From Octopus vulgaris (taxonomy: Eukaryota): DNA of 64,000 nt. The notes below the pieces were generated by a model. The model saw only the letters and a program-made list of their open reading frames with translations. It made no database searches and had not been told where the DNA came from. Shown piece by piece: positions 1 through 64,000 of this stretch (the first letter of the stretch is position 1; each line of letters opens with the position of its first letter). Where the stretch lies: the NCBI GenBank assembly GCA_951406725.2, contig OX597840.1, forward strand, positions 17,174,001 to 17,238,000. The letters run 5' to 3'. The translations under genes were made by a program, and so were the position numbers.

Positions 1-1865
1 GAAGACCTTGACAGCCTGTGAAAAATTCACTGCATGAGGTGACCCACATAAATCTACCCCCTAATTACATGACATTCCAATCTGTCACAGACAACTAGGA
101 AGCTTTTATGCAGTCACTCAAGCTGCTAGAAATAGCAACTAAACCTCACTCAAATCACCCCCACCTCTATTGGCTTTAAAAAGAAGAAACCACATGATCA
201 TTCAGTGATGGATATTTCTAAAATGACAGGATGGTCATAACTGGAACGCCTTTGGTCAGCAATTTAATCAACCAGGGATTGTCAGACACTCAGCAACAAG
301 ACACTGGACCAATGAGAGAGCGTCAATGCCAGAGGGTGGGGTATGTGTTAGGGGATGGGGTACCACACCAGTGGGGCAAGACAAAATTTTATTGGACCAA
401 GATTTCAGAATAAGGCATAAGTGATTAAAACTACTTTGAATGTGTGTGTTCTTTCTTAACAATTACAAGATAGTTGTAAACAAGTGTCCCTGTCATACAA
501 GCAGTGTTATTCATTTCCAATATTCTGTAAGAGCACATCAGGCCATGGAGAAATATTACCTGGCTTGGAAACAGGTATGTGTTGGTAACGAGAAAGGCAT
601 CTGGCCATAGAAAGTCTGCCTCAACAAATTGACCCATGCAAGCATGGACAAGTGTATGTTATAATGATGATGATGAACATCTAACATCTGTTTTCCATGC
701 TGTCATGGGTTGAACAGTTTGACTGGATACAAGCAGCTGCATGGCTGTGTCAAGCTCTCAAAGTCAGATTTGACATGGTTTCTACAAGTGGGTGCCCTTC
801 CTAAAATTAACCACTTTACAAAATGCACTGAGTGCTTCTTATAAGGACACTGGCACAAGTGCGGAGAAAAGCCCCTTCAACTAAGAGACGGGTATATTTG
901 AGAGAGGGTGCTGAGAGGGGAAGATTTGACTGCTATTTCTAGAATGCTAAGCAACTGCAGAGAGGCTCACTTATTATTACAGTTGCAATCCATATCCGGT
1001 TTAGTTTTGTGATTGGCAGGAAAACGTTCCACATTGTGTCTTACTAGGAGACTCACTGACCACTACAGGACACTAGACTTCAGTCAGAGCAGCCAATAGC
1101 TGTTAAGATCTTCAGCATAAACTTCAGTTCTATGATATGGAAAAGGTTGGAATGGGTGGTACTTGACACTTGCAGTTCGATTCATCTGCTCTGTGCAAAA
1201 CTGATTTAAAAGTAACAGCTTCAAATTTAGACAGACATTGATGTGTAAAACCTATTCTATAGCCAAAGACCCAATCTTCAGTAGTGTGAAAAGACTGATA
1301 TCTTATATGGGAAAGTTCCAATTTGTTTTTACGTGGATGGTCAAAAATGGCATCAATATTATAATTAGTCTGGAATGGAGACGACAGAAACATCTCAAAT
1401 ATTAAATATCCAAAGACACTTGGGCCCAAAGTAAATAGTATCTCAAAGCCTTGGTTCAGAAGCCTAAAGGAAAAACAGGTAGAGCCCTGGTGGATCAGAA
1501 GAGAAACTGAAAGGGGACAGGAATGGCATGGAACCAAGTAAAAACAAATACATCAGAAGACCACCAGAGAAGGTATGTTTCTTTTGGGAATCCCAAAGGG
1601 CCATGTTGACATCAATATACAGCTGGTATTCATTTTAATCTACCACAAAGGATGAAAAACACTTGGCAGGGCTCAAGTACTAATTAAAAGAGTAGACTGA
1701 GTCACTTAGACTAGCTACAATTCTATAAACTGGTAGTATGCACATTATATATATATATATAAGAATGTATGACAGCTTTTGGGTGGTTTGAAAAGCGATT
1801 AACATAATTTAGATGCTTACTTGGCTCATGGCAAGGATTGAGGAGACAAGTACCCAGGTCTAGTT

Positions 1866-2094
1866 CAGTGGTCCACAACTGGTATGCTGTGGCACACTGG
1901 TATGCTGTGGCACACTGGTATGCTGTGGCACACTGGTATGCTGTGGCACACTGGTATGCTGTGGCACACTGGTGTGCCAGTGTAATCTGAATATAATTTT
2001 TTTCTTATACTTTTAGTTATACTTTTAGTTCATGCATGTCGCCAGATTTTGAAATAAGTTTACGGCAAGTGCAAAAAAAGGCTGCAGAGAACTG
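1866..2094. mobile_element. hAT-Charlie-like MITE with internal tandem expansion
   Basis: CAGTGGTCCACAAC ... GCTGCAGAGAACTG ends, with TCTAG-containing flanks. Confidence 0.5.
1879..1968. repeat. 18-bp perfect tandem repeat x5 (CTGGTATGCTGTGGCACA)
   Basis: Units start at 1879, 1897, 1915, 1933 and 1951. Confidence 0.95.
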
Positions 2095-2498
2095 ATCTAG
2101 AGTGACGTCTCAGAAATTTACTACTTTACAATTGTCATTAAATGAATAGACAAAACTACATTTTTAAAGAGTAATCAACTTCTTAATTACGTATGCTGAG
2201 CAAGCTAATTGAATCCAGCTACTTTCTCATTAAGATATATAAGTGCTAGTTCCATGACAGAAAAGACAGACCAGTTTACTGAAGGAACATTCTACCTTGC
2301 TTATGACTTGTCTGGTGACTGTTCCTCAGTCTAGCATGACAGACAAAAATACGAAGAGAATCACTCTCTGTGTCTATAGTTAGCCATGTTCCAGCAGATC
2401 TACAATTCAAAAAAAGACACTCCAATTGTGACTGTCCATCTTTCTATTTATCAGAAACTACATTAGCAAATATTTGTCTTTCAAGATACAGTGTAAAT

Positions 2499-2741
2499 CA
2501 GTGCTACTCAAAGTAGTGGTCCATAAACCATCAACTGCTGGTATGTGGCAACTTTCCAGAAAAGAAAGAAACATTATAAAATGCTTATGTAATATTGTAT
2601 TATTTATTTACAAAATAAATATAAGATAAAAAAAAATTGTCAACTTTTATTATATTCACTGTATATATTGTTTCCGGTATAAATAAATATTACTCAAGAA
2701 TATTACCGGTCCCTGACACATCAGATAGTTTGAGAAGTACT
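2499..2741. mobile_element. hAT-Charlie-like MITE
   Basis: TIR CAGTGCTACTCAAA / TTTGAGAAGTACTG; TSD gtgtaaat/gtgtacat. Confidence 0.7.
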
Positions 2742-3227
2742 GGTGTACATGACAGTTTCATTGCTATTTTTAGCATGTTGAGTCACCACCTGAAGCAGTG
2801 AGCTTCAAATACTAGCCATATCCCTACCAAAATATTCTATTATCAGTTTCAGCCAGAGGCTGTGGCCATGATGGAGCACTGTCGTTAAAGAAAGTTTTTT
2901 TCTTTCTCCATTTCATTACAAAACATTGCACATCTATATAAATCCTTTCCCACCATGGGATTGGCTTAAGCTTATAACTATTTAAAACTAATTCTATAAA
3001 ACCAGGAAGTTTATCTAATTCTTTAAATACTCAACACCACCACCACCCACAAGACCCACAAACTTTGAGAGAGGAGGGACGGAGGGCCGTTAGCATATCA
3101 GCTGTTACTAAAAACATGGCATCCAATTTATATTTTCCTTGCAGAATAAAGTTTTGTTTTGATTCTATTTTTTTAATTATCAGTTCAAATCTAGAAAAAA
3201 AAAAGGCCATTTTAAAACCACATTTAA

Positions 3228-3608
3228 CCCTTTTGTTACCAAGTTTCTGTTGACATATACTGCTTTTGTTTCAAGTAATATTAAAAATAATGAATTTAGT
3301 TCATTTTTGTATCTGGTTTGCAAGATTCTTTATGTGAATTTGTGTGTTGAAACAAATTTTGTCTAGGGAGAGTCAATTTAACCCAGTTGACTAATAATAA
3401 CAAATGAGTGGAACTGAACAATGGCATAATGACTCTCCCTAGACACAACAAAAAGAATTTAGTAAACTAACTCATTATTAAGCTGGGGCCTGGAACAAAT
3501 TAGCAGAAAAGCTTGATAGATGATTAGAATTCAGGCCACTGAATGTTTAAAACATTGAGTTTATCATAGAACTTTGGGGTGGTTTCAGATGGGTTGCTAT
3601 CAAAAAGG
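3228..3608. mobile_element. piggyBac-like MITE, family 2
   Basis: TTAA|CCCTTTTGTTACC ... GCTATCAAAAAGG|TTAA; shares its right TTAA with the next MITE. Confidence 0.55.
3360..3445. repeat. 16-bp perfect inverted repeat TGTCTAGGGAGAGTCA
   Basis: 3360-3375 vs 3430-3445. Confidence 0.85.
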
Positions 3609-3612
3609 TTAA

Positions 3613-4054
3613 CCCTTTAGCATTTAAACGGGCCAAATCTAGCCAAAATATTCTACCTGTTTTATGTTCAAACTAAACAGATCCAGCCTCTTACACTGAC
3701 CCTACAATGTCATTCTTCTAAGAATAAAACAATAAAACTGTCACCATCAAAATCTCAAAGCTATGAGATAATACATGATTAATACAAAACGACATTAATA
3801 ACTATTAAAGAAGTGATTTTAAATTCTCAGACACAGGATAAAGCTACTAATACAGCCTGAACAGGATAAGCTACTCCATCAGGCTTAGATTATTAACATT
3901 ATCCGGAGTTTGAGAATTTAAAATCACTTATTTAACTTTCTAAGACATCTCAACGCTTCTAAAGCAAACTTTGTTTGTTTGTTTACATTCATCGTAATTT
4001 GAATTTAACGAGTAAACGTTTTACATTTGACAACGAAATCTGAATGTTAAAGGG
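3613..4054 (+). mobile_element. piggyBac-like MITE, family 1, with nested insertion
   Basis: TTAA|CCCTTTAGCATT ... GAATGTTAAAGGG; extra sequence at ~3800-4010 compared with other copies. Confidence 0.7.
3805..3935. repeat. Inverted repeat (31-bp core arms, 28/31 match) with nested AGCCTGA/TCAGGCT stem
   Basis: 3811-3841 vs 3899-3929. Confidence 0.85.
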
Positions 4055-4869
4055 TCAAAACAGAAAGAAATACTTTACACAACGAAGCAAACAGTAACAG
4101 TGTACAAGATGCTTTTCTTTTTTATCTGCAGGCAACAACAACAACAACGACAATAGGAAAAATAGCAATAACAACAACAAAAATAGCGGCAAGTAATAAT
4201 ACAACTAGCAGACATATCCTGCAAGCAAGACGAGAGGATAGAGTGGGAAAAATATATATATTGATCATCTAAAAGGAATGAGGTAAGTGGAGGAGTTTAA
4301 TAATTCAAAGAACGAAAACAATGACTAAATTCTTTGTGCATTCTATGAGGAGAGTTTGAGGTGGGGGGGAAATTTTTTTTTTTCCCCCTTATACATTTTC
4401 TGCTGCTCAATGTGCAATGTATCCTGACCTTCGTATGACCTTTGAAGACATCCCAGGGGACAGCTTGAGACACAAAGCTATCTATAGCATCTAAAATCTG
4501 TTTTTTTTTTTTTTTTTTGAAAAATAAAGAAAACAGTAAAAAGTTTAAGATTTTGGGGTATTTTTCTTTAAAAAAAACAAAAAATATAAAAGGAAATTCA
4601 AAACTTTAATAAAATTTGAGAAAGTGTCTGGTTTATGACGGTAAACCATGTTTGTGTTGGTCGTAATAATATATATAATGGAGACAAGAATGTTAACAGC
4701 TTAGATACACATTAATGACAGGCTAAGGAGGGGGGAGGGGGTAGTAATTCAGCTGTGTGAGGGGGTGACAGGGATGAAATGGAGAACGGTGAGGGGGTGT
4801 AACTGGCCAGCTGGGAAGGATAAGTGGTCAACAGTGCTTTAGTTGGGGAGTGACAGGGAGGGTGGTGAA

Positions 4870-5372
4870 AGGAGAGGGAGGGAGGACAGCCAGAGAGAGA
4901 AAGAGGTGGGAAGGAGGACAGCCAGAGAGAGAAAGAGGTGGGAAGGAGGACAGACAGAGAGAGAGACACACAGAAGGCAGCCAGAGGCCGAGGGTGGGAG
5001 GGAAGCCAAATAGAGAGAGAGGGTGGGAGGGAAGCCAGATAGAGAGAGAGGGTGGGAGGGAAGCCAGATAGAGAGAGAGGGTGGGAGGGAAGCCAGAGAG
5101 AGAGAGAGGGTGGGAGGGAAGCCAGAGAGAGAGAGAGAGGGTGGGAGGGAAGCCAGAGAGAGAGGGTGGGTGGGAGGGAAGCCAGAGAGAGAGGGTGGGA
5201 GGGAAGCCAGAGAGAGGGTGGGAGGGAAGCCAGAGAGAGAGGGTGGGAGGGAAGCCAGAGAGAGAGAGTGGGGGGAAGCCAGAGAGAGAGAGAGAGAGAG
5301 AGAGAAGGTGGGAGGGAAGCCAGAGAGAGAGAGGGTGGGAGGGAAGCCAGAGAGAGAGAGAAGGAGAAAGGA
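4870..5372 (+). repeat. Purine-rich minisatellite GGGTGGGAGGGAAGCC(AG)n
   Basis: More than a dozen units with variable (AG)n spacers. Confidence 0.95.
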
Positions 5373-5737
5373 TGCCATGAAGGCCCATTGCTCCTTCAGT
5401 CTAATCCTTTCTATAGTAGAAGGCCTGAAATTTGGGGGAGGTGGTGTAAGTTGATTGCATCGACCCCAGTACTCAACTGGCACTTATTCTATTAACCCTG
5501 AAATGATGAAAAGCAAAGTCGGAAGAATTCGAACTCAGAACATGAAGACAGACGGAATGCCGCTAAGCATTTTGCCCAACGTATTAATGATACTGCCAGC
5601 TTGCCATCTTAATAAGTACACCGTATCCTATACAATCCGTCTCTTACACAGTGGTACAAAAAGTTCCATCTAACCCATACTGGCCTAGAGAATCAAACCT
5701 AAAAAAGTTTTACATAATAGATCCCTACCAATTTCAT

Positions 5738-5898
5738 AGGAACAGGAGTGGCTGTGTGGTAAGTAGTTTGCTTACCAACCACATGGTTCTGGGTTCAGTC
5801 CCACTGTGTGGCACCTTGGGCAAGTGTTTTCTACTATAGCCTCAGGCAGACCAAAGCTTTGAGTGGATTTGATAGACGGAAACTGAAAGAAGCCCCTC

Positions 5899-5934
<36 letters not shown>

Positions 5935-6121
5935 CCTCACCATCGCTTGACAACCGATGCTGGTGTGTTTACATCCCCATAACTTAGCGGTTTGGCAAAA
6001 GAAACCAATATAAGTACTAGGCTTACAAAGAATAAGTCCTGGGGTCAATTTGTTCAACTAAAGGCAGTGCCCTAGAATGGCCACAGTCAAATGACTGAAA
6101 CAAATAAATGAATAAAAGAAT
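5738..6121 (+). mobile_element. tRNA-derived SINE family A
   Basis: A box TGGCTGTGTGG, B box GGTTCAGTCCC, internal (TA)/(TG) tract, AAAAGAAT-type tail. Confidence 0.85.
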
Positions 6122-6484
6122 ATAAAAAAAGTGCTGATTTCTTGGTCTTTCGAGTGAACCATCAATAGTTTAGTGTGGCCCACCAGGAGTACCTGTACAT
6201 CACCGATCCAATGACAACATCTCGTCAAACACTTGGCCTTCAGGTATCTCTAGCAAACTGCACTGTAGCTGTCAATCATAACAGACCCCTACCAATTACC
6301 GCCCTTGAGTGGAAGGCCCGATATTTGGTTTAACCTTTTAGCATTCAAACTGGCCATATCCGGCTTAAATAATAATCCATTTTATGTTCAAACCAGCCAG
6401 ATCTATTCTAGCCTCTCACATCTAATCTACTAAAAATAAGTCATCACATTACAAAAATCTCAAAGCTACAAGATAATACAGGAT

Positions 6485-6660
6485 TATACAGTTCTATATT
6501 TAAGAGTTGAGGAATTATGTACATTAATTACATTTGATGGCTATTTGTCCTCATCTTTGTTGTTAACACATTTCCGTTGATATACCCTCCAGCCTTCATC
6601 AGATGTCTTGGGGAAATCTCAAACCTGGGTTCTCATTCCTAAAGTATTTTTCAATATTCA
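6485..6660 (-). mobile_element. Short hammerhead-bearing Penelope-like repeat, second copy
   Basis: Homologous to 8146-8317; begins where a piggyBac-like MITE (6334-~6485) breaks off. Confidence 0.55.
6565..6607 (-). ncRNA. Decayed copy of the same hammerhead ribozyme
   Basis: GACAU-CUGAUGA-AGGCUGGAGGGUAUAUCAACG-GAAA-UGUGUU; stem II 3' side mutated and 3 nt deleted after GAAA. Confidence 0.5.
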
Positions 6661-8145
6661 TCACCATCATCATCATGTTTAACGTCCGTTTTCCATGCTA
6701 GCATGGGTTGGACGGTTTGACCAGGGTCTGGGAAGCCAGGAGGCTGAACTATGCTCCAGTCTGATCTGGCAAAGTTTCTACAGCTGGATGCCCTTCCTAA
6801 TGCCAACCACTCCATGAGTGTATTGGGTGCTTTTTACATGCTACCAGCACAGGGGCCAGAGGAGGATGGAAATGGCCATGATTGGTCTTCTTTCAGCTTC
6901 CATCAACCAAAATTCACTCAGGATTTGGTTAGGCCAGGGTTGGTACCACACTATGTGATTCAACCCCAAATCACAAGGTTGAGAAGCAAATTCCGTAACC
7001 ACAGTCATGCCAGCATACAGATTTTCTACAGAGCTCCCAATGTTGAATCCCAGTCCAGCATCAATTTTACTAGGTTTGACAGCCTTGTAATAGTTGGGAG
7101 CAGAGCTCCATCTCATCTCAGACTGACTATAATCACTTTCTTTTCCTGTTTAAGTAAATTGAAGACTTAAATAAAACTGAAGGAGGAACTGGATTTTTTT
7201 AAACAAGATTCAACACCAATGGTATACATTATTCAAACTGGTATACATTTCACAGGAAAACTGTTCAACAGAGCTGCAATGACCAGGAACACCTATCCAG
7301 GCTTAAACTATAGAGATGAGTAGAATATATCCATAAAATTCCTTTGGTACAATCATCGTTTTAGTTTTACTAAATGCTTATTTGTCTAATTTTTTTCATC
7401 ACAGTACTGTGGCTTCCTTGATAACTTCTAATTCTTTATCAAAAAGGTCACATTAGCATGATGAAGTTTGGTTAATTATCTAAAAAAAAAAACAAACTAA
7501 AACTCAAGTGAACTGCAACCAGTGCATGTGCCTATTGGCAATATGACCCCACCAAAGTACATGTTTCAACAAACAGTTTCAAAACAAGTTAAAAAGCAGA
7601 ATAAAAGAATATTTCTGTATCATTTCTTCCAAACAAATTGCCAACTAAAAACTATGAAGATTTCTACGAAGATTAGAGAGCTTAAATAATTGTGCACCTA
7701 AATAAGTATATCCAGAACAAATGAACTGTAGAGAGGCCTCCTTGTTGGAGGTATTTAAGGGGGGGGGGGGGACTTCAAATTCAGGACTCAAGATAATTTA
7801 TAACCTCAAGACACAAAGAGCAATAGTATTTGTAATACTGCCACTACTAGAGCAGTTTGTTTTGAAGGGGGTGGGACATTAATATTAATTTTGTTAATCA
7901 AATGCAGAAAAGATAAAAGGTTGCTACGTTTATGCTTTCTTTGAGGACATGAAACTGACAGGCTAACCTAGTTTTTCAAGTGACCAAGAGCTGTAAAATG
8001 ATTGGAGACAGGAAAAGCATCCAGCCACAAAAAAACCATGTCATAGACATGGGTGAAAACCCATCAAACAAATGCTAGCAAATAAAATATTCAAGGGAAA
8101 AATATTTCCAATGTCTACAGACAGTTCTGGAAGAACCACAAGGTC

Positions 8146-8317
8146 TTTATTTACATTATTTACATTTGATGGATATTCGTCCTCATCTTGTTTGTTGCTA
8201 ACACAACGTTTCGGCTGATATACCCTCAAGCCTTCTTCAGGTGTCTTCGGGAAATTTCAAACCTGGGTTCTCATTACTAAGGTATTTTTTAATATTATTA
8301 TTATTATTGTTCAGGTC
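8146..8317 (-). mobile_element. Short hammerhead-bearing Penelope-like repeat
   Basis: About 170 bp aligning by eye with 6490-6660; (ATT)n at one end; contains the hammerhead. Confidence 0.55.
8200..8245 (-). ncRNA. Minimal type-I hammerhead ribozyme in a Penelope-like/retrozyme repeat
   Basis: Minus strand GACAC-CUGAAGA-A-GGCU(UGAGGGUAUAUC)AGCC-GAAA-CG-UU-GUGUU: full core, stem I GACAC/GUGUU, stem II GGCU/AGCC, palindromic AACGUU in place of stem III. Confidence 0.7.
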
Positions 8318-9304
8318 AAGCGCTAAAATATCACCAATTGTTAAGACAAATTTGTGAAGATGCTTGTCCTTGAGGTTAGGATGTTGTACTCATAATCACA
8401 GGATTGTGGTTTCAACTTTCAGGCCAGTTACTGCATTGTGTTCTTGGGTAAAGCACTTTATTCCCCACTGCTGCAGTTCACCCAGATGTAAAACAGTAAA
8501 TTTGTAAGGGACTGGTGTCCTGTCCAAGAGAATGGTGTGATCTCAGTCATAGAAACCAGGTAACTAGCCTGGTATGTCCTAGGGCTAGAAAGAAAAATTG
8601 CTCACAACCCCTTTTGACAAGATACAAAGTTAATTTTGTAATTAGAAGAGTCGCTTGAAGGGCACATGTCTACATGCAGCAGCCTTTACAACCTCACCAA
8701 AACCAAAAGATACTTGCCTGAGGTGCTATGCAGTGAGATTGAACTTGAAACCACATGACTGTGAAGCAAGTTTTTTAATCACATAACCATGTAAATTTAT
8801 AAGGGGTCTCCTGACAATTATAGCTAATCTACAAGATTTAATAAAGCAAAAAAAAAGTTAAATTTGTATTTGTGAATTCAAGCCAACAAGGGAACCCCTA
8901 AAAGCTAGAAATAGCAGCCAAATCTTTTTACAAAGGTAAAAACCTCTTTTTTTAATGGGAGAATTGCAGGTTCAATTTACGGTCAGTATGAAAGGCAAGG
9001 GCCTGCCTCTAAAAGGATTTGATCTCAAAATGGCACTAAGAAATCATTTAGTTCAACACCATTTTTATCATCCTTGCCTTCATAAAATGCCTCGAGAGAA
9101 ATGACAAACACTTGAATCCTCCCATCATATAACTGGTACTTATTGACTTTGTGCAAGATTGCCCCTGGTTATAGGAGGATCAAAACCACTTGTAAAATGT
9201 TCATAGCTAAAATTAAAACTTACCATTGCTACTTAAGTTCTTTAGATCATGACCCAAACAAAATTTGCCCATCTTGTGTATCACGTGCAATATATAGGAC
9301 ATAT

Positions 9305-9832
9305 TTCCCTGGTGTCCATGCATTTGATATGATACGCATTCCCAATTTTTATTTCAACCATCGCAGTAACTTGGGACTTAGGAAAGAAAAACTTGATATT
9401 ACTCAGAACATGAAACAAGGGCCAAATAAAAGTCCGAAAATGAGCACACGTTTAGTAGTAACTTATTAAAATGCTTTAAACTGCCAAAGAATTAAGGCAG
9501 ATTATTTTCATAACTGATTAAAAGCTAATCCATTAGAAATTTGGTGACGATTATGAAAATTCCCTGGCATCCAAGCATCATATGATACATATTCCCTTTT
9601 TTTTTCCCACCTCCACAACTTGGGACTTAGAAAAGGAAAACTTGATATTACTTAGATCATGAAACAAGGGCCAACAATAAGCCTGAAAACCAGCACAGAC
9701 GTTCAGGGGAAACTTTTTAAAAGGCTTTAAACTGACAAACAAAGAGTTAAGAGTTTACAAAATCCTTCCAAATTTTTGATTATTTTCATAATAGATTAAA
9801 ACTAATCAATTAAAAATATGGTGATAATTATC
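9305..9832. repeat. Diverged ~250-bp tandem duplication
   Basis: AACTTGGGACTTAG...AAACTTGATATTACT...CATGAAACAAGGGCCAA occurs at ~9368 and ~9617. Confidence 0.85.
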
Positions 9833-10309
9833 TAAAGTATTTTTTTTAAAAAAAACAAAAAAAAGGAGGGGTCCAAATCAAGATTTGAACACGCGATAGG
9901 TGATATTTTGTACTAGATAACCACAGTATTAACTACTAAGAGAACAAACCAGGTCAGATGAAGGCTTAAAACTGATAAAACAAAAACTATGCTATCTGCA
10001 AAGATAAAAAACTGATCAAAATTTAACATCTTACACAATCATGTCGAGTTTTTGTTTTATAGCAAATTAAATCTTCAGCATGACCCAGCTGAAATAAACA
10101 ATGTCAGGGTTCAAAGGTCAACAGTGATTAGACATTAAATCAATCTTGATTTTTCTTTTTTTAACCCTCTTTAAACAGCTCTACCATAAAGTCACCTGTC
10201 TTTGATAATTTATACACACACATACACAGAAGGCGTGTGGTGGTGAATACATTGTCTTAATTACACAAATATGAAAATAACACCAACATCTCATTTTAAC
10301 AGATATATT

Positions 10310-10493
10310 TACCAGACGAAGGGATTAAGTCGATTACATCAACCAGGGTGCGTAACTGGGACTTATTTAATTGACCCTGAAAGGATGAAAGGCAAAGTCG
10401 ACCTTGGCAGAATTTGAACTCAGAACGTAATGGCAGACGAAATACCACTAAGCATTTCGCCCGGCGTGCTAACAATTCTGCCATCTCGCCGCC
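10310..10493 (-). mobile_element. tRNA-derived SINE family B with MetaSINE-like central domain (other copies ~5405-5610, 30418-30545, 31972-32187, 44390-44585, 58027-58232, 61150-61280, 63310-63630)
   Basis: Head GGCGGCGAGATGGCAGAA...GAGTTCAAATTC, then GGTCGACTTTGCCTTTCATCCTTTC...AAGT(A/C)CCAG, resembling the Meta domain. Confidence 0.75.
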
Positions 10494-11110
10494 CTAAATA
10501 TATGAAGGTGACACATATACAACAGTCAAATGTTTCTAGAGAGGGGTCAGCACACACGCACACACTCTCATGATGGTTTTCTCCCATTGGTTTCTGTTTA
10601 CCAAATTCACTCATGCCTGATCAACCATGGCCATAAGTACTAGACTTGTAAAGTCTTGGAGTTGATATCTTCGACTAAAAGGCAGTGCTCCAGCATGGCC
10701 GCAGTCAAATGACCGAAAAAAGTAAAATAATAAAAGAATACGATATATACATATAGTATACAATGAATACGAAGGATTTAGTTCATTGATGAACCAAACC
10801 AATAGGAACACTGTAAGTACTATAAATGGTCATCCATAGCAGGCTTCCAAGTTAGCCAAGGAAAATGGGAAACAAAGCCAAGGCAGAATGAGCTTCCCAA
10901 ACTTTCTGATGTCGTATACTGGCAGGTCCCCCCCCCCCCAATGTGCCACAGACTGGTAATATTTTTTAATAATATTAATTTATACCAGAAACAATTATTG
11001 TAATGAATATAAAAAAAGGCTGACAAATTTTTTATCGCATATTTTTTTTGTAAACAATATTACATAAGCATTTTATAATGTTTCTTTCTTTTCTGGAAAT
11101 TTGCCACATA

Positions 11111-11886
11111 GGCGCAGGAGTGGCTGTGTGGTAAGTAGCTTGCTAACCAACCACATGGTCCCGGGTTCAGTCCCACTGTGTGGTATCTTGGGCAAGTGTC
11201 TTCTGCTATAGCCCCGGGCCGACCAATGCCTTGTGAGTGGATTTGGTAGACGGAAACTGAAAGAAGCGTCATATATATGTATATATATATAAGTGTGTGT
11301 GTATATGTTTGTGTGTCTGTGTTTGTCCCCTAGCATTGCTTGACAACCAATGCTGGTGTGTTTACGTCCCCGTCACTTAGCGGTTCGGCAAAAGAGACTG
11401 ATAGAATAAGTACTGGGCTTACAAAAGAATAAGTCCCGGGGTCGATTTGTCGATTAAAAGGCGGTGCTCCAGCATGTCCACAGTCAAATGACTGAAACAA
11501 GTAAAAGAGTAAAGAGAGTATACCAGCAGCTGATGGCTTGGTTAAGAGGTGTAGGAGTGGCTGTGTGGTAAGTAGCTTGCTAACCAACCACATGGTTCCG
11601 GGTTCAGTCCTCACTACGTGGCACCTTGGGCAGGTGCCTTCTACTATAGCCTTGGGCCAACCAAAGCCTTGTGAGTGGATTAGGTAGATGGAAACTGAAA
11701 GAAGCCTGTCATATATGTATGTGTGTGTGTGTGTGTATATATATATGTATGTACTTCGGCAAAAGAGATCGATTGAACAAGTACTAACTAGGCTTACAAA
11801 GAATAAGTCCTGGGGTTGATTTGCTCAACTAAAGGCGGTGCTCCAGCATGGCTGCAGTCAAATGACTGAAACAAGTAAAAGAGTAA
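11111..11886 (+). mobile_element. Two tandem copies of SINE family A (11111-11520, 11548-11886)
   Basis: Each copy has the A/B-box head and the ...CAGTCAAATGACTGAAACAAGTAAAAGAG tail. Confidence 0.85.
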
Positions 11887-12399
11887 GGTGAATTAAAAAA
11901 AAAACGAAGTTCAATTATTACTTCTATTTCACCATACTCTAATTAAATATTCTAAATGACCAGAGATACTCAGCCTGCCTTAGTTTTGTTGTCCATTTTC
12001 CTTTAACATAGAGTGTGTGTGTGTGTGTATACACACGCACATTAAACAGTGAGTTAAGAGTGTTTCACTCCTACAATATAATGTAGGACATATTTGTAGG
12101 GAACTTTTAGCCAACACTGTGTTACAGCAACTGCAGACAAATTTGTCTGTGCCTGTAAATGTGTATGCGGACATAAATAGGGGGAATTGCTGTACATACA
12201 TTTTTGACATTTAAAAATTCAACTCAAATATTTGTCACGCCAGTCACTACCTACGAAAGGTTGTGTTATTTTATTCAACACCTCCGACACAAGGAAATCT
12301 ATACCCTCAATGTTCTTTCAGCTGTAACAAACTGAGAAGGAGAGAGAGAGGCAAAGAGAAGGGTAGGGTAGGTCAGTGATAGTGTTGAATGACACCCAC

Positions 12400-12423
12400 C
12401 TCGTTAACATGGAGACCGTACAT
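12400..12423 (-). CDS. Candidate alternative first coding exon (MYGLHVNE)
   Basis: ATG TAC GGT CTC CAT GTT AAC GAG|gtgggt, phase 0, in unique sequence; Inr-like TCAGTC near 12603. Confidence 0.25.
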
Positions 12424-15277
12424 AGGAATTCTTCTCGTTAAGCCTAGAAGTAGGAGTGACGTAAAATTGGTTAACAGGTTTTTAAGTTGTATATTTAAGC
12501 ATGTACAAACAATGGGCACCCACAGACTTTTGTGGAATTTCTGGCGCAGTGACAGGGAAGCAGAAGTTGAAATACAATAAGTCTTGACATGACGAATGAC
12601 TGATTAAAAAAATATATAGCTGGTGGGAGCTTTAGTCCTATCAATCCAGAGATCACTCAGAGGTTATTTAACCTTAGGTCGACCCTGATGAAGCTGAGTT
12701 ACAAGTAAAGACAATCCAACTACGACAGTCCCGGCTATTTCAGGTTTAAGACTACATTATCAAACAATTTTTTATTCAGGCAGTAGGGTCCAATTTTAGG
12801 GATACTTCACTGTTAGTTCTAACAGATCGATCAAACAAATAGAAGTTTACTGAGTCTGGCGGTTCAGACATTTCAGGCTTCTTTAAAATAAAAGAAAAAC
12901 TTTAATATTTTTGGCACCATCCCATCAGTTTGCTGCTGTTTAATTCTTTCTTTGCCATGGGATTGGACAATTTTCAAGGGGACCATCTCAATTTTCTAAA
13001 CAGTAACTTTTAACCTTCACAACATCCTCCCCATCATGAGAAATGCTGCCCTAATTGCTACTTAGTGACCCAATTAATGCTAGTGAAACTGTAAAGACTG
13101 TAGTAGTAGTAGTAGTAATAGCAGTATATAGAAGAGGACAGGAGAAATTTATGTACTACAACAGCTTCTGTAGCAAACAGATTCTTACTTTGAGCTAAAA
13201 GGAATTGATCTGAAAAATATGGAACGAGTTTGACGATGCAACAATAGTGAGATTTGGGCCCTAAATATCAATGATTCATGGAATCCAGGCATAAACTTGT
13301 CTTATCTCAAGGAGAACTTGACCCGTTCCAGGGTACTTCAAACTCCTCACAGTCACTCCTTGGTAATGCCAGGAATGTTTAGGATGGCCTCGTTTCTACA
13401 CAGAAATACGGAATATTCTCTGTTAGGGGTGTGTAATTAAGGGAGTGGGTTTACCTTTCTTTGAAGTCATTGTTTTCGTCCACTTCAGTAAATCTTTTAT
13501 TCTCTTATACATCTCAGCCCAAAGGTTGTGGCCATGCTGGAGCACTGCCGGTGAATATAAAGCCCCCCCCCCCCCCCCTCAGCCTCCCACATAACAAACG
13601 AGGATACTTACCACTATACTACCAAGGATTGGTGGTATAATGGTTGATTATATTCCAGATAAAAACCACTAGCACACCTAGACTTACACATTTAATGCCC
13701 ACTTTCCATGCCTGCACGGACCAGATGGAATTAAGGGTAGATTTTCTATGGCTGGATGTCCTTCCTTCCACACCAACCCTCACCTGTTTCCATACAAGGT
13801 AATCTTTCCCCACGGCCAGACATGTTTTTCAAGGAAGACTAGAAACAGCATAGCTTGTCTGATGATGCTCATTTACACACTCATGTGATGTCAAGGTAAC
13901 ACACAAACATATACACACACTCATACACAATTCTTCAAAAGCACTGATGTTCTATAAACCTGAAGGAAAGCTGATGTAGAAGTGAGGTAGGAAGGTGATC
14001 CTTGGGTAATAAAGATAGTTATTGTATGTTACCAAGAGATGGATAAATGAAAGATCTGTGGCAAATGAAGAAAAATGAGGCAAGTACACTGTTGGACATT
14101 GAAAGGTATTGCATAATCCAAGAAAGGGTCAATTGACAGATCAAAGTCCCCTCACAAACAGACACCAACCCCAACAAATGGATCCCCATAAACCTACTCC
14201 GGCATCTGGACAACAAACATGTTTTTTCCCCTGCTGTTATAACAATGGCTTCTAATCCCGAGGCCTGGCCAGTCTCATATTGCTTTCACTCAAGCACTCT
14301 CGACATACCAATCTCTCCTTTTCTAATTACTTAGATTGTATCCAACCAAACAGGTACCATTAACCACTGATACCACCAGAACGTCTGCCTTCAGAAATCC
14401 CCTCCAGACTCATACCCACAGGTATTGACTTGCAGTGCTCAAAGTGGAATATTAACAGCATCAATCACATAACACACCCAGAGAGATATGCAAGGGGTCA
14501 CAGGCACTGCCACTTTTTCTAGATTTAACAAAAAGCCTAAAAAGATAAGGGGCAGTTATGATTTGTTAGAAACCCAACTGTCATGGCAGAAAATTAAAGG
14601 TAATGCCAACATCTTGGATTGAATCCAAAGAAAGGTCTTTCAACTTAACACAAGTCCCTTACAGGGGCACTCCAATCCTGTTGGTATATCCCCAACTACT
14701 GGTCCACAACCATTATAGTAACAAAAATTATTATAGTAACAAAAAAAAAAAAGTGCATATTTTTAGTGGTGGTCATGCATGGAAGACCAAGACAAAGGAT
14801 AAAAATATATGGCAAAGTCAGATGTTGGATATCAAAGAATAGCAACAAGCACTAATATTCCATAAGACATACCCATCCAAAATATACCAACAGGGAAAAA
14901 TAGAGGATGAGAATATTTGAGTATTTAAAGGAGTTTCATGGTGGAGCAGCTCACTGAGTTAAAGATGATACACTGGTTCAATCCTTACCTGGTGTTCAAT
15001 ACGTTTTATAAAATACATTCATACCCACATCTGTCTATCTCTCTCATTATCAGAAGTCAAAATGGAGCCTACTACGAGACCTGTTGAGAGAATAACCCAG
15101 GAAATTGACTGTATTAAGGGCTGACATTGCCAAATGATTTATAGCTATCATCTACCACCAACAGGGTTCAAATCACAGCATGGGAAATCTTTATACCGTG
15201 GTAAATATTTTTCAGATGTCTACTGCAATCAATGCCCAACATTGAGGTAGACCAAGACAGACGAAGGCAGTAAAGAA

Positions 15278-15548
15278 TAGTTAGTTAGTTAGTTAGTTAA
15301 TTTGGCTCAAAAGCAAATAGCAAGGCCATGTAGGGGGACATGGAGTTAAGTACAGGGTGGTGTTCATGTAAAGAGTTCAGGCCACTTGAGGTCAAGGGAG
15401 GCTTTGAACAAAGCGGTCGTCGGCATCTTCACCATCTCGTCTGGCAGCTTGTTCCACGGATCCACAACCCGGACGGAGAAAGCTCCTCTCCTTCGATTGA
15501 GATGAAATCGTCGCAGGTAGAGCTTTTCGGAATGACCCCGCAAGGTTC
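15278..15548 (-). mobile_element. 5'-truncated CR1/L2-clade LINE 3' end
   Basis: Peptide LRGHSEKLY...FSVRVVDPWNKLPDEMV...FKASLD is typical of the CR1-group ORF2 C-terminus; followed by a short 3'UTR and a (CTAA)n tail. Confidence 0.8.
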
Positions 15549-18487
15549 TACCCAGGACCAAAGTGCCAATAATGGACTTGAACTCCAGAATCATGTGCAG
15601 GTGTCAAATACCTTATTTCAGCCAAAACACACATCCAATAAATTCCCTAAAGGTTTTGAAAAAGGGGACAGCAGCAGGCATCAAAAAGTACTGAATAATT
15701 GGCTTTTGCTAGCTCGCAGTTTTGGTTTTAACCCTTGATGCCAACCTGCCTAAGACCACCTCTGATTCTATGATACAAACTTCCTGTGACTGTGTGATAA
15801 GAAGTTTGCTTCCTAACCATGGCACCAGCATAAGAGGGGTTGCCATCTCCTCAAATGGACTAAAGAGTTCTCTTGAAACTTGTGCCTAGTCTTTCAATGA
15901 GGTTAGCAAATGAGTAAAGAAAGCGTAATGACTACCCAGTATTAATAATGATCTTGTAAACCCAACTAAGTAAATAATTAGCAATCCCCTTGATGGGTTC
16001 ATAATTTAACAATTACCAAGTGTCTTGTTTTCTACAGAGTAAGTAGGAAGATAATCAGTTCAACACTACCATGTTATAACTTAGCAATCCTTACCAAAAC
16101 CAAAGTTGTAGCTAAGCATAGAGTTGCTATGGTAACAGTTCTAGCCTAAAATATAATTAGAAATCTAGATTTGTGCAAGCATAAAGACAAAAAAAAAATT
16201 CAAATTCCAGGACAAGATAAAAAAAAGCGAAGAAGATTTGCTTCCATTTTTATTAATCATAATGCAAATGACTTCTCATTTCTCTCCATCGTAATCTGAT
16301 TAATTCTTAGTCAGGACTGCCATGGCAGGCAGAGACAAACAGACAGACACTAACAGAATTGCTATAACTCAAGAAAGCAAAACAAAAAACTGTCCAAGGA
16401 AGCATTTTATGTGTACAAAAGCATCTCCTCCATTGAAGAGGGGATTGTGACTACACATTAACAAGATACCAGGGAACATTCTGGAACCAGACAACTTCAT
16501 TAGGGGTCGATTTTTTGAAAAAGAATCTGAAAAATTCTTGGCAAATGGTTTCACCTTGAGCAATTGTCTTCTATAGATCCAGGCTAATCAATGCCCAACT
16601 AGTTAATATGGTAGACGGAAACTGTGTGGAAGCCAGTTGTGTTAGTGTGTGTATGCAGGTATGTCCATCCTTCCACTGCTTGTCAACTGGTGTTGGTTTG
16701 TTTATGTCCCTGCAACTTAACCAGTTCCGCAAACGATACCACTCTTTAAAAAACCAGTTCTGAGGTTGATTTGTTTAACCAAAACATCCAAAGCAGTGCT
16801 CCAGCAAGGCCACGATCAAAACCAGTAAAGGAAAAGGATTCTGTATGTCTAATATGAAAACATTTTCTTTGTAACAATTTCAAAAATGTCTTTCTTGGCA
16901 AAGCAGAAATAATTCTTGGCAAAGAGGTTCACAAACATTCTTAGTTTTGCCATCTTTGAGCTTTGACTAAAGATTGTAGGTTTCTAACACCTCAAACATC
17001 GGGAAACTGTCACAGAACAAATTATCTTTTGAAACATGGAGAGGAAAAAAATACCTTTGACCCTTTAGCACTTAAACTGGCTATGTCCAGCCCAAATGTT
17101 CCACATATTTTACATTCCATCTGGCCATATCAAGCCTTTCACACCTAACCTACACTGACATTGTAACAATAATCACATCATCTAAACCTCAACAATTTTA
17201 ATAAGCATTACATTTGACAATAATCTGCATGCTAAAGGGTTAAATTGTTCCTGGATATCCTTATGGATCTAATTCTTTAAATTATTTTGTGATGAACTAA
17301 GAAGTTATAGGGACCGAAGCCAATCTTTTGCTGCTCTTTCCGGCTGCTTGGTAGCCTCACCAGTGCTAGTGGCATAATAAAAGCAGCCAGTACACCGTGT
17401 GATGTGGTCGGCATTAGGAATGGCATCCAGTCATAGAAACTGTGCCAAAGATGGAACAGGAGCTCAATACCGCCCTGTAACTCGGCAGATCCTGTCAAAC
17501 CATCCAACCCATGCCAGCATAGAAAATGGATGTTAATTGATGACCTTTAACAACAGAACTGAGAAGATACCCAAGGGGAGGATTGGAAAGAATAATGATA
17601 GAAATGTGTAACTTTTACCAGAGAATTATGAATATTTTAGGACTGAATATAAACACAGAGGATGTATATATCCCAATAAATAATATCAAAGTGTTCAGTA
17701 GAATATGATGAAAAATACATAAGCATCAGTCACTGTTCATTTTTGAGTAACTCAGGTACAGACCATTGAGTAAACACTCACAAATATTTATATCTAAAAG
17801 CCACATTATGGCTTCATTTCAACCAACTGGACAAGTTCTGAAATGGTCTGAAGAAATATCCACAAATGGATGTCTTTTGTTCACAAATGCTTTGTGTTTA
17901 GCCCCCACGTCAGTACAATAAAAAATACCATGGCCTTGCTTTGGATTCTAACAGTGTTTATGGATAAACAAAGAATGATACAATAGAGAACTTAACCTTT
18001 CAGGAACATAAAATGTGTAATTTGAGAAAGATCTCACAGCCATTTCTTTCCTGTCGTTCTATAGTATAGACGTTACAAATTATCTAATCAGCAATAGAAT
18101 GTAATTAGTTATAATAATTAGCAAATAGCATGTGCTGACCATGTCACTCTCACAAGGACATTGGTTATTATCTGGGATGATATGGCAAAATAAAAAAAAT
18201 AAAAAAACAGTTCAAAATAGAAATATGAATCATCATGGTTTTAATGTCCACTCATGTTTGCAGAGGTCACATGACAATTGTTGAGGCAGATTTTCTATGG
18301 CCAAAATTCCTTTCCTGCTGCCAACCCTCATATGCAAGAACAGTAACATTTCCCTGTCACCCAGAAGACGGTCAACAGATGGCGCCACTTGTGTGAGGTT
18401 GATGCTCGTTCAAAAAGTCACATGATGTCACAAGGAGGTGGCACAAACAAACATAAACAATGATCTTTCAGTTTCCAAGTGCATTTG

Positions 18488-18835
18488 CTTTTATTCATTT
18501 CAGTCATTTCACTGCGGCCATGCTGGGGCACCACCTTTTTAGTTAAACAAAGCGACCCCAGGACTTATCCTTTGTAAGCCTAGTTCTTATTCTATCAGTC
18601 TCTTTTGCTGAACCACTAAGTTATGGGGACATAAACACACCAACATCAGTTCTCAAGCAATGGTGGACACACAAACACACAGCAGGCTTCTTTCAGTTTC
18701 CATCTAACTAATCCACTCACAAGGCACTGGTCAACCCGAGGCTATAGTAAAAGACACTTGACCAAGGTGCCACGCAGTGGAACTGAACCCAGAGCCATGT
18801 GGTTGGTAAACAAGCTTCTTAGCACACAGCCATGC
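18488..18835 (-). mobile_element. SINE family A
   Basis: Reverse complement of the family A sequence. Confidence 0.8.
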
Positions 18836-19162
18836 ACACACAGTTTACATTAGCCAGTTGCATATTCAAAAGTCATGCTGTTTGTGGGGTTCTGTTGATA
18901 TATTCCTGTCAAACAAAATAAATCCCCTGCTAGTTTTCTGGTTTTGAAGCTGAACAGCTTAGGGTTACCATCAGGAAGAGCATCCTGCTGTAAAACAGTG
19001 CCTCAACAACATATCTAACCCAGTGTATCAATGGACCCCATTTATTTACACTGGTGGACCCTCCTAGATATTAAATGTTAAAAAAAAAAAAATGAAATTT
19101 TTATCAAGTATTAAGAATTCTATAAAAAATAAATATTGTGTGTATCAGAAGTATAACCAATT

Positions 19163-19458
19163 CTTACTTGTTTCGGTCATTTGACAGTGGCTATGCTGGA
19201 GCACCACCTTTAGTCGAAGAATTCGCCCCCAGCACTTATTTTTTGTAAGCCTAGTACTTATTTTATCAGTTCTTTTGCTAAACCACTAAGTTATGGGGAT
19301 GTAAACACACCAACATCGGTTGTCAAGCGATGTTGGGGGGACAAACACAGACACACAAACATACATATATATATATATATACACATATATATATACATAC
19401 ACATATACATACACATATACATACACATATACATACACATATACATACACATACACAC

Positions 19459-19515
<57 letters not shown>

Positions 19516-19715
19516 CATATACACACACACAAATACACACACGCGCGTGTGCAACAGGCTTCTTTCAGTTTCTGTCCACCAAATCCACTCACAAGGTTTT
19601 GGTTGGCCCAAGACTATAGCAGAAGAAACTTGCCCAAGGTGCCATACAGTAGGACTGAACCTTAGAACCATGTGATTGGGAAGCAAATTTCTTAGCACAA
19701 AGCCACTCCCGTGCC
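19163..19715 (-). mobile_element. SINE family A with expanded internal microsatellite
   Basis: Reverse complement; ~180 bp of (TA)/(CATATACATACA) repeats. Confidence 0.85.
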
Positions 19716-20757
19716 TGATAAATTTTAACAAAATCTTACATGGGCCCCCACGAAAAAACAGACAGGATGAATTCTTTTTCAGAATTTAACCCTTTCATAT
19801 TTAAACCAACTGTATCCAACCCCAAAATTCAACCTGGCCGGATCTGGCCTTTCACACCTACTCTACAGTGTCATTTTACAAATAAACCTTTACATCAACG
19901 AAATCTCAAAATTATGAAATAATGCAGGATTAAATTAAAACGATGTGAATATATAAGCATTACATTTGACAGGGTAATCTGAATGCTAAAGGATTAAAAT
20001 CATTTTGTGGTGCAAGTTGTTTGGGGCCTTTCAGCACCTCTTCATGCTTTTATCCTGATAAACATCAGCTGCTAATAAGGAAGGTAATTAACAGGATTCT
20101 TTTTTTTTTTTTCCATATCAGTAATCAGACAATGAATAGAAAACTCAGCAGATCATCAAACGATGAGAGGCAGGGACTGGCAGACTTGGCAGGGTGCCAC
20201 AGGATGCAGTGTTTGGTATGGTTTAACACTTAATTCAAATCTCATAAAAATTAACTGGGTTTTTCATTCTTTTCGTATTCATATAGCAAATACTGGATTA
20301 ATTTCCCCCTTTTTTCCTCCCAACTCTTTCTTTCTCTAGAAGCAATCACATGTCACCATGTGAGAGGGAAACCCCAAAACATACGTTGTGACAGAACCCC
20401 TATAGCCGCTGGGCATTGCAGGCTAAAAAAGGGAGAAATGGAAACAAGAATGTGGCCAGAAGGAAAATGAATAAAAAATATTAAAAAAAACCCAATCTTC
20501 AGCTAAATGACAAATCTAATAATGAAGAGAATAATTAAAGGAAGAAATTTATTAGACATTTCTACATCAGTGAGGGAACTTGCTACTGTTGTGCAACCCG
20601 CTGGAAATAGACAAGTCTCCCTCCTCCTACTCTACCATCTAGTGTTACTCACATGGCCCTTAGGGGTCCTGGTAAGATTTTGTTGTCAAAATTTAAGTGC
20701 AGTAAGTTGGTTGTATTTCTACAATACATAAATTTTTTTATAAAATTATCTTTTATA

Positions 20758-21130
20758 GGCATAGGAGCGGCTGTGTGGTAAGTAGCTTGCTTACGAACCA
20801 CATGGTTCTGGGTTCAGTCTCACTGCATGACACCTTGGGCAAGTGTCGTCTTCTATAGCCTCAGGCCGACCAAAGCCTTGTGAGTAGATTTGGTGGACAG
20901 AAACTGAAAGAAGCCCATCGTATATATGTATGTGTGTCTGTTTGTCCCCCCCCCTCCCAACCGATGCTGGTGTGTTTGCGTCCCCATAACTTAGCAGTTT
21001 GGCAAAAAGGGACCAATAGAACAATTACTAGGCTTACAAAGAATAAGTCCTGGGGTCGATTTGCTTGACTAAAGGTGGTGCTCCAGTATGGCCAGTCACA
21101 TGACTGAAACAAGTAAAAAGAGAAAAGAGT
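20758..21130 (+). mobile_element. SINE family A
   Basis: Full head-to-tail copy. Confidence 0.85.
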
Positions 21131-21131
21131 A

Positions 21132-21780
21132 TCTTTTACTTGTTTCTGTCATTAGACTGTGGCCATGCTGGAGCACTGCCTTAAAGAATTCTTTAGCCTA
21201 ATGTATCCACCCCAGTGCTTATTTTTTTAAAGCCTGGTACTTGTTCTGTCTCTTTTGCTGAACCGCTAAGTTACAGGATGCAAACACACCAACTCGGCAC
21301 GGGTTGTCAAGCAGTGATGGTATTGACAAAGATACACACACATATCTATATAGGTGTGTGTGTGTGACGGCAGAGCTGTGGAGTCTAAACAAGAAACTGA
21401 CTCCTATACTAATGGCACCGCTGACTGACTCCTCTTTATGTAATTAAGTGATTGCAGTCTACATATCTCTTAAAGCACATGCATACACTTGTACTTTGAG
21501 TAGGCTTATATATTATAACTGGTTTAGACTAAAGAATATAGAGATTGTGAGTTGGAATCAGAGTCGGTATAGTTTTACAGACTGACTCCAGCTACTCCTT
21601 AATTATTTCCAACTGTGAATCCACAACCCTGTATGACAGGCTTCTTTCAGTTTCCATCTACCAAATCCACTCAAGGTTTTAATCAGCCCAAGGCTATAGA
21701 AGACACTTGCCCAAGGTTCCAAGCAGTGGAACTGAACCCTGGACCATGTGGTTGGGAAGCAAACTTCTTGCCACACCCAC
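21132..21780 (-). mobile_element. SINE family A, inverted and abutting the previous copy, split by a hAT MITE
   Basis: Starts CTTTTACTTGTTTCTGTCATT immediately after the + copy tail. Confidence 0.8.
21371..21631. mobile_element. hAT-like MITE nested in a SINE
   Basis: TIR CAGAGCTGTGGAGTC / GAATCCACAACCCTG; degenerate TSD tgtgacgg/tatgacag; internal GACTCC motifs. Confidence 0.65.
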
Positions 21781-22709
21781 ATCTAATAATTCATAACATT
21801 TAATTCTAAAAAATTAGAGATTTTTTTTTTTTTTAATATCAAATGGCAAGGAGGGTCCATCTGAGTATAACAGGGATCAAAGAGTTCCATAGGTAAAAAA
21901 TGGTCACAGAACTATTGTTTTAAACACTTAGTAACAGTGACTAACATTTGCCCCCATTAAATTTGTTTAAACAAAAATCTCCAGCAAGGACGCTATTCAT
22001 AATTCTATTTATTCAGCAATACTAAACAATCTTTCTCTAAAGTGCTGAACTCCAGCAACTGATCGGTTCTGCCAACCCATAAAATTCTACCTATTCTGCC
22101 ATATGCTGTTTGTTTGGCTGTAAAATGACTATCAGGTAAATATACATCCATTGTTATTATTGTATACACCCCACTGCCTTCTACATACATTTAATATCAT
22201 ACACCATTGTAACAATCACTTTGTTGACCGACTTTGTAATTAAGAAATTCACTTAAGGAGAAGAAAGGAAAAAGAAAAGAACTTTCTAGTGATTGAAAGG
22301 GGGACGAGATAGAGATGGGGGGTTATTTGTAAAGGTGACCCACAACTACATCACTATGACAAATGAGGGAGGGGGCAGGAGGGAGGAATGGGGCTGGTGT
22401 GGGTAAAGGAATTTAATTACCAGGTTATGCATGGATTGTGAATTTATAACTGGTCACAGTTTTATTGGGTTTCTTGGTAGTACAGTCTCAGAGATCTTGT
22501 TTCACCTCGTTGTGGATGAGATGGCTAAGTACTCACTACCACCACAGCCAGCCAGTCACATCAACTCTGCTAGATACAACAAATGCCAGTATCTACTCTA
22601 TATTGTGAGTTGTCTGGCTATGTAAGATAACATCTTGATTTAATCTAGAAAGCAAATTCCTTAACCTTCTGAGGCTATGCTGGGTTTCCTTATGATGTAC
22701 AGAGTCCTA

Positions 22710-22925
22710 CAGGGCTCATTTCTGTGTATCAAACCAATGGGGGAGAGAGGGGACTCAAACCAATGAGGGGAGGGGATCATTTCTCTACATCAAACCGAGG
22801 GGGAGGGATCTCATTTCACTATATTAAACCAAAGGGGCTCATTTCTCTACAAACCAATGAGGAGCCTCATTTCTCTCTACAAATCAATGGGGGAAGGGGC
22901 TCATTTTTTTCTACATCAAACCATA
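22710..22925. repeat. Degenerate ~30-bp minisatellite (GGGGCTCATTTCTCTACAAACCAATG)
   Basis: About 7 imperfect units. Confidence 0.8.
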
Positions 22926-23943
22926 CAGGACCCCACTCCACATTTCAAAGCCTACAAACAGAACAACAAACTCAGCAAGCTCCTACAAGGAGTAAACAAG
23001 CTGCATTTCTTGAACATAGGATAAAAAGCCTTGTGGTATTTATTTCAACTCCCTGCACAGTTTCAAATCCCAGGAAAGCCAATTTTGCCCCTCATATTTT
23101 CAGGATCAATAAAATGAAGTACAAGTCCAAGGAAGCATATCAGTAGAATTGTTAAAGCAGCAGACAAGACACCTCCAGGTCTCTGTTCCAGCTGTTTGCA
23201 TTCCGAGTTTCTGGGAAGCAGATTTCAGCCATTAATCTTGGATTTGCAAGCTTTTAAATGGTCTCTGGTTCCCACCCACTAAAAGTTCCTTCTGTTGCAA
23301 GCTTTTAAATCTTGTTCTCTGGTTTCACGACAACTGCCCCCCCCCTTAACAATTTCAGGAATTTTGAAGAAAAAAAAAAAAAAGAGGACCAAGAATGTTC
23401 CCTACCCCTCCTCAACTAAGTAGTAAAAATAAACCCCATGGTTTACAGCAAAGAGGTGAGATTACAAGAGTTAGTGAAAGCAAGTGGCTTAGTGGTCAGG
23501 GTGTTGCATCAGGATTACAAAATCGGTTTCGATTCCCAGACCAGCTGAGCATTGTGTTCTTGAGCAAAACACTTCATTTCATGTTGTTCCAGTCCACTCA
23601 GCTACAAATGGATCACCACCCTGCAACATGTTGGCTCAGGAAAATCACTCAAATGGAGGGGGGAGGTTCTCATGAGTCACGTTTTGCATTTAGTGATTGA
23701 AAGGATGAATTGTAGAAGAAATACTGTGAATCTGGACTGGTTGGGATTGGCTGTTTAACTGCATTGAAGGATGACAAGAGTTCAGTGAGACTGGCCACAG
23801 GTATCCGGCATTGCTCAGTGATTCTACACAATACTTAACACCTGGCCAAAATATCTCGACTAGGAAAGTCACTGTGAGAAAAAGAGTAAAGCCATTAAAA
23901 TGTTGAAAGGGGTTTAAGACCAGATCAAGGATCAAAGGCATTT

Positions 23944-23991
<48 letters not shown>

Positions 23992-23995
<4 letters not shown>

Positions 23996-24350
23996 AGGAG
24001 TGGATGTGTGGTAAGTAGCTTGCTTACCAACCACATGGTTCTGGGTTCAGTCCCACTGCGTGGCATCTTGGGCAAGTTTCTTCTATTATAGCCTTGGGCC
24101 AACCAAAGCCTTGTGAGTGGATTTGGTAGGTGAAAACTGAAAAAATCCCGTAGTGTAGATGTGTGCGTGTGTTTGTCCCCCACCCCATACCAACCGATGT
24201 TGGTGTCTAAATCTCTGTAACTTAGCGGTTCGGGTAAAAGAGACCGATAGAATAAGTATTAGGCTTACAAGGAATAAGTTCTGGGATTGACTTGTTTGAC
24301 AGTGCTCCAGCATGGCCGCAGTCAAATGACTGAAACAAGTCAAAGAATAA
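23992..24350 (+). mobile_element. SINE family A
   Basis: Full copy following a (TA)n tract. Confidence 0.85.
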
Positions 24351-25328
24351 AATATATATAAGTAGTAGGTTGTGATTTAGGAGCAGTTTGATATATTACT
24401 TGAAGGTTAAGCAACCATTTAGCACAGTGGACCCTTGTAGCCATTCTATGTTCAAAACATCCGAGTATATTTTTTATCATTGAATATTAAGAAATATGTC
24501 AAAACAAAAAAATATTAAAACATTTGGTGTGCTGTAGAAAGGATTAGCAATTTATCCTTTATTACTCATAAATTTTAAAAGATCTTATACAGACCTTCGA
24601 GGCCCATGTGGTCCCCAGTTGAGACCCACTGATTTAGCAGCTTCCCGCATAATATTGAGGATTGGAGGGGGGGGCATAATTGCTACAACAACGAATAGAG
24701 CTTTGCCACATTCATTCCAGGGTTCCATACACTGAGTTAGAATCCCTACCCAACCAAGTCAAATTTATCTCCTCTTTAAGGGTCGCTAAATCTGTTTATA
24801 GTTGATTACCCCCGTCTCACTCAGGATTGTACTTCTAAGTCAAAAGTCCAGTCTTATCTCTCTCTCACACAGTGTCATGGTGGTTCAGCGATAAAAATTA
24901 CATTTAAAAGTACAAGTGTCTGTGGAGTACTCAGCCACTGGCACAAGTCGGAATTCTTTTGTTCAAATGAGCAGAATGCTTATTGCTTATCGTCAAGACT
25001 GACCGAGAATTTGTTACTTGAATTGCATACTCATGTGTCCCGTTGGGGTAAAAGAAAATAAAAAAGAAAAAAATTATCATAGATAAAGAAAAAAAAATAC
25101 TGCTTGGTAACAGATTAGCGATAGAGAGTGAGGATGAGACTGAACAAACACAAGTCATGGCATGATTCACCTCACCTGCAACCCCCCCTCCCCAGTTGAA
25201 GAAAGACAGATTGATTCCTTAAGACACGAGAGAGAGAGAAAGTTTCCGTTTGAAGGTTGAGAAATACAAACAAACTATTCACCTTTCTGGTTGTAAATTT
25301 TTTAAAACTAATTGAGAGCGGAGAACGA

Positions 25329-25391
<63 letters not shown>

Positions 25392-26874
25392 GTATGTATA
25401 TATATATATATATATTATATAAAGACACACAGTGTTTGTGTTGGAATGATTGAGTGGGGTTGTGCGTCTGTATGCAAGAGGGGTGCATTCGGTACATTCT
25501 TCGACACAACACCCTGGCACAAGATGAAACACTAGTTTCTTTCACAAACCAAAAAGGGGGAGGAAAAAGCCCTTTATCTTTTGAGTTTAATTCTTAAAAG
25601 CTATTAAAGTGAAAGCCCCTTTATTTATAAAGGAGGTAGTTATAGGAATAAAAGATCCTATATATCTGTTGGGAGGTAAGGGGCTTATCCAAACATCAGA
25701 CCCTCTACAAGTACAAACCACTCTAGATTTAAAATTTAAGAGATGGAATTTCAATAAATAGGTTTGTTAAACCATAGGTGAGTCTTGATCTGATACACTC
25801 AGGATTAAAGGCATTCCAGCCTTAGCTACCTAGTTTCATCCACCACTTCCTTTTCAAGCAATCTTTTATTTAAATCAAAAACTGAGGAATATTGTCCTAT
25901 TATTTCTAGCAGAAATATGATTACAGAGATCACTGCTGGAATTAATTTTCACCTCCACCTGATATTTTGTTTTTAACATGGCACATCCATATTGGATGTA
26001 AATCTCGGAACAAATACTACAGTAACTTGGCTCATCAACAGTGTATACATTTAATATGATACATAGATAGCCATTTTGATTTAATACTGCTTATAACGGG
26101 TGTTATACTACATATAATGGGGGGGGGGGTGTATGCTGGCATAGCTGTGTGGTATGAAGCTTGCTTCCCAACCACATGCTTCCGGGTTCAGTCTCACTGC
26201 ATGGAACCTTGGGCAAGTATTTTCTACTAGTCTTGGGCCGACCAAAATCTTGTGAGTGGATTTGGTAGAAAGAAACTGAGAGAAGATAATGTGTTGTGTG
26301 TGTCATGTGCCGCGTGTGTATTTGTATCTGCCCCCCTCCATTACCACCTGACAACCAGTGTTGATACGTTTATGTCCCCATAACTCAGTGATTCAACAAA
26401 AGAACAAGTCCTGAGGTCAATTTCTTTGACTTAAAAAAAAAAAACCTTTAAGGTGGTGCTCCAGCATGGCTGCAGTAACCACCAAGCTTTAAACGTGGAT
26501 GTATATCAGCCCGATTTCAACAGCATGTGAGGGAAGTGGTTTTGCTATTTGAAAGAGTTAAGATATTTTTAAAAGTTCATTGTCCATTTTGATTTACAAC
26601 ACTTGGTTTTATATACACACACAGAGACCATTAAATATTCAATACACTGAAGTAGTGTGAGAGAGCAGCATAGATAACATTGTTGCAAACAAGCAAGCAA
26701 ACAAACTGGATAAAAACAGAGGCACTTAAGTTTTAGGTGGTTGGATAATGCAAGGAGATGTATTTCCATAAGCAATAATTTTTTAATAACTTGGAGGGAA
26801 AGGAGAAATAAATACAAATATTCTCATTATTAACCCTTTAGCATTCAGATTATATATATTGCTTATTTATTCAG

Positions 26875-27297
26875 ATGTAGGAGTGGCTGTGTGGTAAGTA
26901 GCTTGCTTACGAACCACATGGTTCCGGGTTCAGTCCCACTGCGTGGCACCTTGGGCAAGTGTCTTTTACTATAGCTTTGGGCCAACCAAAGCCTTGTGAG
27001 TCGATTTGGTAGACGGAAACTGAAAGAAGCCTGTCGTATATATGCATGTATATATATATATATATGTGTGTGTATGTGTGTGTATATGTTTGTGTGTCTG
27101 TATTTGTCCCTCCCCAACATCGCTTGACAACTGATGCTGGTGTTGTGTTTATGTCCCCGTAACTTAGCGGTTCAGCAAAAGAGATTGATAGAATAAGTAC
27201 TAGGCTTACAAAGAGTAAGTCCTAGAGTCGATTTGCTCGATTAAAGGTGGTGCTCCAGCATGGCCACAGTCACATGACTGAAACAAGTAAAAGAGTA
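26875..27297 (+). mobile_element. SINE family A nested in a piggyBac-like MITE (diverged copy also at 26131-26477)
   Basis: Full copy; MITE sequence resumes after 27297. Confidence 0.85.
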
Positions 27298-30200
27298 TCT
27301 TGTAGCTTCAAGATTTCAATGGTGCATTTGTATATTTTTAGAACGACATTGTGAAAGAGATTGGATATGGTCACGTTGAACATATAACAGGTAGAATAGA
27401 CATCTGTGACTTTTGGCAGGAATTTTACAGCTGGATGCCCTTCCAGTCACCAACTTTCCCCTGTTTCTAAACTAGCTAATAATTTCCCCTGGCCAAACAT
27501 GTTTTTCACTGAAAGATACAAACAACCAACCTTATGGCTATAATAGAAAAGAAATGCTCCAGAGTGGGAGTGAACATGAAACCACATGGTTGGTAAATGG
27601 GCTTCTGAAGTACATAGCCATACCTCCACTCAGTAATAAAAGTTTCTACTTTCTAATCTTCACCTGTAATTTCTCTTCCACTTTTATAACCAAATAGATG
27701 ATGCACTTTATGTAATGCTATGCCAGCCCTGACTTAGCTGTCTGTCAAAGCCATTCCTGTCTGTTCCCTAAATACTGTGAACTTGTCTATACAATATCCA
27801 GAGTTGTTCTTTTCTCACATAGGGCATGATGTGGGAGAGCAGCAGCATTTTAATGTCCCTTTTTGCATGCTTGCACAAGTTAGATGGAGGCCATTGAAGC
27901 AGATTTTCCGCAGCTGGAAGCCCTTCCTGTTGCCAACCACCTGTTTCTAAGTAATGTCCCACACCCCATAGAATGTTTTCACAGATTGGAAGTGGACGCT
28001 CCTATGGTGGTGACACTTGCTTACGACTATTGCTTCATCTTAAGACAAAGCACACAACAGCTTCTTTCTGTTCCCGTGTATCAATTCTACTTACAGGGTT
28101 TATAAAAGCAGGACTTAAGCCAAAACCATGTGGGTTGGAATGCAAACTTCTTAACCATACATCCATGAATGTTTTGCTATTTTTAGAAGGTCAAGTGATA
28201 ACATAGCTCTCCCAGTACTTTTCATATGTACTAGGTCAAGTGGCACATCTGCAAACTCAAATTACATCCCATTTAACTAAACTTGGCTGAAGCCGAGTCA
28301 AATACCTTTCCCTGAACATGAAACTTCAGTTGACAAACTTTTAAGATTGTCGATTGCTTAACAGTACATACAAGCACACACAAAATACCTCATACTTAAA
28401 TTTAATTAACACATTAAATTAGGATCTCGTTAGATATTAAAATACAAACCGGCAGACATTAAACATCCGATTTAATGTGTTTCTGACAGTAATACACCAG
28501 CAGAGCTGAAACTATACTAGAATCTTCATCAGAGGCCAAGCACAGACTAACAAAGTTAAAAGTCAGAAATATATGAATACTAACAACAAAATGTACAGAA
28601 ACATCAATGACCGTCTAGATTGGAAACGGATTAACAGCAAAAAAGAAAAAAGGACTACAAAACCTGGCAGTAAAACAATTTAAGATTGATTTATCATATT
28701 TTAATACTGTCTACTTATATGTATAACTAAGCTCCGATTTTAGTCAGCTAATTACTTTTAATTAGGAAGATACTTAATATATCAATGCTAAACTAGATAT
28801 TTTTCTTCCTTTTTTTGCCTTGTTCAGGCTCTTTCTAAATCTTTTGTGCATGAAACATTTAAACTGTGTGACAATGTCTAGATATAAAAGAGCAAACATG
28901 CTATCTTAAAGGTAACAGTTTTGACACTGACACTAAGTATGTGGGTGATTATCTGAGACGTGTTTTTGCATGTATACTTCTTTTCTCTCCTCAGACTAAA
29001 AGAAAAAAAAAAAAGCATTTGCTTACCAAGAAATGTTTGAGATTTCTAACGATATGGTTAATTCCTATTTCATTAGTTCTAAGAGGTTGTACTTTATCAA
29101 CAAGTATCCAAAATTAATACATTATGTGAATACACCCAAATGTGTACATAAGCAAGTATGCTATCATGCAAATGCTTATGCACATGTATTATATAACTGA
29201 AAGTGGTGCACATCCCTAGAAAGTGAGCACAGGAAGGAATTTTAATTATACAACCCATCTCTCCTACCTCCTCCCCCTACGATCCACTATCTTGTATCTC
29301 CTCTTAAGCTCACCTTTTTGTACTTTGAAGGAGATTGCTCTGGCACCCCATCACTACCCATCTGCCTTCTTTCCAGCTACTCTCACACACCCTCATACTG
29401 CAGAGTTACCATGGCTCACCTGTAAAGCAAGGCATCTATGTTTGTCCTGAAATCATACCTTAGTTTCACAACATCCGACATGAAAACCGACCGCACATGT
29501 GGGGCTTTTTGGTTTTTCCCAGTTCTTCCTAGTTACTTGGCAACTTAATTAGCGCTGGTGCCAAGAAAAAAACCACCAAGTATACACTGTCGAGTGGTTG
29601 GCATTAGGAAGGATATCCAGCCACAGAAACCATGTCAAAGCAGACGCTGACGCTCTCAGCAACCCTGCAGTTTGCCAGATCCTATCAAACCATCAAACCA
29701 ATACCTCTACACACGCACAGACAGAGAAAGAGAATTAACAGATGAGATTGGGAGACTCATCTGCAGGACTTGTAACACCATATCTTCTCCCATCTAATTT
29801 TTTGGGTCTATATAATCTGAGTAAGTTTAGTCTTAATATACATAATTCGTTGCTGTTATGTTAAACTGTTGTATGTCCAAATGCGTTCTTTTTTCAATAT
29901 TTATTTTTGCTTGCAATAACCGGTTCTTTTGGTCAAACTATCGTATGTCCAACTGCTTCTGATGCCAAGATATCAAAAATTGTCAAAGTGTAGTACAATG
30001 GTTTTGCTATGGACTGGTGAAACTACTTTTTCGTTTTCTGGAAAAAGCAACGATTTATATTTAGTTGTATATTAATCATCTGAAAATTTTCAGTCTTTGC
30101 CTTTTTGTTTTTCTTTTTTATTTACACGTATGAATGAATGAATGTGTGTGTGATTCTTTAAAATGTTTCAGCTGTAAAGCTGCAGTCATGCTGGGTAACC

Positions 30201-30751
30201 ATGTATTCATTCTGTTCACTCACAGAGTGGTTGGCATTAGAAAGGGCATCCAGCTGTAGAAACACCGCCAGATCAGATTGGGGCCTGGTAAAGCCTCCTG
30301 GCTTCCCAGACCCCAGTCAAACCGTCCAACCCATGCCAGCATGGAAAACAGATGTTAAGCTATGATGACGACATAACCAAGGAGTTTTAACACAGTTTGC
30401 ATTGTATTTCTCTCTCATCGAGGTCAACTTTGCCTTTCATCCTTTCGGGGCTGATAAATTAAGTACCAGTTGCATACTGGAGTCGATCGAATCAACTGCC
30501 CCACCCCAAAAATTTCAGGCCTAGTGCCTATAGTAGAAAAGATTATACACACACACACAAATCCTACCTGAGGTGGCTTCTCGGATTCTCTGGCAAATAC
30601 TGCCCCACCCTATACAGGATGCCAGTTCATTACAGGAAGACTCATTTTGGGCAGCTGAGTGGACTTAATGTGAAATGAAGCTCAAGAAGAAAATACATTG
30701 CCTGGTTTAGGGGTTGAAACTACCTAACTACTAAGCCATGCACCTCCACTA

Positions 30752-30786
<35 letters not shown>

Positions 30787-31971
30787 AATAAATATATATA
30801 TATAAGTACATAATTTAGAGCCTCCATTGCCAATTATGCTCAGATGACTATTTGAACAAAATTCTCTTACAGTGTTGCAAATCCAAACCACTGTAATAAT
30901 GGCATGAAACCCAATCAAACTAACGAGCCTTACTTTCAAATGGGCAAACAACTACATTTGTTTAGGTTTTCTTTTTCTCTTTTGTCATCTGCACCCATCA
31001 AGGAACGTATTTTCTTGATCATTACAGATAGATGTCTCCCACAATACAATGTAAAGAAACCCCAACATGGACACAAACATGCCGGAAATAGCAGTCAAAC
31101 GTTTCTTTTGTTTTTTTTTTTGTTCTTTTGAGATATAAGCATGATAGCGTGGTTAAGCAGTTCACTTCTCATCTATGTGACTGGTTTCAGTCTCAATGTG
31201 TGACAACTTGGGTAGGGGACTTCAATTAGTGCCAACCATAGCCTTGTGGGTGGATTTGGTAGATGCAAATTGAATGAAGCTCATCTTTTGTGCGTGTGCG
31301 CATCTCTGAAAATTACTGAGCTACAGGAAGTGGACACATTTCTCTTGTCACCAGGCTGTGTACTGACTGTGCCTTTGAAAATGTGTGGAGAAAGATATCA
31401 GTTACTGAAATACAGATATGGGTTAGCAGGAAAGGGAAGGGCATCCTGCATTGATAAAATGCCCCAATAATATAGTGTCACCAATGTAAACAAGGAAAAC
31501 AAAACCATGTAAAAACAAACTGGATAGATTTGAAAGAAAAGGACACTAATGTGCTCCTGGTCAGGAGAAAATCCGGTTGGTCACAGCTGGACTGTCTGAT
31601 TAGAATCCAAAGCAAAACAAGAGATTAAAAAAAACCACTAACATTTTTGTCATGACTTGTCACTAAGGAGGAGATATTCACCTCGAGATTTCAGATATAA
31701 CAGGGTCAGCAGTTTAATGACAACAGGGTTCGAAGATTTTATTTACATTAAAAAGTCAGATAAATTACATGTGTTTTATTGTAAAATTGAGGTCTTTCAT
31801 TGGCTAATACTGAAATTTATCGTTGAGGAATTGAAAACTAAAATGCCATTTCTCATGGGCAACTGTCCACAATAACCAAGAGGAAGTGATAAGTCCACCA
31901 AATGAACAGGTGTCCAGCTGGTTCAAAACCACATTGGATGGGCCTTTGTGTATTTCAACGATTATATAATA

Positions 31972-32187
31972 TCCTTTTCTACTCTAGGCACAAGGCCCCA
32001 AATTTTAGGGGAGGTAGCCAGTCGATTAGATCGACCACAGTACGCAACTGATACTTAATTTATTGACCCCGAAAAGATGAAAGGCAACATCAACCTCAGC
32101 GGAATTTGTACTCAGAATGTAAATTGAGGCAAAATACCGCTGAGCATTTTGCCCGGTGTGCTTACGATTGTGCCAGCTTGCCGCCTT
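31972..32187 (-). mobile_element. SINE family B (MetaSINE-like)
   Basis: Full reverse-complement copy. Confidence 0.75.
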
Positions 32188-33276
32188 AGATAATGTCTAA
32201 ATATTGCTTCAGTCAATTATGTGTTCATCCGTCAGTGACAAGGACTATCTGGTCATCATGAAGTTGGGGCTGAGCATCAAGGGTGCACTGGTGACTGATC
32301 AGGCCAAGCCACACCCAGAAGGCAGTGCAGACAGATAATGGTGATGGTAGTAGTGGGCGACTTAATGGAACTAGTTTCCCTGGCCTGCCTTCATTGGTCT
32401 GCTGCAGCAATTCCGTTGGCTTTGCAATCAGCCTTTACAAACAGCTGATTGCCACTTGCCTCTGTCCTCAGTAGTGAAGCAGGGGTGGGGGTGGACAAAC
32501 ACATACACAAAGACAAATACACATATACATAAATATGATGGGCTTCTTTCAGTTTCCATCTACCAAATCCACTCACAAGGATTTAGTTGGCACAGGGCTA
32601 TAATAGATGCTAGCCCAAGTTGTCAGAGTGGGACTGAACTCAAAACCATGTGGTTGGAAAGCAAGATTCTTACAACTAAGTCATACATATCATATATATG
32701 TAATATATACATATTTTAAAGCAGTGCTCCAGCATGGCTGCAGTCAAATAACTGAAACAAGTGTGTGTGTGTGTGTGTACTAATTAAATACTGACTTATT
32801 ATATGTGCGATTCTTCAATATATGGAAAAACTGTCTTGCATGGAACCAGTCCATAGTGCAAAAAGGGCCAGGGGCCACTACCTTAAATCAATGATCAGTT
32901 TGACCAGGCTAACCTGGGGTTAAACAACAATGTGGATAATCCGAAATGGTCATTCAGGAGTAAAGGAGCCACTGGAATTATTTAGATTTATCTGTTTCCC
33001 TGACAAACACCATGGAAGCGTTATTAAAGGCCTTCAAAGAAACACTCCCTCCACTTCCATTTGAGTACAACACAATCCAATACCATGTGACCCTATTTTT
33101 TTGGTTTAATTCTCAGGTATTATAATGCTACCCTTTACTTTTTATCTTGATGTTTGTCTCCTAGCCTTGACTGCATGATAGCTGTAAAAGAGTGTCAGTG
33201 TCCTGCAAGCAGTGTCCATTTCCAATCTTCTGTGAAAATATGTCTGGTTATGAGGAAATATTGCCATGCCATATAG

Positions 33277-33630
33277 CTGCAGGAATGGCTTTGTGGTAAG
33301 AAGCTTGCTTCCCAACCACACAGTTCCGGGTTCAGTCCCACTGTGTGGCACTTTAGGAAAGTGACATACTAGTTTTGGGCCAATCAAACCCTTGTGAGTG
33401 GATTTCATAGATGGAAACTGAAAGAAGCCTGTCGTATGTGTGTGAGCCTCCCCCAACACTGCTTAACAGGTGTTGGTGTGTTTATGTCCCTGTAACTTAG
33501 CAGCTCAGCAAAAGAGAAAAGAACAAGTACCAAGCTTAAAAAAAAAGTACTGGAAGCAATTCATTCATTCAGCTAAAAATCCGAGATGGTTCCCCAGCAT
33601 GGCTGCAGTCTAATGACAAGTAAAAGATAC
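33277..33630 (+). mobile_element. SINE family A nested in a (GAT)n-tail repeat
   Basis: A/B-box head and tail present. Confidence 0.75.
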
Positions 33631-33778
33631 AAGATACCTGGAAACAGGTGAAGGTTAGCAACTGGAAAGGCATCCAGCTGTAGTAAGTTTGCCTCAACAA
33701 ATTTTGTCCAAACTATACAAGTATGGAAAAGCAGGTGTTAATTACTCATGTATCCTCACAATCATTTAAGATGCTTAA

Positions 33779-33991
33779 CCCTTTAGCATTCAGATTACTG
33801 TCAAATGTAATCCTTCTTAATTCACATCGTTTTGAATTAATCAAGCATTATCTTGTCACCTCGAGATTTTGATGATGTGATTATTTTTAGAATGACATTA
33901 TAGGTAGATCGGAAAGGCCAGATCTGGCAAGTTTGAACATAGAACAGGTAAAATTATTTGGTTGGATATGACTGGTTTAAATGCCAAAGGG
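33779..33991 (-). mobile_element. piggyBac-like MITE, family 1, reverse orientation
   Basis: TTAA|CCCTTTAGCATTCAG ... AATGCCAAAGGG. Confidence 0.75.
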
Positions 33992-34239
33992 TTTAAGACT
34001 TACTGAGCTCTATTCCTGATCAAGAAGAATTAGTACAACGGTTTGAAACTGATCCCTGCCCGCTTCACAAAAGCAAACGATAGATCACAAATATCCAGTT
34101 AATTATGAAGAAATAACTTATTAAAATTTGGTTTACACTGATTGCAATTTAAAGAAAGCCAACCTAATTCTCTCATGAGAAATGCTTTGAAAAGCTGAAG
34201 TGAATCCCAGAGTATGAACCAAAAAGGGAGCCACTATAT

Positions 34240-34485
34240 CAGTAGTTCTCAACCGGGGTCCACATGACCTTTGAAGGGCCATACAAAATTTTGTTAAAAT
34301 CTGCAACAAATTAGTTATACTTCTACAATACACAAAATATTGATTTTTTTTAAAAATACAATTCCTAATATTTAATTCTAAAAATATAAGAGGGGTTTTT
34401 TTAAAACTTCAAATGGCTACAAGGGAGCACCCGAGCAAAATAGGAACTGAAGGGCTCACAGGTACAATAATGGTTGAGAACCGCT
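34240..34485. mobile_element. hAT-Charlie-like MITE (related copy at ~48056-48654, split by a SINE)
   Basis: TIR CAGTAGTTCTCAACC / GGTTGAGAACCGCTG; no clear TSD. Confidence 0.6.
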
Positions 34486-35529
34486 GATGCAGAAGGTCCA
34501 CTCAGTCTGCTAAAATAGCAGCTAAATCTCATAACACTTATACCTTCAGTAAGCCTGCTCTGCTGGATTAGTGTAAGCCAGGGATTGAACAACAAAAACT
34601 AGAAAAACTGGGTAAATTACCATTCAAAAAGGCTGACATCCAAATCTCAGAACCCCATCTTTTTATGAATGCCCTCCAGATAAAACATTAAGTCTACAAA
34701 GTTCAAGTCAACCATCAGTATATTACAGACAGAGTCCATGGATTAAAATGTTTTTTAAAATTATTTCCTATGTCCCCCAAATTCCCTCCCCACTAAAGTA
34801 GCTGGTTATTAACTGAGCGAATAACACTCTCCTTCAGTATTCTGCAGCAGCAATCAACCACAGAAATGAAGTCATTCCCTCAAGGCTGCACACAACATAC
34901 CTCAGTGGTGGCCTCCACACATTCTTCACATAACAAACATACTTTCGAAAAGGTTGGGTCTCGTTTCTCCCAGGTGGGAAATCTAACTTTAAAAGAGCCA
35001 ACTCTACAAAGAAGCACATATTCCTCATGCCACCTGCATATTTGAACTGGTATGTTTATTCCACCCACACACTTCAGTTTGAAAGTAATAAAAAGTAAAA
35101 ATGTAAAAACAAAAAAGGTGTAAAGCTGATAAGATTAGTTTCGTCTTTTGTTCCCCCCCACCCCAACCTCATTAATAAGCTATAAAAAAAAATTCCTTTA
35201 ATGAAAGAGTTGCAAACCTCTCAAATTACACCCTACAACCAAGATACACGTAAGCCTAGATGTGATTGAATGATACAGCCTTGTGGTTTCAGGTTCAATT
35301 TCATTGCATGGTACCTTGGTCTACTATTCGTTTCCGTTTAGCCAGAATCTTGAGAACAAATTTGGTAGACAGAAGTCACGTGTAAGCCCCAGAGTGTGCA
35401 TAGGTATAAATATAGTTTTAACCCCTTAGCTTTTAAACTAGCCAAATCCGGTTCGAACATTCAACATGTTTTACATTCAAAACAGGCCACACCTACCCTC
35501 TCACACTGAGCTAACACTAACAATCACAT

Positions 35530-36013
35530 TGTAGTCGTGGCCAATGCCAGTGTCACATAACTGGCTCGTTAAAACCACCCTTCAATCGTTAGGCGATACG
35601 CTGTGCTTGAGAAGACCTGTTGAGCCAAGTGAAATCATAGTCCCGACCAACGCCAGTGGCTTCTGATTGGCACCCATGCCAGTGGTATGTAAAAAGCATT
35701 GTTCAAGCATTTGGCCTCACAGAGGCAGTGACAGGTGACCAAGACCTTTGACGACACACCATGCTTGTGTAGACCGGTCAAGCTAAGTGAGATCATAGTC
35801 ATGGTTGAAGCTAGTGTCAGGTCAATGGCACTTGTGCTGGTGGTATGTAAAAACACCCACTACACACTCAGAGTGGTTGGCATTGGGAAGGGCATCCAGC
35901 TGTAGAAACTCTGCCAAATCAGACTGGAGTTTAGTACATCTCCCCAGCTTACCAGTTTCCAGTCAAATCAGCCAACCCATGCCAGCATAGGAAGTGGATA
36001 TTAAATGATGATA
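35530..36013 (+). mobile_element. Repeat family C with (GAT)n tail (other copies ~470-675, 680-860, 6660-6860, 13690-13900, 17340-17545, 27845-28050, 30215-30372, 52540-52745, 56335-56530)
   Basis: Shared GTGGTTGGCATTAGGAAGGGCATCCAGC...CCAACCCATGCCAGCATGGAA...GTTAAATGATGAT. Confidence 0.7.
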
Positions 36014-39000
36014 TCACCGAAACCTCAAAGCTATAAGAAAATGCCTCATTAATTCTAAACAATTTGAATAAAGAAAGCATTACATTTGACAGAGTGATCT
36101 GAACACTAAAGGCTTAGGGTAAATCCTGTGGGATATTCTGGGATGCTACATCAGTGATGTTTCTGGAGCCCCAGGAGGTTTTGGGTCTTTCGACATTAGA
36201 CCCCCACCCTCACCCATTTGACCCAGTCAAGGTGTGTGAGTGTGCCCCTAGATTTGTCTTTCTCCATTTGCTGATTGTTTGCTTACCTTAGCACCTCTGC
36301 AAAAGGAGGCCAGAATAAAGGGTACTAGACTTCAAAAAGAAGTGGGGGAAGGCCTCTGGATCATTGCATCAACTAAACCAGGGTTTCTCAAAAGGTGGAC
36401 GGTGGCAGGTAACTTCAGAAAGTCATGTAAGAAAATGAGCAAATAAAATTTTAAAACCTCTTGAATATAACACAGACCTTTTTATTTATATATATGTATA
36501 TATAAAAGGTCTCCAACCAGGCCTTTTGTGGTACCCTAAAAGCCAGGAACTTTTCAGCACCCCCTTGTGTGTGTGTGTGTGTATGGGTGCTGCAAGCACA
36601 GCTTGTGTGGTTAAGCTTACTTCCCATCCAAATGGTTTGGGGTTCAGGCCCACTGCATGGCACCTCGAGCCAATGTCCACTATAACCACAGGCCAAACCA
36701 AAGCCTTGCTAGTGGATTTGGTCATTAGAAAGTAAAAGAAACCCATCATGTAATTACACGCGCGCGCGCATGTATGCATGTATGTATGTATGAGTATGTG
36801 TTTCTCTTTTGACAGCATAACAGTCGTAAACAAGTGTCACCGTCACACAAGCAGTGTCCATCGCTTCCAATCTTCCATGAAGACATTATCTTGGTTGGAA
36901 ACCGGTGAGATTTAGTGACAAGAAAAGCATCCAAGTGCCAGAATGCCTGTCGCAAGCACAAAGTTGGCAGTGATAAAGATTTAACTATTTAGGGGGAGGT
37001 CAAGGTGACCAACAAAATTTTTGAGGGCAGTGCCCCCGCACAGCTGCAGTTCAATGTCTGGAGTCATTAAAACTATAAAGCACATCCATGTGTGATGGCT
37101 TTCATTGACGTAGATTAACAAAGGATGTAAATAAAAGAAAAGCTGAAAGCACCGTGCGTCTGCACAAAACCATGGAATAGATGAAGCCTAAGCTGCAGCT
37201 GATCACTTCTCAACACTTTGCAGAGAGAGATGCAGCAGACCATGACCAAGTGATCAGGCCATTGGAAAGGTATAAACAACAACAACAACTATTAAAAAAT
37301 GCAGGTTTATATAACATCAAAAATACATGATTGACAGGTCAGACATGCAACTGAACAAGCCTATATGTGGTTGCTTAATATGCTAGAAATAACAGCCCAA
37401 CAGCCCTGATATCTACAACCTACTATTGTCACCCTTTAGTATTTAAACCAGCCATATCCAGCCTATCACACCAACCCATCAATGCCATTTAAAATATACA
37501 AAATTCTTTCCAAAAATACTTTCAGCAACAGTTCAAGATTAGTCTTGCTTTGCCATGAGCAAAACTATGGAAGCCCATGAGAATCATACTTGTAACTTGA
37601 GGATCCCGCTTCCGAACGACAATTCTACAAATAGTAGAATTGACAATTTTATGAATAGTTGACAATTCTACAAATAGTTAAAAATGCAGTGGAATATTCA
37701 GCCACTTCACCCAATGTCAAGTAGAACTGTCAGTTGTTGAAACCAAAAGGAAATTAATATTTGATTGCATTGGTCCAACCATTGTTTCCTCCTCAACAGA
37801 AGAGCTCTAAAAGCCAACCCACACAAGTGTCAGGCACTACAATGCTAGAAAATTGCATTCTGGGAAGAGTAAAGAAAATATTTCAAGTGAAGAAACTAGA
37901 AACTGAGTCTGGGGTGATTTGAGAGTTGTGCTCTTCCATCACTCAGTGAGAGGCAGCTGTTTCAGGATAGAATTTAAAGGACGTAATAGCAGCAAGTAAG
38001 CTTTCACAAAGGAGCCACTTCAGGTGGCAAATGGCACACCATTTCCACAAACCTTCAACCAATAAGACCAACAGAATTAAGTTATCAAAATTCAAAGGGA
38101 AACAAAACCCCTAAGTACTGGAGTCCATCTGTTCAAACTAAAACCCTTCAAAGTATCATGCTCCAGCGACCCCAGGAGTGCCACAATCCAATGCTAAACA
38201 AGTGAAAGAAGGGACCAAGACTAAGACAAGCTGGCTGCTATTTCTAGCAGATCAAGTGACTGTAAAGTCACACCCTACTGTAAAAAAAAAAAAGTCATAA
38301 ATGTGCTGTCTAAAATAGTATAAAAATATACTGGATGGTCACAAATTATCTATCAGATCAAAACTGACCCAAGGCTAAACAGTTTAATGACCATTTCCCA
38401 TGGAAGAGGGGAAAAACTGATCCTCAAAACATGGAAGGGGAAATTTTAATTGGAAAACCAGATACTAAACAAAAACTATGTAGCAAATATATTAGACATT
38501 TGTCCAGTTGAATTAGAATCCATTTCACTAATTAAAAAAAAAAAAGCAAATCTAACATTTTACACAATGCCAATTAAAATCGTCTGTCCCTTTTCATTAG
38601 TATCGCATTTCATCTCACCCCACCCCGAAAGAACTACACATTACTAGTATCAATATCACTGCCTTTATCTAAGTTGCAGGGTCACCTCTAAGCTGCATTG
38701 CTACAAAAAGGTAAAGCAAAAATCCCAATGATTTTTTTAGTCGGTGGTAAGAATTGGTGAGAACATAAGACAGCTTTTTGATCTTCATTTCCTATTCTTG
38801 TCTCAGCAAATTGTTGACAGTGTCAAGCTTTAGTTAGCTTCTCAGTTACACCTCAGTTATGAATGACCAGGTCACACATTTAGCATCCGTCAATTAGTCA
38901 TTAAAGCAAGATTTTATTTCAGTTACACAATATCTATTACCGGATGGCCGCTATTTCACAACCTGAATGTCGTGGATGAAAAAAGATCTAAATCAGAGTT

Positions 39001-39486
39001 GAACAAGGACAAGAGAGAAAATAACTAAATGTAGTCGGGTTACACATTATGACAGGATGACCATGGTTTGTATCTCTGATCAGACATAGGTCCAATGAAT
39101 TAGAGTAGATCCTGAATGTCCTTGATCAAAGATCAAAACCAGAGCTGAACGAGGAAACCACAACCATCTGTAGTCTGATTACTCCATATTACAGTTTGAT
39201 TGATCAAATGTACTCTGCCAGGTCTGATCAGGGACAACAACATCCACAGTAGGGCAGATTAAACAGCATCAGTCGAAAGTTATGGGGACTACCTTAACAA
39301 GAGGGGTTAAAATAGCAAATACAAAAGGGTTTCAGAGGTGGTGTGTAACAAAAACCAACTTTTGAGAGATTTTCTCTGTTTACTGTCTCGAGTCCCTAAG
39401 ACCCCAGAGTGGTGCCGACATGACCAAGATGGCATTTCTCCTAGATGGGATGCCAGTCTGTGTAGAGGGGAACGTGTTTTACTTAA

Positions 39487-39703
39487 CCCTTTAGCATTTA
39501 AACGGCCATACCTGGCCCAGATATACCTCATTTTAAGTTCAAACTGACCAGATCCAACCTCTCACACACATCCTACAATGTCATCCTAAAAATAGACAAT
39601 AACCTCATCAAAATCTCAAAGCTATGAGATAATATATGATTAATTCAAAGCCATATGAATGAATAAGATCTACATTTGGCAGAGTAATTTAAACCCAAAA
39701 GGG
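39487..39703 (+). mobile_element. piggyBac-like MITE, family 1 (full length; other copies ~6334, 17060-17239, 19790-19993, 26834-27400, 35421-36119, ~37430, 41976-42199)
   Basis: TTAA TSD on both sides, CCCTTT...AAAGGG termini, internal sequence shared among copies. Confidence 0.8.
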
Positions 39704-40427
39704 TTAAGAACAAAGCACATCACCTGGTTCAGACTTGAAACCACAATCTGGCAATCGCGAGTCTAACACCCTAACCACTAGGCTATGCATTTATGCAATA
39801 ACTTTACAGAACCACTATTGAATAGAAACCAGACTTTCCCCAGGGACTGAGCAGTTGGTACTTGAGTGCTTTACCTGTTTTTTTTTTTTTTATCACCCTT
39901 GACATAAACCATGAAAACAAGTCGAGCAAGGTTGGAAATAAAATATATAAAAAAAAGGAGAAAAGCCTCACAAAACCATATTTAAGCTAAAAACTTCTCA
40001 CTGGGAAGTAAAATACCAACTCCACAAAAAGAAGTAAAACTTATAACTATGATATACATAGAAGTGAATAATTCATTAAAAAAAAATTTAGGTCGTGGCT
40101 AATAGTGTTTCACCATTAGAAAACTATAAAAGAATGTGTGACTGGTTTAACAAGTTTTATCTCATCACACAAAACACAAAAATGCTAGGCTAAATAACTA
40201 CACACACACACACACAGAGACAGACACGCCCACACTGTAACAAATGACTGTGCATACTTGAGTGGAAAGAGTGATTTTTGTACTGGATTCGCTCTCTCTC
40301 CTCACAAACAATCCTTCTGAATCAGAAATGCTTGAGAAAAAAAAGAAAAAAATTTTTTTTATCAAAGTCAGAAAATGAACTTTTTAGGTCTATCAAAATT
40401 ACAAAGAACCGATTAGAAGTCATCAGA

Positions 40428-40600
40428 GGAGAGAGAGGGAGAGAGAGGGAGAGAGAGAGAGAGAGAGGGAGAGAGAGAGAGAGGAATGGACTTTTACCGA
40501 ACTCTGCTGATATTGAGGGCTTGGTGTTAAAATGTTAGATTAAAAACCACAAATTAACCATGTCAAAAAAACGTTTCACACCACAAACACCACAAACACC

Positions 40601-40631
<31 letters not shown>

Positions 40632-40915
40632 ATTGCTGTGGTAGCAGCATCAGCAGCATTGGTAGGTTAACGAACATCGTCCTCACCTTGAAGACTGCCC
40701 ACTTCTATGTCCCAGTGGACCTAGTTTGATCATTACAGATGAGGAGGGAAGGGCAGTGGACCGCTCATAATTGACAAGGGTTTCATTGAAAGGTGGGGTT
40801 AGGCAACGGTGGCCTAGCCAGAGTTCAAGTTCTGTTAACATATAGGTGAGTGGGTTGTCTTGATAAGGTTCAACCAAGTTTAACATATTCAAATTTAGTT
40901 TCACTCAATACATGA

Positions 40916-40958
<43 letters not shown>
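40428..40958. repeat. Microsatellite cluster: (GA)n 40428-40482, (GTA)n 40602-40631, (TG)n 40919-40958
   Basis: Directly visible. Confidence 0.9.
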
Positions 40959-40959
<1 letters not shown>

Positions 40960-40975
40960 GTATTCAAGATATAAG

Positions 40976-41680
40976 TATAGCGTGGCTATGGTCAAGAAGC
41001 TTGCTTTGCAATCATGTGGTTTTGGGTTCAGTCCCATAGGGTACCATCTTTGACGGGATGACCAAAGCCATCGAGTGAATTCAGTAGATGGAAACTGTGT
41101 AGAAGCCCATTGTGTGTATGTGTGAGTTTGTCCCCAACCTCACCATTTGACAACCAGTGTTTTGCTTACATCCCCATAACTTAGCAGTTCAGCCAAAGAC
41201 ACTGACAGAATAAGTACGAGACTTAAGAAATAAGTCCTGGGGTTGACTTGTTTGGATATAGACCCTTTAAGGTGGTGCCCTAGCATGGCCACATTCCAAT
41301 AACAAACCAGTAAAAAGGTAAAAAAAGAAAAAATGTTTGCCCTAAAGTTTATTTTCAAGGCATGGCTATGTGTTAAGAAGCTTGCTTCCAAAGCACATGG
41401 TTATGGGTTCAGTCCCACTGCATGGCACCTTGGGCAGGTGTCTTCTACTATAGCCTTGGGCTAACCAAAGCCTTGTGAGTGGATTTGGTAAATGGAAACT
41501 GAAAGTGTGTGTGTGTGTATTCATGTTTGTCCCCCACCACTGCTTGACAACTGGTGTTGATGTCTTTGCATCCCTGTAACTTAGCGGTTCATCAAAAAGA
41601 GACCAATAGAAAATGTACAAGGCTAAAAAGTAGTGGTCCTGCAGCATGGCCACACTAACGCCTGAAACAAGTAACCGATA
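40976..41680 (+). mobile_element. Two tandem diverged SINE family A copies
   Basis: Heads at ~40980 and ~41358. Confidence 0.75.
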
Positions 41681-44600
41681 AAAGCATAACACACGCGAGT
41701 TACTCAGTAGAAGTCGTTTTATATGTAACTTCCAATAAAGAAAACCAGATGCTTGACTAATGGACAAACCTAAGAATTCTTGTCTCATAGAAGTTTTGTA
41801 CACAAGTAAATATAACACACTCCATCGCCATATTCCAATCACCTCGCAATCTCTTGTACATTCAAAACGGTTGACTGGTCAGACAACCTGACAAGTTGTA
41901 TGCTAACTATATCCTTGGTAGAATGTGAATCAATTATGAAACATCAAAAGCAGTTAAGTGAAACCATTCTCTTAATCTTTTAGCCTTTAAACCAGCCGCA
42001 CCCAGCCAAAATATTCTGTTTTATGTTCAAACCAATCAAGATCTGACCTCTCACACCTACCCTACAATGTCATTTAAAAAAAAAAAAAAACAATCATATC
42101 ATCAAAATCTCAAAGCTATGAGACAATGCGCAATTAATTCTAAACAATGTGAATAAATAAGGACCACATTTGATAGAATAATCTGAATGCCCTAAAGGGT
42201 TAAACAAGACCCTCACAGCACCAAATCCCCCAAGTGCGACTCATAGCTACACTTACAATTCAATCTTAAAAATTATCTGACTACTTCAAATTCACAAGGC
42301 CACTACCCCTGAGAACATCCCTTCCATAACCCTCAGTAATGCAACCCAGAGCTAAGCCCTCTTTACAGAGATAGATCCCAATTTTGAGGAATACAGTATT
42401 GTATACCATCCCTTGCTTTTGTCCCGGCCAATTAATCTCCTCTTATACTCACTTCCAACACATAAAAAGTTGACAACCATCAAAAACCTTATTTACCTTG
42501 AAACTCCTTCCCTTCCGACCACCAAAAAAACTTCCAGGAGACCAGATCTATTAGGGCCCTACTTTCCTCTGTAACCAGGGTGCCCTTGCCTCCACAGAAA
42601 TTTAAAATAGTGTTGTTGGCTTCACCTTCAATGTTTTCTCTTTTTCAACAAGGTCTGGTGGACAAAGCTGTCCACACATATACTCATCTGTCCTTCAGGT
42701 CTTGACCAGACAGACTGACCACAGTAATGCAACCAGTGCTGATGGAACTAACACTCCATTCTGGTGTGGCCATGGGTTCAAGTTTTGTCCAACTTCACAT
42801 AATGACCTACTTATTGTCCACTCGCAACACCTACTCTGATAATACCCCTCCTTCATGCAACAGGCATGTCAAATTGTCACTGACTCCATGAATACATACT
42901 GCCCCAGGCCAGAAACATCCTCCAGTGGGTCATAGTGATGCCATCTCCTACAAATGATTACCGCATCATATCACAAAGATAATGCACCTTGTCCCTCCTT
43001 TAAATCTAAAGCACACACCAAGAACCCACACAGCTGGTCCAAATGCTAAACCTCACTCACTACCACTTATGACTTCTGCTGGGGAATGCATATCCTGAAC
43101 ACAGTAAAGACTCCATCTCAAAGACTGGCCTTCAAGTCCAGAAAACACTTCCTTTGTAACAGGTACATCATGAGATCTTGTCCTCGTTGCAATGTGATGG
43201 CTCAAGGGCTTCACCTCCAAGATTCAAACATCTCCTGTAAACCATATAGCTGTTCTCTGTGTGTGTGTGTGAGTGTGTGCGTAAAACAAGATAGCTTTCA
43301 GAGGTACACCTACAACCTGATGGTACTACCTGTACCATCGGGTTGTAGTTGTACTAAATTCAAGTGTTAAAAATAATTAATCAGAAAAAAAAAGATGGAC
43401 AATACCATGTACTAGAATTAAGTATTCAAGACCATTCCTTTACAACAGTTACTGCAAGACTTTCAGAAGGGTATGCCTAACAAAAAATTATTGTGGTTGC
43501 CCATACCTGCTTTGGCAGGTAAATACACCATTTATAAAATAAGTGTTCTTGTTAACAATTGGGTGAAGTAAGAACAAGATGGAAACCTGGAAAAGGAGGG
43601 GGAGGTTCTCTCAGAAATGAAAACATCTGCAGTAAATTTAAACTAGGTTCAACTGGTGGAGGCCCACTTCAGCCCACTCACCAGTAGTTACATAAATCAC
43701 TGAATCACTGCAATTAATTTCAAAGAGTTAATTAGAACTTGCAGTGGAAATTATTAAAAGTAGATTACTTGAGGACAAAGAAATATACAAGTGCGTATAG
43801 TGTGAGTGAGTGTATAGTGTGCATGTAATGTGTGTGCGTATGAATGTATATATGTGTGTGTGTGTGTGTCTTATGTACATGGAGGACTACTTGAGAAGTA
43901 GATGACAGCTTTTATTAAGGTTTCTGAGAACACTTCATAGAGCAATTATTTTAAGACTTTTTTTTTTGTTGGCCTCTAATGGAGGAAGGGAGAGAGAGAG
44001 AGAGAGAGAGAGATGTGTGTAAAGAGTGGTAGCTACAAAGGGAGGAAGAGAAAGGGAAGCAGTCTTAATAATTACTCAATTTTCTTATTTCTTTTATGCA
44101 TCAACAAAACTTTTGTATCAGGGTTAAAAGAAAAGCTGGAATTAAAAATATTACTTGACATTGGCAGCACAATACCATAAAAGTTTGTGGAGGGAAGGGT
44201 CTAAATCGTCTAAAATCTTATCCCTAGCACTCTGTTGTATAGGCCCTCCTACCAGTGAGATTTGAACCTAGTACAAATGGACCAGAACAAAATAGTATAA
44301 AACATTTAACTCAATGCTCTACCCTTTCTGTTACTCCACCAAACCTCTGTAGAGATTAACAACAGAGAGAAAGAGGATTTAATAATTTCAAATTTTGGAA
44401 CAACAATTTAAAGGGAGATGGTTGGTGGATAACACTGACGCGCCCCTCCCTCAGTATTCAACTGGTACTTATTTTATCAAACCCCAAAAAATAAAAGTGA
44501 AGTTGAATTCAGCAGAATTTGAACTCAGGTGGGAAAAGTTCCACTGCATTTTGTCCAACGTCAAACAATTCTGCCAGTTGGTCATCTTAAAAGAAAATGG

Positions 44601-45422
44601 TCTTCATTAGTCATACAGTTATTTATGGACAAAGGAAGATCATTGCATTCTTCAAAGAATTGGTCTCAATTTGGAAAGTGGAAAAATATTGCTATAAGTC
44701 TAAGCATGTCAGCATGCTGTCAAAGCTATTTCAACTACTGCTGCTTTACAAAAATAAAAGATGAAAGAATATTGATCATAAAAATAAGAGAAACAACAAA
44801 TAAACAAAAACAGCAACTTAAAACCATAAACTGAAGAAGCAAACATCCACTTAAAACAGATTTGCCAGTAAAACATAATGGTAAAACAAAAAATTAACTG
44901 TTACTAGAAAATCAGGGTAAAACAAAGGCCGGTGAATAAATGTTATAGAATTTGACAATCCAAAGACGGGGGTAGGGGTATCCAAAAAAAAAAAAAAATT
45001 CTGTAGAAAATATTAAAAAAATAAACGAAACGGACAAACAAAATGTAGAAATAATTATGTGAGACATAATCCAACAGAAATGATTCTATATTTATAAAAG
45101 TATGTTTAAAGATAGCTTCACTGAATAATTTCAAGGTTGTCAACCTATAATTGATGGTGATGGTGGTAGGGAGAGGAGTGCATGTTGATAAACCGAAAAA
45201 TAGCGACCTCAGACATGGATTTCTTCTACTTGCACAATTGGGACAACGCAATTCTTGCAAATAAGGACAAGTCACAGAGGACATCTAAATACTTTTTAAA
45301 TAATCTGATTAACATGGAGTATTTAACCAACAGACTTCAAAGCCCGACTACAGAGGCTTTCTAATTGGAGTCGTACGCTACAGCGGGCCACCTTCACAAC
45401 TGTTTGTCATTCCTCAAGGTAC

Positions 45423-45473
45423 CCCTTTAACGGCATCGCCTTGACTGTCAACTCCCTGAGGTTCTCTAGCCAT
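45423..45473 (-). CDS. Candidate alternative first coding exon (MAREPQGVDSQGDAVKG)
   Basis: aaacATGG start context, 17 open codons, phase-0 donor GGG|gtacct (weak), downstream of a promoter-like CpG-rich patch. Confidence 0.25.
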
Positions 45474-46063
45474 GTTTCTTTTCTCGAGAGAAACTGGGAA
45501 CAGCCCTTTCCTTTCAAATACAACCAGGTTCAATGATGCAAGCATCAGGTCGCCGACATCGATATCGCGATCACCTGTCTACCATCAGTCACTCCTGACA
45601 CCACACACTTCTCTCTACCTGCCATCAAGTTATTAAACTTTAAACCAGCCACAAGCAAACTGCAGTCAGTAAGACTTTCTGAATGGCACACCGAGAGAAA
45701 AATAACCAGCTTTTTTTCTTTTTTTCTTTTTGTCTTTCTTTTTTCATATATAGATATATATATATATATATAGATTTTAAGTAGTGCGGTCCGCCCATGG
45801 CGATGAGCCATGTCTCATGTCCGCGTCACGTAAAAGGTTGCCCTGGCCTGTTTTTAAACAAACTTCAGCCGTTTAGAATTTAATAATCATACTTTTATAT
45901 AGAAAATGTATATATATGGTGATATAAATATACTTTTATAAATATAGAAAAGACGAGGAAGAAAATACAGAACGAAAAAATAAAACACTAACATGAACAA
46001 ACTAAAAATGGTGAAGATGTGAATGGATGGAAGAAAACCTAGCAGATGGTAAAAGTTACTCAC

Positions 46064-46084
46064 CTCCCCATGCCGGAATCGGAA
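46064..46084 (-). CDS. Candidate 21-nt frame-preserving microexon (FRFRHGE in phase 0)
   Basis: Minus strand: pyrimidine tract, then gttaaaaatTGCtaatttttctctcag|TTCCGATTCCGGCATGGGGAG|gtgagt. Both splice sites are strong, the length is a multiple of 3, and there is no stop in phase 0. Confidence 0.55.
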
Positions 46085-46486
46085 CTGAGAGAAAAATTAG
46101 CAATTTTTAACGGGGAAAAGAGAAAAAAAGGACAGCGAAGACATTGGAACAGTTCATAAAAAAAAAAAAGAAAACTGACCCCTTAAAATAGAAACGGTCA
46201 AAAGTTGGAGGAAAATTGACTTTTCTAATCAAATTTTATTCCTTAAAGAGTAAAAAAAGGGATAAAATGAATGATTGAATGAATGAGGTTTGAACAGAGA
46301 CTAAAAAATAAACAACAGATCAAAAACGGAAAACGAAATAAAACCATCTGTTTTTACACACTGATGCGATAAAAAAAGTTCAAGCATTGATTTAAAAAAT
46401 AAACGAAGCATATTTCTATTTTACATATAATATATAATTTATTTAACAAAACGATACTTTTTTTTTTTTGCTTTACTTGCTCTCTC

Positions 46487-46530
<44 letters not shown>

Positions 46531-48161
46531 TAATGTTAAAAAGTAGAAATATAAAAAATAACGAAAAGAAAAATAGACGAAAATTGAAATGAAAGCCTGA
46601 ATACCACAAATCCGGTTCTGGCTTTCAAAATAAAACAATGTATATGATTCATACAGTGAAGTTTTACGTAGATAAAATATTTCTGCTCAGTAACTCGAGA
46701 GACAGAAAACACATACCTATACTTATACCTATATAATATTATACAAAACACATGCCAGGCATACATTTTTCGTTACACACGCACTAATATATTACATGAA
46801 CTAAAAACGACTTAGAAAATAATTAAGCACATCAAAAACTAAATCAATAAACGACTAATATATAACATTACGTATTTTCCTGACACAACGTTTGTGCGTT
46901 TATGACATCCCCCCCCCAACACACTTCTAATTAAGCCAAGACAAATATGTAAAGGTTAAGGTTGAAACTAATATATTTAATCCTGGATTAATTATGTATG
47001 TCAGTATTATGTAAAACTAATAAAACTAAAAGTTTAATTTACAAAGTAAAAACATCTCACGTCTTAAATACTCGGGCAATTTTATTCAGAAATATATCTG
47101 AGAAAGAAAGAAAGAGAGCAGACTTTGCGGGTGGATGTCCTTTGAAGTTCCAAGCCTCATTGGGGAAAGAAAGAGTACGGAAGTGTAAAGAAAGAGGAGA
47201 AAATGAAATATAAAAAAAAAAAGGGGGAATATGTCTTAAAAATTGTGATTTCCGTTCTATGAAAAACACACAAAATACTTTCCAATGAGATATTAGACCT
47301 CGAAGGGCAGTTATTCCAAAGACTGCGCCAATAAAAGAAACTTCTTGATATCCCAGATATTATTTATACTTTTGTGACGATGGGTGACTTAGAGTTTATG
47401 TTACGGCATTGGGCTCGCCATTGCAAGGTCATGCGTTCGACTTCCCGACCAAGTGCTGTATTCTTGAACAAGACCCTTCATTTCTTTAGCACCCCATGGC
47501 TAACAACAGGAGTTGGGACTTAAAACTTGCGTCAGACTGGCGTGGCGTCCCGTCTAGGGTGGAGGGCATTCGCAAGATACCAATAGCAACGACTCGATGC
47601 TTCTATTTCAATGCAGAAAGCCAAACTTGACGCTCCATAGTGAGAAAATAAAATAAAAGGAGTCTACCTGGTCAATAGACCTGCACAACATAGTAACCAA
47701 ATAGCCCTCTATCAGTCTTTCGATGTAAAAGACATTGTACTATCATACTTATGAACTTAGATTGATCTATCATAAGCACCAGAAGTTAAAGCTAGGGCTT
47801 AACAATTTCTATAGCCTTACATGCTATGGAAGAAAATGGATTTACTTAGATCTCTGCCCAGCCAAGACCAACCAGGGCCTAAACTACTGTAAACAGCCAA
47901 AACATTTCATAAATCTTAAATTTCTTTCTACATTCTACCTTATAAAAATCATTAATATTTACCACCAATTCTCTACAACTGAAAATATAGTTTATTCATA
48001 AAGTTATAATTAAATATCTAAAATCAAAGTTACAAATTATAAAATGCCAGAAACACTGCTTCTCAACTGGGGTCCGCATAAGATTTGCTGTTAAAATTTA
48101 TGTACAAAAAACTAGTTATACCTCTAAAATACAAAATAGATTAATCTTTTTATATAATTAT

Positions 48162-48565
48162 AGGTGCAGGGTTGGCTGTGTGATAAGAAGCTTGTTTCCC
48201 AATCACATGGTCCTGGGTTCAGTCCCACTGCGTGACACCTTGAGCAAGTATCTTCTGTTGTAGAATCAGGCCAACCAAAGCTTTATGTGTGGATTTGATA
48301 GACGGAAACTGAAAGAAGCCTGTCGTGTGTGTGTGTGTGTGGTGTGTGTGTGTATATACGCACATTATATATGAATATATTTGTGTTCCCCCCCCATTGC
48401 TTGACAACCGATGTTGGTGTGCTTACGTCTCCATAAGTTAGTGGTTTAGCAAAAGAAACTGATAGAATAAGTACTAGGTTTACAAAGAATAAGTCCGGGG
48501 TCGATTTCTTTGACTAAAGGCAGTGCCCTAGCATGGCCAGTCAAATGACTGAAACAAGTAAAGGA
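48162..48565 (+). mobile_element. SINE family A
   Basis: Full copy. Confidence 0.85.
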
Positions 48566-49384
48566 ACAAAAAATTCCTAACAATATTTAATTTTGCTCTG
48601 AGGGTCGATTTCAGTAAAATAAGAACCAAAGATTAAGAAAATGGTTGGGAAACTGCTCAAACACTTCAAACGAAATCTCACTCATCCACGCCCATTTCTT
48701 GACAGCTGAACCAACGAGGAAGTATATCTAGGTCAATCGACCTGCCAGAAATAGTAACCAAATCTACCTCAAATCATGTCACACTTCAAATTTTGTCAAA
48801 GTAATCCCAAGACAAGGCAGTTAATCTTTGGTCAAATATCTGCTTAATTAGGATAAACTACAACTGAACAGCTTAACGCTAGCTGGCATTTTCACTTTCA
48901 AAACATCGACACTCCTTTTACCTTACAGTTTGAAAAACAGATATTGACGAGAAAGACTAATTACAGGTGTGACCTGATCGACACACTGGAAAACTGATCC
49001 TGCATGGCTGCTGTCCAAAGACTGAAACCAGCAAAAGACTAACCGAGCAGTGCTCTACCGCATGGCAATGTCACCAGATGTGAACAATATTTTGGTTTGA
49101 CAGCCCCCTACATCATCAATACCAAGAAATACAGACGTAGCTGACAGTACCCTCTTCTTCCAAGAAAATCCCAGAACAAATTGTAACCAACAGTTAAAAG
49201 CCAATTAAAAAATAGAATACTCTTAAATCATTTATTATACACACTCAAACCCCAACCAAGGACATATATATGTATGTGTGTATATATATATATATATATA
49301 AAGTTAATCCAAACAAGAAAACAAAAAGACAACAACGCAAGGATGTGGAACAAATAAAGTATTATTGGACGCTCAGGGAAGAAG

Positions 49385-49454
<70 letters not shown>

Positions 49455-49681
49455 CATCTATATAAAAATCTGTATAGCATTGTCATAGTTTAATTTAAGA
49501 GATTCTATAAACAGTCCACAACTCAAGTCTCAAATGAAGACCAAAATGGATTTAGCAAGACCAAAGAATTTATGGTAACCAACAAACTAAAGAAATGCTC
49601 ATAACAGGACTGACACAGTCATACATATAATACATATATATAATATATACACATGATCACTTTCAAGAATGTTTGACTTAC

Positions 49682-49693
49682 CGGTTTTGGCAT
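49682..49693 (-). CDS. First coding segment (MPKP) of a probable ERM-family (moesin/radixin/ezrin) gene; rest of the CDS lies beyond window position 1
   Basis: Minus strand reads ccgaccATG CCA AAA CCG|gtaagt: good start context, consensus donor, phase 0. Vertebrate ezrin and radixin begin with a 12-nt MPKP coding segment followed by a phase-0 intron. Only 4 codons are visible, so the family call is an inference. Confidence 0.7.
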
Positions 49694-49794
49694 GGTCGGT
49701 AGCGATGGTAAGGAATAATATTAATATCCAATGTTTATAGATTTATATCCTACTAGTCTATCTAGAAATACAGATTCCAAGTGGAAATCAAGTT
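49682..49794 (-). other. Internal exon carrying 5'UTR plus start codon of the ERM-like gene
   Basis: Acceptor cttttttctttgcag|AACTTG at 49794 (possible alternative tatttctag|A at 49761); donor CCG|gtaagt at 49682; unique non-repeat sequence. Confidence 0.7.
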
Positions 49795-50863
49795 CTGCAA
49801 AGAAAAAAAGAGAAAAAATTTTATTAAAATACAAAAAAAGTTTTTGAGGAAGTCCAAAATGACACAAAAAATACATTTAACAGTGTAAAAAGAAAAAAAA
49901 ATTGTCAAAATATTTAATTTTAAAAATCCTGAAATTTAGTTTTCAATACCTGAAAATAGATTCTTTGTGAATAATGGTTGTTAAATTGTATAAAATAGGA
50001 AATAAATTTTTTTCTTCTGATTCATAATCAATGAGGGTGGGCAGATGAAAAAAAAAACTATAACTGAAATGGGTGTTGTCAGTACAGCCTTTTGTGTCAA
50101 CACCTACTACCTCAGAAAAAAAAAAAAAAGGACTGGTTAACCCCAGTAGGATGGAAACAAACTACACAGACCCTTAAATGCTACGGTACCAATTCCAAAC
50201 CACTGCCTAAGAATGTCTTCATATTAATGAGAGCCTCTATGAGGTCACTACACCTGCTAGAAATAGCAAACAAAAACCTTGTCAAATCATACTCCACCCT
50301 TTTAAAAGGGTCATTAAATTAATGGAAAACTTTAAAATTTTTTTCTTTGAGAAAACACAGGAATGGTCACAGCTTGAATATTTTGCTCACAGGACTGTTG
50401 TTCAACAAGGACTGGTCTGGTGATTAACAATGTAGTAAACCACTGATTAACAGAAATGTTTAAAAAAAAAAATTCAGTTTTTGTTTGAAAAACAATGCAA
50501 AGTCAGTGAACAAAAAAGAAATACCAGCTAATTAAAATGAAAAAAAAAGTTTTACTTGCTAATTAGTTGAAGAGTTCTTTTTCTTGTCCAGAAGTTTTGA
50601 CAAACTAAAAACGAAGACCACGCCTAAAACTTACAGAGTAGGTTGAATTTGTGAGGTGAAATGAAAAAAAAGTCTATGAAAAGAATATATACAGAGAGCA
50701 CATAACTATGAATGAAACACTACTTAGTTATAAAGTGGAATGTGTGTGTGTGATGGGAGAGAGTAGGTTGTTGGACCTGTTAGAGAGAGAACTGCCACCA
50801 AATGTGCTTCAAACCACACCCCAACGGCTTAAATAAAGTAAAAAAAAAAAGCCACTACACATA

Positions 50864-51293
50864 CGCGCAGGTGTGGCTGCGGGCTTAAGAAGCTTGCTTG
50901 CCAACAATGCAGTTTGGGGTTCAGTCCCACTGTGCGACACTTTGAGCATGTGCTTTCTGCCACAGCCCTCGACCAACCAAACCCTTGCAAGCAGATTTGG
51001 TAGACTGAAACAAAAGGAATGCTTTGTGTAGCAAGAAGCTTGCTTCCCAACCACAAAGTTCCAGGTTCAGTCTCACTGCGTGGCACCTTGGGAAAGTGTC
51101 TACTACTATAGCCTCAGGCAGACCAAAGCCTTGTAAATGGATTTGGTTGGCAGAAACTGAAATACGTTAAAGGTAGCAAACTGGCAGAAGAGCTAGCATG
51201 TCGGGTGAAATACTTAGCAGTGTCTACTACAGCCTCGAGCCAACCAGAGCCTTGTTAGTGGATTTGGTAAGGAACAACTGAAAGAAGCCTGTC

Positions 51294-51331
<38 letters not shown>

Positions 51332-51482
51332 GTTTGTGTGTGTTTTTACATCCCCATAACTTAGTTCTGCAAAAGGAACCGATAGAATAAGGATTACAAA
51401 TAAGTCCTGGGGTCAATTTGACTAAAGGCAGTGCTCCAGCATGGCTGCAGTCAAGTGACTGAAACAACTAAAAGAATAAAAG

Positions 51483-51483
<1 letters not shown>
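50864..51483 (+). mobile_element. Composite SINE family A cluster (repeated 5' halves plus a MetaSINE head fragment)
   Basis: Heads at ~50864 and ~51025; family B head at ~51170-51220; body resumes at ~51220. Confidence 0.7.
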
Positions 51484-51526
<43 letters not shown>

Positions 51527-51788
51527 ATCTCAAGATTAATCAGCCGAAATTACTACGATGATCCGGTTCTTGACTGAAGACTGAGGGCTTCGAATGTCCT
51601 GTCTGTGTTTGTTGTATCGTCTTCTAAGTTTTTATGCGTTCTTGTCTCAGTTTGTATTTTTCTACATATCATAATATATATATATATTTACCTTTTATTC
51701 ATTTCAGTTAGACTGTAGCCATATTTTAACAGCATGTGTAGAAACGGGTCAAAATTTTATGTTTAATATGTTTATCTTTCCAGGTATA

Positions 51789-51914
51789 GAAGAGGAAGGC
51801 TGTCTCTGTAGGGCAAAAGGATCTGGACGACCACTAATATCGGAAGAGACGATCAAGCGGGTTCGCCAAAAACTCTTGCAAAGCCCCAAGAAGTCCATAA
51901 GAAGAACAAACCAG
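51789..51914 (+). pseudogene. Tc1/mariner-type transposase N-terminal HTH fragment
   Basis: Translation EEEGCLCRAKGSGRPLISEETIKRVRQKLLQSPKKSIRRTNQ has the SGRP...SPxKSxRR pattern; no catalytic domain follows. Confidence 0.7.
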
Positions 51915-52099
51915 TGAAATTGTTAACAGTGGCTGATTGGGTGGAGTCAAAAGCAGTTTTGACCCTATAGACCCAATCAGTCGCTAAAGATTTTCTGAAA
52001 ATGGCCAGTTGCAGGTACCCAGTAATACTTGAGGGACGCCCCCACACGTGTCACCTGTACCTGGAATCGGGCCTTATTAAGAATAACTGTCCCCAGGAA

Positions 52100-52455
52100 C
52101 AAAGTAGGTTCTGGGTTCATTCCTACTGCGTGGCACCTTGGGCAAATGTCTACTGTAGCCTTGGGCAAACCAAAGCCTTGTGAGTGGATTTGGTAGACAA
52201 AAACTGAAAGAAGCCAGTCATGTATGTGTGTGTGTATGTATGTATATATATGTATGTGTGTGTGTGTTTTTCCTCCAACATCACTTAACAACCGATGCTG
52301 GTGTGTTTACGTCCCCGTAACTTAACGGTTCGGCAAAAGAGACCGATAGAATAAGTACTAGGCTTACAAAGAATAAGTCCTGGGGTCGATTTGCTCGACT
52401 AAAGGCGGTGCTCCAGCATGGCTGCAGTCAAAATGACTGGAACAAGTAAAAGAGT
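52100..52455 (+). mobile_element. SINE family A (5'-clipped, CpG-intact 3' half)
   Basis: Body and tail are close to the family consensus seen across copies. Confidence 0.85.
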
Positions 52456-54141
52456 GTGCGCGTGTGTGTGTGTATATATATATATATCACATGTATGTAT
52501 ATATTATATATAAAATGTGTGCATATATGAGCCACCTTGTTTTACAGTCGTAAATGAGCATCACTCTCGTACATGTACTGAGGTCGGTTTCCAGTTTCCC
52601 ATCAAAAATTTGTCTGGTGATGGGGAAATATTTCCTTGCTTGAAAATGGCTGAGGGTTGGTGACAGGAAAGGCACACAGCCGAAGAAAATCTGGCTGAAT
52701 AACTTGTCTGACCCATGCAACCATGGAAAATTGGATGTCAACTGATAAAGACGTGTGTCAACTGATAACAGGATTAGTCAATAAATTAAACCCAATATAC
52801 TGAACTAAAAAGCTTCAGTTACTGTCTACAATATATTCCGACTTGCTGCTGCCTTCATGCTCTTGCTGGATGGGGCTGGGGGATCAAGCCAGGTTAGAGG
52901 TTCCAAAGACATCATGTATAGAGAGAATTGGGCCTACCAGTACTTTCCAATACTGGTGGTCCTATGCTAACCCCTCTGCATCCTCTAAAGAAATGTCAAG
53001 CCTCTGGAGATCTTCCTTAATTACATCCAACCATTTGTGTGTGGGGCCTGCCATGAGGCCTCTTCCAGCCTTGAAGAAGCTCAACAGCCACAAAGACCCT
53101 AGAGATGATGAAGGCAGGCAAAGAAAACCTAATCCAGTTGCTCACTCACATCAGCAGCTATGTAAGGGTGTCAGAGCGACTCCCAAAATTACTGAATCCA
53201 GGGCATCATACTCTAAACTTGGAATGCAAAAACGAACAGTAACTGAATCGGGTTTGAATATTGAGGTCTGTCAAATTAAAGATAAGCTGAGCTGAAACAT
53301 CTACTTCACAACATTTCTAGTATCTCTGGTGGCACAGGAAACAATCCACAACCAAACCTTGTAGATCTGAAGAGTCAGCGAAAGCATATAAACGTGTTAA
53401 ACCTCCCTACAAAAGCAGTGATACTTAGCATTTTATTCCATCTTTCCCAAAAGATGGTTAAATTGTTAGAATACCTTGTAGTAGTAGTTGTTCTTATCCC
53501 CTGTGCAACAATTTCAAATCCTTCCAAGGTTAACTTTGCCATTCATCCTTCCTGGGTTGATAAAACAAAATACCAGTCATGGCTGATGGACTGGTGGAAT
53601 TTTCTGAGGGAGATGCCTTATGGTAACCATTCTAAGTCTTTGTATATTGAATTCTTGGCTGGTAGGCTTAAACCTGTCTCAAGTTTAAGACCATCACCTT
53701 GTCCTTAGGTACTTCAAGTGTAGCCCATTTTGTTGTCCCCCAGTTTAACGCCACCACCTGATCCTGAGATACCCCTAGCTTGATTAATTATTACAACTAT
53801 TCAACCCTTTTTTCCAGTTAGAAGGTAACTTCCTCCTTTCATCACACAAACCTTGGAGGTCCTGAAAAATTCAAGAATAAAGAGCACCACCCTTTCCTTA
53901 ACCAAGAAAGGGAAAAATTCAAAAAGATGAATAAAGAAAAATTCACGACATGTCATCAATTGGTTTTGGTTAAGGACAATACTCATGACATCCAAGACTA
54001 AGTACTTTATCAACCTCTTTTGCTGAACTGCTACATTACAGGGATGTAAATAACCAGCATTGGTTGTCAAGCGATGTTGGAGGGACAAACAGACACTCAA
54101 ACATATATATATATATATAAATAAAACAGGCTTCTTTCAGT

Positions 54142-54425
54142 TTATATATATATATTTCAGAGGGAAACCACCATGTGAACACCCATATGCTAGAAATAGA
54201 TCCGCTACGGTCTCACCACAAAGAAATGTTCTCAAGAAAAATTTAGCAAAACAACCAAAACGTAATCGAGCAAGACAAAAGAAAAAGTAATAAAAATATG
54301 GATTATTCATATACATGTTTCACTATCAACAAATTACGCAATCTTACGTAATTATCTGTAGATCATCAGTGTGAAAACGATGTTAATTAAATTACTATCT
54401 AATTTCTCAACCACATTTTAAATTT

Positions 54426-54456
<31 letters not shown>
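54142..54456 (-). mobile_element. ~315-bp hammerhead-bearing insertion nested in a SINE
   Basis: Interrupts the SINE at 53998-54600; SINE sequence aacaggcttct(t/a)cagttt is present on both sides; (TA)n borders. Confidence 0.6.
54306..54375 (-). ncRNA. Minimal type-I hammerhead-like ribozyme, second family with long stem II
   Basis: UUCACA-CUGAUGA-[long hairpin including AAUUACGUA/UGCGUAAUU]-GAAA-CAUG-UA-UAUGAA; palindromic ACAUGU; stem I pairs 5/6; U-U at the base of stem II. Confidence 0.55.
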
Positions 54457-55049
54457 ACAGGCTTCTTACAGTTTCTATCTACCAAATCCACTCAAGGCCT
54501 GAAGCTATAGTAGAGGACACTTGCCCAAGGTGCCACACAGTGGGAATGAACCCGGAACCATGTGGTTGGGAAGCAAGCTACTCACCACACAGCCACTCTA
54601 GGTATTTACACTACAAATCTAGAGGGATATTTGGCTGCTTGTTTTACCAGGTCAAGCTACTATTTAGAGACTCCATATTTGATTGACAAATATACGTGCA
54701 TGAAACTAGTCCGTGATTGGTGTAAAGGACACCATCAGGTATAAACTGATCTGTCGTGGGAGAAAAATGCAAATAATACGATTCAAATTGTTAACATGAA
54801 ATGAATTCCAGCCAAAGAGATCACAAAAACAGAAATTCTTTCAGACTTGTTTTTTATGCCTATGTTTATAAATATATCCAATCCTATTTCAAGAAAAAAA
54901 AAGACCACGTCAAGGGCAAAGAATGTTCAACGAAAGTAAGAATGACAAACCTATGATGTGTCGGTGTCATGTTGCAGGTTTTTAGGTGACACATGACCCT
55001 CATGCATTTTTACTTCAGTTATTGCACTGTGAGCATTCTGAGGTGTCAC

Positions 55050-55735
55050 ATTTAAGCATTTTTAGTCAAACAAATTATACCCTGTACTCGTTTTTAAGAC
55101 TGATGCTTATTCTGTCAGTCACCTTTGGTGAACTGCTAAGTTATGGGGATGCAAACAAACCAATAACTGGTTGTCTAACGGTGAAGGAGAACATAAACAC
55201 ACATGCACACACGAGTTTCTTTCAGTTTCTGTCTACCAAAGCCACTCAAGGCATTGGTCAGCCTGAGGCTTTAGTTGAGGACACTTGCCCAAGTTGCCAC
55301 ACAGTGGGACTGAACCTGCAACCATGTGGTTGGGAAGCAAGCTTATAAACCATACACCCAGGCCTATGAAAAAAATCCTCCCTACATAAAACATTATAGA
55401 AAGCTTATCTAGGCTTGGCTGTGTGGTAAGAAGCTTGGTCCCAGGTTCAGTCCCACTGCATGGCACCTTGGGCAAGTGTCTTGTATCATAGCTTCAGGTT
55501 GACCAAATCCTTGTTAGTGAATTTGGTAGACAGAAACTGAAAGAAGCCTGTCATGTGTGTGTGCATGTGTCTGTCCCTCAGTACCACTTGGAGTGATTAC
55601 ATCCCCTAACTTAGCAGTTCAGCAAAAGATATAAAATAAGTCCCAGGTTTAGCAAAATATATGCACTGGGGTTTATTAATTCAACTAAAATTTCTTCAAA
55701 GCAGTGCCCCAGCATGACCACAGTCAAACAAAAGT
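55050..55735. mobile_element. Head-to-head SINE family A pair (- 55050-55360, + 55411-55735)
   Basis: Opposite orientations with a ~50-bp spacer. Confidence 0.75.
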
Positions 55736-55800
55736 ACCTACCAAAAACTAGAATACTTAAATGACATTAACAACTAGTTTAATTAAAAAATAAATTTAAG

Positions 55801-55928
55801 TTAATGTGACAGTCCCGTAAGGGAATTACACCACCGCTGTTTAGCCCTAGGAAGCATTGAACGCTTCCTGTCGGCTTCCTAGGGCTAAACAGCGGTGGTG
55901 TAATTCCCATACGGGACTGTCACGTTAA
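55801..55928. repeat. Long inverted repeat, 55-bp arms (53/55 match), 18-nt loop
   Basis: 55801-55855 matches the reverse complement of 55874-55928; TTAA at both ends. Confidence 0.95.
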
Positions 55929-57276
55929 GTTGACAGTATACAACCATTCTATCGCTCCACCACCGCTCATGTCTCTTTGAGACATTTAGAAATTCAATAT
56001 TTCTAAATTTAAGTTGCTGGGTTAAAAAGATTTGTCGTTACTGGGAGTAATAGAGAAAACAATTATCAATGAAGGGGAGGAGAAAGGAGAAAATAAACCA
56101 TTGGTACTCAACCATATTTTGTCTACGAGCCTTTTGGTCCTTATTTTTACACAGGCAGACCCTCATGGCCATTCAGTGTTTAAAAAATCCCACAATTATG
56201 TGCCTATCATTAAGTATTAGGAATTGTATGGAAAAAATGTTAAAATAAGTATTGTACAAGAACCAATGTTATTGCACAAAAGCTTTAACAATAAAACCTC
56301 ATATGGGCCTTGTGTGTGTGTGTGTGTGTGTATGCCAGTGCTTTGTAACAGGCACTCATGCCAGTGGCATGTAAAAAGCAACCACTGCACTCTTGGAGTG
56401 GTTGGCATTAGGGAAGGTCATCCAGCTGTAGAAACCACGCTAAATCAGACTGGAACTTGGTGCAGCTTCCCAGTTTTCAGTCAAACTGTCCAACCCATGC
56501 CAGCATAGAAAACAGATGTTAAATGATGGATCCTAAGGGTCATATCGACCCCTGTTGAGAACCATTGGTCAAGTGTCTTTCGGAACCCTATTCTAACACT
56601 CATACAGTCCATGATTTTCAATTAGATTTTGTAAAATTTCTGATGTTTGGAACCCACTGAAGATAAAATTCTTTAAAATCCTGACAGAAGTTTCTAATTG
56701 GGAACAGACACTAAGGCTGCTATCTCAAGCAGGTTGGCATAAAAAAAAAAAAGTGGTTAAAAAATGCCTAAAAATAATAAAATAAAAATTATTTTGAAAA
56801 TCTACTTGTAGCCCTGAACCAAGTCATGACTTCCTGTCTGATACGACTGATAAGAGGCAAATTAAATGGGATGTAACGATTAGCTTTTGGTGGGGGAGGG
56901 GGGTCAACAGCAGATGTGGGTTTTAAAGGGACAAGCAGAGTAGCAGTTGTTTAGTCCCAGTTCAGTTCTAATCAGAACTGAGGACCAGGAAGAGTTCAAA
57001 GACCAACCATCCATTGCTTTTCTCTTCAGGCATCGACTACCCAGAATCACATCAGCCAATGTCAGTCCTTTTAAGAAAGGCATTAAGAGGTTAGATAAGG
57101 GACATTTGGCTACTGTTTCTAGTATCTCAGGAGACCACCAAGTGACAGTTTCAGTTGGACTAGATCAGCCCTGATTGAGCAATTGGATCTTGCCTTTTTT
57201 ACTATTCACTGAGCACCCTAAGGACCTCATTACCCAAGGTGTTCTTTTCTAAGACAGTGGGGTGTGAGGAGGGAGA

Positions 57277-57697
57277 TTTACTCTTTACTCGTTTCAGTTA
57301 TTTGACTGCGGCCGTGCTGGAGCACTGCCTTTAGTCAAGCAAACCGCCCCCAGGACCTATTCTTTGTAAGCCTAGTACTTATTCTATTGGTCTCTTTTAC
57401 TGAACCGCTAAGTTACGGGGATGTAAACAGACCAGCATCGACTGTCAGGCGATGTTGGGGGGACAAACACATACACACACATACATACATATATATATAA
57501 AATATATATACACACACACACACATACATATATACGACAGGCTTCTTTCAGTTTCCATCTACCAAATCCACTCGCAAGGCTTTGGTTGGCCTGAGGCTAT
57601 AGTTGAAAACACTTGCCCAAGGTGCCTCATGGTGGGAATGAACCCGGAACCATGTGGTTGGTAAGCAAGCTATTTACCACACAGCCATTCCTGTGCC
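57277..57697 (-). mobile_element. SINE family A
   Basis: Full reverse-complement copy. Confidence 0.85.
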
Positions 57698-58789
57698 TAT
57701 ATTTGGCTGCTATTTCCAGCAAGCATAGGGTAAAAGAAAGGTACAATCAACAGACCATCTTACAAAATGCCCTGCAATACTTCTTCAAGCTCTTAACACA
57801 GAATCCAAATTCCTCTGAGGTTAACTTTGCCTTTCATCCTTCCAGTGCCAAAATAAAATACCAGGTGGTTGTAGAAAAAAAAAGTCCAGGAATGTGCATC
57901 AAATATGAGGTGTGGACACCAGGGAAATTGGTCCTGTGTACACGTGATATGCAGGACAAGCAAAAAGTTAAGCACTCGGAGGAGGAGAGTAGTGTGACAT
58001 TGCTAAATCAAGTTATACAAAATATTTTTCTGCTCTAGGCACAAGGCCAGACATTTTGGAAGAGGGGACGGGTAGTCGATTAGATCGCCCCCAGTACGCA
58101 ACTGGTATTCAATTTATCGAGTCTGAAAGGATGAAAGGCAAAGTCGACCTCGGCAGAATTTGCACTCAGACCGTAAAGACAGACGAAATACTGCTAAGCA
58201 ATTTGCCCCGTGTGCTCATGTTTCTGCCAGCTACAAAATCTATCTTTATATTATTGAGCCTGCCTGTGGCATTTAACTCTTTGCCTGTCCAAAACGTCCG
58301 TGCTTGTTTCCAGCCTTTTAGCCAACCTTCGTTTCATACATTCTGAATAATATAAAGCTTTCTTTCCATAGTCCCAAGTTACTGTGGTTTAAAAAGAAAA
58401 TGGGAGTGTGTATCCTAAACGATATATGGGTGCCAAAGAAATGTTGTGTGTATAACTTGTGACACACAGGACAGAGTTAAAATACAAATTGGTCCTAGAA
58501 AGAAAAAAAAAATCATACTTTTGGTTAAGTTGAACAGAGAAACTGTTGTGTTGATGTAGCGTTTATATTGGTGAGAGAGAAAGGTTTGCATGAACACAAA
58601 CTCTAGGTCAGACTTGATCAGGCACAGCTAGGATTACACTTATGACACACACTCCCACCTAGATATATCTAAGATTAATCCAGTATTTTTTTTAAAGTTT
58701 TTTTTTTTTTTAGAGACATTGGTTGCCATTTCAAGACAGTCCACTGACCAGAAGGCTCTGTAGTTTGGTACATTGTCCTGAGCCTGTTG

Positions 58790-58826
<37 letters not shown>

Positions 58827-59959
58827 CCAAAAACACACAATAATGGGCATAGAATCGTTTGCCTGTTTGTTCTTATACAACAGACAGGGGTGTGTGATTT
58901 GCGAGAGATTTGGCTGCTATTTCTAGACGGTTGACAGACCACAAAGCCTCCCTGTAGCTTTGATGCATTAAAGTCCATTACATGCTGCCATACATATTGG
59001 CGAAGGCATTATTCAAACCTTAAAATTATTCTCTTAGTTTTTATACAACAGGAGGGTGTGATTTGAGAGAGATTTGGCTATTATTTCAGTTAAGGCAGCC
59101 AACCCTGAAGAGGCTCCTTTCAGCGGCTCCTACAGATATTTCTTTTGTTGAGTGGGAGGAAGATGCAGTGTGGGGGGTAGGGGTAGATTGCTGGTAAGGA
59201 GACATCGTAGGTCGGCCAGCTGAGAGTGAGAGAGGAAAGGGACACAGAAGGGGAGAAAAAGGAAGCTGTAACGGGTGATGCAATAAACAAGAGAATCAGT
59301 GACGAAGGTACCGGGGTATGATAAGGGTGCAGCAAGCTGAGCGGGAAGAGATGAAGACAAAGAACTGCAGTATTTGAAGCTGGTGGGATTGTTTAGGCCC
59401 CCGACCCGTCACCACCACCAAAAATTTTTTTTTTTTAAAGTCAGCCCTGAACTAGCAAACGTGTGATCAAAAATGGATTCCAGTCACTAACGTCCCATCT
59501 TTATTTAAGAATAGCAAGATATGGAGATTTGGTTGCTATTTCTAGCAGGTCGAATTCACCTCTCGTTTAGTCTACAATCCATTATACACATATAAATAAA
59601 TGTGCACAACACACACATATACACACTGGATATAGACGTGCACGTGCGAGTGAAAACACGAGGTTAAAAATACTTGAAAGTGAAGATTGTGCGAGTGTCA
59701 GAGTTATCCGAAAACACCAGAGACGGAGGTGATGCGGTGGCCATGATGCCCATCAAGAACAGAAACTGTCATAGGTTTTCATATCGTATTAGCCCTGACT
59801 TTCTCCGAAACTTAGAATATGCTTAAAACACACACACACACACAGAAGGAGAGGGCGAGATTCTGACATTTTTTTCCCTAACTTTCTCACGGTACAAATT
59901 TAGTGGCGAGAGGCCGGGAAGGCGAGGGGGGGGAGTCACAACCGGAAATTTTATTTTTT

Positions 59960-60160
59960 TGTTTAGCCCCGGGTCAGGCCTGATTAAGCAGACCCTATAA
60001 TCAAAAGGGAATTCAGGTCGTGATCATCTCCGCCTTTGTTTGAGGTAAAACGACTATCTCGGCCTAAATAGAAAGCTTCCCTTCCACATAATTAAAAAAA
60101 AAAAAAAAATCAAGGGCGATTTGGCTGCTATTTCTAGTAGATCGAGGGCCAACTAACAGG
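59960..60160 (-). mobile_element. Old repeat family D (GATTTGGCTGCTATTTCTAGCAGG motif; many decayed copies, e.g. 100-300, 12660-12860, 48720-48880, 50230-50430, 56945-57180, 58880-59570)
   Basis: Recurrent motif in both orientations throughout the window. Confidence 0.6.
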
Positions 60161-60949
60161 AGTAGTGATTCTATTTGAATATACTCGGCATATATGTATA
60201 TATATATGCATGGACATGACTAGATAAGAAGCTCACTTCGCAACCACATGGTTTCTGGTTCAGTTCCACTGCGCGGCAGTTTGGGAAAATGTCTTCGACT
60301 TCGCGAGTGGATATGGTGGGTGGAAACTCGATGTGAGTATGGCCCACCACCACTTGACAACCTATGATAGTTCAAGTTGTCATAACTCAGCGGTTCGAAA
60401 TACCAGACTTTAAAAAATAAGAAAAAAACTGCCAGCTACTCTTTCCGAATACACACCACTTCAACAGTAGCGTGATGAGGGTCATCCACAACCGCGAGGT
60501 CCATTTACAATAGGCTTCAAGAACAGCGAACAATTTAGCTCTAGGATCAAGTCGAACGGGTGACCTACGACCGAAGTCGTTCAAGCCCATGACCAACCCA
60601 GTTCTAAATGGATATGGACAATGTATCCCTCAAAGGCTGCAGGATATGGTTTGAAAGATTGACTAGCTGCTATTTCTAACAGAAAGACCAACTACATCAT
60701 AATGGCTGGCCTTTGTGCGCAACTATGACATTGGAGAGAGAGAAAGAGGAAAGCAGAAGTTGTGGCGGACCATCGACCTTTTAGCAATCGATATTTTCAT
60801 TATAACAAAGCATATTTATAGATAAGAAAGATTGTGCAGTCTTAAGGCGCCGAAACCCTATACATAAAAGTCCTGAAACCGGCGACGCTGTATGTCCGTC
60901 CCATCCATGGCCAATACTAATTAATTAACATCTACATGACTTAACTGAC

Positions 60950-61040
60950 CTTAAATCCACGAACCAGTGAATAAATGCCGCAAGGTAGCAACAACGAAAA
61001 CATTGCTCTAATAATAACGTTTTATTTGCCACGAGGGCAG
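60950..61040 (-). other. Candidate non-coding 5' exon of the minus-strand gene (5' boundary unknown)
   Basis: Donor TTTAAG|gtcagt at 60950 in unique, CpG-retaining sequence upstream of the MPKP exon. Confidence 0.25.
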
Positions 61041-62270
61041 AGATGATGGAAACATCACAAGGACAGTTCACAATAATGGTGGGGACGAGTTTAATATAAG
61101 ATGAGGTGGGAAAGCCTGAAATGAGGAAAGAATACATGGTACAATAATAATAATAATCGAGGTACGAGATCAGTTTTTTGAGGGTAGGCGCAAAGTCGAT
61201 TACATCGACCCAAGTACTTTATCGATCCCGAAAGGATGAAAGACAAAGTTGACCTCAGTGGAATTGAGCTCAGAACCTAATGACTGAAATAAGTCGGCTC
61301 TCGGCAGTGTTCAGTTTTTGTAAAATTTACTCAAACTTTTATTAGGTTATATATAAAAGGGAGAATTAATTGCAGACGGGGGGGGGGGGGTTATAAAATT
61401 CGAGAGCGATGGCCACAACTAGGTTGTGCTTGCTTGCTTGGTGGTAGCCTTGTTATTAAAATATGCAGACATTTCTACACACAAAGAGACACTTTATATA
61501 GCTGGGTGGCTTTACATTAAAACAAGATTCCACCCAGAAAGAAAGACGTAGTTGTGTTGAAGACGGGTGCGACGGCGGCGTCGATGACGAAGTGGAAGGT
61601 CAAAGGGCAAAGCTGTGTTTCATAAGGTGGGTGGGTACAGAATAGAACAGAACTGTCAGTTTAAAGTTTTACGTGTCTGAGCAAGTTTATACGGGACACA
61701 GTTTTGTGTTTTTGATAATGTTTTTAATTTTTATTCTCTTCGAGCCATAATCTAGCCTTCAGCTACACACCCGCAATAATTACATACTGCTGCGGATACC
61801 TTAAAACGTGTACACAGAAAAATCACTGCTCTTTCGCTATCTCTCTCTCATATATGTATATATATACACACACCTAAAGTAACATCTATACACGCACGCG
61901 GCTATATATACCTAATGCAACATCTATACACAAAATGCTGTTATAGACACTAAACGCAACATATATACACACTGTTGTAGACACCTAGTGCAACATATAC
62001 ACATATATATATATATATTACATGCACAAATACATAGCTAAAACATACATTGTGTGTGTGTATATATATGTACATACACACACAACAGCCATATACATGC
62101 CTAAAGCAACACAGACATGCATATACACATATATATTAACATCAATACAAACAAATTATTCCAAATATAATCTCCCAAAACATTACAAATAGCAACAACA
62201 TTTAATGTAGGCAACACTTAAAACCTAACAATAAAACGGCAATTAAAAGAGACAGAATATAATGTACAAA

Positions 62271-62322
<52 letters not shown>

Positions 62323-62673
62323 GCATGTATATATAAAATCGGGAAGAGTATATATTAAGCCACTATAACAACTAAAACTAAAATATTCTCTCTGTCGGAT
62401 CAACAAGATTTAATAGTTGTAACCCATCTTCCTAAAACCATTAAAGACAATGAAACAATTATGAAATACCATAACGTACGTTGTTAAGATTTCATACTAT
62501 CCCATGGTACTAAGTGCATAATATAATAGATACATTAAATATTACATATATTTGGTGGTAGGAGGGTTGCTTCTTGCCGGCCAATGCATTCTAAGTAGAT
62601 TTTGTAGACTGTAAACTGAGGAAAGCGGTCGTGAAAGAAACAGAACCAGACGAAAATATTTGTTCCACTAAAC

Positions 62674-63169
62674 CAGGGGTGGGAAAACTTTTTAGTACGG
62701 CGGGCAAGAATTCCCAAAGAAAAAGGTCCGCGGGCGGGTCACAAGTTCTAACTCGGATATATCTGTGTATAAGTCGATATACATTAATAAAGATCAAGTT
62801 TAACACATTAAATTATTAACATAACATCATTAACATCGCCACTGAATGTAGGACGTTTCTATTACTTATGAGGTATTCTATATTTTTCATCTAGAGTTAT
62901 AGTTGGGTCTCAAGGCAGCGGGGAGCTGGGTACTAACATAATGTGTGTTTTATAGTGATAACATTTCCATTCAAATGGCATTTACCGGACGATTTCTGTT
63001 CGAGTCTGACCCTTTTAAGTCGTAGTCGAAGCGCGACCTATGTCGCAAACCGGCATACGAATATTGTATAAATTTTATAATTGAAAAATTTACTATATTT
63101 TGTACAAACGAGTATATCAGCCTGTGGGCGCACCGAAATGGGCTGGCGGGTGGGGTTTCCCTACCCCTG
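62674..63169. mobile_element. hAT-superfamily MITE
   Basis: TIRs CAGGGGTGGGAAAAC / GTTTCCCTACCCCTG; perfect 8-bp TSD CACTAAAC on both sides. Confidence 0.85.
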
Positions 63170-63408
63170 CACTAAACTCTTAGATGCAATGCCCCAGCGT
63201 AGCTGCAGTCCAATGATTAAAGCTGTGTGTGTATGTGTGTGTACATACACACAGCTGTAGAGAACTCAGTGTCAGAGAGTTTTATACAAGACTGGGCCGT
63301 TCGATATTGATTTCAAATGTTGGTACAAGGCCAACCATTTCGGGGGATGGGAAAGTCGATTAAATCGACCCAGTGATTAACTAGTACTTACTTTATCGAC
63401 CCTATAAG

Positions 63409-63593
63409 CAGTGCCGGGGTCAGGACAAACGAGGGCCTGTACTAGGTAAGTTGTGAGGCCCCTTACTTGAACAGTTTGGCATACATGCTCAGGAAATTCA
63501 TCGTAAAAAAATTGGGGGTGGGACAAGATGTCCCCCATTGCCCCGGGGCCCTGTAGTTAAGCACACCTAAGCACAATAGTAAATCCGGCACTG
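63409..63593. mobile_element. hAT-superfamily MITE nested in a MetaSINE
   Basis: TIR CAGTGCCGG/CCGGCACTG; TSD cctataag/cctgtaag (7/8). Confidence 0.75.
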
Positions 63594-64000
63594 CCTGTAA
63601 GAGTGAAAGGTAAAGTCAACCTTGCTAACTGTCCTATATGTGTTAAACGGCGATATAAATGTCGTATGAAAAATAAGTCTTAATTGAAATTTAGTTGCAG
63701 AAAGAAAACGAAAGTTCCGAAAACAAAGGGGGAGGTAATCCCAAATTAGGCTAAAGGAAAGTGATGTGTGCAGGCGAAGGACAACTGTGAACAAGTTTCG
63801 GCCTTATTAGACTTCATCAGTTGAATCTTATCTGGGCTTTTTGACATATTGAAAAGTCTTGATATCGAAAATGAGTTAATCCTCGACCAGTTTTAATTTG
63901 CATTGATTATACTAATGAGCTAAGGGGAAATAAGTCAAATGAGCCAATGGATTGAATGGTGAAGTCAAGACTATCCTATCACAATGGTACGCATTAATAT

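Follow-up and report, generated by a model that had tools for sequence, protein, structure and literature searches.

A candidate neural microexon after codon 4 of the octopus moesin gene

The window, that is the whole stretch of 64,000 nucleotides of Octopus vulgaris DNA that was analysed (G000:C27:17174001-17238000, part of a 2.8-Gb genome), carries on its minus strand the 5′ part of an ERM (moesin) gene. An exon of this gene matches Octopus moesin records at 100%. Behind a short MPKP start, the encoded protein shows the domains FERM_N, FERM_M, FERM_C and ERM_C in order and above cut-off (Pfam), while ERM_helical reaches 21.9 bits against a cut-off of 40. Its best relatives of solved structure are moesin (2i1j) and ezrin (4rm8), with merlin scoring lower, and we classify the predicted protein as an ERM, not as merlin. 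The features within the window are the following.

49682..49794, minus strand: ATG-bearing exon, containing 5′ UTR and the MPKP codons (49693-49682), with a phase-0 donor (MPKP then GT)
1..49681, minus strand: in-window part of the first coding intron (whole intron 51,586 nt), with both cassette exons inside
46112..46131, minus strand: displaced polypyrimidine tract of exon A, at -47..-28, 20/20 pyrimidines, with UCUC
46087..46174, minus strand: AG-exclusion zone of 88 nt, second longest of 15 acceptors (constitutive range 35-132)
46085..46111, minus strand: 3′ splice site region of exon A, with CAG, a short UC-rich tract, UGC and an A-rich spacer
46064..46084, minus strand: cassette microexon A, 21 nt, phase 0/0, FRFRHGE, stop-free, CAG acceptor
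46058..46063, minus strand: 5′ splice site GTGAGT of exon A (GAG then GTGAGT, 7/9 donor consensus positions)
4429..4497, minus strand: cassette exon B, 69 nt, phase 0/0, encoding ILDAIDSFVSQAVPWDVFKGHTK (23 residues), located from protein P0127

The ATG-bearing exon is covered entirely by a contig of run X5 and from 49783 by a contig of run X7, both of which run on into exon 2. Exon 2 (constitutive, phase 0, VNVRVQ...) is found at C27:17172095, 1.9 kb past the left edge of the window, and is followed by eleven further coding exons reaching C27:17123130. Further upstream, at C27:17242220 (window position 68220, outside the window), there is a non-coding 5′ exon whose donor reads GTAAGT and which is joined to the ATG exon in a contig of X5. 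At the other end of the gene the C-terminus is alternative: records end in EFEAF or EFEALN, and genomic read-through would give EFEAL (C27:17123130 and downstream). The LN ending fits an acceptor near C27:17120780, the F ending fits several acceptors. The variable last residues fall in the autoinhibitory, actin-binding tail, which recalls merlin isoforms 1 and 2.

The initial annotation, made from the letters of the window, had proposed a microexon in the span 46064-46135 and a product MPKP-FRFRHGE-xNVRV. The stop-free 21-nt exon, flanked by acceptor and donor, is indeed present at 46084-46064 on the minus strand, the span being exon A plus its acceptor region. The product was found letter for letter, as MPKP-FRFRHGE-VNVRV, in three protein records: XP_029652744.1, CAI9741825.1 and CAI9741828.1 (P0125, P0126 and P0129), which begin MPKPFRFRHGEVNVRV. 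All three are predicted models, and the two from O. vulgaris may copy the one from Octopus sinensis. An automatic pipeline would hardly put so short an exon, of 21 nt, inside a 50-kb intron unless transcripts supported it, and we infer that transcript evidence stands behind these models. The moesin cluster of O. vulgaris and O. sinensis has nine members, of which three carry exon A, three skip it and three carry exon B.

Skipping is seen in contigs of two of the four runs, X5 (depth 667) and X7 (570), where the ATG exon is joined directly to exon 2; the runs carry no tissue labels and were taken as RNA by guess only. Exon A is therefore optional. Among the joints listed for contigs of the four runs in 45300-50300, none connects the ATG exon to exon A; contigs drop minor forms and the repeat at about 48170-48570 crowds the tables, so that the missing joint is no evidence against inclusion. 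This repeat is interspersed and very abundant, with a summed contig depth of tens of thousands in all four runs. Taken together, we regard exon A as very probably real.

The isoform is already in protein databases, including RefSeq, and so is not new there. The earlier statement that no such ERM insert was known needs qualifying in view of the published 27-nt exon of the fly Moesin gene, which is eMIC-dependent and pan-neuronal. For an octopus ERM microexon, we found no description in the literature, where supplementary exon tables could still list one. The main text of the O. vulgaris long-read annotation (PMC9699675) contains neither ‘microexon’ nor ‘moesin’, and moesin is not mentioned in the parts used here of the preprint that includes tissue-specific exons of O. 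bimaculoides (bioRxiv 10.64898/2026.09.05.749416). The parts of PMC9258296 and PMC6978628 that were consulted contain nothing on the subject either.

The second cassette, exon B, had been missed at first, though it lies in the same intron as exon A. Its acceptor is weak: many consecutive A precede the CAG, the tract is set back (24/30 pyrimidines) and there is no UGC within 60 nt. A displaced tract that comes without UGC would suggest that exons of differently designed regulation share this intron. Exon B is contained in five Octopus records from three species, including O. bimaculoides, and has a 25-residue counterpart in P0136, a transcript-derived (Logan) protein of the cuttlefish cluster; by the sequences collected, it is better conserved than exon A. 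The two exons occur together in none of the 13 Octopus records listed, although 21 plus 69 nt would keep the frame. They may be mutually exclusive, a possibility with few models behind it. The aligner suggested that exon A derives from the end of exon B, but this was, judged by eye, too weak to claim.

Targets of the eMIC domain are described as having long AG-free zones, a UGC near the acceptor, UCUC-rich tracts and CUAAY branch points and, in the fly, short flanking introns and weak donors (PMC8797185, in the sections used here). According to the part of a second study used here (10.1101/2024.09.17.613571), their core signals lie at some distance from the AG and include a UCU/CUC...UGC enhancer, and the UGC occurs in about three quarters of vertebrate targets without being strictly required. 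Exon A has the length (3–27 nt), the preserved frame, the AG-free zone, the UGC and the UCUC tract. The region -53..-24 of its acceptor contains 26/30 pyrimidines, the highest value among the 15 acceptors of the gene (constitutive acceptors, 13–21), and three UCUC words are found upstream of the exon. The UGC that had been reported about 16–18 nt before the exon was located at -18..-16 (46102-46100), where it overlaps a branch-point-like CUAAU. This word, at -16, is the only CUAAY within 100 nt of the acceptor; it is very near the AG and not upstream of the tract. The initial annotation had further described a strong acceptor with an upstream pyrimidine tract. The tract is there, though displaced, but ‘strong’ is not quite accurate, as the part next to the exon is ordinary: the 20 nt adjoining the CAG contain 13 pyrimidines, compared with 12–19 in the 13 constitutive acceptors. 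A 281-nt region around exon A has a single match in the genome (by a search that skips very common words) and is thus single-copy, on which ground a repeat origin of the exon was rejected.

How often such an arrangement arises by chance was estimated from the intron itself and from 60 block-shuffled introns. The intron contains 650 candidates (AG..GT, in-frame, 3–27 nt), and exon A alone passes the combined filters for donor (at least 7/9), pyrimidines and AG-free zone, filters which were chosen after exon A had been seen. At least one look-alike was present in 97% of the 60 shuffles at the loosest threshold, in 15–67% at five looser thresholds (returning exon A only or UGC-filtered) and in 1/60 at the strictest. 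Of 102 decoy acceptors in this intron, 38 have a UGC at -6..-30, as do two of the 13 constitutive acceptors; being common among decoys, it is weak evidence by itself. Given the post hoc filters and the look-alikes in shuffles, exon A is only suggestive as a sequence, and it is the protein records that carry the case. Four weaker in-frame candidates of the intron (44267, 43353, 16031 and 6840) are supported by no record and are as frequent as chance predicts.

A search of the genome with PF15230 (SRRM_C), which we take to be the eMIC domain, matched one exon, G000:C25:37317492-37317626, at 33.8 bits against a cut-off of 27. This is a candidate for the eMIC exon of an octopus Srrm234 gene. The SRRM4/eMIC-type architecture that had been claimed for exon A is therefore borne out as far as the acceptor features fit and an eMIC-domain exon exists in the genome, while the UGC, on which it partly relied, has low specificity. 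By its anatomy exon A would work like a neural microexon, and it is a putative member of that class. Splicing rates in O. vulgaris are highest in neural tissues in the parts of PMC9699675 used here, which serves as a weak prior only.

In our preferred reading, to which we assign a probability of roughly 0.55, exon A is an in-frame moesin cassette that is likely included mainly in neurons by way of the Srrm234 eMIC domain. Outside neurons, the exon would be too short for ordinary exon definition and would be skipped. In neurons, the eMIC domain would help U2AF/SF1 to use the displaced pyrimidine tract together with the UGC-containing spacer.

Alternatively, exon A may be regulated outside the neural eMIC programme, being biased to muscle, gonad or epithelium, or being one of two competing N-terminal cassettes under other factors. 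The frequency of UGC by chance (38/102 decoys) speaks for this, as does exon B, which shares the displaced tract (24/30) but has no UGC within 60 nt. We nevertheless judge it unlikely, as length, frame, AG-free zone and UCUC tract jointly fit the eMIC description and the fly orthologue, Moesin, is an eMIC target.

The distribution of the insert bears on another explanation. Only three of the 393 collected proteins contain it, and it is absent from the records of O. bimaculoides, Argonauta and the cuttlefish cluster. Searches with residues 1–42 of the inclusion isoform and with shorter queries gave no further carriers among the best 120 of 1994 and of 486 matches, where the top fish matches were ranked by unrelated, mostly Met-less N-termini. 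Conservation, which the initial annotation had proposed to check, is thus found as identity between the records of two sister species, O. vulgaris and O. sinensis, but in none of the squid or cuttlefish protein records; as far as these sequences go, it appears confined to that pair. Since a protein cluster shows a single representative, minor isoforms may escape notice. The O. bimaculoides moesin models (P0004, P0121) differ from the other cephalopod records in two internal stretches, which resembles assembly gaps; as these models look gapped, the missing microexon there is weak evidence.

Exon A could accordingly be young and rarely included within the O. vulgaris species group, without selected function, as splicing noise that the N-terminal tail tolerates and that annotation pipelines picked up. 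Only O. vulgaris and O. sinensis records carry it; no collected transcript-assembly (Logan) protein has exon A, whereas exon B has P0136, and pseudo-microexons with moderately good sites turn up in a sizeable share of shuffled introns. The strictest feature set, however, was reached in only 1/60 shuffles, the exon A region is single-copy and not repeat-derived, and clusters and contigs under-report minor isoforms, so that absence elsewhere weighs little. On balance we think this explanation improbable.

That exon A is a UTR/uORF exon, as the initial annotation had cautioned, or else an alternative first exon end or an annotation artefact, is very improbable: it does contain an ATG in another frame, which would meet a stop just past the exon 2 junction, and an unspliced X1 contig (45954-46115) spans both its boundaries, but pre-mRNA or DNA would give just such a contig, the main ATG is in the preceding exon with a spliced 5′ UTR exon further upstream (68220), and the three records with the in-frame junction product, linking exon A to MPKP upstream and to exon 2 downstream, remove this as the main reading.

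In AlphaFold2 models of the exon A form (pTM 0.36), residues 1–8 have pLDDT below 50 and strand 1 starts from V12, the first exon 2 codon. For the exon B form, residues 1–25 have pLDDT below 50, and strand 1 again begins at the first exon 2 codon. Since few alignment rows cover the inserts, the low pLDDT is no proof of disorder. The FERM_N score is identical with and without the exon A insert (68.6 bits, Pfam). In these models the inserts lengthen the N-terminal tail and leave lobe F1 intact. Exon A encodes two Arg, one Glu, one His and two Phe in a strand-like alternation, with a net charge of about +1, and has no Ser, Thr or Tyr. A basic/aromatic patch at the start of F1 had been predicted; Phe and Arg are present, but the net charge is only about +1 and the residues belong to a low-confidence tail outside the FERM fold. 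The lipid site of ERM proteins is the F1/F3 cleft; in merlin, an N-terminal extension phosphorylated at Ser10/Ser13 has a regulatory role (PMC6515277, in the parts used here). With less support than the splicing steps, the seven residues may lengthen the flexible tail with the FERM fold unchanged and add an alternating Phe/Arg motif that would tune partner or membrane contact, as the N-terminal extension does for merlin. For octopus exon B, the helical hydrophobic moment of the first 11 residues is 0.56, compared with only 0.16 for the P0136 window.

No insert is found at the codon-4 junction in 113 of the 136 proteins in which the start and the first strand can be recognised. In many models, from vertebrates and others, an intron-like start runs into the same first strand, which suggests an early origin of the phase-0 intron at codon 4. 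Eight ERMs, from Aplysia, Biomphalaria, Bulinus, Plakobranchus and four more (P0079, P0096, P0099, P0100, P0104, P0393, P0101 and P0392), are longer by a single residue, His or Thr, at this junction, which a 3-nt microexon or a shift of the splice site might explain. The ERM P0175, whose record names the apicomplexan Siedleckia nematoides as its source, contains a 34-residue insert at the same junction; we infer that it probably derives from the animal host. The last nine residues of its insert loosely resemble the end of exon B, and the insert may hint at a more ancient cassette in this position.

A wider picture can be drawn, which we offer tentatively and consider doubtful as a whole. The ancient codon-4 intron would hold a three-way N-terminal switch between no insert, a neuron-specific, eMIC-dependent insert of seven residues and a mutually exclusive, coleoid-conserved insert of 23–25 residues. 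Combined with three C-terminal ends, this switch would yield tissue-specific linkers with an optional, merlin-like extension, and the eMIC domain would have captured the fly and cephalopod ERM genes independently, at different ends of the protein. Exon A in any case gives the neural microexon programme a concrete candidate in cephalopods, in a membrane–actin linker; the fly orthologue of this linker is a proven target of the eMIC domain. Should inclusion turn out to be neural and the fly exon occupy another part of the gene, the same gene would have been recruited twice by the same regulator. The understanding of microexons or of ERM proteins would not change.

One of the closest known counterparts is moesin isoform X3 of O. 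sinensis in RefSeq (XP_029652744.1), with an identical N-terminus including the 7-residue insert; this is an automatic model, and the record attaches no regulation or function to it. Within the merlin-ERM family, merlin resembles the octopus protein in that the sequence preceding the FERM domain varies, and merlin and radixin have alternative C-terminal ends produced by splicing (PMC6515277, parts used here). The merlin extension is constitutive and phosphorylated, whereas octopus exon A is optional and without Ser, Thr or Tyr. The parts of PMC6515277 used here describe no N-terminal cassette in ezrin, radixin or moesin.

With the bilaterian neural microexons that are activated by the eMIC domain (of Srrm3/Srrm4 in vertebrates and of Srrm234 in invertebrates) exon A shares the length of 3–27 nt, the preserved frame, a cytoskeletal host gene, the AG-exclusion zone, the set-back UCUC tract and the UGC near the acceptor. 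It differs from them in having no clear branch point upstream of the tract, and from the fly eMIC exons in its position in a 51.6-kb intron with a good donor, the fly exons having short introns and weak donors. Drosophila Moe contains DmeEX0005186, a 27-nt exon that is eMIC-dependent and pan-neuronal, and in the same intron DmeEX0005185, a 132-nt exon that is eMIC-sensitive; eMIC targets are almost completely rewired between phyla (PMC8797185, including Table S2, in the sections used here). The octopus gene belongs to the same family and likewise combines a microexon and a longer cassette in one intron, of 51.6 kb compared with about 0.7 kb for the fly pair. The fly exons presumably lie in the C-terminal half, between helical domain and tail, and not after codon 4. 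If this is right, the fly and octopus exons are convergent, not orthologous, and the rewiring of eMIC targets between phyla also makes convergence the likelier link between fly and octopus.
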